Source of the DNA: an uncultured Planctomycetaceae bacterium
Lineage (GTDB): Bacteria; Planctomycetota; Planctomycetia; Planctomycetales; Planctomycetaceae
Length of the DNA stretch: 64,000 nucleotides
Assembly: GCA_963815195.1 (NCBI GenBank)
Contig: CAWFGE010000014.1
Span: forward strand, 96,001-160,000
Reading direction: 5' to 3'
In this document: positions 1 to 64,000 of the stretch, piece after piece
Layout: the number at the start of each line of letters is the position of its first letter
How positions within the stretch are numbered: the stretch's first letter is position 1
Notes under the pieces: generated by a model
Database searches by the model: none
What the model was told of the DNA's origin: nothing
Seen by the model: the letters and a program-made list of their open reading frames with translations, nothing else
Program-made: the position numbers and the translations under genes

Positions 1-561
1 CGCGCGGAGAGAGCCCGCGACTATTATCTTTCGGACCTGCTGCCGGACCTCGCCGACCAAAAGATTCGCGGTCCTCTTGCGACAGTCTGGCCGGATTGGC
101 ATCCCGATCTGCTGGTGGCTGTGGTCAGCGGCGGGTGGGAGCTGATCCCGCTTCTCTCCGAGGCTCTCCGGCCGCAGCGATGTCTGCTGGTCTACACCGA
201 GGGGGAGAAAGAAATGCTGAAGGCCACCGACCGGGTGGAAGCAGAGCTCAAATTGCAAGACATCCCGGTCGACCGCATCTCGTTCGACGACGCCGACACG
301 CTGGTCGCCGAGTTGCCGGAAGCATTGCCGGTCACGCTCGAATCGTCCGATCCCGAGGGCGTGTTGCTGGATCTCACGCTCGGAACGAAACTGATGACTC
401 TGGCCGTCGACCATGCCGTCCAGCCAGGCCATCGCCTGATCTACATTCAGAGCCGGCCAGGGGCGGGCCGGCGAAGCGATCCCGCTTCCCTCTGCCCGTG
501 GACGACGCAAGTCCGCCCGGATGGCACCCGCCCCCCCCTGACGCTGGCACGGCCCTCGTGA
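1..561 (+). CDS. CRISPR-associated protein ending in a CARF domain (5'-partial)
   Basis: Frame open from base 1 to the stop at 561; Rossmann-like start (LLVAVVSGGWELIPLL..LRPQRCLLVYT) and CARF motif LLDLTLGTKLMTLA; lies directly upstream of cas2/cas1. Confidence 0.7.
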   Translation, partial: RAERARDYYLSDLLPDLADQKIRGPLATVWPDWHPDLLVAVVSGGWELIPLLSEALRPQRCLLVYTEGEKEMLKATDRVEAELKLQDIPVDRISFDDADTLVAELPEALPVTLESSDPEGVLLDLTLGTKLMTLAVDHAVQPGHRLIYIQSRPGAGRRSDPASLCPWTTQVRPDGTRPPLTLARPS

Positions 562-814
562 CAAATCGTCGCGGATGACGGTCGAACGCCATCGTAGAAC
601 CGGTTTGCATTGCTTCCTGCAGGCGACGACCCTCTGGCGCCCCACTTTTCACGAAAATCCCGGCTTGGCTTTCCGTTCGTGTCCCTTTCTGCGGCTGGGG
701 TGCGTATTCCCGGAGGACGCGGTGATCGAGCATGTCTATTCCACCAAAACGCCCGTCAGACGAGGCATTCCTTCCACCAGCAGCCCCGCCGTCTTGACAG
801 AGGAGACGTTCTTC

Positions 815-1090
815 ATGCACTGGATTATCGCCTACGACATCCATGCCGACCGTCGCCGCGCCCGCGTCGCCCGCCGACTGGAACGCGCCGGACTTCGGGT
901 ACAGCAGTCGGTGTTCCTGGTCGAAGAATCCAGTCCGCAAATCCACGACCTGTTGCACGAGCTGTCTCGCCTGATCGCGAAGTCAACGGACCGGGTAGCG
1001 GCATGGCCGTTGCAGGCAAACTGGATTGCCGCGTTTGAGGAGGTCGGTCTGTCGTCCGGCCCCGTCCACGAGCCCACCGTCATCTGGTGA
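815..1090 (+). CDS. cas2: CRISPR-associated endonuclease Cas2
   Basis: MHWIIAYDIHADRRRARVARRLERAGLRVQQSVF matches the YDI..RR..RVQ.SVF Cas2 signature; 91 aa from ATG 815. Confidence 0.93.
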   Translation: MHWIIAYDIHADRRRARVARRLERAGLRVQQSVFLVEESSPQIHDLLHELSRLIAKSTDRVAAWPLQANWIAAFEEVGLSSGPVHEPTVIW

Positions 1091-1163
1091 AAACATGCCG
1101 CAACGAAACCACGACCCTTCCAAAACCCCAACTTCACGCCGCCGGGCGGCCGGTTCCAAGACG

Positions 1164-2120
1164 ATGGCCGAGACCGTGCATTTAGTGGGTCCTGGCGTGC
1201 TCCGGGTCCGTAACCGGATGCCGTGCTGGGAACCGATCGACGGCGAAGCGTTGCTGTTGCATCCGGAGCGGCTCCAGACCCTCCTGCTCCACGGTTCGGT
1301 GGATCTGACCGGGGCGGCCTTACGGGCGCTGTGGGGGCACGGGGTCCAGGTCAGTTTTCTGAGCGTCGAAAGCCACCGCTTATTGGGACGCATCAACCCA
1401 CCAGCGGCGCGGGCCGGGGCGCTGGCGTTTTGGCAACACCAGGCTGCCTGTGATGCCGCGTTTGCGTTGGAGCAGGCGAGGCGCCTCGTGCGGGAGAAGC
1501 TCGAAAGCATCGAGCGGGTCGCCGCCCATCTCCGACGTCACGGCCACGCCGAGGCCTCCGATCTCCGCCATTTAATCGGCGCGGATCTGCGGCAGGTCGA
1601 CCGGGCCACCTCGCTGGAAAGCCTCCGCGGTATCGAAGGCGCCTCGTCCGCCCGCTGGCACCGTCTGCTCCGCACGTCGTTTCCGAGGCACCTGCCCTAC
1701 CCGGGGCGGAAGGCCCATCCGCCGACCGATCCGGTCAATGCCCTGCTCTCGCTCGGTTACACCTTTCTGTTGGGCCGGACCCAGACCTTGATCGACGCGA
1801 TTGGTCTCGACCCCTTGGTCGGCGTCTATCACCAACTGCGTTCCGGACGGCCCGCCCTGGCCTGCGATCTGATCGAGCCGTTCCGCGTGCCGGTCGTGGA
1901 CCAGATGGTGCTCGCCCAGATCCGGCAGCGATTCTTCCTCAAACATCATTTCCACGAAACGTTGCAGGGCGTCCGGCTCCAGCAGTCGGACTTTCGGCGA
2001 TTCCTCGAGGCCTTCGAGCAGCGACTGACTGAAACCCAAGACGGGCAGACCTTGCGCGACCACATCGAAAGTCGGGTGGAGCAATTCGCCCGCGAGGTAC
2101 GAAGCCACGCGAAGCAGTGA
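1164..2120 (+). CDS. cas1: CRISPR-associated integrase Cas1
   Basis: LRGIEGASS, PPTDPVNALLSLGY, GLDPLVGVYH and LACDLIEPFR carry the Cas1 E/H/D-E catalytic motifs; alternative start ATG 1095. Confidence 0.95.
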   Translation: MAETVHLVGPGVLRVRNRMPCWEPIDGEALLLHPERLQTLLLHGSVDLTGAALRALWGHGVQVSFLSVESHRLLGRINPPAARAGALAFWQHQAACDAAFALEQARRLVREKLESIERVAAHLRRHGHAEASDLRHLIGADLRQVDRATSLESLRGIEGASSARWHRLLRTSFPRHLPYPGRKAHPPTDPVNALLSLGYTFLLGRTQTLIDAIGLDPLVGVYHQLRSGRPALACDLIEPFRVPVVDQMVLAQIRQRFFLKHHFHETLQGVRLQQSDFRRFLEAFEQRLTETQDGQTLRDHIESRVEQFAREVRSHAKQ

Positions 2121-3427
2121 GACGACTGAAAAAGCGAACCAGCGACACCGCTGGATGCAGGTCATTCCGCAGACCGGTCGGAAGGGACAGTCATGGCAGC
2201 CATCGAGCGAAGAGTGTGGGCTATGCGGCGATCTGCGACGTCGAGATCCTCCGGGAGGCTTGGCATGCGACGCGACGGGGCGGGTCGGCTCCCGGTGTTG
2301 ACGGGCAAACCCTTGCCGAGTTCGAGGCTGACGTCGAGCAACGGTTACGGAAGCTGGCAAATGATCTCCGCAACCGGCGCTATTGCCCCTCACCCTTTCG
2401 CCGATCGTTTTTGAGAAAAACCGGCGGCGGCCATCGCCCACTCGCAATTCCTACCATTCGGGACCGCATCGTTCAGCAGGCCATCCGTCAAGTGCTTGAA
2501 CGCGTTCTCGAACCAAACTTTGCGGCCTCCAGCTTTGCTTACCGTCCCAACCTGGGCGTCGAGCAGGCAATGGATCGGTTGCTTAAGCAGTTGCACCGCG
2601 GGCACACCTGGGTGCTGGAGTCGGACGTGGAGAACTTCTTCGATTCGATTCATCTTCAGACCCTTTGGGACCGTCTGGGGAACGTCGTTGCCGATCGTGA
2701 GTTGCTCGACTTGGTGCGCACCTCACTCACTGCCGGTGTGGCGGGAACACGGACCGTCCGAAAATCCTTCCAGCCTCGCTGTGGCCTGCCCCAAGGCAGC
2801 CCCCTTTCGCCATTGCTGTCCAATTTCTACCTGACACCCTTCGACCGGGTGTTGGAGAAACAAGGCTACGCGCTGACGCGCTACGCGGACGACCTGGTCG
2901 TGAGCTGCCCCGATCGTCGGCAGGCAGCGCGAGCCCGAGAGGACGTGACCGCCGCGCTCCGATCGTTGCGGCTCCGAGTCAGCGTGCCGAAGACCCGAAT
3001 CATCAATGCCCGGTGGGAGTCGTTCGAGTTCCTGGGGTTCCTGCGACACCCGCGCTACCTCTGGCCCTCGCCCGCCAAGGTCACTCAGTTCGAGACCTGG
3101 ATCAAGCAGGTCACCGAACCGCCGGCACGCACTTCGGTCGACAGTCTAATCAAGGAGTTGAATCCACCTCTACGGAGTTTCGGTTATTATTATCGCCGCT
3201 GCGATGTAGGCCGCTTGTTCCGACGGTTCGACCGAATCGTTTGCCGCCGCCTTACGCAGCTTGCGCGGTCGATCGAAAACAGGACGCCGCGAACAGGGTC
3301 CGGTTGGGCCGGGCGCGGGCTCGTATCCTTGACGTCAATAAGGGATGGACGTGATCCGCATCCCCCGGACGGAAGAGACGGTTATGGCGGCCCGATTGTC
3401 CCTTGCGGGAACCGCACTTCCCCCTGA
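2117..3427 (+). CDS. CRISPR-linked group II intron-like reverse transcriptase (RT plus thumb/maturase-like domain, no HNH)
   Basis: APGVDG, RPLAIPTIRDRIVQQA, SFAYRP, DVENFFDSI, GLPQGSPLSPLLSNFYL, RYADD, FEFLGF, LNPPLRSFGYYY; GTG start overlaps the cas1 TGA (GTGA); true start uncertain. Confidence 0.92.
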   Translation: MRRLKKRTSDTAGCRSFRRPVGRDSHGSHRAKSVGYAAICDVEILREAWHATRRGGSAPGVDGQTLAEFEADVEQRLRKLANDLRNRRYCPSPFRRSFLRKTGGGHRPLAIPTIRDRIVQQAIRQVLERVLEPNFAASSFAYRPNLGVEQAMDRLLKQLHRGHTWVLESDVENFFDSIHLQTLWDRLGNVVADRELLDLVRTSLTAGVAGTRTVRKSFQPRCGLPQGSPLSPLLSNFYLTPFDRVLEKQGYALTRYADDLVVSCPDRRQAARAREDVTAALRSLRLRVSVPKTRIINARWESFEFLGFLRHPRYLWPSPAKVTQFETWIKQVTEPPARTSVDSLIKELNPPLRSFGYYYRRCDVGRLFRRFDRIVCRRLTQLARSIENRTPRTGSGWAGRGLVSLTSIRDGRDPHPPDGRDGYGGPIVPCGNRTSP

Positions 3428-3715
3428 CCGTGAGAAATCGACGCGAAAGAATCCGGAAAATGCTTGCAATCCGTCGGAGGATCCGGACAATCACTTACGC
3501 CCGCTCAAAACAGGTCCACCTCACACTTTCTCATAAAATTGGGAGGAGGGTGGACCTTGCTGTTTCGTTGACGCAAATCCAAAGGCATTTGCAGATTACA
3601 CCCAACCAACCTTACCAATTGGAGGTTACATTTAACGAATGGAAACGAGTGTGAGACGCCAGGGTGGCCAAAACGCGTCCTAACCCCACACCCAGAAACA
3701 GCATAGGCGAGAGCG
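3428..3715 (+). promoter_or_regulatory. CRISPR leader (putative)
   Basis: More AT-rich non-coding stretch between RT and the first repeat; the degenerate repeat is at the opposite end of the array. Confidence 0.7.
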
Positions 3716-6700
3716 GTCTCAACGAACGCCCCCACTTCGAGGGGATTGAAACGGGAGCAGTCGGTGCAGCGGGAGCAGTCGGAGCAGTGTCTCAACGAAC
3801 GCCCCCACTTCGAGGGGATTGAAACAGCGAGTCCGTCTTGGACCCGCCGCCCGCCCCCCCTGTCTCAACGAACGCCCCCACTTCGAGGGGATTGAAACGT
3901 AAACGCCTGAGCGAACACGAGACCGATGTTTTCGTCTCAACGAACGCCCCCACTTCGAGGGGATTGAAACGCTACGATGAGCCACTCACCGCGAGGCTGG
4001 TCAGGTCTCAACGAACGCCCCCACTTCGAGGGGATTGAAACTCGGGCTGGTGGAAGACGTCGAAGAGGAGCTTCCTGCGTCTCAACGAACGCCCCCACTT
4101 CGAGGGGATTGAAACTCCTCGCGCGATCGGCTGCAGTAAACGGTCTGGAAGTCGTCTCAACGAACGCCCCCACTTCGAGGGGATTGAAACCCGCGTTCGC
4201 GTCCGTCACGATAAAGTCAGTCGCGTCTCAACGAACGCCCCCACTTCGAGGGGATTGAAACAATGGCCCCGCAGACGCACGGCGTTGGACATTTAGCGTC
4301 TCAACGAACGCCCCCACTTCGAGGGGATTGAAACGGGGGGGGACTGCGTGCATTCGCGTGTCCGCCGAATGTCTCAACGAACGCCCCCACTTCGAGGGGA
4401 TTGAAACGCTGATGTCCTTCGCAAAGTCTCCCAGGAGGCCCCGTCTCAACGAACGCCCCCACTTCGAGGGGATTGAAACCCGGCTCAATTTCGCTTCAAT
4501 GCCTTCATTTGATAGAGTCTCAACGAACGCCCCCACTTCGAGGGGATTGAAACGTGGCATGTTTGAGCCAAGAGCCTCTCGCTCTATCGTCTCAACGAAC
4601 GCCCCCACTTCGAGGGGATTGAAACAACCCTCGCAATTGCCCAAGTATCCCAGACATCACCGTCTCAACGAACGCCCCCACTTCGAGGGGATTGAAACCG
4701 TGCCAGCATCGTCCCAGTTGACCCGCATGTCGCGTCTCAACGAACGCCCCCACTTCGAGGGGATTGAAACCGGTGGTGCTGTCGGGGGTCGGCATGATGT
4801 TGGCCATGTCTCAACGAACGCCCCCACTTCGAGGGGATTGAAACAATTGCGGCAACAGCCTTTTGGTGGTCCCGTGCGGATTGTCTCAACGAACGTCCCC
4901 ACTTCGAGGGGATTGAAACCAGACCCAGGGTCCGACGCCAATAATTTACGCGTCTCAACGAACGCCCCCACTTCGAGGGGATTGAAACCTTGAGCAACTG
5001 GATGAGTTCATCCGTGGAAAGAACGTCTCAACGAACGCCCCCACTTCGAGGGGATTGAAACTAGAGCATTGCAAGCCTGACCCAGTGTGATGGTTTTGTC
5101 TCAACGAACGCCCCCACTTCGAGGGGATTGAAACTCCATTCAGGAATGTGCTGACAAGTCGGCATTTTCTGGTCTCAACGAACGCCCCCACTTCGAGGGG
5201 ATTGAAACTAGAGTTCAAGCTCTTCGCTAACCCGTGAGCCCCAGTCGTCTCAACGAACGCCCCCACTTCGAGGGGATTGAAACAAGCTGGTGCAGCACCT
5301 GCCGCAGAGGCTCGATTATGGTCTCAACGAACGCCCCCACTTCGAGGGGATTGAAACGTCGAGGCGATCAGTGCGGGTCATCTTGCACACGAACCGTCTC
5401 AACGAACGCCCCCACTTCGAGGGGATTGAAACCATACACGGCAATGAACGTAAACAGCAGAATGCCGAGTCTCAACGAACGCCCCCACTTCGAGGGGATT
5501 GAAACCGAACAGTTATGCACCCGCTTACGCGAGTTATAACAAGTCTCAACGAACGCCCCCACTTCGAGGGGATTGAAACGAGAAATCCATGCGGTCACCG
5601 GCATCAGCATCGTCGCGTCTCAACGAACGCCCCCACTTCGAGGGGATTGAAACTATCAATTCGTGCATTTGTCATGGCAATTCTCCCCTCGCGTCTCAAC
5701 GAACGCCCCCACTTCGAGGGGATTGAAACGGAGAGCGTGATTGTGACGACTGCCCCGGAATAGTTCACGTCTCAACGAACGCCCCCGCTTCGAGGGGATT
5801 GAAACAAGAGAAGATTCTTCCCACAACTGTCGACATAGGTCGGCGTCTCAACGAACGCCCCCACTTCGAGGGGATTGAAACGACGGTCAGCCATTGGTCC
5901 GGGTCGCCGGGGTCGCGTCTCAACGAACGCCCCCACTTCGAGGGGATTGAAACACGATCGAAGAGTCTGACGTGCTGACGAACGTGGAATCGGGTCTCAA
6001 CGAACGCCCCCACTTCGAGGGGATTGAAACTCTAACTTATCCTCTATAGTAACTTGTGTATAAGGTCTCAACGAACGCCCCCACTTCGAGGGGATTGAAA
6101 CGGCGGGTTTTTTTTACGCCCACACGCCCCACAACGCGTCTCAACGAACGCCCCCACTTCGAGGGGATTGAAACATTCAGTGGGGCGGTCCGTGGACATC
6201 CCCAGGCGTCCCGTCTCAACGAACGCCCCCACTTCGAGGGGATTGAAACTTGATTGACTGCGGAGACGACGCCGGGGTCGTTGCGTCTCAACGAACGCCC
6301 CCACTTCGAGGGGATTGAAACAATACTGGCTCTGGGAATGTCACAAGAGGAATCAACGTCTCAACGAACGCCCCCACTTCGAGGGGATTGAAACCTGGGG
6401 GGGACTGTGTAGTGCATTCGCGTGTCCGCCGAAGTCTCAACGAACGCCCCCACTTCGAGGGGATTGAAACCTTTCGCAACCTTCCTTAGAAGGGAGACCG
6501 CCCCAGTCCGTCTCAACGAACGCCCCCACTTCGAGGGGATTGAAACAAGTCCCGCATCGGAGGGTTCCGGCGGGGTTCTCTCGTCTCAACGAACGCCCCC
6601 ACTTCGAGGGGATTGAAACACGACAGGCGGGCAGTCCCAGAGATGGGCCACGTCCAGTCTCAACGAACGCCCCCACTTCGAGGGGATTGAAACATTTGTC

Positions 6701-7361
6701 TCCAAAGTTTCGCATTGGCATTTTTGTCTCGTCTCAACGAACGCCCCCACTTCGAGGGGATTGAAACGCGTCGCCAGACGCCGCGCACCGAACAGGGGCA
6801 CAAAATCGTCTCAACGAACGCCCCCACTTCGAGGGGATTGAAATGTTGTTGCTGTCGATTATCCAGCCGGACTTTTCTCGTCTCAACGAACGCCCCCACT
6901 TCGAGGGGATTGAAACGTCCCGGGGCGACCCCGTAGAGCGTGGAACGACTCGTCTCAACGAACGCCCCCACTTCGAGGGGATTGAAACAATTGCGGCAAC
7001 AGCCTTTTGGTGAGCCTGTGCAAATGTCTCAACGAACGCCCCCACTTCGAGGGGATTGAAACTTCAGGTCGGCGTGGCTCGGTGGGGAGGCTGTGTAGTG
7101 GTCTCAACGAACGCCCCCACTTCGAGGGGATTGAAACAGTCTTCGAGTCCGTCTCGTTGAGGGGGTCCTCTAGTCTCAACGAACGCCCCCACTTCGAGGG
7201 GATTGAAACGTCTTCGTTATCTGCAAATGCTGATAAGAAGGCCAAAGTCTCAACGAACGCCCCCACTTCGAGGGGATTGAAACGTGATATTCAGTTGATC
7301 GGCAAGGTTCGGCCCGTCAATCTCGTCTCAACGAACGCCTCCACTTCGAGGGGATTGACGG
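3716..7361 (+). CRISPR. CRISPR array, 50 repeats / 49 spacers; repeat GTCTCAACGAACGCCCCCACTTCGAGGGGATTGAAAC
   Basis: 37-bp repeats counted by hand, spacers 32-41 bp; CCCC/GGGG hairpin and 3' ATTGAAAC; single-base variants at repeats 17, 29, 43; degenerate terminal repeat at 7325-7361. Confidence 0.99.
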
Positions 7362-7546
7362 CAGGTCGCCCAGTCAGCGGCTGACCTCATGTCGCTAATC
7401 CGCGTCCATCCTGCCAACTTCTGTCTCTCCGGACTACAGGGCATCGCGACTAGGAAAATTCTTCCGCGCTCCTGTCACTCAATCGTCGGCCGTTGCGTAG
7501 AGCCTATAGAGTTTTCCCGTGCAATCGCATGAGCCGGAGGTGTGAG

Positions 7547-8090
7547 ATGGCGTCCAATGACCTGGTGAACCTGCTCTGGGCTAGTTTCTTGCCGTTGAGC
7601 GTGCTCCTTTTCGTGGCCGCCCTCGTCGGTTTCTATGCGTGGCAGCTCCACACGGAGCTTAACGCCCGCCTGGAACGCCTCAAGGCCCTAGCGGCAGATG
7701 TGCGGTGTGCACGCGAGCGTCGGCGCCGTGGACCGCTCGGGCCAAAAGCACGCGAGCCAGCGAGGGGGTCGCGGGCTCAAAATCAATGCCGACATGTGGC
7801 CGGACCCGCGGGGGGCGGCAACCCACGAACGGGCCTTCGATGCCGCTCTTGAGGCGCAGGCCGGCGAACAGGCCGTTCGGGAGCGGCTGCATCGTGAGGC
7901 GGCCGAGTACAACGCGCGTCTTCGGTCGTTTCCCGCGCTGCTGTTCGTCAGGTGGCTGGACTTTCGGCCTTGGCAATTCCGTCAGCCCCACGCAAACCAC
8001 CGCAGACCTCGCGGGCATGGCAGTCGGACTGGAGCCGGCCGGGCACGGAGGAGGTCGCCGAGCAAACCCCGCCGCCGGGGATTTTCGTAA
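7547..8090 (+). pseudogene. LemA-like membrane protein, split by a frameshift near 7720 (possibly a sequencing indel)
   Basis: GGAGG RBS, ATG 7547, N-terminal TM helix plus coiled coil; second frame contains the LemA-type C-terminal motif EYNARLRSFPALLFVRWLDF. Confidence 0.6.
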
Positions 8091-8228
8091 TCGCGACGCG
8101 AGGGCTCAGAGAAGTCGAATCAGAATTGCTTGCCATATTTTTCGCGTTCATGTCACTCGACCACGCTAGGTCCCGTAACTACTACCAGACACTTGACAAG
8201 ACGGTCCCGACACCTGAAGGAAGAAACC

Positions 8229-8837
8229 ATGCCTGCTGCCAAACACGGCACCCACAAGACTTCGCTGCCCCGGACCCTTGGCTGCCCGGAGTGCGGCGGT
8301 CGCATGAACCATAGCGGTCGTGGCCGAGCCCCGGGTTCTGCCTTTTACTTCTGCGCCGCGTGCCCGGCGTCGAAGCAAGGCAAGGAACTGTGGCTCGGAC
8401 GGGTGATCCGCACCGGCGCAAAGGGGTTCGGTTTCCTCAGCCTCGATGGCCTGCCGGCCGTGGACGCGGTCCACTTCCGCCACTTGGATGTGGTGTCGCC
8501 CACCGGATCCGCCGACCCGCTCCAACGCGACGACCGGGTGCTGGTCCTGCTCGCCACGGACCCACAGCGTGCCCGCCGCGTATGGAAACTCCGCCGGCCA
8601 GAGAGCAACGGCCGGGCGAACACCAACGGCCAGGGTGACCGCCATCGCGGAATCATCACACGAGTGGTCGACCCCGCCTATGGGTTTCTCACTGAGATCG
8701 GTAGCGGCGAGGATTACTTCGTCCACTGTAGCCAACTCGCGGAAGGGATCCGCTGGGAAGCAGGCGAGAAGGTGACATTCCGACCGGTCCGCACGGTCAA
8801 GGGGACGCAGGCCCACGAGGTTCGCCGTGAGACCTAA
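8229..8837 (+). CDS. Zn-ribbon plus two cold-shock (CSD/OB) domains
   Basis: CPECG..FYFCAAC Zn ribbon; CSD1 KGFGFL..VHFRH; CSD2 YGFL..EDYFVHCS..GEKVTF..KGTQAHEV. Confidence 0.8.
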   Translation: MPAAKHGTHKTSLPRTLGCPECGGRMNHSGRGRAPGSAFYFCAACPASKQGKELWLGRVIRTGAKGFGFLSLDGLPAVDAVHFRHLDVVSPTGSADPLQRDDRVLVLLATDPQRARRVWKLRRPESNGRANTNGQGDRHRGIITRVVDPAYGFLTEIGSGEDYFVHCSQLAEGIRWEAGEKVTFRPVRTVKGTQAHEVRRET

Positions 8838-8941
8838 GGGGGACAGGGCGGGTATCTCCCCTCCAAGATGTCCCGACGTCTCACCCTGTGGTGAGCCTGT
8901 TCGTATCAAACTATCACTGCTGTCGCAAAGGGAGTCTGACC

Positions 8942-9607
8942 ATGGCCGACCGTGGCCTTCTCGACATCCGCAAGACCGTCTCCGCATTCGACTTCATTCT
9001 CCGTTCCTACGGTCAGCCAATCCCGTGGGGTACCCGCCGCGGGGACTATGAGCACGACCTGCTTGTCATGCGGCGGCATGGTGACTTGGAGCATGCAGCC
9101 GTGGAGATTCTCGGTCAAGACCGCACGGTGGCGTACCGTTACCGTGTCCGCTTCGGCGAATCGGCGGCCGTGGGTTTTGACGCAGCCCGGGGAATCGAGC
9201 TGCCAATCCTGCCGAAGCAAAGCGTGAGTGAGTCGCGGGTGCTGATTGGGCCGACGGTCCGCCTCGATGAATACCGCCTCCTGCTGCGGAACCGCTGGGC
9301 TCGCGCCGACCGGCTGACTTTCCGAAACGGGGGCCGGTTCGTCAGCGAGCATACCGCCCGGATCAACGGCGGCCGGGTAGCGGGCGAGGTCTTCGTCGCC
9401 GACGACTCGCGGAAGAGCGGGACGCTGTTGAATGTGGCACAGACGGGCTGCTACGGTTTCGTACGTCATCCCCAGTTCCCCAGCGACATCTACGTCCACC
9501 AGTCGAAGTGCCCGCCTGGGATGCGGCTCGCACCGGGCCTTCGGATCTCGTTCGTGGTCGTGCAGACGCCACGCGGTCTCCAGGCGTATGACATCCGTCG
9601 AGCCTGA
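8942..9607 (+). CDS. Unknown N-terminal domain (possibly bacterial HORMA-like) plus C-terminal cold-shock domain
   Basis: GGAG RBS, ATG 8942; C-terminal YGFV..SDIYVHQS..GLRISFVVVQTPRGLQAYDIR is a CSD; the HORMA call is tentative. Confidence 0.7.
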   Translation: MADRGLLDIRKTVSAFDFILRSYGQPIPWGTRRGDYEHDLLVMRRHGDLEHAAVEILGQDRTVAYRYRVRFGESAAVGFDAARGIELPILPKQSVSESRVLIGPTVRLDEYRLLLRNRWARADRLTFRNGGRFVSEHTARINGGRVAGEVFVADDSRKSGTLLNVAQTGCYGFVRHPQFPSDIYVHQSKCPPGMRLAPGLRISFVVVQTPRGLQAYDIRRA

Positions 9608-9765
9608 CGCATCGGCCTGGGAAGTTGGGTAACGTTCCGCGCCACTTCGCTGCCTGCGTCATGCACCTCGACGACGCTATAGGGCGAATTATCGACAACT
9701 GTCCGAACACCAAGTTGGATTGACCGGTAGAATCTAGGGCAATACTTTCTTTTCAACGGTCGCGA

Positions 9766-11325
9766 TTACTTGCGTGAGCGACCTGGGAGGAATTGTTCTC
9801 TCAACGAATCACTCCTCGCCACCCGCACCCGCTCAACCACATCTGCCCGCACTCCCTCACAAACCAACCGCACCCCGAGGGATAAGCCCGAAGCCACCAT
9901 CCAAAGCCCACCCGCATCCGAGCCCGCGTAACGCCACTCGTCTCCCACAAATTCACAGGCAGCATCGTACAAATCATTCAATTCCTCCTCAGTCAACTCC
10001 GTCCCCAATTGCAAGGCGATCTCCCGCGCCCGATCCCTCGACAGCTTGCCATTCCCCGACTGCCACAACCCCACAGCATCCGCCAACCGTTCGTATTCAA
10101 TCCAACATTTCGGCCCGGTCCACGCCGCGTACAAGCGCCCCGCCTGCCGGATCTGCGAATCAAACTGCTTGCCGGCCGATTCTCGCGGCACGCCGCGTTT
10201 GCGTTTGGATTCCAGCACAGATTCGCGGTCACGAATCACCCAAAGTAAAAGCGGTTTGTAGGGGGCCAAAAACGGCTGCCAACGGCCCAGCATGCGAACC
10301 AGCCGGGGATCTTTGATGGCCCACGGTTGGGGCAAACCCGCCAAGTACTCTGCCACTCCGCTGAAGTCGCCCGATTCATTGATGTCGCGAAGCCTGACCG
10401 ATTCCCCAAAGGTTTCATCGGCATCCGCCGCCTGCCAGCCCAGGGCATGCAGCATTTTGGTGACGATCGTCGTGCCGGAATTCCCAACGCCCAAGACCAC
10501 GATATTGGGCCGCCCATCCATCGCCATTCGCGGATCGCCGCCGGGCAGGATGTTCAATTCCTTCAGACCGGACAGGTCCAGCATTGTGTTTAAGAATTCG
10601 TGATTCCGATGCCGGTGTTCCTTATATTCGGGCGATTGAACCCGCAGGTGTTTGCAGCGGACCTGTTCGCAGACCGCAACCTGCCACTGCCCCGCCTGTT
10701 TCACCCGCCAGAAGAAGTCGGCATGTTCACGCAGTTTCAGCGGTTCGGTCCAACGATGGTCGGACAGCATTTCGCGGCGGAACAAAGCGAAGTTGTTGGC
10801 GGTGTCGGACAGATAATACTGCGTCTGGCCCGCGAATTGAATATCGCGGCGAACGGGTTTGCCGTTCAAGACGCCGTTTTCCAGGACCAACCGCTGTGCC
10901 CAAGTGGAAACCTGCGGGCCGTGTTTGGTGTGTTCGACCAAAGCCCCGCCGACCACGCCGATGCGTTCGTCGGCATCCAGCACGTCCAGGAACCGGCTGC
11001 AATCCGTCTCCGCCGTGAATTCGTAATCGTCGTCCAGCAGCCAAAGATATGGGGTTTGCAGCGTATCCACGATCCGGTTCCGCGTGGCCGACAAGCCGAT
11101 GTTGAACGGCAACCGCAGATACGTCAGATGATCGTCGCTGACGTTCGCCGGCTGATCGCCATTGTCGCCGATGATGATTCGGGTGGTGGGATAGAATCGG
11201 CGGATGGATTTCACCAGTCGTTCCACGCAGCCTGGCCGACGGAAGGCGGAAATCCCGATCGTCACGTCGCGGGCAATGCGTTCTGTTTCCAGCGTTGCCA
11301 CGTTCGGTTTCGATTTTGTTTGCAT
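9766..11325 (-). CDS. Glycosyltransferase family 2 fused to a sulfotransferase-like P-loop domain
   Basis: VTIGISAFRRP..IIIGDNG..NIGLSATRN..LWLLDDD (GT-A fold); NIVVLGVGNSGTTIV..WAIKDPRL (sulfotransferase-like). Confidence 0.75.
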   Translation of the reverse strand: MQTKSKPNVATLETERIARDVTIGISAFRRPGCVERLVKSIRRFYPTTRIIIGDNGDQPANVSDDHLTYLRLPFNIGLSATRNRIVDTLQTPYLWLLDDDYEFTAETDCSRFLDVLDADERIGVVGGALVEHTKHGPQVSTWAQRLVLENGVLNGKPVRRDIQFAGQTQYYLSDTANNFALFRREMLSDHRWTEPLKLREHADFFWRVKQAGQWQVAVCEQVRCKHLRVQSPEYKEHRHRNHEFLNTMLDLSGLKELNILPGGDPRMAMDGRPNIVVLGVGNSGTTIVTKMLHALGWQAADADETFGESVRLRDINESGDFSGVAEYLAGLPQPWAIKDPRLVRMLGRWQPFLAPYKPLLLWVIRDRESVLESKRKRGVPRESAGKQFDSQIRQAGRLYAAWTGPKCWIEYERLADAVGLWQSGNGKLSRDRAREIALQLGTELTEEELNDLYDAACEFVGDEWRYAGSDAGGLWMVASGLSLGVRLVCEGVRADVVERVRVARSDSLREQFLPGRSRK

Positions 11326-11420
11326 CGCGGGTGATTTGTCCCAGCGACCAATCGGACACATCGCCCCCGGCGTGCGGGCCAGGATGCTGACGATCTGGTT
11401 CGCGAGGCGGCAACGGTTGC

Positions 11421-11905
11421 CCCAAGCCGTGATCGTGGCCGGGATTCAGTCGATCTACAAACGGGCAAGTGAACTCGGCGCCTTCGATCTGGTGATCGTA
11501 GATGAAGCGCATATGATCCCCCCGGAAGGCGAGGGCATGTATTCCCAGTTCCTGGCCGAAGCCAAGTTCGTGAATCCCCACCTGCGGGTGATCGGCCTGA
11601 CGGCCACACCCTACCGTTTGAAGTCCGGGCTGATTTACTCGCCGGATCATTTTCTGAGCACCGTCTGTTACGAGGTGGGGGTGCGGGAGCTGATCGTCGG
11701 CGGTTACCTCTGCCCACTCATTACAAAGAGCGGTTCGGCCAAGGCGGATACGCAGAATCTTCACATTCGCGGCGGTGAGTTCATCGCGGGCGAAGTCGAA
11801 GACCTGATGGACAACCAAAACCTTGTCGAGGCCGCCTGCGACGAGATCGTGGAACTGACTCGCGAGCGGAATTCCGTGCTGATCTTCGCCAGCGGCATCC
11901 GCCAC
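11421..11905 (+). pseudogene. Internal fragment of a DEAD/DEAH SF2 helicase (RadD/YejH-like, phage type)
   Basis: VIVAGIQSIY, DLVIVDEAH, GLTATPYR, SVLIFA; Walker A missing; 3' end cut exactly at the IS21 end. Confidence 0.8.
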
Positions 11906-14286
11906 TGTTCGGCGGCGATTGGTTTTCCTCTTTAACGACAATTAGGATTTCTGCTGAGTCGGTTGATTAAAGCTCCGAAGGGGCCTGTGAGCGTTTGCCA
12001 GATTTGGCGTCTTTTGCTGTTTCCACGCGATAGCTCGGGACGTTCAGTTCCAGGATCACGCTGTGATGCACCAGGCGGTCGATGGCCGCAGCGGTGGTCA
12101 TGGCGTCTTTGAAGATTTGGTCCCATTTGCTGAAAGCCAGGTTGCTGGTCAAAAGCACGCTGCCGCGTTCGTAGCGCTCGGCGAGCAATGTGAACAGCAC
12201 TTCCATTTCCTCGCGGCTTTGTTGCACATAGCCCAAGTCGTCGATGATCAAGCCCTCGAAATTCCCCAATTGTTTGATCAACTTCGGCAACCTGAGATCG
12301 CGTTTGGCAATCAGCAGTTGTTGCACCAACAGGCTGCAGGTCGTGAATAACAAGCTGCGGCCTTTCTGAATGAGTTGTTCCGAGAGACCGCACAAAGCGT
12401 GACTTTTTCCAGAGCCCGGCCTCCCAAAAATCAGCAAGTTTTCCTTGCGATCCAAGAAGGTTCCGTCGCGAAGCGTCTCCATTTGCCGCGTCACGGTGAG
12501 CGGGAGACGGTTCCACTCGAACGAGGCCCACGTTTTGCCCATCGGCAATTTCGAGCGGGTCATCAAGCGTTTGATCCGGCTTTCCCGCCGCGCTTCGCAC
12601 TCGAGCGTTGTCAGTTCCGAAAGGTACTCCAAGTGGGTTTGGTTCTCGCGGGCCGCTTGATCCGCCAGCGGGCTGAAATGATCCCGAAAGCTCGGCAGGC
12701 GCAGTTCCCGGAACTGTTCCGTCAGCGGCTTGGTCAGGTCGGGTTTCGCCGGCAGAGGCTCGCTCGCCGACGATTGGGGTGGGGTTCTCTTGCGAGAGGT
12801 TTTCGCCGAAGCTTTGGGTTTCTTGTTCATCGTCATCAATCGGACTCTCCATGTCAGGGTGATCAAGCAAACAATCGAACTCCGAAAGCGATGGCGGTTC
12901 CACATCCACATGGGTGGCCAAGGGAATCTCCGCCGCCTTCCACACCAACGAGCGAATCTCATCGAAGTCGATCGACGCGCCCGATTGGATTTTCACACGC
13001 AGCGCCTCCTGCACCGCGTCTTGACTTTCGTGGGCCGCCAACTCCAACAGTTTCAGATAGGTTTTGTCGGCCACTTTTTGCGAATGCGTTTCTAACAACC
13101 GATCGTAGGCCATGCGAAAATAGCTCGTCGGAAACAGTTCCTCGCGATACTTGTAGTTCTCGAACGCGCCCGGTTTTCGGACCAGCGAATCAATCACATG
13201 CCGATAGTTGATCGAGGCTCCGCCGCTGCCGATCAATCGCGGCATCCGCTGGATGAAAACACCCTGGTGCGTGACCTCGATGAACTCCGCGGAAATCTTC
13301 ACGTCCACCATCCGACCGATCAATCGACTGGGCACCGAATACCGATTGGTCCGCACCCGAATCGTGCTGCTCTTGGCCACACGAATGCCGGAAAGGCGTT
13401 CATCCGTGTCGAGCCGATGATCTGGCAAGCGGGCCAAGAACTCTTGTTCCAAGGCAAAGCGTTCTCGACGATGTTGATTCGTCTTCACGATCAGGTCTTC
13501 CAAGAAGGTGACATAGTCTTCGCGACTCGAAAAATCTCGACTCCCCCGCAGAAGCAGGGCTTGATCCACCCGGCTTTTGAGATGGCCGTTGGAGGATTCC
13601 ACATCGCCGTTTTCGTTCGCACATCGTGCGTTGGTTTTCTCCGGTTTGACTCCGTAATGATCCATCAACGCCTGGTAGCGCTTGGTGTGGGTTTTGCGAT
13701 CCGAATGATTGTTGACCGCCGCCGTCAAACTGTCGGTGCGATGCCGCTTCGGCACACCGCCGAACTCCCAAAAGGCTTTCTGAATCCCCGCGGACAAGGC
13801 ACTCGAACGATTCGGAAAAGCACAACGAAACCGACTCCACATTCGAGTACGTCAACACGCAATGAAACAGCGTATGATCGAACCGCTGCCCGGCGATCGT
13901 GACCCGCAGATCATTCATCACCGTAAAATCGCTGGCGGCCAATCGCCCAGGATGATGCACCTGCTCGAACATCACCGGCTTTCCAGGTCCCTTAAGACTT
14001 CGCCATTTTGCCACCCGCCGCTCGAAGGTCCGCCGCGTGGAATGGGGATACTGTCCCGGATACTTTTCCTGGAGCCACTCGAAAAGCGTCTTGGCTTTGA
14101 GACGCGGTTCGGCCTCCAAGCGGACTTGGACTTCGTCCCACACGCTCTCAAAGGGATCGACCCGCGTCCGGTAATCCCGGGCCGTTTTCCGCTCCGAGGG
14201 CAACCGCCCGTTATCGCGGTAATCCCGCGCCGTTTTTTCATCCATGCCACTCATCCTTGCCGAGGCGGCGAGAGAGAACCCCTTGT
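11906..14286 (-). mobile_element. IS21-family element copy 1 (istA-proximal end missing)
   Basis: Terminal TGTTCGGCGGCGATTGGTTTTCC at 11906; istA/istB present; similarity to copy 2 stops near 14286. Confidence 0.9.
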
Positions 14287-14290
14287 TCAT
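11932..14290 (-). pseudogene. istA: IS21 transposase IstA, 5'-truncated, with a +1 insertion near 13801
   Basis: Close homologue of the copy 2 istA (HHPGRLAASDFT, FGGVPKRHRTD, NENGDVES) split over two frames. Confidence 0.85.
11967..12836 (-). CDS. istB: IS21 helper ATPase IstB
   Basis: GRPGSGKSH Walker A, LIIDDLGY, LTSN, AAIDRLVHH, SYR. Confidence 0.95.
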   Translation of the reverse strand: MTMNKKPKASAKTSRKRTPPQSSASEPLPAKPDLTKPLTEQFRELRLPSFRDHFSPLADQAARENQTHLEYLSELTTLECEARRESRIKRLMTRSKLPMGKTWASFEWNRLPLTVTRQMETLRDGTFLDRKENLLIFGRPGSGKSHALCGLSEQLIQKGRSLLFTTCSLLVQQLLIAKRDLRLPKLIKQLGNFEGLIIDDLGYVQQSREEMEVLFTLLAERYERGSVLLTSNLAFSKWDQIFKDAMTTAAAIDRLVHHSVILELNVPSYRVETAKDAKSGKRSQAPSEL

Positions 14291-14429
14291 GCGGGCCCGC
14301 TATCTGCTCGCGCGTGATGCCTACTACGGCCCGATTCTCCACCAATTTTTTTACGGACCCGTTGAGGACAACAGCTAATCCGGCTCGCTGCGCCTTAGCC
14401 GTCAATTTCACTTTTTGCGGAGATTTCAT

Positions 14430-14789
14430 TTGAACGCACCGCTCGTTTATGTCGCCGGCCCCTACACGAAGCCGGACCCGGTCGAGAACACCCACCGAAT
14501 CATTGAGATTGCCGACCGGCTGTGGGATCTCGGCGTCGTACCGGTCGTGCCGCACCTGACCCTGTTCTGGCATTTCTTGAAGCCTCGCTCCTATCAGGAA
14601 TGGCTGGACTACGACCTGCACATCATGGCTCGCTGTGATGCCGTGCTCCGCGTGCCCGGTGAATCCCACGGCGCCGACGGCGAAGTGGCCGAGGCCCTCG
14701 CCCGTGGTCAGCCCGTGTTGCGCCCCCAATCCGCAGACATCGCAGATTGCGTGACGGCGGTCAATGAATGGCTCGCAGCCCCGTCGTGA
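14430..14789 (+). CDS. DUF4406/DUF1937-like nucleoside 2-deoxyribosyltransferase-fold protein
   Basis: VYVAGPY..PVVPH..CDAVLRVPGESHGADGEV; GGAG RBS with TTG start. Confidence 0.75.
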   Translation: MNAPLVYVAGPYTKPDPVENTHRIIEIADRLWDLGVVPVVPHLTLFWHFLKPRSYQEWLDYDLHIMARCDAVLRVPGESHGADGEVAEALARGQPVLRPQSADIADCVTAVNEWLAAPS

Positions 14790-14843
14790 GCGATCCGCTT
14801 CGGAATAGCCTGATTCCTTTTCTTTCCCATCGGAGACCTCTGC

Positions 14844-14966
14844 ATGAACGAAGCCCAAGAGACCATGACCTGCGATTCCTGTGAGACCGAAGTCGACAGC
14901 TCCAACACGTGCCCGGACTGCAGACGCTGCCATGTCTGTTGCCGGTGCGGCGCCGGCGAAGGCTGA
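14844..14966 (+). CDS. 40-aa Cys-rich microprotein (putative Zn finger)
   Basis: GGAGA RBS; MNEAQETMTCDSCETEVDSSNTCPDCRRCHVCCRCGAGEG; too short for the ORF track. Confidence 0.55.
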   Translation: MNEAQETMTCDSCETEVDSSNTCPDCRRCHVCCRCGAGEG

Positions 14967-15030
14967 TTCCTCCCATCAGACTCGTGCGTGAAATTGTCAT
15001 TGCTTCCACTCTCAAAGGAATAGAGCCTTG

Positions 15031-15426
15031 ATGACCGAAGAAGACGTTCGCCGGCTGCAATCCGAGAATGAGAACCCGAAAGATCGCATCGGGGCGACGA
15101 AACCGCCACTGCACCTGATCCCCTCCGCGGCCGAGATCCTGGAAAGCCTCGCCATGGCGCACGGGGCCAGGAAATACGGGCCGTTCAATTGGCGGTGGTC
15201 GAAGATCAAAGCTTCGATCTACATCGCCGCCGCGAAGCGACACCTGGCGCAATGGTTCGATGGTCAGGACGTTGATCCCGAAAGCGGCATCTCGCACCTG
15301 GCTCACGCGCGAGCCTGCCTCGGAATCCTGCTCGATGCGATCTCGCTGGACCAGATGATCGACGACCGCCCGGCAACGGGCGCTGCGCCCGAGTTGATTG
15401 AGAAATTCACGTCCCAGTCAAAGTAA
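15031..15426 (+). CDS. dATP/dGTP diphosphohydrolase N-terminal-domain (DUF5664-type) protein
   Basis: NPKD.IG..KPPL.LIP..GARKYG.FNWR..RHL..W.DG.D.DPESG..HLAHA. Confidence 0.8.
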   Translation: MTEEDVRRLQSENENPKDRIGATKPPLHLIPSAAEILESLAMAHGARKYGPFNWRWSKIKASIYIAAAKRHLAQWFDGQDVDPESGISHLAHARACLGILLDAISLDQMIDDRPATGAAPELIEKFTSQSK

Positions 15427-15434
15427 CAAACAGG

Positions 15435-17452
15435 ATGTCTATGTCGTCCGGCAGTATGCTTGAAGCCGCTCTCCGCTACGCCGAACTCGGTTATCCCGTC
15501 TTCCCTTGCGCACCAGGCACGAAGCGTCCGCTCACCGCGAACGGATTCCTGGACGCCGTGACTGATGCCGGACAGATCGAGCAATGGTGGACCGAGCGGC
15601 CGAACGCCAACATCGCCATCGCGACCATCGGATTGCTCGTCGTCGACATCGACTCCGCCGATAACACCTGGCTGGCCGATGAACCCGACAAGCAGATCGA
15701 ACTCGCCTCGGGAGCACTCTCGCTCACCGCGGGAGGTGGGCGGCATTACCTCTTCCGCCAACCCGAAGGTCGGCATTGGCACAACACCACGGGCAGACTC
15801 GCCGAGCGAGTCGATACGCGAGCCGACGGGGGATATATTGTCGTCCCGCCTTCCGTCCTCGAAGGCCGCAAAGCGTATCGCTGGTCACCCGACCTCGAAC
15901 TGGATGTCTCACCGGAGTTATTGCCAGAACCTCCCCAATGGCTCTCGCTGGAACTCGATCAACTCGCCGGAGGCTCGCAATCGGACCACGTCGCGGGCGA
16001 GGTCTTAGCAAACAGCATTCCCTCCGGCCAGAGAAATACGACGCTCGCCCGTCTCGCAGGAACCATGCGCCGGGCCGGGATGTCTCGCGCCGAAATCCTT
16101 GCGGCGATCCTGCAGACAAACAGCGATCGTTGTGATCCGCCCCTCGACGAGCGGGAAGTCGAGCGAATTGCGACGAGCGTGGCCCGCTACGAACCAGATC
16201 AGGTTTCGGTCGCACTCGTTGAGAACCATTGGGAGCAAGACAATCCCAAGCCGGCTTCCGCTCGTGCGGGGCCGCTTCGTTATGCGGCGATCACATCCCG
16301 CGAGCTGGCGGAGACAGAGTTCGAGTTGAATTATCTCATCGAGGGATTGCTCGTCCAGTCGCAACCGGGCGTGATTGCAGGTCCCAAAAAAACGCTCAAA
16401 ACCAATATCAGCATCGATTTGGCTCTGTCGCTCTCACAAGGCGGCTTATTCCTGGGGCGGTTTAATGTTCCCGAACCCGTCCGAGTCGGTGTCATGTCCG
16501 GAGAATCGGGAGCGGCCACGATTCAGGAGACGGCGCGGCGGATCGCAACCACCAAAGGCTGGCATCTCGCGGATTTTGAGAATGTCGTCTGGTCGTTTGA
16601 TGTTCCCCAGCTTGGGGAAACCGCACATACCCACGCCCTGCGGGAGTTTATTACGTGCCATGAACTCGACGTTTTAATCCTCGATCCCACCTACCTCATG
16701 ATGATGAACGTGGGATCGGACGCTGGGAATCTCTTCGTTGTCGGGGCGTTGCTCAAGTCCTTGGGAGAACTGGCCCAAGAGACGGGGTGCACGCCCCTGT
16801 TATGCCATCACTTAAAGAAGGGCGTTTATGAGCCGTATGAACCGGCGGAACTTGAAAATATTGCCTGGTCTGGTTTCCAGGAATTCGTGCGTCAATGGAT
16901 TCTCCTGAACCGGCGGGTCAAGTACGACCCCGATTTTGCGGGACATCACGAGCTTTGGATGTCGGTCGGCGGGAGTGCCGGACATAGCGGCTTGTGGGGA
17001 CTCGATATCGACGAAGGCTCGCGGCAAGATCCCCGCGGCCGACATTGGGACGTGCACGTCTTGCCGGCCAACGAAGCCTATGCCGAACGGCGCGTTCCGT
17101 GGAAGAAGTCGTCGAGGAGCGAAAACAACGTCAACAGGTCGCCCGGGAAGAAAAACAACGCGAGGCCGTCGTTGCCGCCTTGCGGATATTTCCGGACGGG
17201 GAAACACCTCGGGTGATTCGGGAATTGGCGGGCATGAGCGGAGCGGTGGTGACACGCCATCTCGCAGCACTGATTCAAGCCGGCGAAGTGGAGGAATGCG
17301 TCGTGAAGAAAAACACGCGTGAAGAGCGCGCCGTCAAGCTGGTGGGTGGTGGGACTGGTGGGACTGTCCCACCAGTCCCAGCAGGTGGTGCTGGTGGTGG
17401 GACAGCCCCTTATATAAGGGCTGTCCCACCCACCACCACCAGCAGCTCGTAA
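15435..17452 (+). CDS. Bifunctional primase/polymerase plus PriCT and AAA_25 helicase (frameshift near 17095; C-terminus in ORF ending 17452)
   Basis: ALRYAELGYPVFPC, ANIAIAT, VVDID, GGRHYLF, GYIVVPPS; GQRNTTL (PriCT); GPKKTLKT, LILDPTY. Confidence 0.85.
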
Positions 17453-17486
17453 TCCCGGCATGGTGGGACAGCGAGTTGTCCCACCA
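17350..17486. repeat. Three GGTGGGAC/GTCCCACC palindromes (putative replication origin)
   Basis: 17350-17380 perfect 15-bp arms; 17396-17430 arms around TTATATAA; 17461-17486 10-bp arms. Confidence 0.7.
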
Positions 17487-17540
17487 GAAACACCCCCGAG
17501 AGGTTTCTGTCAAGAATTCCCAAACCAAGGAGACCTGCCC

Positions 17541-17759
17541 ATGACGCCCGCCTGTGACCAATGCCGATTCTTTCACCGCCTGCCCAACGACCCGGACATC
17601 CCCAACGGGCCGAAGTCGATCAAAGGCGAATGCCGCAGGCATCCGCCGGTGGCCCGCCCACTGATCGGGGACCGCGACGATCACCAGTTGGCTGCGTTTC
17701 CGCACGTGGTGGTCTTCGATTGGTGCGGGGAATTTGAGCAGATTCAAGTACAAATGTAA
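17541..17759 (+). CDS. Small phage-type Cys protein (CxxC..CRRxPP..DWCGEF)
   Basis: AAGGAG RBS, ATG 17541. Confidence 0.65.
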   Translation: MTPACDQCRFFHRLPNDPDIPNGPKSIKGECRRHPPVARPLIGDRDDHQLAAFPHVVVFDWCGEFEQIQVQM

Positions 17760-17842
17760 TTTGTAACGTACAAACGTAATTTAACTACGTCGATAGCCCA
17801 TGCCATAAGTCAAAGCTGATTAGGTACTTCGGGGCAATAGAT

Positions 17843-18358
17843 TTGACCGAAATCCCAGCGGGAACCACCGCATTATTAACGAGAGTTTGTTGTCTGCGGC
17901 GTGGGACGGAACTTTTCTTGACCCAAATCGACCGCGATGGAAAACACATCTTGCTGGCCGTCCTGGCGGAACTGGAAGTTTTCAGCACGCTGGATGAAAC
18001 GCTGTTTGAGAAAGGGAATCCCTATGTTTGGAACGTCCGGCACGTTGGTGTTCTTTACCGCCCTGCGGTCTGGTTTGGCGGTCCCCTGTCCGCCAGTCGC
18101 CGCAAATCACTTACGCGGGCCACCAGGAAATTGACCCGCGACGGCTTGGTCGATCGCGTGACAGAAAAACGCCGGGACCGCGTGACGCACCTGAAGCTCA
18201 CACCGAACGGATTTTCCCAAGCCCTGCAATTGGCCGACCAAAAGGTCGAATGGCAACAGTTGGTGGATTCCTTGGCCTGGATCGAGTGGGCCGACGACCT
18301 TTGGAACACACTGGATCAATATCCGCCTGCCCTTGAAATCATGGCAGCAACCCTTTGA
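17843..18358 (+). CDS. Hypothetical protein with a winged-helix/MarR-like segment
   Basis: SLTRATRKLTRDGLVDRV..DRVTHLKLTPNG; start uncertain. Confidence 0.5.
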   Translation: MTEIPAGTTALLTRVCCLRRGTELFLTQIDRDGKHILLAVLAELEVFSTLDETLFEKGNPYVWNVRHVGVLYRPAVWFGGPLSASRRKSLTRATRKLTRDGLVDRVTEKRRDRVTHLKLTPNGFSQALQLADQKVEWQQLVDSLAWIEWADDLWNTLDQYPPALEIMAATL

Positions 18359-18389
18359 CTGATTTGAAATTCTCTTTGGAGCCGCCCGC

Positions 18390-20528
18390 ATGAAAATCGA
18401 AAATTGGCCGCTGGACCGATTGAAGCCCTATGAGAACAACCCCCGCCAAAACCAGGACGCCGTTCCCGCCGTGGTTGCGTCCATCCGCGAGTTCGGATTC
18501 AAGGTTCCGATCATCACTGACCGAGACGGCGTCATCGTCGCCGGGCACACCCGCTATCTGGCCGCCAAGGAACTGGGCATGGAAACGGTGCCCGTGATCG
18601 TGGCCGACGACCTGACGCCCGCGCAGATTCAGGCGTTCCGGATTGCCGACAACAAGACGGCAGAGATCGCGGATTGGGATTACGACTTGCTGCCGATCGA
18701 ATTGGCGGCCCTGCAAGATCAGCATTTCGACTTGGATCTGATCGGGTTTTCCAGCGACGAACTGGCCGACCTGTTGGATCCCGGCGTGCAAGACGGGCTG
18801 ACCGATCCTGATGAAGTTCCTGAACCGCCCGATGAGGCGATCACTCAACCCGGCGATTTGTGGATCCTGGGGAATCATCGTTTGCTATGCGGCGACAGCG
18901 CGAACGCGGATGACGTAAACCGTTTGCTGGACGCCAATAGTATTCATTTGGTCAATACCGACCCTCCTTACAATGTGAAGGTTGAGCCGCGCAGTAACAA
19001 CGCCATCGCCGCGGGTCTGAGTTCTTTTACTGGCGTCAAGCATCATCAAAAGCTGGACGTCGAACGCCATCCGGAGAAAGCCCAGGCCACCCACGCGAAA
19101 CTTCGGGCGAAGGACAGGCCGTTAGAAAACGACTTCGTATCGGATGAGGAATTTGATCGGCTGCTGGATGCCTGGTTTGGGAACATGGCCCGCGTGCTTG
19201 TTCCCGGGCGGAGCTTTTACATTTGGGGCGGGTATGCCAACTGCGCGAACTATCCGCCCGTCCTGAAAAAGCACAAGTTGTACTTCAGCCAGAGCTTGAT
19301 CTGGGACAAACAGCACCCGGTCTTGACGCGAAAAGATTTTATGGGTGCGCATGAATGGTGTCAGCCGCCGGACACCAGCGTTTTGACCAGCGCAGGAAGC
19401 AGCCGGATTTCGGACTTGCGCAACGGGGACCAGGTGGTTGCGTTTTCCACGAACTGGCCCGTCGTCATTGGGTATCGGAACGGTCCCGAGGTAACGGTCG
19501 GCCAACGGCACTACGGCGGCCCTTTGTACGGCGTCACGGTGGGCAAGAAGACGACGTGGGCCACCGATGGCCATCACTTCAGCGTCAAGCTGACCGCCAA
19601 TGTGCGCAATATTTGGTGCGTATATCTGATGCGGAAAGGCGATTGGTGGCGCGTCGGCAAGACCAAGCTGCTGACGACCTGGGGTCTGGGAGTCAAGCAA
19701 CGTCTCCAGATGGAAGAGGGGGAAGAAGCTTGGATTCTGAGCGTCCACCCGGACAACCAGGAAGCCGCCACGGTCGAGCAAATCGTGTCGGCGCGTTATG
19801 GAATCCCGACGACGTTCTGGGTCGAGGCCAACACGTCGAAGAGAACGACGGCCCAGATTGCATCGATCTACGAATCGATCGATCCTTTGGCGATTCACCG
19901 GGGGGCGCTGTGGGCGTTGTCCGATCACAACCGCCGACTGAAGTATCCGCTGATTCGCGCCGGTCGAACCCGCGATAAGTTTGGCCGTCGTGTTTCCTTC
20001 CGATGTCACGTCTGCAACCTGTTGCCCGAGGCAATGGAGATTCCGGTCCCCGTAGAACGGATGAAACACCGATGGCAGCCGATTACGCACGTCGACGTGC
20101 AGCACTACAGCGGCCCGGTCTATTCGCTGGATGTCCCGAAGTATCACCACTACATCGCTGACGGGATCGTCACGCACAACTGTTTTTACGGCTGGAAGGA
20201 AGGCGCGGGCCATCAGTTCTTCGGTCCCAACAACGCGACCGACCTGTGGCATGTGAAGAAGGTCAATCCGCAGAGCATGTGCCATTTGACGGAGAAGCCG
20301 GTTCAGCTTGCGGTGCTTGCGATGCAGTATTCGTCCCGCCCCGGTGAGAACGTGCTGGACCTTTTCGGCGGATCGGGATCGACGCTGATTGGTGCCGAAC
20401 AGACGGGCCGCAAGGCATTCCTGATGGAACTGGACCCGCTGTATGCGGACGTCATCGTTCAAAGATACGAACAATTCACCGGGCAGAAGGCGATTCGCCA
20501 ATCGGTCGAAACGGAGGTGGTCCATTGA
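18390..20528 (+). CDS. ParB-N domain plus beta-class N6/N4 DNA methyltransferase containing an intein
   Basis: LKPYENNPR..IVAGHTR..IADNK (ParB); LVNTDPPY; EKPV..VLDLFGGSGST. Confidence 0.92.
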   Translation: MKIENWPLDRLKPYENNPRQNQDAVPAVVASIREFGFKVPIITDRDGVIVAGHTRYLAAKELGMETVPVIVADDLTPAQIQAFRIADNKTAEIADWDYDLLPIELAALQDQHFDLDLIGFSSDELADLLDPGVQDGLTDPDEVPEPPDEAITQPGDLWILGNHRLLCGDSANADDVNRLLDANSIHLVNTDPPYNVKVEPRSNNAIAAGLSSFTGVKHHQKLDVERHPEKAQATHAKLRAKDRPLENDFVSDEEFDRLLDAWFGNMARVLVPGRSFYIWGGYANCANYPPVLKKHKLYFSQSLIWDKQHPVLTRKDFMGAHEWCQPPDTSVLTSAGSSRISDLRNGDQVVAFSTNWPVVIGYRNGPEVTVGQRHYGGPLYGVTVGKKTTWATDGHHFSVKLTANVRNIWCVYLMRKGDWWRVGKTKLLTTWGLGVKQRLQMEEGEEAWILSVHPDNQEAATVEQIVSARYGIPTTFWVEANTSKRTTAQIASIYESIDPLAIHRGALWALSDHNRRLKYPLIRAGRTRDKFGRRVSFRCHVCNLLPEAMEIPVPVERMKHRWQPITHVDVQHYSGPVYSLDVPKYHHYIADGIVTHNCFYGWKEGAGHQFFGPNNATDLWHVKKVNPQSMCHLTEKPVQLAVLAMQYSSRPGENVLDLFGGSGSTLIGAEQTGRKAFLMELDPLYADVIVQRYEQFTGQKAIRQSVETEVVH
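19359..20180 (+). mobile_element. Intein (274 aa) in the methyltransferase
   Basis: HEW|CQPPDTSV..ATDGHHF..VYSLDV..HHYIADGIVTHN|CFYGW; removal gives a continuous AHEWCFYGWKEG. Confidence 0.9.
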
Positions 20529-20911
20529 TTTACATCGCTTCCCCATACACCGATCCCGACCCGGCCATTCGCCAAGCCCGCTACCGTGCGGCGTGCCTGG
20601 CCACGGCCGAACTGATGCGGCACGGCCTGAATGTGTTTTCGCCGATCGTGCACAGCCACCCGCTGGCGGAATTGGGACTGCCGTCCGATTGGGGGTTTTG
20701 GCAGCGGATCGACCGGGACATGCTGGTCCGCTGCGACGAACTGGTGGTGTTGATGCTGGACGGCTGGCGGCAGAGCCGCGGGGTGACCGCGGAAATCGAA
20801 CTGGCCCACGGCTACGACATTGCGGTCCGCTACGTGTTGTTGGAACGGGTGTCGGATTTCGCCGCCAGACGCGTGACGTTGGCCCGTGGGCGAAAGGCGG
20901 TGCGGGTTTGA
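20525..20911 (+). CDS. DUF1937-family protein (NDT-like fold)
   Basis: MIYIASPY..FSPIVHSHP..CDELVVL.LDGW.QSRGV.AEI. Confidence 0.8.
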   Translation: MIYIASPYTDPDPAIRQARYRAACLATAELMRHGLNVFSPIVHSHPLAELGLPSDWGFWQRIDRDMLVRCDELVVLMLDGWRQSRGVTAEIELAHGYDIAVRYVLLERVSDFAARRVTLARGRKAVRV

Positions 20912-20992
20912 AGAAACCTCCCAAGCCACAAGAAAACGCCCGCGTGTGGCGAACACGGGGCGTTACAAGGTGCCTACCCGGCGACATGCTGT

Positions 20993-21853
20993 TTACGCCT
21001 GCTGGTCGTATTTGGAGGCCAAGGCGAGCAGCTTCTTTTTGATGGCGTTCCAGTCGGGGGCCTGGCCATCGGCTCGCAGTTCGCCGTAGCGTTTGTCGCG
21101 GTTGGCCCCCTTGTACCAGCCCTTGGTCCATCCCAAGCGGTAGAACAACCGGTTGAGTTCGGTTTCGCCGACCCCGGCGCCCGGGCGGTCCCAGCAACTC
21201 CGCGTTCCGGGACGTTTCGCGTAATCCCAGGACGAGCGGCGGCGGGCCGAGACGGCCAATTCGACCAAGCCCAGGCAAAGCATGATGTAGCCGGCGATCT
21301 TGGTGGGATTGAGGCTGGCGGCGAAGCAGCGGAATTCGATCCGGTTTCTTCCCCGGGCCAGGTGGGTGAGGTTCAACAAATGGTAGCGGTCGCGTTCGCA
21401 GCGGGCTTTGGCGTCGTCGTGGTTGCCGTAGGTTTTGATGTTCTTGCTGTAGATGTTGCGTTCGCGGCGTTTCGTGCCGGTGCTGGCATAGATCCCTTTT
21501 TCGTGGTTGGCGACGAGGGAGATCAGGCGGGCCAAAGCCGCCGCATCGCCGTCAAAGGTGATCGTGATGTGGATCCCGCAGGAATGATTCACCCGCCCGC
21601 CGTGCTCTCGGATTTTTTCGACCGCCTGCAGGACGTCTTGGAGTCCCTCGTAGCCTGTGAGCTTCGGGCTGACGAATTCGCATCCCTTCCGGCCAGGCAC
21701 CAGCGGGCGGATGCTGGAATCGCGTTCGGCCTTCCAACCGTCCGGCAGCCAGGGAACTTGAATTCCGTGGTGGTACGGTCCGATGGGCGTCGTGTCCGAG
21801 TTCGGAAGCGTCGTTTCAAATTCGACCCCGAAGCAGATCTCGCTGGCATTCAT
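20993..21853 (-). CDS. Amidoligase-2 family (COOH-NH2 ligase) protein
   Basis: FGVEFE, DSSI, CEFVSPKL, NHSCGIHI, RYHLLNL, RIEFR. Confidence 0.85.
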   Translation of the reverse strand: MNASEICFGVEFETTLPNSDTTPIGPYHHGIQVPWLPDGWKAERDSSIRPLVPGRKGCEFVSPKLTGYEGLQDVLQAVEKIREHGGRVNHSCGIHITITFDGDAAALARLISLVANHEKGIYASTGTKRRERNIYSKNIKTYGNHDDAKARCERDRYHLLNLTHLARGRNRIEFRCFAASLNPTKIAGYIMLCLGLVELAVSARRRSSWDYAKRPGTRSCWDRPGAGVGETELNRLFYRLGWTKGWYKGANRDKRYGELRADGQAPDWNAIKKKLLALASKYDQQA

Positions 21854-21893
21854 GTCTCTGTCCTTTTTGGCGGAAGGTTGTTTTCGACAAGGA

Positions 21894-21926
21894 CATGTGA
21901 GCCATGTTTTCGCGGACACATCCAGC
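21894..21926 (-). promoter_or_regulatory. Conserved 33-bp promoter-like motif, copy 1
   Basis: CATGTGAGCCATGTTTTCGCGGACACATCCAGC (+ strand), 41 bp from the amidoligase ATG. Confidence 0.65.
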
Positions 21927-22084
21927 AGCGTTTGCCGAGATTCCGAAATGTTTCTGAGATTTTTTTCGGGGCCCGACGTTGGCCCGTGTTGGCCGCAAGC
22001 CGCGCATTGGCGTTTGTCCCGCGGCAACGCAAAACGCCCCACGTGGGCCAACGTGAGGCGTCGTGCGGGGGCGTTTTCGGATTG

Positions 22085-22354
22085 TTAGTCGGCGACGTCC
22101 CAGGCCCGGCCGCTGCCGTATCCGAGTTGCCGGCCTTCGCAGATGTAGATGACATCGTCGGCTTCGTCGGCTTCGTCGGGATCGTCGGCTTCGTCCTCAT
22201 CCTCGGCGTCGTTGATCTCGCTTCCCGAGCAGACGCCGGCGATCTCGTTTTCGAACGGCCAGTTCTGTTGCGTCATCAATCGCACCTCGGCGTCGCCGCC
22301 AAGTTCGTCACGGTAGCCTTCCAGGCGTTCGATCAGTTGGTTCAAAGTCATCAT
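22085..22354 (-). CDS. Small acidic hypothetical protein
   Basis: 89 aa, AGGAG RBS, D/E-rich tract. Confidence 0.7.
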   Translation of the reverse strand: MMTLNQLIERLEGYRDELGGDAEVRLMTQQNWPFENEIAGVCSGSEINDAEDEDEADDPDEADEADDVIYICEGRQLGYGSGRAWDVAD

Positions 22355-22397
22355 GAGTATCTCCTGGTTTGGGAAAAGAAATGTCGTTCAATAGGTC

Positions 22398-22430
22398 CAT
22401 GTGAGCCAGGATTTCGCGGAGACATCCAGC
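22398..22430 (-). promoter_or_regulatory. Conserved 33-bp promoter-like motif, copy 2
   Basis: CATGTGAGCCAGGATTTCGCGGAGACATCCAGC, 44 bp from ATG 22354. Confidence 0.65.
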
Positions 22431-22584
22431 GCAGTCCGCCGAGAGTCTGAGAAATCATGAAAATATTCGAGGTGGCGAATGGGCCGTCGCGTTAGCCCAC
22501 GGGGCGGAGGAAGCGAACCAAGTATCGACCAACGAGAGAACGCCCCGACGTGGGGCGTTCTGGGCGGCGTCCGGGCGTCCGGGG

Positions 22585-22788
22585 CTATTTCGCCCGGCTC
22601 CGCAGACGCTGGGCGGATCGGATTTCGACCTTCCGACCCGTCGCCTCGTTGACGGCAAGCCAGGTCGTCCGTTCCCGCCGCCGGAGCGCGTCGTAACGGA
22701 CGCGTTCTTCGATGATGCGGACAACGGTCAGCTTGCCGGAGATCTTGGCGGTGTAGCGGCCGCCGATTTGGATTTCGTGGAGTTTCAT
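22585..22788 (-). CDS. Small basic hypothetical protein
   Basis: MKLHEIQIGGRYTAKISGK..NEATGRKVEIRSAQRLR. Confidence 0.65.
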   Translation of the reverse strand: MKLHEIQIGGRYTAKISGKLTVVRIIEERVRYDALRRRERTTWLAVNEATGRKVEIRSAQRLRSRAK

Positions 22789-22845
22789 GTGAGATGTCTT
22801 TCGCTAAATGGAGAAGAAAGCAGCCGCCCCAAGGGGCGGCCGAGG

Positions 22846-23019
22846 TCATTCGCCGCTCGGAGGCACGGGCGGGTCGAACGGCGGGTCCAATTCGTCGGCG
22901 ATGGCCAGCAGGATGTCGATCAGGTCCTGCGCATCCAGCGTGCGGGATCGGCGGCCCTGGTCCAGGGCCTGCTGCATGCGGACGGTGACGTTGCGGATGG
23001 CGTCGGCGATTTCGTGCAT
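22846..23019 (-). CDS. 57-aa hypothetical protein
   Basis: GGAGG RBS; MHEIADAIRNVTVRMQQALDQGRRSRTLDAQDLIDILLAIADELDPP..; not in the ORF track. Confidence 0.6.
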   Translation of the reverse strand: MHEIADAIRNVTVRMQQALDQGRRSRTLDAQDLIDILLAIADELDPPFDPPVPPSGE

Positions 23020-23037
23020 GGTTTTACGTCCTCCGAT

Positions 23038-23637
23038 TTACGAGTTGGCTGTGAACAATCCGCGGTCGGCCTTCTTGAATCGGGAGTCGTCGCCTTTGTC
23101 GCGGATCTCCCGCATGATGGCGGCGGAGATCGTGGCGTGCGGCGTCTTGCCGCCGGGCGAGGTCCAATAGCCTTTTGCCGCCATCTGTTCGATGATGTCT
23201 TTCGCCCGCAGCGGTTCCGTCGATTCGGACAAGACCTTCGCCGCCGCGTCGAGGGCGCTGAGCTTCTTGCCATCTTTGGCCTTCGATTTGGTCGTCGCGG
23301 CCTTGGCCTTCGATTTGCTGGCCGCCTTCTTGGCGGGTTTTTCTTCCGGCTGCGTTTCGGCAGCGGCGGCGGCTTCGGCTTCGCGTTGTTCGACCGCGAT
23401 CCATTCTTCCAAGTCTTTCTTCACCAGCCGGCGGACCAGTTCGTCCAGGTAGAAGCGGTCGGCTTTCTTGGCTTCCACCAGATCATTCTTCTTCGCGTTG
23501 TAGGTCACCGTCTTGCCTTCGAACGATTGGCCGAGTTCGCCTTCGTCTTTGAGGCGTCCGTTGGTGACCACCAGCAGCGCGTGATCCTTGGTTTCGTAGT
23601 AGTTGCCCTTCGCGACTTTTTCGATCTTCTTCGTCAT
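23038..23637 (-). CDS. Protein with a C-terminal HARE-HTH winged helix
   Basis: KLSALDAAAKVL..WTSPGGKTPHATISAAIMREI..SRFKKADRGLF after an A/K-rich linker. Confidence 0.75.
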   Translation of the reverse strand: MTKKIEKVAKGNYYETKDHALLVVTNGRLKDEGELGQSFEGKTVTYNAKKNDLVEAKKADRFYLDELVRRLVKKDLEEWIAVEQREAEAAAAAETQPEEKPAKKAASKSKAKAATTKSKAKDGKKLSALDAAAKVLSESTEPLRAKDIIEQMAAKGYWTSPGGKTPHATISAAIMREIRDKGDDSRFKKADRGLFTANS

Positions 23638-23691
23638 CGTGGTGTTCCTTTGCGAGAACCCAAAAAGAAATCAGCCGGCCACGTGGCCGGC

Positions 23692-23925
23692 TTAGGAGTT
23701 TTCGTTTTGCTGGTCCCGGTCGCGGGCCAGCATGTCTTCGTGCCATTTCCAGAATTCGATTTCGTCGTCCGTGGCCAAGGCGACGCTGCGAACGGTCGTC
23801 TTCTGCATCAGTTCGGGAAACAAGTCCCGCAGGGCGGTTTCGCCCAACCGGCGGGCTTCCGTTTCGTCCGCGGCTTCGACCAGCACGTAGCGGCTGAGCG
23901 TGGCCACCCGGAAGAATCGTTTCAT
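23692..23925 (-). CDS. Small hypothetical protein
   Basis: AAGGA RBS, MKRFFRVATLSRYVLVEAADETEARRLG. Confidence 0.6.
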   Translation of the reverse strand: MKRFFRVATLSRYVLVEAADETEARRLGETALRDLFPELMQKTTVRSVALATDDEIEFWKWHEDMLARDRDQQNENS

Positions 23926-23965
23926 GGTTTGGTCCTTTCGATTCGAGATTGATCTTCGACAGGAC

Positions 23966-23998
23966 CATGTGAGCCAGGTTTTCCGAGAAACATCCAGC
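23966..23998 (-). promoter_or_regulatory. Conserved 33-bp promoter-like motif, copy 3
   Basis: CATGTGAGCCAGGTTTTCCGAGAAACATCCAGC, 41 bp from ATG 23925. Confidence 0.65.
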
Positions 23999-24030
23999 GC
24001 AGTTCCGAAACATTTTTCAGGTTTTTTCAA

Positions 24031-24243
24031 ATGTCCCAATCCCCGAACGATGGCCCGGTTTTGAACCCGCTGGCGGTGCCGATCCCGGACGCCGCCCGGC
24101 TGCTATCCCGGTTGGGCGGCAAGCCGATCAGCGAGGCGACGATTCGCAGCGACATCGATTCCGGGGCGCCGGTCAATCCGGACGGGACGTTGAACCTGGT
24201 GGAATACGCGGCCTGGCTGGTGCGTGAAATGGGGGCGAACTAA
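24031..24243 (+). CDS. Small HTH-like protein upstream of the terminase
   Basis: DAARLLSRLGG..TIRSDIDSGAPVNPDGTLNLVEYAAWL; stop overlaps the next ATG. Confidence 0.6.
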   Translation: MSQSPNDGPVLNPLAVPIPDAARLLSRLGGKPISEATIRSDIDSGAPVNPDGTLNLVEYAAWLVREMGAN

Positions 24244-26520
24244 TGGCCATTGATCCCCGCAAATTAAAACCCAGCGAATTGTGCCGGCTGTTGAATTCCA
24301 CGCCGTTGGGCGAGGTGATCAACGAACGGCAGCTGTATCGCCATCGCACGCGGGCCGGTTTCCGGATCGGCGACGGCCGGCGGATCGACCTGCTGCGGTA
24401 CGTCGCGTGGTTGATCCAGGTCCGGCACGAACCCAAGCCGGAACGCGACGCCGGCGGTTATGAGGCGATGAAGGAGCAGGCCCGTGCCCGCAACGCGGCG
24501 TTGTCGCAGTCGGGCCGGGACATCGGCGATCTGCCCCCGGTGGCCAACCCGGAACGCAAAGCGGCGGCCGCCGTCAGTTTCCGATTCTTCTGCGAATCGT
24601 ATTTCCCGCAGACGTTTCATCTGCCGTGGTCCGACGACCATTTGCGGGTGATCAACAAGATCGAGCAGGCCGTGCTGCACGGCGGGCTGTTTGCGATGGC
24701 GATGCCCCGCGGCATCGGGCAAGACGCACGCAAGCGGAGAGTGCCTGCATCTGGGCCGTCGTTATACGGCCATCGCGAGTTCGTGTGCCTGATCGGATCG
24801 GACGAAGGGCACGCGATGGACATGCTGGATTCGATCAAAATGGAATTGGACAGCAACGATTTGCTGCTGGCGGATTTCCCGGAGGTGTGCTATCCGATCC
24901 AGTGCTTGGAGGGCATCGCCAACCGCTGTGCCGGGCAGCTTTACCAGGGCGAGCGGACGCACATCAGCTGGACGGCCAAGGAGATCATCCTGCCCACGAT
25001 CCCCGATTCGCCAGCGCAGCGGCGCCATCATCAAGGTGGCCGGCATCACCGGCCGCATCCGCGGGCATGAAGATGCAAACGCGCCGACGGGCAGACCGTG
25101 CGTCCGTCGCTTGGTCGTGCTGGACGACCCGCAAACAGACGAGTCGCGCCCGCAGTCCTTATCGCAGTGCGCCAACCGCGAAAGCATCCTGGCCGGGGCC
25201 GTGTTGGGCCTGGCCGGTCCCGGCAAGAAGATTTCGGGCATCATGCCCTGCACGGTGATCCGCCCCGGCGACATGGCCGACAACATCCTGGATCGCGACA
25301 AGCATCCCGAATGGAATGGCGAACGAACGAAAATGGTGTATGCGTTCCCGACGAACGAAACGCTCTGGGCGCAGTACGCCGAGATTCGGGCCGAGGGATT
25401 GCGGGCCGGCGACGGCGGCCGAGCCGCGACGGAATTCTACCGGGAGAACGGCAGGCGATGGACGAGGGCGCGATCGTCGCCTGGGCCGCAGCGGTTCAAC
25501 CACGACGAGTTGTCCGCGATCCAGCACGCGATGAATCTGAAGCTGCAGGACGAGGCGGCGTTCTTCGCCGAATACCAGAACGAGCCGCTGCCGGAAGAAA
25601 CGATCGGCGACGATCTGCTGTCGGCCGATCAGATCGCCGGCAAGATCAACGGCATGCCAGCGGCGGGAAATCCCCATCGGCTGCAATCAACTGACGATGT
25701 TCATCGACGTGCAGCAGAACCTGTTGTTCTACGTGATCGCCGCCTGGGAAGAGGATTTCACCGGCTATGTCGTGGACTACGGCAGCTATCCCGATCAGCA
25801 GCGGGCGTATTTCACGCTTGCGGGACGCCCGCAGGACGTTATCGCACGCTGCCCCGAACACGGGCTTGGAAGGCGCCATTTATGCGGGCTTGGAAGCATT
25901 GACCGGCCAGCACCTGGGCCGCGAATGGAAGCGAGACGACGGAGCCGTGATGCGGATCGAACGCTGCCTGATCGATGCCAACTGGGGTTCGTCCACCGAT
26001 GTGGTGTATCAGTTCTGCCGGCAGAGTCCGCATGCCGCGGTGTTGCTGCCGTCCCACGGCCGGTTCGTCGGGGCGTCGAGCATGCCCTATTCGGAATACA
26101 AACGCAGGCCCGGCGACCGCGTGGGTTTGAACTGGCGGATTCCCAACGTCCGCGGCAAGCGGGCCGTCCGGCATGTGGTGTTCGATACCAACTACTGGAA
26201 AAGTTTCATCCAGGCCCGACTGGCCGTGGCGATGGGGGATCGCGGTTGCCTGTCGCTGTTCGGCAGCCAAGCCCGAAACGCATCGGTTGTTCGCCGAACA
26301 CCTCACGGCGGAATACCGGGTGAAGACCGAAGGCCGCGGCCGCACGGTGGATGAATGGAAGATTCGACCGGAACAGCCCGACAACCACTGGTTGGATTGC
26401 CTGGTGGGCTGCGCCGTCGCGGCATCGATTCAGGGCGTGATGTTGTTTGGGACGGATGCCAAACCGGTGGTGAAACGGACGCGGGTGAAATTGTCTGATC
26501 TGAAACGGGAGCGAAAATGA
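24243..26520 (+). pseudogene. Terminase large subunit (GpA-like) with an N-terminal HTH; multiple frameshifts
   Basis: AMAMPRG (broken Walker A), LVVLDDPQTD, FFAEYQNEP, MFIDVQ, CLIDANWG, DNHWLDCLVGCAVAAS spread over several frames. Confidence 0.75.
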
Positions 26521-26819
26521 AACCTTTTGACGAGGATATGATGCAAGACAAACGGCAGATCCCACCCGACGAGATGTCCGAATCCCAACGCGACCGCGAA
26601 ATCGCCACGCTCTTCGCCAGAGGCATTCTGCGGCTGCAAAAACATCGTTCTCCTTCCCGACGCAGCGACTCTGAGGAACCGCCGAAATCCTCCTCCCGAT
26701 GGCCTTGAGCTTTCCCGCGAAACGAGGCTCAGTGTCCCCACGGGTTAACGATTTCGAGAGTCGCCGCCGGCCCTGCGTTGTGGCCGGCCGGCGCCTTGGA
26801 TTCTTTTCGAGGAGATGCG

Positions 26820-27311
26820 ATGACTTTGAACGTGGCAAAAGAGTTGGCCGCCTTGGAGCGGATGACTCCCAAGCAACTGCGTGCCAAGTATGAAGAGGTG
26901 TTTGAAGAAGAATGCCGCTCCCACCATAAGCAGTGGCTGATCAAGCGGATCATCTGGCGGATGCAGGCCAATGCCGAGGGGGATTTGTCCGAGCGCGCCC
27001 GCCGGCGGGCCGAGGAATTGGCCAACGATGCGGACCTGCGGCTGAAACCGCCCCGCGATTCCGAGCCGGAACCGCGCCGGAAGACGGCGACCGCTACGGT
27101 TCCCCGCAACGAAGACGATCGGGTGCCCATGCCCGGCGTGGTGCTGACCCGCGATTACAAAGGTGAGACGTTTGCGGTTACGGTCGAGAAGGACGGCTTC
27201 GTCTATGAAGGCGAAAAATACAAATCGCTGTCCGCCGTCGCCAAGGAGATCACCGGCACGCATTGGAACGGCTACCACTTCTTCGGTCTGAAGAAAGGGG
27301 GTGCGAAATGA
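26820..27311 (+). CDS. DUF2924-family protein
   Basis: LIKRIIWRMQ..GDLSERA..PGVVLTRDYKG..YKSLSAVAKEITGTHWNGYHFFGL. Confidence 0.85.
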   Translation: MTLNVAKELAALERMTPKQLRAKYEEVFEEECRSHHKQWLIKRIIWRMQANAEGDLSERARRRAEELANDADLRLKPPRDSEPEPRRKTATATVPRNEDDRVPMPGVVLTRDYKGETFAVTVEKDGFVYEGEKYKSLSAVAKEITGTHWNGYHFFGLKKGGAK

Positions 27312-28825
27312 ACCGCTGCGCCATCTACACCCGCAAATCGACCGAAGAAGGTTTGGAGCAGGAATTCAATTCGCTCGACGCCCAGCGCGAATCGGGCGAG
27401 GCGTTCATTGCCAGCCAGCAACATGAAGGCTGGGAGTGCCTTCCTGAACACTACGACGACGGCGGATTCACCGGCGGGAACACCGACCGGCCCGCATTAC
27501 AGCGTCTGTTGGCGGACATTGAAGCCGGGCTGATCGACACCGTGGTCGTCTATAAAGTCGATCGTTTGAGCCGTTCGCTGTTGGATTTCGCCCGCATCCT
27601 GCGGACGTTCGAGAAGCACAACGTGTCCTTCGTTTCCGTCACGCAGCAATTCAACACGGCGACGTCGATGGGGCGGTTGATGCTGAATATCCTTTTGTCG
27701 TTCGCTCAATTCGAGCGGGAGATGATCAGCGAACGGACCCGCGACAAAATGGCCGCCGTGCGCCGCAAAGGCAAATGGGCGGGTGGCATGCCGATCCTGG
27801 GCTACGACGTCGAGAAGTCCAAACTGCGAATCAATGCGGACGAGGCCGAGCAGGTGCGGGAGATTTTTCGGCTGTACCTGGAGCACAAGGCCTTGATGCC
27901 CGTCGTCAAGGAATTGAACCGGCGGGGTTGGCAGCGCAAACAATGGACGACTCGCAAAAACACGATCCGCGGCGGCGGGCCGTTCAAAAAAGCCACCGTT
28001 CATGCAGTGCTGACGAATGTCGCCTACATCGGCAAGGTGCGATACAAGGACGAAGTCCACGAAGGCGAGCACCAGGGCATCGTGGACGCCGAGGTGTTCG
28101 AGCAGGTCCACGCGGTCCTGAACCGCAACGCCCGCACCGGGGGGCGGACGATGCAGAACAAGTACGGGGCTTTGCTCCGGGGTCTGTTACGCTGTGCAAC
28201 CTGCGAGTGTGCGATGTCGCACCGCTACACCGCGAAAAAGAAGTCGCTGTATCGCTATTACGTCTGCCGGCAGGCGCAGCAGCAGGGCTGGGAAGCCTGC
28301 CCGACGCCCTCGGTCCCTGCGCCGGAGATCGAGCAGTTCGTGGTCGAGCAGATCAAAGGCATCGGCCGCGATCCGGTCCTGTTGCGCGAGACGTTGGCCC
28401 AGGCCCGCCGCGAGGCCGAAGAGACGATCAAACGGCTCGAAACCGAACGGGCGGGGCTGAAGCGACAGATTCGACGCGACGAAGCCGAGTCGGCCAAGCT
28501 GGGCACCGCTACGGACGCCCATGCCGTGGACCGCTTGGCGGATCTGCAGGATCGCCGTTTCGGCGCGGAACGCCGGCTGACCGAGATCCACGAAGAGCTT
28601 CTGGCGCTTCGCTGCCATTTGGTGGACGAGGCCGAGGTCGAGACGGCACTTCGCGCATTCGATCCGGTTTGGGAATGCCTTTCCCCGAAGGAGCAGAGCC
28701 GGGTTCTGGAACTTTTGATTGAACGCGTCGAGTTCGACGGCGAGAGCGGGCAGGTTTCCATCGTGTTCCATTCCACCGGATTCCACGGGCTAATCCAACG
28801 CTTGGCTGAGGAGGACGACGCATGA
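27308..28825 (+). CDS. Large serine recombinase (resolvase, recombinase and Zn-ribbon domains)
   Basis: CAIYTRKST, DRLSRS, FAQFEREMISER, LRCATC..YRYYVC. Confidence 0.95.
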   Translation: MNRCAIYTRKSTEEGLEQEFNSLDAQRESGEAFIASQQHEGWECLPEHYDDGGFTGGNTDRPALQRLLADIEAGLIDTVVVYKVDRLSRSLLDFARILRTFEKHNVSFVSVTQQFNTATSMGRLMLNILLSFAQFEREMISERTRDKMAAVRRKGKWAGGMPILGYDVEKSKLRINADEAEQVREIFRLYLEHKALMPVVKELNRRGWQRKQWTTRKNTIRGGGPFKKATVHAVLTNVAYIGKVRYKDEVHEGEHQGIVDAEVFEQVHAVLNRNARTGGRTMQNKYGALLRGLLRCATCECAMSHRYTAKKKSLYRYYVCRQAQQQGWEACPTPSVPAPEIEQFVVEQIKGIGRDPVLLRETLAQARREAEETIKRLETERAGLKRQIRRDEAESAKLGTATDAHAVDRLADLQDRRFGAERRLTEIHEELLALRCHLVDEAEVETALRAFDPVWECLSPKEQSRVLELLIERVEFDGESGQVSIVFHSTGFHGLIQRLAEEDDA

Positions 28826-29229
28826 AACCGAAACTTGCTTTCACCCGGAAGTTCCACGTCGAACTCAGTCAGCGCGGCCGCAAGCACCTGCGGGAGCCCG
28901 AACCTAAACGCGACGTGGCCCCACGTGTGCCGCGTGTGGCCAAGCTCGTGGCCTTGGCGATAAGGTTCGAAGGTTTGATTGAGGGCGGCGTGGTGGCCGA
29001 CTACGCGGAACTGGCGCGCCTCGGGCACGTCACGCGGGCCAGGATCACGCAAGTCACCAATCTCCTCAGCCTCGCCCCGGACATCATCGAGGCGATTCTG
29101 TTTCTGCCGGCCGTGCAACGGGGAAAAGATCCGATCACCGAGCGGGATCTGCGGCCGATTGTGGCCGTGGCGGATTGGAAGAAGCAGCGGAGGTTGTGGA
29201 ATCTGTGCACGAGCCGAAAAATCGAATAA
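28822..29229 (+). CDS. Recombinase-associated HTH protein
   Basis: YAELARLGHVTRARITQVTNLLSLAPDIIEAIL; ATGA overlap with the recombinase. Confidence 0.7.
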   Translation: MKPKLAFTRKFHVELSQRGRKHLREPEPKRDVAPRVPRVAKLVALAIRFEGLIEGGVVADYAELARLGHVTRARITQVTNLLSLAPDIIEAILFLPAVQRGKDPITERDLRPIVAVADWKKQRRLWNLCTSRKIE

Positions 29230-29356
29230 TTTCAGGCTCCTGGCAGCTTTCTTGGGGCCTTCTCCGCTGTTGCAGGAGAATTCTAGGGGACGATTTGCTT
29301 TAATTGTCTGAGACAATGGGCAATCCCTAAAACTCCTGACGATAGCTCTCGCACGC

Positions 29357-31425
29357 ATGACGACCGCCACCGAGTACGCGCTACGCGTCCTGAACTTGCT
29401 TCAAATCACATCTGGCACCTTCGAATCTCCAGAACTCGACGAAAAGCGCCAGAATAATGCGGCCAACACCATGATTGCGATTGTGTTAAGCCGGTTGTCT
29501 TCAAATCAGGCCGTGCCGAAACATCTGAAGCACACCCGATACCAGTGGGCCGATGGGGTCATTTCGATAAGAAACACCCGCATTGGAGACCACCATTGGT
29601 CGAACATCAGTAAGAAAACATTAGACGAGTTAAGGCAGTTGGCCGAGAAGGAACCCTTGCTCCAGTTGTTCACATTTTTCGATGTCGATAACAAACGGCT
29701 TCATGTTTGGAGCGTTCCCGAATCAGTCGCCCGTGAGTCGCTGCTGGAGTTGGAGCCCGGCAAAAGCGGTTTACGAAACATTGAAATCTATCCGGGCACG
29801 CACCGGTTCCATAAGGTTCCGGATTCGTACGACCTTTCGCCGTATTATTGTTCGACTCAGCTTACAGACCCAGAATCAAACTGCTTGGCCGAGGCCATTA
29901 AATTGGATCTCGTTGCAAAAGAACAACAGCCCACTTCGGTCGTCCTCTCGATCGACGAAGATGAAGGGACGGAAGCCGAAGCCACGGGGATTGCCTACAC
30001 GAGTTCCACCATCGATTTCCTTCTCGAACTTCCACAGCACGCCACTGATTCGAAGTGGCACAAAGAGAACAAGCGGCGCTATGAGAAGGTGCTCAGAGAG
30101 CCTACCCGCAATTTGGTCGAGGAACTGCGGGATCGTTACATACAAGCGCTAAGCCAAGAGGTCGCAGCAGCAGGAAACCATTTATCGATCTTAAAAAAGA
30201 ATGATTACGGCCAAGGCGGATACCATGACCATTTTTGGTTCGCATTTTACGATCCAGAGGCGGGGAGCAAGATCAAAAGTTGCCAGCTCTTTTTCCGCAT
30301 GTTCGGTGGCGAACAGGTTTGGCGATATGGGTTTTCTATGGGAAACCTCTGCGAGGCCTACATCGCTCGACTAAAGAATGCGATTCAAACGAATCGAGAA
30401 GCCGTTGTGAGGTATGTACGGTCCGCGCCCGAAAATACGATTTTTCGCGAGCATGGGGATAAGAACGACTGGGACTACTCCCGCGAGGAATTTGCAGAGG
30501 CCCTTTCACGGCCACTCACGGACGAGCCACATCCCCTGGATTCCTCGTCGACTTGGTTCAGCGTCATTTGCGAATTCCCACTGGACGAGCTTGTCGACCA
30601 TGCAGAGGAAATCGTCGACGAGGTTGGCCAGTTTTTTGACTGGGTCTGGCCGTTTTTTAAGTCCAGTATCGATGGTCAATGGCCGGTTTCCAAAGGATCG
30701 GAATCGACTGGAAGCGATGTCGAGGTCGACGAAGACTCACCCGAGACCCTTGAGGAGCTCCACGAGCTTTCCTCGTTGCCCATCGACTTTTTAGCAAACT
30801 TGGAAAACGCACTCCTCACGAAGCAGCAGGTTGTGTTAACGGGTCCACCCGGAACCAGCAAAACGTATATCGCCGACCTGTTTGGGCGGTATTTTTCACG
30901 TCAACGGACGGGTCAATCCCAAGGCAAATCCGGAACGTTGTATATGCATGCGAACTGGTCCTACGAAGATTTCTTCGAGGGGCTCAAACCGTCCTCGCAT
31001 AGTGGGTCCCTGGTGTTTGAGTCGAAGAAAGGATTTTTCCTGGAGTGGGTGGTGGGGCTCCGCGAATACGATCCGTCGGCCAGACATGTATTGATTCTCG
31101 ATGAGATCAATCGATGCGACACGGCAGCGGTTCTGGGTGAATTGCTTCAGCTGTTGGAATATCGCGGGCGGCAGGTGCCGCTTCTGTCGGGGTCCAAGTT
31201 TATTTTCCCGAGGAACCTCTACATCATCGGGACGATGAATAGCGCGGACCGATCAATTGGGCGCATGGATTTGGCGTTACGGCGGCGGTTCTTGTGGATA
31301 GAGCTTCTTCCCCGTCCCGATGTGCTTCAAAAATGGCTCGATCGACGGGGGAATAACCCCGTGGGATTCTCTGCGGACTCTCTGCGCCAATGCAACCTGA
31401 TTCTTGAAGAAATGGGCATACCCCC
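29357..31425 (+). pseudogene. McrB-family AAA+ GTPase truncated by IS21
   Basis: GPPGTSKT, SYEDFFEG, ILDEINR, GTMNSADRS, ALRRRF; the frame runs into the IS end at 31426; no mcrC in the window. Confidence 0.85.
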
Positions 31426-31451
31426 TGTTCGGCGACGATTGGTTTTCCACT

Positions 31452-33863
31452 TTAGCGGCGATTAGAATTTCTGCCGAGTCGGTGAATTAAGGCTCCGAAA
31501 GTGCCTGTGAGTCTTTGCCAGATTTGGCTTCTTTTGCCGTTTCCACGCGGTAGCTGGGGACGTTCAATTCCAGGATTACGCTGTGGTGGACTAGGCGGTC
31601 GATGGCCGCGGCGGTCGTCATCGCGTCCTTGAAGATTTGGTCCCACTTGCTGAAGGCCAGGTTGCTCGTCAAGAGCACGCTGCCGCGTTCGTAGCGTTCG
31701 GCCAACAGCGTAAACAGCACTTCCATCTCCTCGCGACTTTGCTGCACATAGCCCAAGTCGTCGATGATCAAGCCCTCGAAACTCTCCAGTTGTTTGATCA
31801 GTTTGGGCAACCGCAAATCGCGTTTGGCAATTAGCAGTTGTTGCACCAACAGGCTGCACGTCGTGAACAGCAAGCTGCGGCCTTTTTGAATGAGTTGCTC
31901 CGAGAGACCGCACAAAGCGTGACTTTTTCCAGAGCCCGGCCTCCCAAAAATCAGCAAGTTTTCGCGGCGATCCAAGAAGGTTCCGTCGCGGAGCGTTTCC
32001 ATTTGCCGCGTCACCGTGAGTGGAAGGCGGTTCCACTCGAACGAGGCCCACGTTTTGCCCATCGGCAATTTCGAGCGCGTGAAGAGCCGCCTGATCCGGC
32101 TCTCCCGCCGCGCTTCGCATTCCAGCGTCGTCAGTTCCGAAAGATACTCCAAGTGCGTTTGGTTCTCCCGCGCCGCTTGATCCGCCATCGGGCCGAAATG
32201 ATCCCGAAAGCTCGGCAAGCGAAGTTCCCGAAACTGTTCCGTCAGCGGCCTGGTCAGGTCCGGTTTTGGGGGATGCGGCGTTCTCGCTGGGGAACTCGCC
32301 GGGCGCGGTTTTCGCGGGGAGGTTTTCTTTGGACTCTGAGATTTTTTCCGGTTCTTGTTCGTAGTCATCAAACGGACTCTCCATGTCAGGGTGATCAAGC
32401 AAACAATCAAACTCCGAGAGCGACGGCGGTTCCACGTCCACGTCCGTGGCTAAGGGAATCTCCGCCGCTTTCGACACCAACAAGCGAATCGACTCGACAT
32501 CAATCGACTCGCCCGATTGGATTTTCAAACGCAGCACTTCATGCACGGCGTCTTGACTTTCGTGGGCCGCCAACTCCAACAGTTTGAGATAGGTTTTGTC
32601 GGCCACTTTTTGCGAATGCGTTTCCAACAGCCGATCATAGGCCATCCGAAAATAGCTCGTCGGAAACAGCTCCTCGCGATACTTGTAATTCTCGAACGCC
32701 CCCGGTTTTCGGACCAAAGAATCAATCACATGCCGATAGTTGATCGAGGCTCCGCCGCTGCCGATCAAACGCGGCATGCGTTGAATGAAAACGCCTTGGT
32801 GCGTGACCTCGATGTATTCGGCACTCATCTGGACATCCACCTTTTGGCCGATCAATCGGCTGGGCACCGAGTAGCGGTTGGTTCGCACGCGAATCGTGCT
32901 GCTCTTCGCCACGCGAATGCCTTGAAGCCTTTCATCCGTATCCAGCCGATGATCCGGCAGGCGGGCCAAAAACTCTTGCTCAAAGGCAAAGCGTTTTTGA
33001 CGATGTTGATTCGTCTTGGCCATCAGGGCTTCCAGGAAACTCACATAGTCTTCGCGGCTGGAAAAATCCCGGCTGCCGCGCAGAAGCAGGGCTTGATCCA
33101 CCCGGTGTTTGAGATGGCCGTTCGAGGATTCCACATCGCCGTTTTCATTGGCGCAACGGGCGTTGGTTTTCTCCGGCTGACTGCCGTAGTGATCCATCAA
33201 CGCCTGGTAGCGTGCGGTATGCGTCTTGCGATCCGAATGGTTGTTGACCGCCGCGCTCAAACTGTCGGTGCGATGCCGCTTCGGCACGCCGCCGAACTCC
33301 CAAAAGGCTTTCTGAATCCCCGCGCTCAAAGCCTCAAACGATTCGGAAAAACAGAGCGAAACCGACTCCACGTTCGAGTAGGTCAGCACGCAATGAAACA
33401 GCGTATGATCGAAACGCTGCCCGGCGATCTTCACGCCCAGATCGTTCATCACCGTGAAATCGCTGGCCGCCAACCGGCCCGGATGGTGCACCTGCTCGAA
33501 CATCACCGGCTTTCCCGGCCCCGAAAGGCTTCGCCATTTCGCCACCCGCCGCTCAAAAGTTCGCCGGGTGGAATTGGGAAACTGCCCCGAGTATTTCTCC
33601 TGGAGCCATTCAAAGAGCGTCTTGGCTTTGAGGCGCGGTTCCGCTTCCAAGCGGGCTTGGACTTCGTCCCACACCCTCTCAAAGGGATCGACGCGTGTTC
33701 GGTACTCCCGGGGCTTTTTCCGCTCCGAGGGCAACCGCCCGTCATCCCGGTACTTCCGCCCGGTTTTTTCATCCATGCCACTCATCCTTGCCGAGGCAGC
33801 GAGAGAGAGTCCCTTGTCGAGCAATCGCCGCAGTTCCAAAACTTGTCCATTGGTGATCATCAC
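31452..33863 (-). CDS. istA: IS21 transposase IstA (frame stays open across all of istB)
   Basis: N-terminal HTH, DDE-region motifs ASDFT, RTDS, GDVES, NRYSVP. Confidence 0.9.
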   Translation of the reverse strand: MMITNGQVLELRRLLDKGLSLAASARMSGMDEKTGRKYRDDGRLPSERKKPREYRTRVDPFERVWDEVQARLEAEPRLKAKTLFEWLQEKYSGQFPNSTRRTFERRVAKWRSLSGPGKPVMFEQVHHPGRLAASDFTVMNDLGVKIAGQRFDHTLFHCVLTYSNVESVSLCFSESFEALSAGIQKAFWEFGGVPKRHRTDSLSAAVNNHSDRKTHTARYQALMDHYGSQPEKTNARCANENGDVESSNGHLKHRVDQALLLRGSRDFSSREDYVSFLEALMAKTNQHRQKRFAFEQEFLARLPDHRLDTDERLQGIRVAKSSTIRVRTNRYSVPSRLIGQKVDVQMSAEYIEVTHQGVFIQRMPRLIGSGGASINYRHVIDSLVRKPGAFENYKYREELFPTSYFRMAYDRLLETHSQKVADKTYLKLLELAAHESQDAVHEVLRLKIQSGESIDVESIRLLVSKAAEIPLATDVDVEPPSLSEFDCLLDHPDMESPFDDYEQEPEKISESKENLPAKTAPGEFPSENAASPKTGPDQAADGTVSGTSLAELSGSFRPDGGSSGAGEPNALGVSFGTDDAGMRSAAGEPDQAALHALEIADGQNVGLVRVEPPSTHGDAANGNAPRRNLLGSPRKLADFWEAGLWKKSRFVRSLGATHSKRPQLAVHDVQPVGATTANCQTRFAVAQTDQTTGEFRGLDHRRLGLCAAKSRGDGSAVYAVGRTLRTRQRALDEQPGLQQVGPNLQGRDDDRRGHRPPSPPQRNPGIERPQLPRGNGKRSQIWQRLTGTFGALIHRLGRNSNRR
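31487..32368 (-). CDS. istB: IS21 helper ATPase IstB
   Basis: GRPGSGKSH, LIIDDLGY, AAIDRLVHH. Confidence 0.95.
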   Translation of the reverse strand: MTTNKNRKKSQSPKKTSPRKPRPASSPARTPHPPKPDLTRPLTEQFRELRLPSFRDHFGPMADQAARENQTHLEYLSELTTLECEARRESRIRRLFTRSKLPMGKTWASFEWNRLPLTVTRQMETLRDGTFLDRRENLLIFGRPGSGKSHALCGLSEQLIQKGRSLLFTTCSLLVQQLLIAKRDLRLPKLIKQLESFEGLIIDDLGYVQQSREEMEVLFTLLAERYERGSVLLTSNLAFSKWDQIFKDAMTTAAAIDRLVHHSVILELNVPSYRVETAKEAKSGKDSQALSEP

Positions 33864-34058
33864 AACCTCCGTGAAAACGAGAAGCTGCCATGATGACCTG
33901 AACGGAACCTCCAGGGAAATCTAATTGTCGCTGAAAGAAGAATTGCGAGCAGAGAACCCGCGGAAATTCACACCAAACCCGGAAATCCAATCGCCGCCAA
34001 ACGGGAAAAGTAGTTGTCGTTAGACACGCAGTTCAGCAGTGCATCGCTCGCCTCGATG

Positions 34059-37000
34059 CTATTCGCTTTTTTCCTCGCTGACACCACCTTCAACGCCTGA
34101 TAGTTCTTCCAGGTCCGTATTTTTGAAATGAGGACCAATCAACCGAGACACAGTGGCCGAAATCGAACGAACTCGGCCGGCCACCCACGGTTCCGAATGT
34201 GGTGCCATCTCCTGCATATTCGCACGCCAAGTACTGACCGCACTTACCCATTCGGTCCATCGTCCGGACTCGGCGAGCCGCTGCACCGCACTTCCGGCAC
34301 CCGCGTTGACCGACATCTGCAGAACACGCATTGCCAGGAGGCGAACCCTTTCAGGATCACTGAGCCCCTCGATGGCATATGTGAGCAGGTGTGGAAGGCG
34401 AATGGACCAATTGGCGATCTGATGCTGCTGGAACTCAGCGCACGCCTCTAAGAGCGGGTCCACGACAATCTCAGATGCACTTGCCAGAAACTCCACCACA
34501 TCATCCGTCTGTTCCAACCACTTCGCGAACGTCTCATCGTATGCTGTCGTCGAATTGACGAGGTCCTTCAATGCGAGAGCGAGCAAATGTTGTACGTGCG
34601 GAGGGAGTTGAGAGAACCGATCGAGATAAGATGCAACCTGTTTAGGGTCCGACAGTTCTTTGCGAAAGGCTAGTAGACCGACGAGTTGCTCACTGACTTC
34701 GTGCGGCCCGTACCCTTCAACGGTACAGAGAAATTCCAGCCCTTCATTCTCCTGAAAAGCAAATGGAACTTCTGCATCGCCCCAGGGCTGTGCAAGATGG
34801 CTTGTCACGAGATAGCTGTGAAGCATGTTTGCAATGGTTTGCTGGACCGCGTTTGGAATTCCCGGTAGCTGCGGTAAGGATTCTGCAGCCAAACCCAGAT
34901 TTGTTAGAAGAGACATGGCCCACACGGACTGTAATTGGAGTGTCGCGTACCTCATCGGTGAAGGGATAACCGGAGAGCGGGCAACGGTCCACCGAAAATA
35001 GGCGGACCGCCAATGCGGCAGCACAATTTCTCGCAATGCCCATTCCGCATTCCTCTCACTTTTTCCCAAGAGTTCTCCAACCTTCGCCGCAAGCCACCAC
35101 GCATAACAGGCAATGGCTTCCCCGTGCTGAGTGGGGTGAATTGCTTCGATGTGATAAGCAAAATGCGATGCCAGTTCGCAGGATAGTCGCCAACGTGCAC
35201 TGGTTTGCGGCAACTCCTTGGCAGTGTCATCCGGGTTCAGGATGTTGGACGCTTCGCTCCAGAATTGCTCCCACTCGTCGACTGGCCGCACCTGCGGGAC
35301 GTGCAAGGCGACTGTAACGGCATGATAGCGTGCAATAGGGTTGATTTGTCGCTCGGCCCATTTCCACACGTCTGCCCAACTCACTTTGTTATCCTGGTGC
35401 GCGGATATCCATAAGGTTACAAGCCGAGCAGCGCTGAGATCGTTCGACAGCGGGACATACCCGCAACGCTGCAAGTAGCCTGTGAGTGCATCATCAAGGG
35501 CCGGGTGTTTCGCGAGATCCTGAATCCAGGAAATGATCTCCTGCCGCTGCTCGGAGGGGTGCCATACATGTGGCCGATAATTGACCAGAGTCTCAAAACT
35601 GGGGTTCATCACTTCGCCGACGTAATGGTTTATCCCCTCCTTGTAGTTTGCAGCCAAGCATTGACGAAGACAGGTTTGGATACCGAATAGATCAATCCGT
35701 ACCGTTTCGGCTGCGGTGGTCGCCGCACCTCGCCATCTATCCTCTTCCATTGAGGCAATATCAGCGTACGCGTCCTTCAAAATATTTAAGGTGTGTGACG
35801 TCAGCCACGGGTATTCCGACTCTCCTGCGGCGATCAGGTAGACGAGCGCGGCCCGGCGTAACTCAGCCTCTGGGCGAAACAGAAGACTGTCTACTTCGAT
35901 GACAGATACGCTTTCTTCCTCAGGAATAAAGACGAGTCCCCCTGGTCCACCGAGGTTCTGCGTGGATTGACTTGCTTCGCGCAGCATGTCAGCAAGGCCC
36001 TCAGGAAGGGGAGGCGGCGTGGCGTCTTCCAATAAACCGAGGGCCTTGAACCGCGAAAATGCCAGTGCGTCGAGTCGACCTTCCTTGAGGTGGAACAGCG
36101 TATTTTGCATCATCAGGTTGCAGAATGCCATTTCACCTTCCGGCTCGACTCCAAGCGTATCTTCTTTATCCATCAACACTTTGATGGCGTTGGCCGCTTC
36201 AGCTAAATACTGATCTTCACTAATCCCAAGAGCCTCGGCTAGGGTCCGCAGGGCTCGATTTGCACGGCCCCGGTCATGAATGCTCGTGAATTGGACCATC
36301 GCCATGCTTAAAACAGAGAGTCGCTCCCTCTGGGCAATATTGTAGCCGATTTGGTTGTACCATAGCCCTCGAGGGCAAGAGGGGATCAGCTCCTCTCCAA
36401 CCCACATCGTCAGAACTACACAGGCTTCCTCAGAGAATTTTCCGTCACTCCAAACCTTAGCGAGAAACGAGGCTGTGGAATTCATCCAGGCGGTTACGTA
36501 TTTGATTGCCATCGGCATCGGTGGATCGGACTGCTCTGGGCCACAGTGTAGGCCGGGATCTCGCAATGAGTCATGCAGATAGAAGGCAGCGTCGAGCAGG
36601 GCGGGTCCCGGTAAATTCTCTGCGGACTCTTCAGCCCACGCATAGAGGATCTCCGACGACGGTACCAGGAACCGATACCGCCATTTCATCAACTGGTGAA
36701 AATCCCGAGCAGCGGAAACTGCATCATACGTTCCACATCTCTGCATACCGAGTACCACACAATCGGACCCACAGGCGAGAAGAGGGCCGTTCGTCTCATC
36801 GTGGGACGCTAGAACTTGGAGAACACGATCATCGGCAAGAAGTGGATATCTGAGGTGTTGCGCAAGGCGGATCGAGTCGAGGAAGAGTACATCGTCCTCC
36901 TCTGTATCCGGGTTCTCACTCGGCTCTGGAGGTGCCGGTAGAGGTTTCCAACTGATCTTGCCACGGTCAGCCAAGTCAGTAACAGTCTGCCACAGTTCGT

Positions 37001-39505
37001 CGTGAAGTTGCCGCGCAGAGCGAGCGGACTCATGTGCCCGCAGCTCCGAAAGCAGTTCCTCATATTCTGTAGCCCGGATGCAAATCGACAGCGCACTGAT
37101 TACCTCTTCGAAGACGGCCTGATTAGAAATCTGTCGTAAGGTCATCAAGCTAACAAGGACGGTGTCTCCTAATTGAAGTTCGGGGTGCACCGCATCAACC
37201 GCCGATGGCCTGTGGGCGACCCTAGACAGTTCCGCGAGGGCCGCTGGCGTGACCTTCTGTGTGGTTTTCAGGAGCGGAAGGAGGTCTTGCAGTCGGTAAA
37301 CGTGGTTCTCCCGATCGTCGGAATACTCATCTAGTTCGATTCCGCTCTCCGGCCACTGCGATTCAACACGAATTCGGCGTTGCTCAATACTCTTCCGGAT
37401 TGCAAGAAGCTCTTGCTCGCGGGAGGGCTGGTGCTGCGCAAATCGATCGGCATCACGGACATGAAGAAGGCCATAGCTGGCTGGGAGGATGATGCAGTCG
37501 AAGTGCTCTGCCGCTCTCTCCAGTGCATCGAGCTTGAAAAGAGTCAGGAGGGCAGTCAGATCGGCAACCACATGAGTGCCTGCCGGCGGAGCGGTCAGTT
37601 CATGCAGGAGTTTGCCCATTGGTGTACTTAGACCAGTGAAACTATTCGTCGCATAGACTGAGAATGCCGCTCGCGTCAGCGGCTCTTCTGATAACCATTT
37701 AAGTTCTTGCGTATGAAGAGTCCACGCCCATGCTGGAGCATTTCCTAGGGAGTCCTCAGCGAAAAGCCACGTCATTCGTCCAGCGATTAACGCCCGCTGC
37801 AGAGCTTCTCGACGGCTCTGAAAATTCCTGCCATGCTCAAGTATCTGCTCGATTGTCCCTTCCTGGAGCAATTCCATTGGGATCTTTCCCTCGCGGCGCA
37901 GTTCCAGGATCCTCGCAAAAGCCTCATGTGCGAGCCGATCATTACCAGCGGCGTAACCACGTTGCATGTAGCTGAAGAGAAATCTTGGATCGTCCCAATG
38001 GTCCGGTGCAATAGCCTCGAGCAACTGAAAGGCATCAGCCGGCTTAGTATCGGCTACCAGAAGCTCGCTAAGGAAGAGAATGGCTTCAAGCGGAGCATCC
38101 TCCGCGTCGCATACGGGCTTCAATACCTCGATTGCCTTAGCGGTTCGAGCTGTTCGTGCTAGGGCTTGTGCAAGCCACATCCGGTAGTCCCGATTCGAAG
38201 AATTCAGTTCGACCAAGCGCTTGAGGTAGGTCGCCGCTTGTACGTGGTCACCAAGTTGCACAAGAGCCCACACCAGCGTCCTCAGGTGCTCTTCATTGTC
38301 GGGTTTTTCTTCCAATAGCTGTATTAGTCCTCGAATCGCGCTCTGATATCGACGACGGTCGATCGACGCCTTGATGCTCCTGCGAACCACATCTGGATGC
38401 GGCACGAGTTCGCTGGCCTTCTCCCATGCGTGTACAGCACCTGCCTCGTCTCCGCTTCGTTCACAGAACTGAGCATGTGCCTGCCACCACACTCCGTCCG
38501 ATTCGTTACGCACGGCGTCGAGCTGCTCCTTCGCCTGCGGAAGGTTACCATCGACCAAGTGTTTCATGGCATGCAAGAGACCGAGGAACCGACTACCGCC
38601 CGGCCTGAGACGTGTGACGACCTCGATGGCCTTATCAATTTGAGCAGCCCCGCACCGAACACTAGTCTCGAAGAGACTGATACATACCGATTCCTTCGCG
38701 TCCTCGCTGGTTGCATTGGCGGAGAGTTCCACTAGAGCCTTGAACGCGGCTTCGGGTTTGTCGAATAGATCTCGCTCCATAATCGCCGCCAGAAGCGCGG
38801 CCTGAAAGTCGTTGGGGTGCTCCACACGCATTCGGTTGGGCAGTCCCTCGGGTGTGATCTGTATAAGCCCTCGGAGACACAGCTCGGCTACAATCAATGG
38901 TACTGGCACGTACTTCACCAGCCAGTGAGTATACTGAGAAAGGAATTCCTGGTCTCTGGTGATCCAGCGCAATACACGGCATAGGTTACCGCACTGAACT
39001 CATACTCGCCTACGATCTTTCGGTTAGCGCGTACTGAAGAGAGCAACGGATCAAGGATTTCGATGACAGTCCTCGCCAGTTCGACGTCAGTGTCTGCCCA
39101 CGGCTCAGGATCTAGTAGTGAATGGCCCGGATGCTGCTTCCGCCAGCCCTCGATGACACCCTCAGCGAACCCGAGGCGAGATAATCGCATAACGACAAGG
39201 CTGCAGGAAGCATCCGCCTGTTCCACGAGGTATTGTGCGCGGGTAATGTCTCCCAGGAATGCAAAGGCAACAATGGCAAGGTGAATCCACTCGTCGTCGA
39301 CGCGCCGGTCACGGATAAGGTCTACAGCAACTTGATGGCGGCTAGCGCGCAGCAAGATCGCGAGGGCAGCGCGCATGCGTATTGGGTCCGTGAGAGGGCC
39401 TAGCAGCTGCAATGCGGCATCGGGTCCACTGGTGAGTTCCGCCTCTAGCGCTTTCGCGGCGATAAGCTTGGCGTGTTGCTCGTCAAATTGATTAGTCAGT
39501 GACAC
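34059..39505 (-). CDS. Giant (about 1800 aa) TPR plus PIN-like protein; probably one gene with a frameshift near 38965
   Basis: AAGGAGG RBS and GTG at 39505; the 196-aa and 1637-aa ORFs join with a one-base shift (YAVYC/WITRDQ); TPR-like helices; VVADLTALLTLFKLDAL..IILP and DSIRLAQ..PLLADDRVL (PIN-like). Confidence 0.65.
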
Positions 39506-41021
39506 ACTCAGCCTCCTTAAGCAATTCCTGCAGCCGCGTCACGTCGGGTACTTCTCCGGATTGTTTCTCGTTTAGGAGGTGTTTCTGCTCAAGCCTCACT
39601 AGGAGGAGCCACCCATGCCGTACGATTGCTCCCTTGCGGGATACGGTCCTCAGCAGTTTCTCCAACTCAACGGCCGATGGGCCGGTTTCCTTCCAGCGAC
39701 CACTCTCTATTAAGGTGTCTACTCGCTCATTCAACTGCTGGATTTGGACGTACTGAGGAGCCAAGGGTTGGAGTTCCGGGACAATGATCAATGGGAAATC
39801 GAGTTCCGGAGGCACGCCGACGCCTTCGGAAGCCACCGGTTTGAATGCGATGGTCGGAGATACTTGGTGCTTCACTGGCCCAGCTTCCCCAACCTGTTCC
39901 GCGGATACTTGGTCTGTCGAGTGTTTGGACGAGTCAATCTTCGGTGGAATAGCTGGCGATTCGACGGAGGTGGAAGCTGCGGCGGTGGGAACCGCCTGGA
40001 CTGGCGGAAAAGTTTCCAATTCCTGAAGCGCAGTCGGGTGGAGGTGCTCAATGACGGCCCGAGTGTAGGCCGCCGCAATCAAAGCGGCGTAGGAGTGCCA
40101 GTCATCGTTTTTCGTTGAATTGCAGTAATCACAGGTACCACGGACGACGAGATAACCTACATTTGCGACCCAGCTCGCGTCGGCCACTCCGGAGCCTTCC
40201 ATTTCAACAGCTCTGATGTTCCAGCGATTCCGTAGTGCATCGCGTTTTTTCGGGTCAGCAAGCACGATGTTGGCCGCGCCAATGGCACCGCGGAACACGC
40301 GAGGTTTGCCATGCCGACGATCGAGATCCTTTGGATGTGGGACGGCATCTCCCGTTCCATCCGGCGTATCAATTAGTCTATCCTTTTTCGGTGCCGGGCG
40401 TTTCCACGACCGAGAACTCTCGAAGCGTCTCAGAAACTCGTTTATTTTCTTGTCCCAATCCCGGAGATCCTGGTGCCCCAATAACCTCTCACGGGAATGC
40501 ATATTTCCCACAGCCGCCAGCAGTTGAGGGCACGGTGGCCGCGCTGTTCCGCGGAACTCGAACCCAGTGAACGGATCGTCGTTTGTTCGGTGGGGGTCGC
40601 GCTGTTTTCCAAAATCGTACTGAATGATGCCGGGCGGACCACTCACGACAATGTCCCCCAGACGGACATGATCCTCCGGCTTACCTGGGTGCGGCACTGC
40701 ACCCGCGATGCCGCACATGATCAGTGATTCAATCGCTTCGCAGTGTTGCAGGAGGATGTTCGCTGCGATCGCCGCCGCGGTGTTTCCCATTGACGGTAGA
40801 CGCGTAATGGCGACCACGTGCTCCCCCCCGTGCTTGGAGGGAATAAAGCACAGCCAGCAGGTGAGTGCACCGGAGGTTGAGCGTTTCTGCCTCTCAATTC
40901 CCTGCTGGTCGGGGTCAAAAATGCCCAGACAGGCCGAGTATTCCTCTTCCAGCGCGGTTAATACCCCAATAGTGACGTGCCGAAACTCCAACTGTGGTTC
41001 CTCGGAATACTGGCGTAACAT
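39492..41021 (-). CDS. PNP/MTA-SAH nucleosidase-family effector plus Pro-rich linker and C-terminal helical domain
   Basis: IGVLTALEEEY, MGNTAAA, CGIAGAVP, RLGDIVVS, AVEMEGSG, VRGTCDYC..KNDDW..YAALIAAAY. Confidence 0.85.
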   Translation of the reverse strand: MLRQYSEEPQLEFRHVTIGVLTALEEEYSACLGIFDPDQQGIERQKRSTSGALTCWLCFIPSKHGGEHVVAITRLPSMGNTAAAIAANILLQHCEAIESLIMCGIAGAVPHPGKPEDHVRLGDIVVSGPPGIIQYDFGKQRDPHRTNDDPFTGFEFRGTARPPCPQLLAAVGNMHSRERLLGHQDLRDWDKKINEFLRRFESSRSWKRPAPKKDRLIDTPDGTGDAVPHPKDLDRRHGKPRVFRGAIGAANIVLADPKKRDALRNRWNIRAVEMEGSGVADASWVANVGYLVVRGTCDYCNSTKNDDWHSYAALIAAAYTRAVIEHLHPTALQELETFPPVQAVPTAAASTSVESPAIPPKIDSSKHSTDQVSAEQVGEAGPVKHQVSPTIAFKPVASEGVGVPPELDFPLIIVPELQPLAPQYVQIQQLNERVDTLIESGRWKETGPSAVELEKLLRTVSRKGAIVRHGWLLLVRLEQKHLLNEKQSGEVPDVTRLQELLKEAECVTD

Positions 41022-41580
41022 TACGGCAGGCTCCTCCGAGATTACCGTTCAAACACTCGGAATTGTTAGGGAGAATTCCTCGCCAGAAGATGTTGAATCG
41101 ACGAGAAACACGCATTGTCATTGGATCAGTGATGATGCCTTAGCATACCGCAAAACTCCGAAGCCACACAACTTCTTGCATCTCAATTTGATTCCAATCC
41201 GTCCCAAAAATACGGCTAATCCCTCGTTTTCCAGGACAAAACCGACTTTTCGACCGCCGATTTACCCACAGATTCAGGTGAGGAGGTAGAATGTTAGCGA
41301 CGGCAATACTATTTGACCCAACACAATGCTTCGCGACGGCACGATCAAGTTGGATGGAAAGGAACAGCAGACTGATCGACACGCGGGGAAGTCGGAAGAC
41401 GATCGATTCTCAATCGAACTGCACGACGGCCTATCTATTCTCAAGCCAAGTCAGTTAGGCAAGGGTTCGGACCGGTGCAAAATTATGAACCCCGAACCCA
41501 CTGGTTTACTGGCCGGTTGTTAACCTCTGGGGGCTGTTTACCAAGAGAGTCCGAGAGTTCGTACGCGGATTTTTGCGACC

Positions 41581-41609
41581 CCGAAGCGAACCCCTAGGGT
41601 TCGCTTCGG
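41581..41609. repeat. Palindrome with 13-bp arms
   Basis: CCGAAGCGAACCC-CTA-GGGTTCGCTTCGG. Confidence 0.6.
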
Positions 41610-41941
41610 ACCCCAAAAAACAATTGCCTAACCCGAGAGCGCGGGGTAGGATGGAAAGATTGCCGAAAGGCTAGAGTCCACGCGGGTTAAGGCAAAACGC
41701 CAAGCGCTCTCGCATCGGGCGTCTTGAGTCAACCAGTGGGTACGGGGATTCCGTACAAAAACTTTTAGCTCCACGGCAAGGACGCGAATCTTGAACCTAC
41801 CGGTTAAGAGCTCAACTGGGTGATTCAAAATGTAGTAAAATGTAGTTAATTGAACGGAAGTTTTCCAAATATGACTGAATTTGACCGGAATTCGATTAGG
41901 ATCAAGAATCCATGAAAACGCTGGATTAGTAGAGTTTCTGC

Positions 41942-42085
41942 TTACTCGGTGGTGGTATTCTGATACTTATCGTCGACGAGAATCAGCAGGATGTTCGGTT
42001 TTCGGGCGGGCTCCGCGCCGTCGGCCGGACCTGGGCGGACGATCCCATAACACAACGCGAGCAACACACAACAAAACCAGCGCAT
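41942..42085 (-). pseudogene. Sulfatase N-terminal stub (signal peptide plus KPNILLILVDD, then premature stop)
   Basis: MRWFCCVLLALCYGIVRPGPADGAEPARKPNILLILVDD|KYQNTTTE*; GAAAGG RBS. Confidence 0.75.
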
Positions 42086-42170
42086 GGAAAACCCTTTCTG
42101 TCTCAATTCGCCCAAAGCGCAAGTTTTGAAGTTGCGCTGGAAGCCGCCGCTACGACGGGCGCGCCGCCTT

Positions 42171-43235
42171 TCACAACCGGCTCTTTTTACTGTTTTTTGC
42201 GGCGGCGGATTTTCTGCGGGCCTCCGCTGGAGGTTCCGGTTCAAATAGGACAGGCTCCTCCGCGAAGCCTTGCTGAGCCTCCAACTGTTCGCGGAGGGCG
42301 GCCAGCTCCTCGCGTTCGTGCCAGAGCTTCTCCCGCTCGCGTTCGAGCAGCTCCCGTTCCCGTTGGACCGCGGAAAGTTGCCGGGCCAGCTCTTCGCGTT
42401 CGCCATCCGGACGGTTCTCCTCGGCGGAGTCCCCGGCTTGATCGGCCAGATGTTCTTCCCACTGCTGGCGGATTTGCTCGAACTCCGCCCGGTCTTGCTG
42501 AAAACGCTTCCATTCGCGCTCCATGAGGCTTTCGCGCTTCGCCAACTGAGCCTGCTGCGATTCCAACTCGGCCCGGAGCGCCGCCAATTCTTCCCGCGCT
42601 GTTGACAGGTCTTCGTCCGCCGGCCCGTTTCTCCGCCGGGCCTCCAGTTGATCCCGCACCGCGGTGCAGCGGTCGCTGATGAATTCCGACAACTGCGCGA
42701 TCTGGTCGCGGTCGGCCCGGCGCATCCGCTCGGTCAAGAGGGACAACAGCGCCTGCGTCAGCCGTTCGTAGCCATCGAGGGCCGCCATGTTTCCGTACCG
42801 CAGCGCCACGTTGGTGCAGATGTGCAGGCCGCTCCACTGCGTCGGGGCATGCTGTCCGCCGAACGGCCGCGTGCTCTTCCAATGAAACGCCAGGAACTCG
42901 CCCGCGTTTTCGGGGGCGAGGTGGGCATACGGAGCATATTGCGTCAGCCCTTTCCGGGCGAAGGTCTTGGCGGCGGATTGGAAAAACGGGGCCGCGAACT
43001 CGGCGAAATCCCGCTCCAACGGGTTCCAGCGTTCGGCGAGGAGGATTTCGGTCATCCGCAGCAGATCATCCAAAAGGGCGAGCATCACCAGCGACTTGCC
43101 CGTGCCGCTCTTTCGCAGTTGATCCAAATCGTCCCCCAGCACGTCCCGCGCGCTGCATTCGTCCAAATGCAACACGACCGAGTCGTGCAAATCCGTCAAT
43201 TGCTCCATCAAATGGGTTTTCAAGGAGTCGGTCAT
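42171..43235 (-). CDS. Hypothetical protein with a C-terminal coiled coil
   Basis: 354-aa ORF with an E/R/Q-rich helical tail. Confidence 0.7.
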   Translation of the reverse strand: MTDSLKTHLMEQLTDLHDSVVLHLDECSARDVLGDDLDQLRKSGTGKSLVMLALLDDLLRMTEILLAERWNPLERDFAEFAAPFFQSAAKTFARKGLTQYAPYAHLAPENAGEFLAFHWKSTRPFGGQHAPTQWSGLHICTNVALRYGNMAALDGYERLTQALLSLLTERMRRADRDQIAQLSEFISDRCTAVRDQLEARRRNGPADEDLSTAREELAALRAELESQQAQLAKRESLMEREWKRFQQDRAEFEQIRQQWEEHLADQAGDSAEENRPDGEREELARQLSAVQRERELLEREREKLWHEREELAALREQLEAQQGFAEEPVLFEPEPPAEARRKSAAAKNSKKSRL

Positions 43236-43449
43236 TCCTGTTGATCCTGACGAGTCGAAGCGAACCCGGAACTCTTCTCTCCGAGATTAGCCCGAAACCC
43301 CGCCGGCTTCCACCCGAAACGGGGTGCACGACAGCTTTTGTTTTTTCAAGATCCGCCCAACATCTCAATAGATTCAGTCGTTCCAAATCTCGTGTGATTG
43401 TGGTGCAACCGTCTGGCTGCATTCGCAGACGCCTGCGCCAAAAGGATTT

Positions 43450-43550
43450 AGGACCGAAGGTCCGGCCCTATGTCAGCCCAGGGCAAGCGCAGCGCCGCCC
43501 TGGGTTACGAATGAACAAAATGCAAGCCCCAACGGGGCGGCCCTATCACC
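43450..43550. repeat. REP-like palindrome cluster
   Basis: GGACCGAAGGTCC, AGCCCAGGGC..GCCCTGGG, GCCCCAACGGGGC. Confidence 0.6.
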
Positions 43551-43858
43551 CGCAGGCCCCTTCATCCTTTTTTCGTAACGACTGAGATGGGTCATCAGGG
43601 CCCGTCTTGGTGAAGCTCCTTCGCTAGATTCGTGACATATCGGACGAATGGATGTAAAAAAACATTACCCCAAAATACGCAGTCCTTTCCATAACGGTTT
43701 TGACCCCGATTTCCTTCGTTGACAAGACGCTCGCATTTTGCAACCGGCGCAAAAGCTGACGTGCTCCACCCGAAACGCCTCAAAACCCGCGGCTGTTTTT
43801 CTCCGCGGCGGGTTTGAGTATGCTTAGGCAACATCACGCGGCTCACTTGGGGAAAATT

Positions 43859-45841
43859 ATGCACGCATTGACATTGGGGTCTTTTGCTTTCTTCACGGCT
43901 TTGGTGGCCGTTCTCACCTGGATTCTGACCCGCAAAGACCGCCACGATACCTCTGCCGGGTATTTTCTGGCCGGGCGGGCGTTGACGGGCGGCTACATCG
44001 CGGGCTCCTTAATGCTGACGAACCTCTCCACCGAGCAGTTGGTGGGGCTCAACGGGGACGCCTTCGCGGACGGGATGTCGGTGATGGCCTGGGAAGTCAT
44101 CGCCGGGATGTCGCTGGTGGTGATGGCCTTGTACTTTCTGCCCAAGTATCTCAAAAGCGGCATCGCCACGATTCCGGAATTCCTCGAGCAGCGGTTCAAC
44201 GAATCCACCCGCACGATCACCACGCTGATTTTTATCGTGGCCTACGCCGGCATTTTGCTGCCGATCATTCTCTACACCGGTGCCACCGGCCTTTCCGGGA
44301 TTTTGAATATGAAGGACATCTTCGGCATCTCCTCCGACACGGGGGCGCTCTGGTTCAGCGTGTGGCTCATCGGGATCATCGGCTCCATCTATGCCATTTT
44401 CGGCGGTTTGCGGACGGTCGCCGTCTCCGACACGCTCAACGGGTTCGGGCTCTTGGTGGGCGGGCTTTTGATCGCCTGGTTTGGATTGTCCGCGATCAAT
44501 CCCGGGGCGCCGCTGTCCGCGATCTCGGAAATCCGCCAGGCCGACCCCGAGAAATTCAATTCCCTGGGCGGCCCCGAGCAAACCGTCCCGTTTTCCACCC
44601 TGTTTACGGGCGTGTTGCTCTTGAACCTGTTTTACTGGTGCACCAATCAGCAAATTATTCAGCGGACGTTCGGTGCCTCGAACCTCGCCGAGGGACAAAA
44701 AGGCGTGCTGCTCGCGGGGCTTTTGAAAATCCTGACCCCGATCATTCTCGTCGTGCCGGGGATCATCGCGTTTTTTCTGTTCGGGAGAGTGCTCGCGGAC
44801 GGAGAGGCGTTGGTGGTGAAAGACGTGACCGGCGGCAAGACGAGTGCCGTGGTGCTGTCGGTGAAGCCGAAGGACAGCGACAAAGCCAAGGAGGAAATCC
44901 TCCACGGGGGCGCGGCGTTGGAGAAGCTCGGCGTCAAGTCCTTTGCGGAAGCCGGGAACCTGGCGGGACAGACCGTCGAGCGGGACGAGCAATCGATCAC
45001 GGTGGAAAAAATCGTTCCGCCGAACGTGGTGATCGCCGCGGGGAAAGACGGCCAAAACCGCTACCTCACGCCGGGCGAATACCAGCGGGTGCGCGAGTTT
45101 AAGAGCGAAGCCGAGTCCGAGCCAGATGCGGAGGAGGCCAAGAACCCGCGGGTCATCGGTCCGCCGAACCGCGTGAAAGCCTACGGGCTCTTGGTGCGAA
45201 GCGTGCTCCCCAAACCGTTGGCGGGCTTTTTCGCGGCGGTGGTGGTTGGGGCGATTTTGAGTTCGTTCAACTCAGCCCTCAACAGCACCGCCACGCTGTT
45301 CAGCCTGGGGGTCTATCAGCACATGATCCGCCCGGGCGCCACCGAAGAGCAGGTGATTCGGTCGGGCAAGTGGTTCGGATGGATCATCGCCATCGCCGCC
45401 ATGAGCACCGCGCCGCTGCTCGCCGGCCAGGAAAGCATCTTCGGGTATCTGCAGAAGATGAACGGATTGTATTTCATCCCGATTTTCTCGGTGGTGTTCA
45501 TGGGGATTGTGCATCGGCGGGTGCCTGCCGCCGCCGCGAACACCGCGCTGGTCCTGGGCTTCGCCGCGATTGTGCTGGGATATTTCGTGCCGCCCTTCAA
45601 AGGTTGGGCCGAAGCGATCCACGGCTATCATTTTCTGGGGCTGGTCTTTGCCGCGCTGGTGCTTTTAATGTCCGTGTGGGCGAAGGCCGCTCCTTTGGAG
45701 AAAGCCTGGGAGCAGAGATACTCCGGCGACGTCGATCTGACGCCCTGGAAACCCGCGAAAATCGTCGGCTTGATCCTGATTCTGATCGTGCTGTCGATGT
45801 ACCTCTTCCTGGCGGACCCGTCTGTGATCGGTGGACCCTGA
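43859..45841 (+). CDS. Sodium:solute symporter (SSS, YidK-like) with a large inserted loop
   Basis: [53 protein letters not shown]. Confidence 0.92.
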
Positions 45842-46292
45842 TCGCTTCGACTTTCTGCGCGCTCAAATTGGCGACAAACGCGCAATTCCGATCAAAACTT
45901 GCCAGCAACACTCCCGAAATGTTTCAAGCCGACGACGGCATCTTGCCGCGGTCGATCGCGCTCGGCGGCTGGAATCCGCCGCTCCGAAAATGCCCTCAAC
46001 GCGCCGAAGCCCTAAAAACCGGCATTTTCCGGGAAGAATGCTTTTTTGAGGAAAAGCCGATGTTATCTGAACGGATGCCCGAAAACACTTGTGCTATGTA
46101 TGACGGTTCATTAGTATTACTGAGGTTGAGCATCAAGCCTTACCCTAAACGCCAAATATTCATCAACAAATTTTTGTCCATTGGTTCTCTTCCATTGCAT
46201 ACTATAATCGAGTATACTCATGCCAATCTTGCGAGATTGACAGTTGGTGTCGGTCTCATCGGTTGTCCACTTTTAGTCAGGGAGTCGCGACA

Positions 46293-46904
46293 ATGCTAAA
46301 CAGCACTTCAACCAAGCCGGCGTTAACGCCGCGTCAGCGAGAAATCTACGAATTTCTCAAAGACAAAATCGTCAACCGGGGATACGGGCCGACGGTCCGG
46401 GAAATTGGAGCCCACTTCGACATCAAATCCCCCAATGGCGTGATGTGCCATTTGAAGGCGCTTGAAAAGAAGGGTTTGATCACACGGGAATCGCATATGT
46501 CCCGCGCCATCCAACTGACCGAATCGCCCCAGAAGCGGATGAGCCTGCCGCTCGCCGGCCAGATTGCCGCGGGCAGCCCCGTCTTGGCGGAAGAAGACAC
46601 CGAACGCGTCGATTTCGCCGACCTCTTTGATGCGGAAGATCACTTCTGCCTCAAAGTCAAAGGCGATTCGATGATCGAAGACCACATTTCCGAAGGCGAC
46701 TTTGTGATTGTCAACAAGCAAAGCAGTTGCCGGGACGGAGAAATCGTGGTCGCTTTAGTGGACGGCCAGGAAGCGACATTGAAGCGGTTCTACAAAGAGC
46801 GCGACCGCATCCGCCTGGAACCGGCCAATTCCAAAATGAAGCCCATCTACGCCAACAACGTGGATATTTTGGGCGTGGTCGTCGGCGTGATCCGCCGCTG
46901 CTAG
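46293..46904 (+). CDS. lexA: SOS repressor LexA
   Basis: LTPRQREI..GYGPTVREIG..HLKALEKKG; IAAGSP cleavage site; VKGDSM; ATLKRF. Confidence 0.97.
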   Translation: MLNSTSTKPALTPRQREIYEFLKDKIVNRGYGPTVREIGAHFDIKSPNGVMCHLKALEKKGLITRESHMSRAIQLTESPQKRMSLPLAGQIAAGSPVLAEEDTERVDFADLFDAEDHFCLKVKGDSMIEDHISEGDFVIVNKQSSCRDGEIVVALVDGQEATLKRFYKERDRIRLEPANSKMKPIYANNVDILGVVVGVIRRC

Positions 46905-47037
46905 TTCTGTAAAAACGTGGGCTTGAACAAATGAGCCGCAGGGCGCTAAGTGCTCTGCGAAAGCAAAAACTTTGGGTGAAAAAATTAGCCGCAGGGCACT
47001 AGCCGCGGTTTTTCCAAATCGAAATAGACGATTCCAC

Positions 47038-47078
47038 AGAAAGCCCGGCTTGTCCCATTAAGCCGGGCTTTCTTTTTT
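47038..47078. terminator. Intrinsic terminator between convergent lexA and the ArnT-like gene
   Basis: AGAAAGCCCGGCTT-loop-AAGCCGGGCTTTCT followed by a T run. Confidence 0.75.
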
Positions 47079-47082
47079 GAAA

Positions 47083-48873
47083 TTATCGCCGAGTGGAACC
47101 GTCCGCGCCGCGGGCAAACTGGATTCCGCCGGGCTTCGGGCGGCCGAGGATCACGATGTCGTGCCGGCGCAGAAACCGCCGCCGGCGGGCCAGGATTTCC
47201 GTCCCGTCCGGCAATAGCGGCCGCAGGTGTTCCAGGCGGTCGGCCCGCGTGATGAGCAAACTGTCGTCCCGCGACAAGAGTTCCGGCACGTCTTCCGCAA
47301 CCTGGCAGCGCTCGATTTTTCGCTCGGCATAAAACACCAGGCCCGGCGGCAAATAGTTGAAGGCTCCCGCGGGCGAGTTCGGATCCTGATGCTCGAGCAG
47401 TTCCGCCGCGAGATAGGCCCCGTCTTGATGCCGGCTGATCCGCGGTGCCGCCCATGTGAACACGACGAGGATAAACAGCACCGCGACTGCTCCCACCGCT
47501 CGGCGGGCGGCGATGAGTCCGCGGCGTTTGAGAATCCGCCAAACCGCGATCCCGCCCAACATCGGCACCAATCCCACCATCGCCAGCATCGTTTCGCCGG
47601 GCAGCAGAATCGACGCGGCAAGGCCCAGGCCGACCGCCATCGCGATCCCCACGCCTACAAAAGTCCAGGCCGCCCAGGCGAAATCTCGCATCACCGAAGC
47701 GAACACGGCCTCTTCGCCCGCCCGCTCAAACCACCACGCGGTGATGAGGGCCAGCGCCGGATAGCAGGGCAAAATGTAGTTGGGCAGTTTCGTGCGGGCA
47801 CAGGTGAAAAAAATCAGATACACCAGAAACCAGCACACGACGAAGACGACGCCCGCCGACTCCGGCGTTCCCCCGCGAAGCCGGCGAATCACCCCCCGAA
47901 TGACCGGCACGCAAAACACCGACCACGGGAAGAAACCGATCAGAATCGCGATCGGATAATACAGCACCGGACCGTTGTGGCCTTCCATCGGCTTTAAGAA
48001 TCGGCCCACGTTGTGCTGCCCCAAAAACCCGCGAAGCCAGGCTCCATCCGTTTTGATTCCCACGGCGACGTACCAGGGCAGGGCAATCACCGCCACGCAT
48101 ACGAGAATCCAATACGGCCGCATCGCCCAGGCGATCCGCCAAAGCTCGCCCGGCTGAAACGAACGCTTCAAAAATTGCTTGACTCTTATCCAGCGCGAGA
48201 CGGGCGTGGCGATTTCCTGCGGTTCGACGCGGTTCGCGCGAGCGATGGCGGAAACGTACAGAAAGCAGCCGATCACCACCGAAGGCAACAGCACGCCCAC
48301 CGGCCCCTTGGCAAGCACCGCCAGCGCCATCGCACTATAAATCGCCAGAAAAGCCGGCGTCCGCTGCGGCAACAGGTCCCGCCAACCGCGGGCGGAATCG
48401 CACCCGGCAGCCGGCCCCAGGCGGACAAACAAAAACAGCGAAAGCGTAGTAAAGAAAATCAGCGTCGAATCCGGCGTCGAGGCCCGGGCGATCGTCGTGA
48501 ACATCAGCGTGCTGCACAACATGATCCCCGCCCACATCCCCACGCGCTCGGAGAACAGCACCCGGCCGATGTTGTAGGTCAACAGACACGTCCCCAGACC
48601 CAGCGCGGCCGACCAGAACCGGGCCGCGAACTCGCTGACCCCGAACACATGGTACGACGCGAGCATCAACCAATACACCAGAATCGGCTTGTCGGTGCGA
48701 AGCTCCTCGTTGTACGTCGGCACGATCCAATCGCCCCGCACGAACATTTCCCGCCCGCACTCCGCGTTTTTCGGCTCATCCTCGTCGAACAGCTGCGGCG
48801 CGCCCAGGCCGAGAAAAAATGTCAGCAAAGCCATCCCGGCCACAAGCATCCATCGGGGCATTCGGCGTTCCAT
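47083..48873 (-). CDS. ArnT/PMT-family membrane glycosyltransferase
   Basis: FDEDEPKNA..GDWIVP..DKPIL.YW..EFAARF; LAKGPVG; KLPNYILP.YP. Confidence 0.9.
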   Translation of the reverse strand: MERRMPRWMLVAGMALLTFFLGLGAPQLFDEDEPKNAECGREMFVRGDWIVPTYNEELRTDKPILVYWLMLASYHVFGVSEFAARFWSAALGLGTCLLTYNIGRVLFSERVGMWAGIMLCSTLMFTTIARASTPDSTLIFFTTLSLFLFVRLGPAAGCDSARGWRDLLPQRTPAFLAIYSAMALAVLAKGPVGVLLPSVVIGCFLYVSAIARANRVEPQEIATPVSRWIRVKQFLKRSFQPGELWRIAWAMRPYWILVCVAVIALPWYVAVGIKTDGAWLRGFLGQHNVGRFLKPMEGHNGPVLYYPIAILIGFFPWSVFCVPVIRGVIRRLRGGTPESAGVVFVVCWFLVYLIFFTCARTKLPNYILPCYPALALITAWWFERAGEEAVFASVMRDFAWAAWTFVGVGIAMAVGLGLAASILLPGETMLAMVGLVPMLGGIAVWRILKRRGLIAARRAVGAVAVLFILVVFTWAAPRISRHQDGAYLAAELLEHQDPNSPAGAFNYLPPGLVFYAERKIERCQVAEDVPELLSRDDSLLITRADRLEHLRPLLPDGTEILARRRRFLRRHDIVILGRPKPGGIQFARGADGSTRR

Positions 48874-49100
48874 CGCGTTGTTGTCTCCGTTCGTCCGTCT
48901 GCGGGCTTCCCAAGATTGCCTGGATTCTTTGGCTTATCGGATTTTCGGACCGATTTGGGCAGATTCCCTCTTTCGCGAAATCCAAAAATGGTGAAAATGC
49001 CCCGGTCCACCCGACAAGATAAACAGGGTTTTCTCAAAAAATCGCTTTGAGATCCAGAACATTTCGGAATCGCTCGCTCCACTCGACAGATTACCAGTTT

Positions 49101-49838
49101 ATGACGGTCACTCCGCTCAAAGGGCATTCCACCGCCTGTCCACAGGACAACCGCCTCTGGCAAGAGGAGCATCCGTTGTGGATTTCGCACGCCTTTACCT
49201 GGAGAGGCTTGATCCCGCCGGGTCTGTTGCTGCTGGCGGCGTGCCTGTTTCTTCCCGCGGATGTCTGGGTGTCGCTGTATTACTACAAGATTCCCGCGGG
49301 GCATCCCAAATTCTTGCGGAACATCTTGGATAACGTGGAACCGTTCGGGCACGCGGTGGGCGTCGTGGTCGCGGCGTTGTCGGTGATGCTCTTGGACGGC
49401 CGGCAATGGAAAACGGGCTTCAGCGTCTTGGGGGCGGGACTCGGGGCCGGGCTCGCGGCGGATGTCGCCAAGCTGCTCATCGGCCGGGTCCGGCCGCGGA
49501 ATTTCGATTTTGACACCCTGGACGTCCGGGCGACGTTTGAAGGGTTTCTGCCGTTTTTCAGCGGGACCTCGGGCAGCCAGAGCTTTCCCTCGGCCCACAC
49601 CGCGACGGCCTTTGCGATGGCGGTGATGCTCAGTTCCCTCTATCCCCGCGCGCGGGTGCTGTTTTTCCTCTTGGCGTTTCTCGTGGCGGGGCATCGCCTG
49701 CATTCGGGCGCGCATTATCCGAGCGACATTCTCACCGGGGCCGCGATCGGCTGGCTGTTTGCGATGTGGTGCATCCGTCTCGCGGTCCAGCACCGCTACC
49801 TCGCCACTCCCTCGGAATCCACGTCCGCTATTCGATAA
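49101..49838 (+). CDS. PAP2-family phosphatase
   Basis: KLLIGRVRP, SFPSAHT, RLHSGAHYPSD. Confidence 0.9.
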   Translation: MTVTPLKGHSTACPQDNRLWQEEHPLWISHAFTWRGLIPPGLLLLAACLFLPADVWVSLYYYKIPAGHPKFLRNILDNVEPFGHAVGVVVAALSVMLLDGRQWKTGFSVLGAGLGAGLAADVAKLLIGRVRPRNFDFDTLDVRATFEGFLPFFSGTSGSQSFPSAHTATAFAMAVMLSSLYPRARVLFFLLAFLVAGHRLHSGAHYPSDILTGAAIGWLFAMWCIRLAVQHRYLATPSESTSAIR

Positions 49839-50646
49839 ACTCGAACACGGCCTTGGTGGGCGGGTCATCGGGCAGGCCGAGTTCGGCATTGATCCTGCGG
49901 TGATTGGTGTCTTTCGCCGGGAAGGTCTTGGCGGAAATGCCCGCTTCCCTGAGCGCCTCGGCCAGCCGGTTCGATTGCAGCTTCGTTTCGGGATGCTCCG
50001 CCACATGCAAAATCAGAAACGGCGGGAGCGATTTCCCCTTGGCCACGTGGCTCACGGGCGAGAGGTCCTTTTGGCTTTCCTCATCGCCGAACTTTCGGCG
50101 GTAGATGTTGGCGATCCGCTCTTCGACGGTCCGAATCTGCAGGGGGACATCGTAAGTGTCGCCGTCCACGGGGACGCAGCCTTTGACGATCTTTAGGGGC
50201 AACCCCTCGGCCTTCAGATAACTGTCATCCGTGCAAAGGAGGGCGGCCAGTTGCGCCCCGGCGGAATGGCCCATCACGTAAAACCGCTTGGGATCGCCGC
50301 CGATCTCGCCCGCATGATCGTGAACCCAGCGGAACCCCTTCGCCACGTCGCCGGCCATCTCTTTGATGGATGCTTCGGGAATCAAGCGGTAGTTCGTCGA
50401 GACAAACACGTACCCGCGGTCCACAAACGCCTGGGGCTTTTTGTCCATTTCGGATTTGTCCCCCGCCTGCCAGCCGCCGCCGTGGATCCAGAACACGATT
50501 GCGTGCGTTTTGCCGTCCGCCGGCGAATAGACATCGAGTGTCTGCCGTTTGTTCTGCGTCTCGGCATAAGCCACATCCCGAAGGGTCCGCATTTCCGCCC
50601 CGCGCACGGAGCCGGCGAGCAACAACAAAACCGGAAGCCATCTCAT
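49828..50646 (-). CDS. Secreted alpha/beta hydrolase (HSL-type esterase)
   Basis: HGGGW, GHSAG, signal peptide. Confidence 0.9.
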   Translation of the reverse strand: MRWLPVLLLLAGSVRGAEMRTLRDVAYAETQNKRQTLDVYSPADGKTHAIVFWIHGGGWQAGDKSEMDKKPQAFVDRGYVFVSTNYRLIPEASIKEMAGDVAKGFRWVHDHAGEIGGDPKRFYVMGHSAGAQLAALLCTDDSYLKAEGLPLKIVKGCVPVDGDTYDVPLQIRTVEERIANIYRRKFGDEESQKDLSPVSHVAKGKSLPPFLILHVAEHPETKLQSNRLAEALREAGISAKTFPAKDTNHRRINAELGLPDDPPTKAVFEFIE

Positions 50647-50954
50647 GCCGTATTCCTTATCGCAAAGAGAAGAATCATCGCCGAAATCCCCTGGTCATGT
50701 CCCCTCGTTGCCAAGCTGGAGCTTGGGAACGAGAGGAATCACTTCACGGATATGATGGAGCGCCCCGACGCTGGAAACAAGTCTGCCGGAAAACGCGGGT
50801 TCCCCGGAACGGCCTTGTCATTTAAGATTAAGAGTATTCCCCCTGAGCAACGGTTCGCCCGCATTGCATATTGTCTTTGGGCGGTTGCCTCTCTTGCTTG
50901 TCCAATCCTTCGGAGTCTGTTGTTTTGGCTGCTCATAAACAAACCATTTGCCGA

Positions 50955-52505
50955 ATGGGTTCTGTGCTGGCGTTGTGGCTGGGTTTGGGCGGCTTCTGCC
51001 CGCCGGTTTTCGGAGCCGTTCTCGCCGACCAAAGTGCGCGGGCCAGGCAACTGGCGAGCTATCAAGAGCAATACCGCGAACTGGCGGAGAAATACACCCA
51101 GGGGTTGGGGCAAATCGCCGACAAAGCCGAGCGGTCGGGTTTCGCCAAGGAGGCGAAAGCCATCCGGGGACTGGCGGTTCCGTTTGATCCCGAAAAAATC
51201 CAAGCCGACGGCCTGCCCCGCGCGGCGCTGCCGGATCTGCCGGTGAGTCTGCCGGACGCGGAGCGTTGGCGGCTCGAACTGCGACAGCACCGCGAAGACT
51301 ACGCCAACCATCTGTATGTGCTGTCCCGGCGACTTTTGCGGTCGAAGTTTCCCAGTGCCTCGTACCGGCTCGTGCGGGAAGTCGCCTCGGCCTATCCCGA
51401 TCACCCCGGAGCCCGGCGGATTCTGGGATTTCAACCTTGGAAAGGCGAGTGGATCACCCCCTTCGAGGCCGAGCAAGCCCGCAAGAATCTTGTCTGGCAC
51501 GAGAAATACGGCTGGCTCCTCAAAACCTACGTCAAACGCTACGAAGACGGCGAACGCAATTTCCGCGGCAGCTGGATGCCGGCGGCGAAAGAAGAAGGAA
51601 TCCGCCGCGTCTTCTCGAACGCGTGGATCATTCGCACCGAGAATTTCCTGATCGAGACCAACCACAGCCTGGAGCGGGGCGTCGAGATCGCGACAAAGCT
51701 CGAAGAATATCACGACTTTTTCGTGCAGACCTTCGTGGGATTTTTTCAAACGCCCAAGCAGCTCGAGGATTTGTTCAACGAAGCCGCCCGCCACCGCCGG
51801 GGCACGAAGTCGGACGCCGAACGGTTCCACGTCCACTATTACCGCACCCGCGACGAGTACATCCAGGCCCTCAAGCAGAAAGTGCCGCAGGTCGCGATCA
51901 CCAACGGCCTGTACCACAACGGCGACCGCATCGCTTACTTTTACGACGCCCCCAAAGAAGACAAGGAAAGCTTGGACTCGACGTTGTTCCACGAAGCGAC
52001 GCATCAACTGCTTTACGAAACCCGCTTCCGCAACCCCCGGATGAGCCAGGGCGTGGGGGACGATGCGAACTTTTGGATCGTGGAAGGCATCGCGTGCTAT
52101 ATGGAGTCCCTCAAACGCCAGGCCGGGAGCGTCACGCTGGGCGATCCGGAATTCATCCGCTTCTATTGGGCGCGGAACCGTTACCTCAAGGAAAGCTATT
52201 ACGTTCCGCTGGCGGAGTTCGCTTCCATGGGGATGCGAGAATTCCAGAGCCATCAAAACATCTCCCGCAATTACAGCCAGGCTTCGGGATTGGTGCATTT
52301 CTTCATGCACTCTCAAGGCGGCGTGTACCGCGATGCGATGATCGAGCACATTTCGCAGATCTACGCCCCCGGCCGGCGGCTTCAATCCGCCGCGAGCTTG
52401 GCCGACCTCACCGGCGTGTCGTTCCCCGAGTTGGACAAGCAATACGGCGACTACCTCCGCGCCGAGCAGGATGCGATCGACCGCGCCCAATCCCGCACGC
52501 CGTAA
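50955..52505 (+). CDS. DUF1570-like HExxH-domain protein
   Basis: STLFHEATHQL..WIVEGIACYME..YSQASGLVHFF. Confidence 0.75.
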   Translation: MGSVLALWLGLGGFCPPVFGAVLADQSARARQLASYQEQYRELAEKYTQGLGQIADKAERSGFAKEAKAIRGLAVPFDPEKIQADGLPRAALPDLPVSLPDAERWRLELRQHREDYANHLYVLSRRLLRSKFPSASYRLVREVASAYPDHPGARRILGFQPWKGEWITPFEAEQARKNLVWHEKYGWLLKTYVKRYEDGERNFRGSWMPAAKEEGIRRVFSNAWIIRTENFLIETNHSLERGVEIATKLEEYHDFFVQTFVGFFQTPKQLEDLFNEAARHRRGTKSDAERFHVHYYRTRDEYIQALKQKVPQVAITNGLYHNGDRIAYFYDAPKEDKESLDSTLFHEATHQLLYETRFRNPRMSQGVGDDANFWIVEGIACYMESLKRQAGSVTLGDPEFIRFYWARNRYLKESYYVPLAEFASMGMREFQSHQNISRNYSQASGLVHFFMHSQGGVYRDAMIEHISQIYAPGRRLQSAASLADLTGVSFPELDKQYGDYLRAEQDAIDRAQSRTP

Positions 52506-52588
52506 AGCGTCGAATTCCGCGGTCCTCCCTGGTATAGTGAACGCTGCAATCGAAGCCGGTTTTCATCATCCTTGCGAGGATCATCCCC

Positions 52589-54135
52589 TTGAGCATTCGC
52601 CGAACCGCCCGCGAGTTGTTGTGCGGGCCCGTATTGTTTTTCCATATCGTCGCCTCGGCGCCCTCGGCGGAGAAGACCCCGGCCCCCAAGTGGTCCGTGG
52701 ACGTGGAGTTCTCTCCCCAAGTTCATGCCAAACCCTACACCGGCCGGGTGTATTTGTTTTTCAGCAAACAAGACGAGCAGCCGCGCATGGGGCCGAACTG
52801 GTTTCGCCCGGAGCCGTTCGTGTCCCGCGATGTGAAAGACTGGAAACCCGGCGAGACGCTGACTTTCTCCAATAAAACTCCCGGCCGGATGCTCGCGTAT
52901 CCGCGCGAGTTCTCGACGGTCGATTTGTCCGGCTACCATGTGCAAGCCGTCGCCCGGTTTAATCCGTACGAGCGAAACGTCGGCACCGGAGCGGGCAACG
53001 GTTATAGTTCCGCCCGGGAACTTCCCGCCGATCTGATCAAGGACCAAGAGCCATTGCGGTTGGCGATCGACCAGATCGTGCCCGAGCGCAAGTTTTCCGA
53101 AACCCGCTGGACCAAAGAACTCACGGTCCGCTCCGGGCTCTTGAGCGACTTCCACAATCGGGACGTGTATCTAAAAGCCGCGGTGCGGTTGCCGGCGAGT
53201 TATTACGAACAGCCCGAGCGGCGGTATCCGGTGATCTATCAGATCCCAGGTTTCGGCGGCACGCATTTCATCGGGAAGCGAGAAGAACCCGTTGAAGAAG
53301 ACAACAAACAGGGCGTGGAATTCCTGCGGGTGATTCTCGATCCCAGTTGTCCCTTGGGGCATCACGTGTTTGCGGACTCGGCGAACAACGGGCCCGTGGG
53401 CGAAGCGCTTATCAAGGAACTCATCCCCGCTCTCGATGAAAACTACCGCACCGTTGCAAAACCCACCGCGCGGTTTTTGACGGGGCATTCCTCGGGCGGC
53501 TGGAGCAGTCTTTGGCTGCAGGGGACCTATCCCGATTTCTTCGGCGGGACCTGGAGCACCGCCCCCGATCCCGTGGACTTCCGCGACTTCCAGCGAATCA
53601 ACCTCTACAAAGATGGCGAGAATATGTACAAGGACGCCGACGGCGAACGCCGTCCTCTGCCCGCGCCGGCGGCAAAGTCCTGCTGTGGTATCGCGACTTC
53701 GACCACATGGAAACCGTGCTTGGTCCCGGCGGCCAATTGCATAGTTTCGAAGCCTGCTTCAGCCCCCGCGGAAAAGATGGCAAACCGGTGCGCGTCTGGA
53801 ACACAGACACCGGCGAAATCGACACCGCCGTCGCCAGGACCTGGGAGAAGTACGACATCCGCCTGATTCTCGAACGCCACTGGAAAACCCTCGGGCCGAA
53901 ACTCCAAGGCAAGCTGCACGTGTTCATGGGCAGCGAGGACACGTTTTATCTCGAAGGGGCCACGATGCTCCTCAAGGAATCCCTGGACAAACTCCCCGGC
54001 GATGCGGTCGTCGAAATCCACGAAGGCAAAAACCACGGCAGCCTGATGACCCCGGAACTCATCAGCCGCATCCGTAGCGAAATGACCGCAGCCTTCTTAA
54101 AACATCATCAACCGATAGAGCGACAAGACAATTGA
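52589..54135 (+). CDS. Putative esterase (alpha/beta hydrolase), frameshift near 53660
   Basis: VRLPASY..RRYPVIY, DSANNGP, GHSSGG, PDPVDFRDFQ; the C-terminus is in another frame. Confidence 0.8.
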
Positions 54136-54268
54136 CGCCACGGATGAAACACGAATCGAACACGGATTATAGAGAATGAGTTGACGTAATCTGGTCTGCG
54201 ATACAAACGACGCAATGTCTTTTTTGCACCCAAGTCCTGCACAAGAATAGCCATGCTATTTTTGTCCT

Positions 54269-54372
54269 TACGCCGAAGGCGTTATATGACAAAGCCCAGG
54301 GTCAGCGGCGCAGCCGCGCCACCCTGGGTATCGGTTTCGAAAAAAAATTACGCCGAAGGCGTTAGACAAAGC
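54269..54372. repeat. REP-like palindrome cluster
   Basis: TACGCCGAAGGCGTTA twice, flanking AGCCCAGGG..CCCTGGG; related to the cluster at 43450. Confidence 0.6.
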
Positions 54373-54425
54373 CGTCGTTTTTTGAGGAACAGTAACACCG
54401 TTTTTATGCTGATGGAGTTATCCCG

Positions 54426-55460
54426 ATGAAGTTCACCTCGTTAATTTTTGGTGTGTTGTGTTTAAGCGTTTCCGCGGCTTTCGGGCAAGATCTGAAACCC
54501 ACCGGCGAGGCTTCGATCATCCCGAAAGGGGCGAAGCTTGAAGAGGTTTGGAACGAAGGCCTGTTCACCGAAGGCGTGGCGGCGGCGCCCGATGGAGTTT
54601 TGTATTTCAGCGACATTGCCTTTGTGGCCGAGAAACCCGGGCGGATTCTAAAGTACGATCCCAAGACCGGGAAAACGGAGGTGCATTCCGCCGACAGCGG
54701 CAAGAGCAACGGCCTGTTCTTCGACACCAAAGGCCGGCTGATCGCCTGCTGCGGCGCAAACAACGGCAAACGGGCCGTCGTGGAAGTGCTGGCCGACGGC
54801 AAACTGAACGTGCTCGTGGACCGCTACGAGGGCAAACGGCTCAACTCGCCCAACGACCTGGTCGTGCATCAGGACGGCAGCATCTATTTCAGCGATCCGC
54901 GTTACGTGGGCGAGGAACCGGTCGAGTTGTCCCAAATGAGCGTGTACCGCATCGACCTCGACGGCTCGGTGCACCGCGTCACCCAAAGCACGCCCGGACC
55001 GAACAGCATCCAAAAACCCAACGGCGTCAACGTCTCGCCCGACGGCAAAACGCTGTATGTGGCCGAGAACAACAACGGCAGCCTCGATGTCACCAAAGAA
55101 GACGCCGACACCAAGATGGGCCGGATGACGCTCAACGCGTTTCCCATCCAAAAAGACGGCTCGCTCGGCAAAAAGACCGTGCTCGTGGACTTCGGCGACC
55201 AGGCCGGCACCGACGGCATGACGATCGACACGAAGGGCAACATCTACGCCGCGGTCCGGAGCGAGAAACGCCACGGCATCGTCGTGTTTTCGCCGAAGGG
55301 CAAGGAACTCGCCTACATTCCCACCAAGGATCTGCCCACGAATTGCTGCTTCGGCCGGCGTGATGACGCCCATACGCTGTACGTCACCGCCGGCACGGGC
55401 TTTTATCGCATCAAGCTGAACTCGATCGGTTATCACTCTGTGGAAAACTCGGCGGACTGA
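54426..55460 (+). CDS. SMP-30/gluconolactonase-family protein
   Basis: FTEG, LYFSD, LNSPND, YFSDP, PNG, DGMTID, PTNCCFG. Confidence 0.92.
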   Translation: MKFTSLIFGVLCLSVSAAFGQDLKPTGEASIIPKGAKLEEVWNEGLFTEGVAAAPDGVLYFSDIAFVAEKPGRILKYDPKTGKTEVHSADSGKSNGLFFDTKGRLIACCGANNGKRAVVEVLADGKLNVLVDRYEGKRLNSPNDLVVHQDGSIYFSDPRYVGEEPVELSQMSVYRIDLDGSVHRVTQSTPGPNSIQKPNGVNVSPDGKTLYVAENNNGSLDVTKEDADTKMGRMTLNAFPIQKDGSLGKKTVLVDFGDQAGTDGMTIDTKGNIYAAVRSEKRHGIVVFSPKGKELAYIPTKDLPTNCCFGRRDDAHTLYVTAGTGFYRIKLNSIGYHSVENSAD

Positions 55461-55558
55461 GTTTTTTCAAAGCATTTCGGCAACGTGCGAGTCCGAATAT
55501 CGTCTGGTTCAATACGGTCTTTGTCGCGCTTTTCAAAATCCAGCCCCGGGAGAACTCC

Positions 55559-57007
55559 ATGCGAAACCCCTTTGCCGTCGGTGCCTGTGTTTTTTTGCTG
55601 GCGGGTTTGCTTGGCGCGGAAATCTCCCCGGCACGGGGCGAAGACATCTCGCCGGACGAGGCGCGGTCGGCCCTGCATCGGGCGGTGCGGTTTTTCCGGC
55701 AGGATGTGGCGGCAGGCACCGGCGGCTATTTGTGGCGGTACAGCGCGGACCTCTCCAAGCGGGAAGGCGAAGGCGTCGCCAAGCCCACCACCGCCTGGCT
55801 CCAGCCGCCCGGCACGCCCAGCGTCGGCGAGGCGTATTTAGAAGCCTATTTGCTGACGGGAGACGAGGTGCTCCGCGAAGCGACTTTGGAAACCGCGATG
55901 GCCTTGGTCCGCGGGCAGTTGGTCTCCGGCGGTTGGGCGGACCGCATCGAGTTCGCGCCCGAAGACCGCGGCCGCTATGCCTACCGCATCGACAAAAACC
56001 GCGGCAAGTTCAACCGCACGACCTTCGACGACAACAAATCCCAATCCGCCCTGCGGTTTCTCATGCGGACCGATCAGGCTTTCAAATTCCAGAACGCCAC
56101 GATTCACGAAGCCTGCCTGTATGCACTCGATTCGTTTATCAAAGCCCAATATCCCAACGGGGCGTGGCCGCAGCAGTATGACGAGTTTCCGAACCCGCAG
56201 GACTATCCCGCGCTGAAAGCCTCGTATCCCGAATCGTGGTCCAGAACCTATCCTGCCAAGACGTACCGCGGCTATTACACCCTCAACGACAATACGATTT
56301 CCGATGTGATCGAGACCCTGCTCGAGGCGGCGGAGATTTATAAGCAGCCTCGCTACCGGGCGGCGGCGGTCCAGGGCGGGGAGTTCTTTCTGCTCGCGCA
56401 AATGCCCGACCCGCAGCCCGGCTGGGCGCAGCAATACACGAAAGAAATGCACCCCGCGTGGGCCCGGAAGTTCGAGCCGCCCGCGATCACCGGCAGCGAA
56501 AGCCAGGGCGTGATGCAAACGCTCCTGCTGCTCGCCCGCGAAACCGGCGAAGACAAATTCCTCGAATGCCTGCCCCGGGCTTTGGCGTACTACAAAAAGT
56601 CCGTCCTGCCCGGCGGACGGTTGGCGCGGTTTTACGAACTCAAAACCAACCGCCCGCTGTACTTCACGAAGAAGTACGAGCTGACTTACGAAGCCAACGA
56701 TCTGCCCACGCATTACGGCTTCATCGTGGGCAACAAGCTGGACCGCATCGAACAGGACTACGAGCGACTGAAGGGCAGCGATCCCTCGAAATGGCGAACC
56801 GACCGGAAAGACAAGCCGCCACGGATGACCGATTCCTTGAAGGCCCGCGCGAAGAAAACCGCGGCGCAACTGGACGAGCGCGGAGCCTGGCTGGAAGCGG
56901 GCGAACTGCGCTATCAGAACGCCGAGGATGTCAAGCAGATCATCAACCCCCGCACCTTCAGCCAGAACATCCTGATCCTTGCGGAGTTCCTCGCCGCCTC
57001 GCGCTAA
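55559..57007 (+). CDS. Pectate lyase, PL10 (PelA-like)
   Basis: TTFDDN, AQYPNGAWPQ, YYTLND, WAQQY..AWARKFEPPA. Confidence 0.8.
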   Translation: MRNPFAVGACVFLLAGLLGAEISPARGEDISPDEARSALHRAVRFFRQDVAAGTGGYLWRYSADLSKREGEGVAKPTTAWLQPPGTPSVGEAYLEAYLLTGDEVLREATLETAMALVRGQLVSGGWADRIEFAPEDRGRYAYRIDKNRGKFNRTTFDDNKSQSALRFLMRTDQAFKFQNATIHEACLYALDSFIKAQYPNGAWPQQYDEFPNPQDYPALKASYPESWSRTYPAKTYRGYYTLNDNTISDVIETLLEAAEIYKQPRYRAAAVQGGEFFLLAQMPDPQPGWAQQYTKEMHPAWARKFEPPAITGSESQGVMQTLLLLARETGEDKFLECLPRALAYYKKSVLPGGRLARFYELKTNRPLYFTKKYELTYEANDLPTHYGFIVGNKLDRIEQDYERLKGSDPSKWRTDRKDKPPRMTDSLKARAKKTAAQLDERGAWLEAGELRYQNAEDVKQIINPRTFSQNILILAEFLAASR

Positions 57008-57060
57008 TGTGCACACCATGATGATGACAAGTAGACATTTGGGGAAGGAGAGATCGCGCG

Positions 57061-60000
57061 ATGAGCAGCGTTCGGTTGTTGTGGGAAAGCTTGTTCTATT
57101 ATTGGCGGACGAATCTTGCGGTCTTGTTGGGCGTAATCGCGGGGACGGCGGTCATCGGCGGGGCGTTGATCGTCGGCGATTCCGTGCGGGGCAGCCTGGA
57201 AACCATGAGCCGCGAACGCCTGGGCGAAATCGATTACGCCCTCAGCAGCCACCGCTTCGTGCGGGAGAGCCTCGCCAACGATTTGGCGGCTCATATCAAG
57301 CAGTCCGATGGAACGCCGGGAACATCGGGATCGAAAATCTCGATGGCCCCGGCCCTCGTGATGGTCGGAGCGGTCGAGCGGAAGTTGAAAAAAAACGACA
57401 AGCAATCCAAAGGCCAGGCCCAATACGCCCGCGCGGGGCAGGTGAATGTTTACGGCTTGAATCAACGCCTTTGGGATCTGACCAACCACGATAGGGTCCC
57501 CCGGCCGGCGGGGAACGAGGTCATCCTCAGCGGACGGCTGGCGGAGCAATTGGGGCAGACCGAAGCGGGCGTCACCAGGCCGGTGGAAGTGGGCGACGAG
57601 GTCACGCTGTGGATCGAACTCCCCGCGAGCATTCCCCGCGACACGCTGCTCGGCGACCGCGAGCAGCAAACGTCCGTCCGCATCCCGCTGGAAGTCTCCA
57701 AGATCCTCCCCGACCGTTCCGGCGTGGGGCGGTTGGAACTCAATCCCAGCCAACAGTTGCCCCTCAATGCGTTTCTCGATTTGGAAACGCTCCAGAAGGC
57801 TCTGGATCTCAATGCCCGGCGGGTCCGCGATCCCGACCATGGACGGTTTGTCGAAAAGCCCGCGCGGGTGAATGCAATTTTCGTGGGAACGCACACGCCT
57901 TCCGTGGCCGAGGAGCAATCGGCCATCGACGTCGCGGAGACCTTAAACAAGCGGCTCGATGAATCCCTGGATCTCGACGATCTCAGCTTGCGAATCGTTT
58001 CGTATCCGAGCGAGGGATATTTCTCGCTGGAAAGCCAGCAGCAGATTCTGGCCGACCCCTTCGCCGAGGCTGCGCGGAAAGCGGCAAAGGATCTCAAGCT
58101 GCCCATCTCGCCCGCGCTGGTTTACATCGCCAACGAAATCGACAACGCCGATGCCTCCCAAGTGCAACATAAGACCGCGGAGCAACCGGGGCGGGGGTAT
58201 TCGATGTATTCGATCGTCGCCGGGATCGATTTGAACCAGGCCGGTCCGTTTCCCAAGTTTGAGTTCGCCGGCGCGCGGCCGAAATCATTGGGCGATGACG
58301 GCATCCTTCTGAACGATTGGCTGGCAAAAGACCTCAACGTCCAAACGGGCGACAACGTGCAAATGAAGTATTACCAGGTCGGCGGGCATATCTTGGGAGC
58401 GAAAGGCGAAATCCCGCAGGAGTCGCGGACCTTCACGGTGAAGGGGATCGTGAAACTCGAAGCCGCGGCGGTGGATAAAGGCTGGGTCCCCGAAGTGCCC
58501 GGCATCACCGATGCCCACACCTTCGATGACATCAAAGAGCCGTTCCCCATGAAACGGAACCTCATCACGAAGCGCGACGATACGTTCTGGGAACAATATC
58601 AAGCCAGTCCCAAAGCCTTTGTCTCCTTGGACACCGCCCAGAAACTCTGGCACAGCCGATATGGAAATCTGACCTCGGTCCGAGTCGGAATTCCGAACGG
58701 AGCCGACGCCGAGAAGATCCAACAGCAATTCACCAAGGCGTTTCTCAAGAACGTCGACATCCAGCAAGCGGGCTTGGCGTTTCGGCCGGTGAAATATCAG
58801 GGCCTGAATGCAGCCCGCGGGACGACCGACTTCAGCGGCCTATTCATCGGGTTCAGCTTCTTCTTAATTCTCTCCGCGACGATTCTGATCGGGCTGTTGT
58901 TTCGCTTGGGGATCGAACGCCGGAGCGCGCAGGTCGGCTTGCTCGCAGCGGTCGGTTACACGCCGGGCCAGGTCCGCAGCATGTTTTTGAAGGAAGGCTC
59001 GCTCGTCGTGGTCTTGGGCGGAATCCTCGGCGTCGCGGCCGCGATCGGTTATGCCCAGTTGATGATCTACGGCCTCAAGACCTGGTGGATCGGAGCCATC
59101 GGCACGCGGTTTTTGGATGTTTATCTCACCCCGATGAGCCTGGCGTCCGGGTTTCTCATCTCCGTGGTGATTACGCTGATCACCATCTGGTGGGCGCTAA
59201 GGCAACTGAAAAAACTCTCCACCCGCGACCTGCTTTCCGGTGAAGTCGAGGTCCAGGTCCCGATCGAAAAACAGCACCGCCGCGGACAGCTCGCTTGGAA
59301 GGTCAGCCTGGTTTGCGGCGTGCTTTCGCTGATTATTTTGATCGCGGCGCTCGCGGGTTTGATTCCGTCGAGCGAAGCCTTTATGGGATTGTCCTGGGCG
59401 GTGGTGGCGTTTTTTGTCGTGGGGATGGCGATGCTGACGGCGAGTTTGACGCTGCTCGCGTGGCTGTTGGAAACGGGCCGGGGTTTCGAGGTGCGGGGTT
59501 CGGGACTCTCGGGCACGACGCGGCTGGGCATGCGAAACGCCGCCCGCAGCCGGATGCGGAGCGTGCTCACGGTGGGATTGATCGCCTCGGCGACGTTTGT
59601 GATCGTCGCGGTCGCCGCGGGTCATCGAAACCCGGCGGTGGAATCGCCCGACATCAACTCAGGCAACGGCGGTTTCACGCTGGTCGCCGAGAGCAGCACG
59701 CCGATCAATTACGATTTGAACACAGCCGCCGGCCGCGAAAAAGTCGGCCTCACGGTGACCGGCGATTCCACCGAGGCCCAGCGCAAACGCGAGCTTTTGG
59801 ACAAGATGAAAGTCATGCCTTTCCGCGTCAAGCCGGGCGAGAACGCGAGCTGTTTGAACCTTTATCAAACCCAACTGCCGACGGTGCTGGGGGCGACCCC
59901 GGCGATGATCGAGCGGGGCGGATTCAAGTTTATCGGGGCCAACCGCGAGAATCCCTGGACGCGGCTCGAGGAATCTCTCGATCCCGTGACGATCACCACC

Positions 60001-60742
60001 GCCCAAGGCAATGAGGTCGAGGTGCCGGCGGTCCCGGCGTTCGGCGACATGAACACGCTGCAATACAGCCTGCACAAAGCCGTGGGCGATGTGGTCCCCG
60101 TGCCCAATTCCACTGCGCCGGAATATGCGCTCAAGATTGCGGGCATGTGGGACGGCAGCGTGTTTCAGGGCGTGCTGGTCGTTTCGGAAGCGAACTTCAA
60201 CCGCCTGTTTCCCGAGCAGGCGGGCTACCGTTATTTCCTGGTCGAGACGCCGCCGAAAGAGAAGGGCGAAGTCTCGAACATTTTGGAATCGGACCTGCAC
60301 GACTACGGCTTCGATGCCGAGCCCGTGGGCCGGCGGCTGGAAAGTTTTCTGGAAGTGCAGAACACGTATCTTTCCACGTTCCAGGCCTTGGGGGGATTGG
60401 GCCTCTTGTTGGGGACGCTCGGATTGGCGACGGTGATGCTGCGGAATGTCCTCGAACGCCGCAGCGAACTTGCCCTGTTGCGGTCGGTAGGATTTCTCAA
60501 ATCCCGGCTGGTGTGGCTGGTGCTTTGCGAGAATGCGTTTCTTTTGGTGTGGGGCCTCGCCGCGGGGACGGCGTCGGCTTTGATTGCGATGGCTCCGCAT
60601 CTGGTGACCATCGGGGCGGACGTGCCTTGGTCCACGGTGGGGGTGATTTTGGGAGCGGTCGCCGTCGTGGGCATGCTCGCCGCCCTGTTTGCCGTCTATG
60701 CAGCGGTCCGCACGCCGGTGCTGGCGACGTTGCGCGGAATAA
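57061..60742 (+). CDS. Large ABC transporter permease (FtsX/MacB-like, two repeats)
   Basis: VIGGALIVGDSVRGSL, GIERRSAQVGLL.AVG, VLERRSELALLRSVG; probable true stop TAA 60740-60742 is missed because of an indel. Confidence 0.85.
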
Positions 60743-60804
60743 CCCCGAGCCGTGGATCGAACTCGGCGGTTGGAAGCCTTCCCCCTACGGAAGACGCGCT
60801 CCGC

Positions 60805-61770
60805 TCATGCGGTGACGGTGGCATTGAGCGTGCCGTCGTCGTAGCTTTCAGGCGAATCCTTCGCGGCGCAGCAGCGGCGGCTGAGCGGAAAATCGTTTTG
60901 CACGCCGAGGTCCATCTCCGCGTGTTGCTCATCGACGCGCTCGGCGAGTTCCGCAAGGTCGAAGGCTTTCCATTTCTCGCCGAGCTTGAGCAGCAAATCG
61001 AGCCCGGCCTTTTCCTGCCGAAGTTGGTCCGGGAGCATCGCCGAGAGAGCGACCGCGGCGGCGGGCGTGCGGCCCAACTGCGGATGAGCCAGAATCCGCA
61101 ATCCGAAATGATGGAACAAGATGCAGCCGACCAGTTCGTCCGGCAGGCTCCATTTCTGGGCGAGCGAGGCCCCGGCGAGGGCGTGGTTCCATCCAAAGGT
61201 CTGGTCCTCGAATTCCGTGATGCAATCGGGAAACGCCTCGCGCTGATGAATGAAGGGCAGATACTTTTCGTCCATTTCATTCGTCAAAATCGGCAAGAGA
61301 TAATCCTGCAAAAGCGCGCCCGCGAACGCGACGTCGGTGTCGGCTTTGAGCATCTTCGCCACCTCGCGGGCGAACAGGGCTTTTTGGAGGCAGGCGTTCC
61401 AGAACCCGGCCTGATGGATCAAGCGGGACTTTCGCGCCTTCACCGCGGACTGCATGCCGTTAGAGACGATGAACATCTTCACCTGGCGGACGCCTAACAG
61501 CGTGATGGCTTGCTGCACGCTGCTGGCCTTGTGCCGGAGCCCGACATAAGCCGAGTTCACGTGCCTGAGCAACTCCAGCGTGAGCCCGGCATCCGTTTCC
61601 AGGATTTGCGAAAGCGTTTTCACGGGCGCATCGGGGTCTTTGGAAGCCTCCAAAAACCGCGTGACCGCCAAGGGCAGCGCAGGGAGCTTCAGCATCGACG
61701 GCAGGCTGGTGAGGCGAAAATCTCCAATGACTTCCGCGCACAACCCGCTCCAATCAATCGGCTCTGTCAT
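60805..61770 (-). CDS. HDOD-domain signalling protein
   Basis: [40 protein letters not shown]. Confidence 0.88.
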
Positions 61771-62215
61771 ATTCGCACCTGGATTGTTTGTGAGCCGCGG
61801 CTTCCTTCAAGCGGAGTCTCAAAAGCAAATCGCAAAGAACCGGAAACATCGGCTCTCGCGGTTGGGATTTCACGCTGCAAAATCGAAAGAATCCCCCGAA
61901 CCGTCGACGGCCAAGGCGCACATTTCTCGGGTCTTGTCACGAGTTACCGAAATATAGAACAAGTTTCTTCCGCATGCGGCGTCCGAAATCGGTTTGACTC
62001 AAACTTTCGGCCTTCGGCGGCCCCCTTCCGAAACAGGCATGGATTGTCAACAAAAAACTCCCGCTCGTTTTCCAAATCGCAAATAGATATACTCATGGTG
62101 GGAACCGTTGAGCAGGAAAGCTTCGCTTCGCCGGGGTCGGCGGAGTTTGGAGGACAACGGATGCATGCCACATCGGAGAGCCGCCGAGCACCACGGCTGG
62201 GAACGAGGAAACCAA

Positions 62216-63675
62216 ATGCAGACGGTTTTGGTGGTGGATGATGATCGTTCGATCCGTCATCAACTGCAGGCAGCCCTCAGCCAGCTCGATCTCGTGGCTG
62301 TCGGGGATGCCCAGGATGGTTTGAGATGGCTCAAGGAGAACAGCGCCGATTGCGTGCTCTTGGACATCGTGCTGCCGGGGACATCGGGCCTGGAGGTGTT
62401 CCAACAGATCAAAACGCTGGACAACAAGCTGCCGGTGATATTCATCACGGCGGGGGGCAGCAGCGAGACCGCGATTCGAGCGATGCAATTGGGGGCTTAT
62501 GATTTTCTGGTCAAGCCGCTGAAATTGCCGGTCGTCAAGGATCTGGTGGCCAAGGCCCTTGAAACGCGGCGGCTGATGAACGTGCCGGTGGCCATTCCCA
62601 AAGATGAAGCCCTGCCCGCCACGGGAGATTTCCTGGTGGGCAAAAGCGAGCCGATGCTCAAAGTTTATGCGCAGGTCGGCCGCGTGGCGGCTCAGGATGT
62701 GATCGTGTTGATCCGCGGCGAGAGCGGGACCGGCAAAGAACTGATCGCCCGCGCCATCTATCAGCACAGTCCCCGCGCCAGCGAATGCTTCATGGCCGTG
62801 AACTGCGCTGCACTTCCGGACAGTCTGCTGGAGAGCGAACTCTTCGGGCACGAAAAAGGCGCTTCACGGGCGCTCATTCCCGGAGGATCGGCAAATTCGA
62901 GCAGTGCAACGGCGGCACGCTGTTCCTCGATGAAGTCGGCGACATGGCGCTCACCGTGCAAAGCAAAGTGCTCCGACTGCTCCAAGAGCAAAGGTTCGAG
63001 CGGGTGGGCGGGAACGAAACGATTCAAACCGACGTGCGAATCATCGCCGCCACCAACCGCAACCTCGAAGACATGGTCGAAGAAGGCGAGTTCCGCGAGG
63101 ATCTGTTTTATCGGCTGAACGGCTATACGATCTTTCTGCCGCCCTTGCGGGAGCGGCCCGGCGATCTCCCGCCTTTGATTCAGCATTTTCTCAACCGGCT
63201 CAGCCCGCAATTGGGAAAAGACAACGTGGAGGGCATTTCCCCGGAAGCCACCCGCTTGTTGATCCGTTACGACTGGCCGGGGAACGTGCGGGAAATGCAA
63301 AGCGTGATCCGCCAGAGTTTGCTGAACGCGACCGGCCCGGTCATTGTGCCCGATTTTCTGCCGCCGGAAGTCCGCGCGGCCGAAGGACCTTCCGATCAGA
63401 CGGCCGAACAGGTTTCCACCGAATCCAACGGCGAAGTCTGCAACCTCAAGCAGTTCTTGGACGAGCATCTGGCGGACGGGAAGGATTCCGAAAACCTGCA
63501 CGCCGAGACGATCGAGTTCGTCGAACGCTACCTGTTGACCCGGGTGCTCGAGCGCACCAACGGAAATCAATCGCAGGCGGCACGGATTCTCGGAATCACG
63601 CGGGGCAGTTTACGCAACAAAATCCGCACGCTGGGCATCGTTATCGAGCAAATCGTCCACGTCGATGAAGCGTAA
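62216..63675 (+). CDS. Sigma-54-dependent response regulator (NtrC family), frameshift near 62865
   Basis: [30 protein letters not shown] split over two frames; LFLDEVG; WPGNVRE; Fis-type HTH. Confidence 0.9.
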
Positions 63676-63767
63676 GACTGCTGGTCGTTTCGCCTCCAGG
63701 TTGGACAGACCGCGTCCAGTTCGGAGGAATCCCCCTCCGTCCGCCAGGCAATTGGAAGCCGAACTCT

Positions 63768-63784
63768 TTGGCATCCGCTTTGCT
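63768..63784 (+). promoter_or_regulatory. Sigma-54 (-24/-12) promoter
   Basis: TTGGCATCCGCTTTGCT fits GG-N10-GC; lies upstream of the 63851 gene and next to the NtrC-like gene. Confidence 0.7.
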
Positions 63785-63850
63785 TTGCAGTTCCGTCTGT
63801 TGTGATGACAAGTGCCATCACTCCAATCCATCCCCTTCCGGGAGGTATCC

Positions 63851-64000
63851 ATGCGCATGGAAACCCAATTTCCTTTTCATAAAGAGTTGTCAGAAAAGCT
63901 GCACGCGTTGATTCGTTTTAACAGGGATGCTCACGCGGGGTTTCTCCAAGCGGCCGAGGAAATCCAGAACCCGCACCTTTCGAGATTGTTCCGCGATTTG
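63851..64000 (+). CDS. PA2169/DUF2383 ferritin-like four-helix-bundle protein (3'-partial)
   Basis: GGAGG RBS; KLHALIRFNRDAHAGFLQAAEEIQNPHLSRLF. Confidence 0.7.
   Translation, partial: MRMETQFPFHKELSEKLHALIRFNRDAHAGFLQAAEEIQNPHLSRLFRDL

Follow-up and report, generated by a model that had tools for sequence, protein, structure and literature searches.

An unfused group II intron-like reverse transcriptase beside cas2 and cas1 in a probable type III-D CRISPR adaptation module, with a predicted HORMA-fold companion

The window, a 64,000-nt stretch of DNA from an uncultured Planctomycetaceae bacterium, carries cas2, cas1 and a reverse transcriptase (RT) gene directly in front of a CRISPR array, followed by two small genes for cold-shock-domain (CSD) proteins. 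Open reading frames and Pfam matches agree with the original prediction that cas2, cas1 and a YADD-bearing RT are intact and lead into a leader and a 49-spacer array. The features are as follows.

1..561, + strand: 3′ end of a CARF-Lon ancillary effector gene (PADLOC CARF_m2--CARF_LON, E 3.8e-87)
815..1090, + strand: cas2, 91 aa (PF09827, E 2.8e-16; TIGR01573 above cut-off)
1095..2120, + strand: cas1, 341 aa (PF01867, E 8.8e-62; TIGR00287 above cut-off)
2117..3427, + strand: unfused group II intron-like RT (RVT_1 and GIIM)
3428..3715, + strand: leader region, 288 nt, 51% GC, without intron domain V/VI
3716..7361, + strand: CRISPR array, 50 repeats of 37 nt and 49 spacers of 32–41 nt
7547..8090, + strand: LemA-like gene, probably broken, in two frames (ORFs; PF04011, E 0.046, below cut-off)
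8229..8837, + strand: Zn-ribbon (two CxxC) and cold-shock/OB protein, 202 aa (PF00313, E 1.2e-8)
8942..9607, + strand: HORMA-fold and cold-shock domain protein (HORMA-CSD), 221 aa (predicted model, pLDDT 94.3)

The RT adjoins cas1 and shares the module with cas2 and the array; the module proteins are compact (91, 341 and about 400 aa). The 37-nt repeat has the 3′ terminal letters ATTGAAAC, and the leader was placed on the RT side of the array because the final repeat is degenerate. The E/H/E positions of Cas1, which we take to be the usual catalytic metal site, are invariant in an alignment with 10 relatives. A tblastn search of the related loci gave no match to the LemA-like gene, which was not seen in the related modules.

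The RT contains RT0–7, as mobile intron RTs do, with YADD at 2882–2893, a thumb/X domain and a C-terminal tail, modelled at low confidence, that carries a GYG-like motif. It scores 298 bits against TIGR04416, where the cut-off is 300. Its predicted model (pLDDT 89.9) aligns with the intron RT GsI-IIC (6ar3; Z 35.6, rmsd 3.9, 373 aligned), and together with the GIIM match this bears out the expectation that the full thumb/X domain is kept. Thumb retention does not set the RT apart, however: in our comparison set it is seen in RT-Cas1 fusions (17 of 37) and in other unfused CRISPR RTs (5 of 7). The GYG-like motif occurs in 20/25 members of the RT clade described below versus 10/89 intron RTs with a loose pattern, and in 12/25 versus 4/89 with a strict one.

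RT and Cas1 are separate ORFs with cas1 first, rather than an RT-first single-ORF fusion. The predicted overlap between a GTG at 2117 and the cas1 TGA is present (GTGA) and would give a 436-aa RT, but this start is unproven because the database gene call (P0001) begins at GTG 2216 and yields 403 aa. An overlap in the window is supported by two related loci (L083 and L261), where cas1 and the RT overlap by 4 nt (ATGA) at different positions; two others (L196 and L265) have a gap and no overlap, giving an overlap in 3/5 loci. A complex prediction of the RT against Cas1 and HORMA-CSD returned a score of 0.00, which weighs neither way.

The cas2-cas1-RT order was found at no fewer than five loci, at least one of which (L083) came from genome and metagenome RT scans, and these counts are lower bounds: the window, L083, L196 (in G484), L265 (in G917) and L261 (in G419). 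An array lies downstream in all but the last. YADD is intact in 4/5 loci and reads FADD at L196. The five RTs group with seven homologues in a single clade (96/95) that contains no intron-bearing member; the other RT trees gave comparable groupings of the same RTs, weaker or looser. The phylogeny proposed with the original prediction thus places the RT clade outside the intron-bearing groups. The Cas1s of the five loci form a 100-supported clade nested in a wider group of Cas1s, most of them RT-adjacent, and the Cas1 and RT trees branch alike, L261 first and then the window (few taxa, compared by eye), the same basal branching that co-evolution would give. RTs from cas2-RT-cas1 loci of the same class fell inside the RT clade in one tree and outside it in four others. 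With three intron rows as the alternative, an AU test gave p 0.015; the rows were chosen after tree inspection and the result is not counted as evidence. Among the top-ranked gammaproteobacterial Cas1 loci, no RT lay within 1.5 kb in 28/28.

Inspection of the upstream contig supplied the anticipated type III partner, a complete III-D operon with Cas6 (G000:C14:81021-90016). It comprises Cas10 with GGDD, Csx10, Csx19, several Cas7 RAMPs, a TIGR03986-type RAMP and a small subunit; Csx19 is above its NCBIfam cut-off and the others are best matches below theirs. The CARF gene noted upstream proved to be the 3′ end of a gene for CARF-Lon (469 aa), identified by PADLOC, with a weak Pfam CARF_Card1 match and a start 849 nt before the window. 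It closes a block of an ECF-sigma gene (weak sigma-70 r2 match), two unknown ORFs and CARF-Lon. Two related loci (L196 and L265) carry III-B cmr genes, and the effector is of type III at 3/3 loci where one is visible.

In our reading, which we put at roughly two chances in three, cas2-cas1-RT and its array serve the type III-D system upstream as its adaptation module, and the RT is kept as a separate protein. By analogy with characterised RT-Cas1 systems, the module probably acquires spacers from RNA in an RT-dependent manner.

The two companion genes (8229–9607) lie just outside the region covered by the original prediction, which missed them. The Zn-ribbon-CSD protein shares 44% identity with the L083 copy, has weak Zn-ribbon matches and accompanies the module in 3/5 loci. 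The HORMA-CSD model resembles Pseudomonas aeruginosa HORMA2 (6p8r; Z 14.0, rmsd 2.9, 141 aligned), in agreement with Foldseek, and its C-terminal part resembles CspB (Z 9.9); weak bacHORMA_1 matches occur in 19/39 family members. The predicted fold is thus that of the HORMA proteins of CBASS HORMA-Trip13 modules. A neighbouring Trip13 was not found: PF00004 AAA ATPase matches (E<=1e-8) numbered 16 in G000 and 0 on contig C14. HORMA-CSD was not found in viral contigs or plasmids, and the ESM Atlas gave no usable match. Cold-shock domains usually bind single-stranded RNA or DNA.

Whether HORMA-CSD belongs to the module is a closer question, and the balance of evidence tips slightly towards a functional tie. 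It is present at 4/5 loci and at 4/4 of the inner RT subclade, across three gene orders and two effector subtypes, and it occurs in 3/401 genomes of the same class, two of the three at a cas2-cas1-RT module. Companions lie <=13 nt before cas2 at L083 and L196, and at L265 HORMA-CSD sits between the RT and the array. Database proteins of the RT clade and the HORMA-CSD family have four longest-contig values in common (11285, 628374, 28325, 3784), a circumstantial sign of shared contigs. Alternatively, with a chance somewhat short of even, the RT module is real and the HORMA-CSD and Zn-ribbon-CSD pair is a small cassette of its own, for defence or stress, that hitch-hikes on the same mobile island. 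Such a cassette would fit the variable companion position (beyond the array in the window), the contig's lack of an AAA ATPase match at that threshold, and G729, where the pair occurs with cas genes absent within 14 kb. It would also fit the failure to find HORMA-CSD in G419, the 99% complete genome of L261, or in four sister-Cas1 genomes. The constancy across the inner subclade and the tight spacing to cas2, RT and array argue for the functional tie.

The spacers carry an end bias that the original prediction had not picked up. Their 3′ ends favour T-C-N-C (C at −1 in 29/49, C at −3 in 24/49, T at −4 in 24/49), with 0/5000 shuffles as high. Three sister-Cas1 arrays, with 24 spacers between them, repeat the bias (0/5000 shuffles). 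It is missing from the three closest loci (7 spacers; 4747/5000 shuffles reached the observed value) and likewise from L130, L134 and L078. Within the window array, spacers 9/37(/46) and 16/45 form sets of variants. Type III systems have no PAM, and we propose that the motif was left by the way prespacers are selected or processed. In the window, the motif may come from microhomology to the start of the repeat (2.24 of 5 matches versus 1.30 expected), although L267 spacers end similarly with a different repeat start.

The source of the spacers bears on an improbable alternative in which the RT, though kept next to cas1, yields no RNA-derived spacers. It would instead prime synthesis, fill gaps or carry out repair as a polymerase during DNA acquisition (like G2L4 or CAPP-type enzymes), or provide a defence of its own. 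Protospacer searches identified no RNA-source spacer: INPHARED phages gave no match, two exact patterns (2/49 spacers) gave none in IMG/VR, and the best match in the host genome covered only 24/30 nt. An antisense bias is weak: a codon model gave 34/49, with the coding strand chosen in 170/287 cases of its control, and an amino-acid model was uninformative. The RT fold is equally close to G2L4 RT (Z 32.5), and PMC10415136 describes priming by CRISPR RTs on DNA as well as RNA. Against this stand the exclusive pairing with RNA-targeting type III effectors at the three loci with a visible effector, the cold-shock domains in the companion genes, and three RT-Cas1 systems with RT-dependent acquisition from RNA described in PMC8632793.

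That the RT is a domesticated group II intron-like enzyme is very likely. Group II intron families were absent among 99 Rfam matches (E<=5, window 1–9000); RF00029 was found at 11/13 control RT loci versus 0/7 CRISPR loci. Together with an empty domain V profile search and folding, this agrees with the earlier reading that no domain V/VI hairpin follows the RT. A hairpin-like word of 14 nt near 3400–3415 looks like the tip of domain V and was considered as a relic, then rejected: neither Rfam nor a profile made for domain V from 9 Rfam matches detected anything, and folding around it gave z +1.3 and −0.2. Neither domain V/VI after the ORF nor domains I–III before it were found, and there is no space for 5′ intron domains because cas1 overlaps the RT start. 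The RT does not nest among RTs with intron RNA but falls in its own clade, in a tree whose backbone lacks resolution. It is domesticated rather than a stray intron because the order recurs in four other loci, in one RT clade mirrored by the Cas1 tree. A recently landed, decayed intron whose class C-like maturase was left by chance with no adaptation role would account for the TIGR04416 score, for class C intron RTs being the closest solved sequences and for a C-terminal GLVSL shared with intron proteins, but is very improbable given the missing intron RNA, the congruent trees and an RT position constant in five loci at 37–43% RT identity, a conservation that already largely refutes it.

If the adaptation-module reading is right, the RT would tail or copy RNA fragments into cDNA and Cas1-Cas2 would integrate this at the leader end, as in characterised RT-Cas1 systems. 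Cas6 would mature the crRNA, and III-D would sense a matching transcript and signal to CARF-Lon and a second CARF effector. Judging from the anatomy, the start/stop overlap may couple RT to Cas1 synthesis and so substitute for fusion, and the RT may dock through its conserved GYG-like tail. A more speculative idea is that the two cold-shock-domain proteins may hold single-stranded RNA and either supply acquisition or regulate it, with the HORMA domain as a peptide-binding switch. In the boldest version, which we consider unlikely, unfused CRISPR RTs that keep the thumb would make up a lineage of their own and operate within a machine of five genes. Foreign RNA would be captured by the cold-shock domains, HORMA would clamp a partner peptide, perhaps the RT GYG tail, switching RNA-to-spacer acquisition on during infection, and spacers would be chosen by their T-C-N-C end. 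It would amount to a HORMA checkpoint on CRISPR memory formation, tying CBASS-like regulation to adaptation.

The characterised acquiring enzymes named in PMC11014452 and PMC8632793 are all fusions, and both origin models take an unfused RT beside cas1 as the starting point. A compact module with a long intact array offers a test of whether acquisition works with an unattached RT of full length, and of what takes the place of fusion, with the T-C-N-C end as a ready mechanistic read-out. RNA acquisition by Marinomonas mediterranea RT-Cas1 required unknown host factors, according to PMC11014452; the window locus has two candidate nucleic-acid-binding cofactors in place.

RTs beside adaptation genes are a known kind of system, and placing the RT after cas1 does not distinguish this locus, contrary to what the original prediction had implied: five gammaproteobacterial loci also show that order. 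These overlap loci are probably the published RT-CRISPR clade 13 (Toro et al. 2018, PMC6013744), which corresponds to branch 7 in Silas et al. 2017 (PMC5513706), likewise has an unfused RT next to cas1 with type III systems, and is listed in Table S1 from Proteobacteria alone. In these proxies cas1 lies directly upstream with the RT start codon inside its end, and their Cas1s group with the window Cas1 (SH-aLRT 97.1). Unlike the window RT, those of the proxies measure about 300 aa, stop after RT7 and have no thumb. The window RT is 29–33% identical to them versus 40–48% within its own clade and lies outside the separate 100/100 clade of six proxy RTs; sisterhood was not rejected (AU p 0.30). 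The proxies have no HORMA-CSD alongside, in contrast to 4/5 window-type loci. Other RT-CRISPR clades with unfused RTs include 1 and 9, from Methanosarcinaceae and Chloroflexi.

RT-Cas1 and Cas6-RT-Cas1 fusions (M. mediterranea, Fusicatenibacter saccharivorans, Vibrio vulnificus, Thiomicrospira PDB 7KFT) share RT, Cas1, Cas2 and type III. According to PMC11014452 they are RT-first with Cas1 replacing the thumb, whereas the window RT is separate and has one; M. mediterranea spacers show no sequence requirement, whereas the window array has its 3′-end bias. The class C intron RT GsI-IIC (6AR1/6AR3) shares the whole RT and thumb fold at 30% identity, with no endonuclease domain, but the window RT lacks a ribozyme, is fixed next to cas1 and has the extra GYG-like tail. 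A literature search found no earlier link of a HORMA protein to CRISPR adaptation, and the HORMA-fold companion is the component for which no CRISPR link had been found. CBASS HORMA proteins (HORMA2 6P8R; Escherichia coli MS115-1 6U7B) share the predicted fold over residues 1–154 (Z 14.0 and 11.1) at 8–13% identity. HORMA-CSD differs in its fused cold-shock domain, in the N-terminal hydrophobic segment of many relatives and in its setting: it adjoins cas1 and RT, whereas CBASS HORMA adjoins a nucleotide cyclase and the Trip13 ATPase.

The module is real and intact, and is of a known type, RT-linked type III adaptation. The cas2, cas1 and RT reading frames, the YADD motif and the GTGA overlap between cas1 and RT were present as originally described, as was the 49-spacer array after the RT. 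Of its 50 repeats, 46 match the consensus, three carry a single change and the terminal one carries four; because this terminal repeat is degenerate, we place the leader on the RT side. No second array with this repeat was found anywhere in the assembly. Two further cas1-cas2 loci of the host, on contigs C3 and C18, have a different repeat; the pairs (G000:C3:2469-3675 and C18:5856-7059) are near-identical to each other with a 36-nt repeat, and the C3 cas1 carries a frameshift in the assembly. It is not certain where the RT begins: the gene call in the database puts the start at GTG 2216. A 4-nt cas1/RT overlap also occurs at other positions in two related loci, L083 (metagenome) and L261 (genome G419), and this recurrence favors translational coupling of the RT to cas1; in L196 (genome G484) and L265 (genome G917) the two genes are instead 24 and 51 nt apart. 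The G484 RT (L196:16924-18486) carries FADD at the YADD position, and its N-terminal reading frame is long and rich in proline.

The window corresponds to G000:C14:96001-160000. A type III system with a CARF gene had been predicted upstream, and the contig bore this out. The genes are cas10, a Cas7 RAMP, csx10, a Csm2-like small subunit and an ORF of no assigned function, then two Csx7 RAMPs, csx19, a TIGR03986 RAMP, a CARF7 effector and cas6 on the minus strand, followed by a single run:

G000:C14:92718-96561 (L273:718-4561), ending at window 561: ECF-like sigma factor, ORFs of 257 and 296 aa without assigned function, CARF-Lon

Judged by sequence, these genes encode a type III-D system with signaling. 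The cas10 GGDD motif is present and no HD domain match was found in cas10. The sigma factor to CARF-Lon run resembles a CalpS/CalpT/CalpL-type protease cascade with CARF replacing SAVED. A 232-aa ORF of no known family (L001:9409-10107) lies within the III-D operon, 3′ of the small subunit gene. Downstream of the locus is a glycosyltransferase-family-2 fusion ORF (window 9766-11361), and since its C-terminal part is near-duplicated at G000:C14:79482-80414, just ahead of the III-D operon, the CRISPR island is bracketed by related sequence. Insertion-sequence-type transposase and ATPase ORFs (window 11932-14317) break a helicase-like gene (ResIII/DEAD match 11204-11935).

We then considered whether the RT belongs to a mobile intron. 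Intron RNA was absent, as predicted: no group II intron family was found in window 1-9000 (Rfam, E<=5), and domain V/VI passed gathering thresholds at 11/13 control RT loci versus 0/7 CRISPR loci, including this one. There is also no room for 5′ intron domains because cas1 abuts the RT start. The RT model (pLDDT 89.9) aligned to GsI-IIC across 373 residues (Z 35.6, rmsd 3.9), consistent with the proposed maturase-like thumb; the protein is a full-length maturase-like RT. In an LG+C20 tree (48 rows, a subset of a 100-row tree), the five locus RTs and seven homologues formed one clade (96/95) with zero intron-bearing or fused members, in line with the suggested domestication. Quick trees recovered this clade more weakly (62-78), and FastTree placed three RTs from cas2-RT-cas1 loci inside it; the backbone was unresolved throughout. 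The five Cas1s also formed a clade (support 100), whose first two branchings match those of the RTs. A GYG-like tail, matched by a loose pattern picked post hoc from the alignment, occurred in 20/25 clade RTs versus 10/89 intron RTs. One RT within the clade, P0053, bears a Pirellulales label, which together with genome size and GC makes the host a probable planctomycete. Four loci from same-class genomes (L267, L268, L269, L272) pair sister Cas1s, in the order cas2-RT-cas1 or RT-cas1, with long, unfused RTs without the tail, whose kinship to the clade varies by tree.

The cas2-cas1-RT order recurs in L083, G484, G917 and G419, with tblastn identities of 40-57% for Cas1 and 37-43% for RT. The module is rare: it was present in 3/301 genomes of one order, where two further genomes have cas2-RT-cas1, and among 251 genomes of the host's order (Cas1 matches at E<=1e-60) in none except the host. 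G484 and G917 have III-B cmr genes and the present host III-D genes, so the module moves between subtypes; Silas et al. (PMC5513706) describe such movement for RT modules in general.

Two companion genes follow the array:

8229-8837: Zn ribbon and cold-shock domains; partner of the next gene in the window, L083 and G484
8942-9607: HORMA domain and cold-shock domain (HORMA-CSD); model pLDDT 94.3

The best match of the HORMA-CSD model was P. aeruginosa HORMA2 (Z 14.0), followed by Mad2-complex and Rev7 entries. In L083 and G484 its gene lies directly 5′ of cas2; in G917 it separates RT and array, and in the window it follows the array. None was found in G419. Among 342 examined sequences (some overlapping), it occurred only at these four module loci and in genome G729, where cas genes were absent from the 14 kb read; there it sits beside an apparently frameshifted Zn-ribbon-CSD gene (L198:1789-3209). 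The family has 42 database members. No link between HORMA and CRISPR adaptation was found in titles and abstract openings among the listed papers on HORMA, type III CRISPR and Cas1. Part of PMC7159879 mentions HORMA, CRISPR, reverse transcriptase and cold shock, for other systems, and the main text of the 2025 classification (PMC12669027) contains neither "HORMA" nor "cold shock"; its supplements may list ancillary genes. A conserved ORF divergent from the Zn-ribbon-CSD gene (L083:640-1584 and L196:11539-12534, both minus strand; 57% identity over 178 aa) is absent from the host, looks NYN/LabA-like by eye and gave zero Pfam matches at E<=0.1. A probable LemA-like gene in two frames (window 7547-8090) separates the array from the cold-shock genes.

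Protospacers of the window array were found neither in INPHARED phages, nor with two exact patterns in IMG/VR, nor in the host genome. Several spacers are related to one another:

4335-4370: spacer 9
6395-6433: spacer 37, a small indel apart from spacer 9
7063-7100: spacer 46, overlapping 9 and 37 weakly
4845-4882: spacer 16
6989-7025: spacer 45, first 24 nt common with spacer 16, divergent beyond

The pairs 9/37 and 16/45 scored 54 and 51, versus at most 31 across 20 shuffled sets, and such variant pairs suggest that a small, varying invader was sampled repeatedly. Spacers 16 and 45 look as though variants of one gene had been sampled from an identical start point. The last four bases at the spacer 3′ end are biased to T-C-N-C (0/5000 shuffles, best of 24 windows), and each half of the array shows the bias. 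The profile was also high on 24 spacers of three sister-Cas1 arrays (0/5000) and on one fusion array (61/5000); it was not high on 7 spacers of the three closest loci, nor on loci L130, L134 and L078. Because type III crRNAs undergo 3′-end trimming, interference selection is an unlikely cause, and the motif more likely arises at the acquisition step. It is not directly predicted by de novo initiation of CRISPR RTs at template C (PMC10415136) or by the A-rich tails that M. mediterranea RT-Cas1 adds without sequence preference (PMC11014452).

We favor, at a probability of roughly 0.7, a mechanism in which the RT turns RNA fragments, by conversion or tailing, into substrate for Cas1-Cas2, and the resulting spacers would guide the III-D complex against transcripts. 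Translational coupling and the conserved GYG-like tail may replace an RT-Cas1 fusion. Going by synteny and fold, HORMA-CSD and the cold-shock proteins may carry substrate or act as a switch.

The unfused RT is real, but its place after cas1 is not special to the window. We inspected 40 lower-ranked and 28 top-ranked gammaproteobacterial Cas1 loci for a neighboring RT. Five of the 40 had an unfused RT directly 3′ of cas1, with a candidate start codon in the last 8 nt of cas1, so the cas1-then-RT order is not new; the other RT-linked loci among the 40 were one with the RT upstream of cas1 and two fusions, and 0/28 top-ranked loci had an RT. These unfused RTs lack the thumb that the window RT has, are 29-33% identical to it and form a separate 100/100 clade whose sisterhood with the window RT clade was not rejected (AU p 0.30); their Cas1s cluster with the window Cas1 (97.1). 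We take them as clade 13 of Toro et al. (2018; PMC6013744), by taxon and architecture only; Table S1 there has 12 clade 13 entries, unfused proteobacterial RTs. Thumb retention, scored as reaching profile position 340, is common among CRISPR RTs (17/37 fusions and 5/7 other unfused RTs). The seven planctomycete entries of Table S1 are all fusions, and the window RT lineage has no counterpart among them, the larger 2019 set being outside this comparison. The features that set the module apart are a distinct thumb-bearing unfused RT lineage, its HORMA/cold-shock companion and the spacer-end motif.

Follow-up and report, generated by a model that had tools for sequence, protein, structure and literature searches.

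Conflict systems of the TPR-GreA/B-C-PIN (TGP) type are believed to use their GreA/B-C domain to detect infection at RNA polymerase. In PMC8195603 (Kaur et al. 2021), TGP proteins are described as encoded mostly by stand-alone single genes that join a TPR solenoid, a PF20698-type PIN, and a post-PIN region to an N-terminal effector of varying type (PNPase, SIR2, TIR, REase, others); the PIN is proposed to act first, with the effector kept in reserve. In the accessible portion of its source table, the PNPase+TPR rows (the first 16 of 40 occurrences) are fusions with GreA/B-C; GreA-less 'TPR+PIN' rows also occur (359 occurrences of the term), as does one 2304-aa 'SIR2+TPR+PIN+PIN' row, MBI4846278.1. 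In Bab/Agp of E. coli ECOR25, two adjacent genes encode an effector and then a TGP-type sensor, linked from effector C-terminus to sensor N-terminus. According to that preprint (bioRxiv 10.1101/2024.11.07.622273), abortive infection has been demonstrated, Agp requires GreA/B-C, and it activates the separately encoded effector, whose Bell domain targets the membrane, by signaling through an amyloid motif. Agp is the only TGP member for which we found a published test. Cap17 and DtcC are PF01048 immune effectors with a conserved catalytic Asp, and the PNP domain of Cap17 alone suffices for toxicity (bioRxiv 10.1101/2023.01.24.525353). PF24407, 'HTH_upstream_double_PIN', denotes proteins with an HTH followed by two PINs; it is a domain name in Pfam alone, and a literature description was not found.

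In the 64,000-nucleotide stretch of DNA analysed here (the window), a nucleosidase gene (module A) is followed by a partner gene in which modules B and C are fused (Table 1). The original prediction had proposed a split sensor-effector system related to TPR-GreA/B-PIN, which is supported, except that there are three modules and not two. The pair is a variant related to TGP that lacks the defining GreA/B-C. Compared with TGP, its effector lies on a separate gene, and the family to which it belongs adds a duplicated PIN, module C, and a split effector with a helical tail. It shares the gene order of Bab/Agp but differs in the helical tail link, the enzyme effector, the two PINs, and module C; a Bell-domain effector is absent from the system, the upstream gene being PF01048. 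Unlike the settings of Cap17 and DtcC, it includes neither a cyclase nor a TPALS sensor; no CD-NTase or two-component partner gene was found.

Table 1. Features of the nucleosidase-partner locus and its surroundings in the window
Feature	Position	Strand	Remark
Module A gene, PNP/MTAN-type nucleosidase effector	39492..41021	-	509 aa; enzyme domain joined to three-helix tail by variable linker
PNP domain, aa 14-330	40032..40982	-	PF01048
Conserved ~90-aa three-helix tail, aa 418-509 of PNP	39495..39770	-	likely docking element
Ribosome-binding site and GTG start within PNP gene end	39503..39518	-	AAGGAGG at 39518-39512
Partner gene (~1815 aa) combining modules B and C	34059..39505	-	two ORFs in assembly
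Probable one-base assembly deletion splitting partner gene	38966..38967	.	homologue alignment and run X1 contig
TPR-containing helical solenoid, approximately aa 1-538 of full protein	37893..39505	-
HTH-like unit before PINs	37713..37862	-	PF24407 in homologues
PIN1	37203..37580	-	first Asp kept; without helix bearing third acidic residue
PIN2	36693..37169	-	C-terminal DDR kept; first Asp is Ser here
Post-PIN helical region, near-invariant WRYRF motif	36183..36692	-	homologous to TGP C-terminus
Module C, ~680 aa, nearly entirely helical	34125..36161	-	usually separate downstream gene
McrB-like DUF2461-AAA_5 gene, neighbour outside system	29357..31465	+	truncated by IS21
IS21-type element, istA/istB-like ORFs	31425..34025	-	one end 33 bp past partner's stop
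DUF2924, serine recombinase, 135-aa gene	26778..29229	+	end of mobile element carrying this cargo

The nucleosidase domain scored 50.6 bits against PF01048 (cut-off, 25.1). The PADLOC check proposed with the original prediction succeeded for the nucleosidase, which matched the CBASS PN-superfamily effector model (E 3.5e-16), but the partner had no match. Among 51 aligned sequences, E27 (39 of 39 ungapped), E275 (51/51), R294 (51/51), and D298 (50/51) are conserved; we take these residues to correspond to MtnN E12, E174, R193, and D197. Judged by this conservation, the active site of the window nucleosidase is intact. Its specificity for ATP is assumed by resemblance to Cap17 and DtcC.

The link between the two proteins is probably the tail, which is preceded by a long, variable linker. 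It is present in 51 of 120 PNP matches (self included), is common to PNP and non-PNP effectors, and lines up, by eye, as amphipathic helices. A homologue immediately precedes module B in 24 of 32 fused proteins and occurs in all five separate upstream ORFs, the best E value in a control search being 0.14 among 69; in the other 8 fused proteins, SIR2 forms among them, it was not detected, and it gave no alignment with canonical TGP proteins. Since the tail directly precedes module B in fused relatives, it likely docks on the partner's N-terminus. Of 27 PNPs that carry the tail and lie on contigs of at least 7 kb, 17 have a partner homologue on a contig of exactly equal size, whereas 0 of 37 tail-less PNPs do. 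Nine PNP-only genome loci (L001 to L009) had no match to the tail, B, or C, and therefore, the PNP subfamily serves other systems too. As originally described, the PNP stop overlaps a GTG preceded by AAGGAGG: the TAA (39494-39492) falls within the 14 nt by which the gene overlaps the partner, whose start is at 39505. A/B junctions overlap in 5/5 other split loci examined, and the arrangement suggests translational coupling of the two genes.

The TPR-like repeats reported for the partner are confirmed (TPR_19, E 1.7e-9). The PIN-like region also stood up (PF20698 at 25.8 bits, just below the 27.8 cut-off, and 36.0 and 41.8 bits in homologues P0011 and P0012), although its doubling had been missed: in hhalign comparisons, the TGP PIN aligned to the partner twice (95.8% and 94.2%), and PIN1 aligned to PIN2 (91.4%). 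The post-PIN region aligned to the TGP C-terminus (73.7%, E 2.9e-5). Module B was compared with TGP by local sub-profiles; a forced whole-length alignment mis-registers. At the position of the HTH-like unit, TGP proteins carry GreA/B-C plus the same unit (weak in hhalign, 32.7%). PF24407 is passed by family members P0290 (30.1 bits; cut-off, 27) and P0318 and had no match in the window partner itself at E<=0.1. The B core was also matched, at E 1e-16 to 1e-19, by three proteins with strong PF24407 hits, which, unlike the family, are without module C. No GreA/B or NTPase family was found in the partner, in line with the original prediction, and its Pfam matches are TPR and PIN only. A GreA/B-C profile of five canonical TGPs reached at most 0.2% against modules B, C, and the tail, while the genome's own GreA was recovered as a control (94.5%); GreA/B-C was matched in 0 of 23 family loci. 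Between TPR and PIN1, the predicted structure consists of helices and one hairpin and nothing else. At the sequence level, these comparisons establish that module B has lost GreA/B-C and carries a PIN duplication.

Module C gave no family or fold match, which agrees with the earlier view of the partner's C-terminal region as being of no known family; that it is usually a separate third gene had escaped notice. It forms 604 clusters at 50% identity, directly follows B in 21 of 23 family loci (the remaining two end or break within B), and was found in 0 of 6 TGP-type loci. Profiles of B and C match the same 3 of 401 genomes. The order is fixed, with A (swappable effector and tail) followed by B (TPR, HTH-like unit, two tandem PINs) and C, and the modules are fused or split across the family; A-B or A-B-C fusions make up 10 family loci. 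Slot A is filled by the Pfam effectors PNP, SIR2, alpha/beta-hydrolase, and metallophosphoesterase, with TIR beside PNP, and by REase-like effectors, a set that overlaps with the TGP list in PMC8195603; at locus L013, the tail ORF carries no enzyme domain that could be recognised. This is a recurring three-module family with swappable effectors. One relative lies around WP_397570423.1 of Schlesneria sp. T3-172. A description of a tandem-PIN plus module C family was not found in the literature, including the accessible parts of PMC7159879, PMC13092281, PMC9503650, and bioRxiv 2026.10.19.760177; supplements (e.g., Table S4 of the ATP-nucleosidase paper) may list members. MBI4846278.1, as annotated in the PMC8195603 table, agrees with the protein of locus L028 in size and domain order.

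The relatives sit in defence islands. At PADLOC E<=1e-25, 23 of 85 flanking proteins in 8 of 16 loci matched (RM, DISARM, AbiE, PDC-M25, SNF2), compared to 4 of 80 proteins in 4 of 16 random regions, all reverse transcriptase or ATPase-type mad3 and none RM; RM, DISARM, or Abi-type neighbours thus flank 8/16 family loci and 0/16 random regions, the latter drawn from one genome with two of them overlapping. The original prediction had made its reading depend on pairs being conserved and enriched in defence islands, and both were observed. No relatives were found in phage, viral, or plasmid collections. The operon, claimed to be compositionally distinct, has a G+C content of 55.4% (genome, 59.7%; equally low values occur in 32 of 1254 windows of 7 kb) and a GC3 of 57-61% against 78-81% in three nearby genes; the difference is only moderate, since lexA also has a GC3 of 57%. 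The McrB-like gene said to lie next to it is present 2.6 kb away but is a bystander, cut by the IS21-type element without target duplication. It was rejected as a system component because it is truncated and on the opposite strand and neighbours vary between loci; McrC (PF10117) was not found in the 94.6%-complete genome. The element, which the features of its ORFs probably place in IS21, has copies elsewhere in the genome. Its istA and a terminase gene in the window look frameshifted. No Rfam families were found in the window, and a promoter search gave nothing above chance.

In sum, we propose an abortive-infection system, with a probability of about 55%, in which detection of phage by the large protein turns on the ATP-destroying enzyme docked to it. 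The nucleosidase would dock through its three-helix tail, which forms the first solenoid element in fused relatives, on the partner's N-terminus. Module C and the TPR solenoid may take over the sensing done by GreA/B-C in TGP and Agp, so that the probable trigger is a phage protein or some other guarded complex instead of the secondary channel of RNA polymerase. The tandem PIN may bind RNA and possibly cut it, perhaps via acidic residues divided between the two partly degenerate copies, neither of which has a complete catalytic set in the window protein. Triggering would cluster or reorient the docked PNP domains, and their hydrolysis of ATP/dATP, of the kind known from Cap17 and DtcC, would arrest the infected cell.

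The same parts could also work by a guard or toxin-antitoxin logic: bound at its tail by the large protein, a constitutively active nucleosidase would be restrained until phage damage or displacement frees it. Coupling at every examined split junction fits a fixed stoichiometry, and the variable linker and the toxicity of Cap17's PNP domain described above also speak for this reading. However, effectors are often fused to B, so that release would need proteolysis, and the TGP protein of Bab/Agp activates and does not inhibit; we consider such a guard rather unlikely.

Still less probable is that RNase activity of the tandem PIN does the main antiviral work, with the nucleosidase as a back-up or a maker of a signal (adenine, ribose-5'-triphosphate); Kaur et al. 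propose PIN before a back-up effector for TGP. Indeed, among 70 sequences, the first Asp of PIN1 is invariant (70/70) and the DDR of PIN2 is conserved (70/70, 68/70, 70/70), and the enzyme-less L013 would fit. Yet the first Asp of PIN2 occurs in only 32/70 and is Ser in the window protein, and known lethal enzyme types fill the effector slot in most loci.

The partner might truly be frameshifted and the locus a decaying relic beside an IS. In the assembly, the gene is indeed broken into ORFs 39505-38915 (196 aa) and 38972-34059 (1637 aa), and the McrB neighbour has been truncated by IS21. However, both pieces are matched in register by 14/14 homologues with an N-terminus (a fifteenth, P0009, is a fragment), and the read check suggested for a break near 38965 turned up an extra base behind 38966, exactly where homologues predict it, in a single run X1 contig of low depth (3.5), possibly from the source sample. 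The 7 kb hold no other stop or break, and the frameshifted look of istA and terminase also speaks against decay. Most likely, the two ORFs are one gene and the break is an assembly error; a relic is very improbable.

That the nucleosidase is a housekeeping MTA/SAH enzyme adjoining a TPR gene by chance, the outcome named at the outset as fatal to the prediction, is hardly credible: MtnN models and structures are its best named matches (PDB MTA/SAH nucleosidases, E 1e-5) and no over-cut-off MtnN was found in this genome, but it falls far below the MtnN equivalog cut-offs (NF004079, 66 versus 169; TIGR01704, 31 versus 73.8), has 509 aa with a tail common to non-PNP effectors in a slot exchanged for SIR2, REase-like, and hydrolase domains, and separates from housekeeping MtnN rows in a quickly built tree that had long branches and included neither Cap17 nor DtcC.

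Returning to the sensor-activated system, a branch without GreA/B-C, with a doubled PIN and a near-constant 680-aa partner, must detect infection otherwise than TGP, which suggests a sensor domain of a new kind with a trigger open to testing. The PADLOC models used here miss both core modules and would leave several hundred likely defence loci uncalled. More tentatively, and at less than even odds, the family may be an immune family of several hundred members in which module C is the phage receptor replacing GreA/B-C, the half-degenerate PINs form a composite RNase or RNA-sensing site, and effectors supply the solenoid's first three helices. If true, this helical split-repeat docking code would be a non-amyloid counterpart of Bab/Agp. 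In the split form, a small helical adaptor would let the sensor exchange lethal enzymes.

The locus holds a nucleosidase gene followed by a large partner gene. Its G+C content of 55.4%, against 59.7% for the genome, agrees, as a moderate difference, with the compositionally distinct operon noted earlier, and AAGGAGG indeed stands ahead of the GTG (at 39505) that the nucleosidase stop overlaps. The partner is split in the assembly, and both pieces are matched in register by 14/14 homologues having an N-terminus. Furthermore, the recommended check of a frameshift at 38965 in reads revealed one extra base behind 38966 in a single read contig (run X1; 99% class; depth, 3.5; possibly from the source sample), and therefore, the partner most probably forms a single gene of ~1815 aa. 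Pfam recovered the expected TPR-like and PIN-like regions in the longer piece as TPR families and PF20698 (25.8 bits; cut-off, 27.8). PADLOC, proposed as a check for a defence system, recognized the PNP domain alone and left the partner unmatched. The McrB-like neighbour is present as described; it is also cut short by IS21, and no McrC partner for it was found in this genome.

Coordinates of the features discussed in the text
Feature	Sequence	Position	Strand	Remarks
PNP-family ORF, 509 aa	window	41021-39492	-	PF01048 (Pfam)
Partner as assembled: 196-aa ORF, then 1637-aa ORF	window	mutual overlap around 38966	-	
Non-coding stretch, ~550 bp	window	41451-41998		no Rfam match
Cas1-like and reverse-transcriptase-like genes, CRISPR-like repeat array	window	1026-5000		upstream of mobile element; seen in ORF translations only
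IS21 transposase and terminase-like genes	window	11932-14290, 24243-26354, 31452-33863		appear frameshifted
Genes noted at SIR2-A-B-C fusion	L028	14393-16677		
Genes noted at SIR2-A-B-C fusion	L029	9022-11275		
Module A within DISARM locus	L013	8635-9404		
Canonical TGP	L048 (window genome G000, contig C9)	5414-9173		
SIR2-TGP locus	L046 (genome G343)	3498-10827		

Besides itself, the partner retrieved 15 homologues: seven measure 1788-1807 aa, six measure 1104-1113 aa and lack the final 700 residues, and the other two are a fragment and a fusion with an REase-like part. The names of close homologues point to a probable planctomycete host. In 21 metagenome loci and two genomes, the order is fixed as effector (module A), B of ~1110 aa, and C of ~680 aa, encoded as three genes, as A-B followed by C, as A-B-C, or, at the window locus, as A followed by B-C. 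C directly follows B in 21/23 loci (the exceptions are L010, which breaks off within B, and the truncated L027), and both profiles match the same 3/401 genomes of the phylum, the window genome among them. With the C profile, 604 clusters (50% identity) were retrieved, 374 of them at E ≤ 1e-30; of the 148 newly listed, 127 stand alone at 600-760 aa and 10 belong to fusions of >1700 aa. By Pfam, effectors are PNP (L012, L014, L018, L025), TIR plus PNP (P0060, P0035), SIR2 (L028, L029), alpha/beta-hydrolase (L020, L033), or metallophosphoesterase (L019); five heads without a Pfam match (L015, L016, L017, L022, P0013) are presumably REase-like, judged by their motifs. Both SIR2-A-B-C fusions have a divergent module C; after each come a gene for a ParA-like ATPase and an uncharacterised one of 430-460 aa. 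In L013, module A is reduced to two ORFs, one small and resembling a membrane peptide and the other encoding the tail alone, with no recognisable enzyme.

The nucleosidase retains E27, E273-M274-E275, R294, and D298, which we take to match the MtnN catalytic set. A housekeeping MTA/SAH nucleosidase is disfavoured by a score of 66 against the MtnN model (cut-off, 169) and by separation from MtnN rows in a quick tree, whose long branches and lack of Cap17 or DtcC rows allow no placement with Cap17. Its last 90 residues are conserved in 51/120 PNP matches, itself included. An iterated profile (five recovered in round one, with E-values of subsequent rounds inflated by inclusion; best of 69 controls, E 0.14) places this tail directly ahead of B in 24/32 fused proteins and C-terminally in 5/5 separate upstream ORFs, whatever the effector type; thus, the tail belongs to the conserved core and, in split arrangements, resides on the effector. 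Conservation of nucleosidase/partner pairs is borne out, albeit indirectly for adjacency, by 17/27 tail-bearing PNPs (contigs of ≥7 kb) on contigs sized exactly as a B homologue's versus 0/37 tail-less ones. Docking on the partner is the likely reason for the conserved tail. Four tail-bearing PNPs (P0033, P0039, P0040, P0048) have 200-320 extra N-terminal residues without a convincing Pfam family, possibly second effectors.

The long C-terminal region, noted earlier as unknown, is the ~680-aa module C, for which no Pfam, PADLOC, or PDB family was found. Its confident model (pLDDT, 93.2; pTM, 0.94) is almost all-helical, with matches to generic repeats only. As the constant extra part standing in place of GreA/B-C, it may be the sensor. 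As the most likely mechanism, with a probability of roughly 55%, we propose that the B-C protein detects infection and switches on the docked nucleosidase; this enzyme would deplete ATP/dATP, as is reported for Cap17 (bioRxiv 10.1101/2023.01.24.525353), and so cause abortive infection. Release of the nucleosidase from inhibition, one of the two main rivals, is less likely.

The AlphaFold2 model of B (pLDDT, 89.5; from residue 182 of the full protein onwards) runs from a TPR solenoid through a small helical unit, a hairpin, and two successive alpha/beta units to a helical end. Our TGP reference comprised five canonical proteins, one from the window genome, plus a sixth that, like the window system, lacks GreA/B-C. 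The TGP PIN aligns to B twice (95.8% and 94.2%) and the post-PIN region once (73.7%), and PIN1 aligns with PIN2 over 117 columns (91.4%). The GreA/B-C region of these proteins, which picked up this genome's GreA as a control (94.5%), matched neither modules B and C nor the tail (≤0.2%), as the original prediction had it. Among 70 aligned sequences, some near-duplicates, the first Asp of PIN1 is kept in 70/70 and the D-D-R of PIN2 in 70/70, 68/70, and 70/70; the first Asp of PIN2 is Ser in the window protein and Asp in 32/70, and PIN1 is without the helix bearing the third acidic residue. Given these residues, the PINs are at most putative RNases. A defence in which the PINs act first, the other main rival, seems improbable.

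Activation of a docked nucleosidase by B-C would resemble the working of TGP (PMC8195603) and of Bab/Agp. However, the window system lacks the GreA/B-C domain that defines TGP and so is not a member. Part of this has precedent: the source table of Kaur et al. (PMC8195603) contains TPR+PIN rows lacking GreA as well as a single SIR2+TPR+PIN+PIN row, and an HTH ahead of a double PIN already has a Pfam name. Neither module C nor the helical tail nor the division into three parts was found described in the openly accessible papers searched, and these may be new features. A sister group of HTH-double-PIN proteins without module C (P0321, P0322, P0323) has one TIR and two REase-like heads; two of the three have long, unexplained C-termini.

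That the system serves in defence, in one way or another, is very probable. In line with the expected enrichment in defence islands, 23/85 flank proteins in 8/16 loci matched PADLOC at E ≤ 1e-25 (16/23 loci scanned, excluding five short fragments and the two genome loci), including type I and IIG RM, DISARM, AbiE, PDC-M25, and SNF2 helicases, versus 4/80 proteins, none RM-like, in random 8-kb regions of the window genome. The window genome also encodes a canonical TGP that contains GreA/B-C and an Mrr-like REase head and is fragmented in the assembly; its neighbours are another recombinase module, an element resembling IS21, and HerA-like ATPase and DNA-methylase-like genes. The apparent frameshifts in IS21 transposase and terminase-like genes are consistent with indel errors in the assembly. 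The non-coding stretch recurs at 84% identity on contigs C13 and C7 and, as a partial copy, at 78% on C14; it may mark the end of the mobile element. The locus rides as cargo behind a DUF2924-recombinase module, further copies of which occur in the genome. In G343, a SIR2-TGP lies next to the same trio as in the window (DUF2924-like, recombinase, and ~140-aa genes), which suggests that, within the phylum, this module serves as a hotspot for defence cargo.
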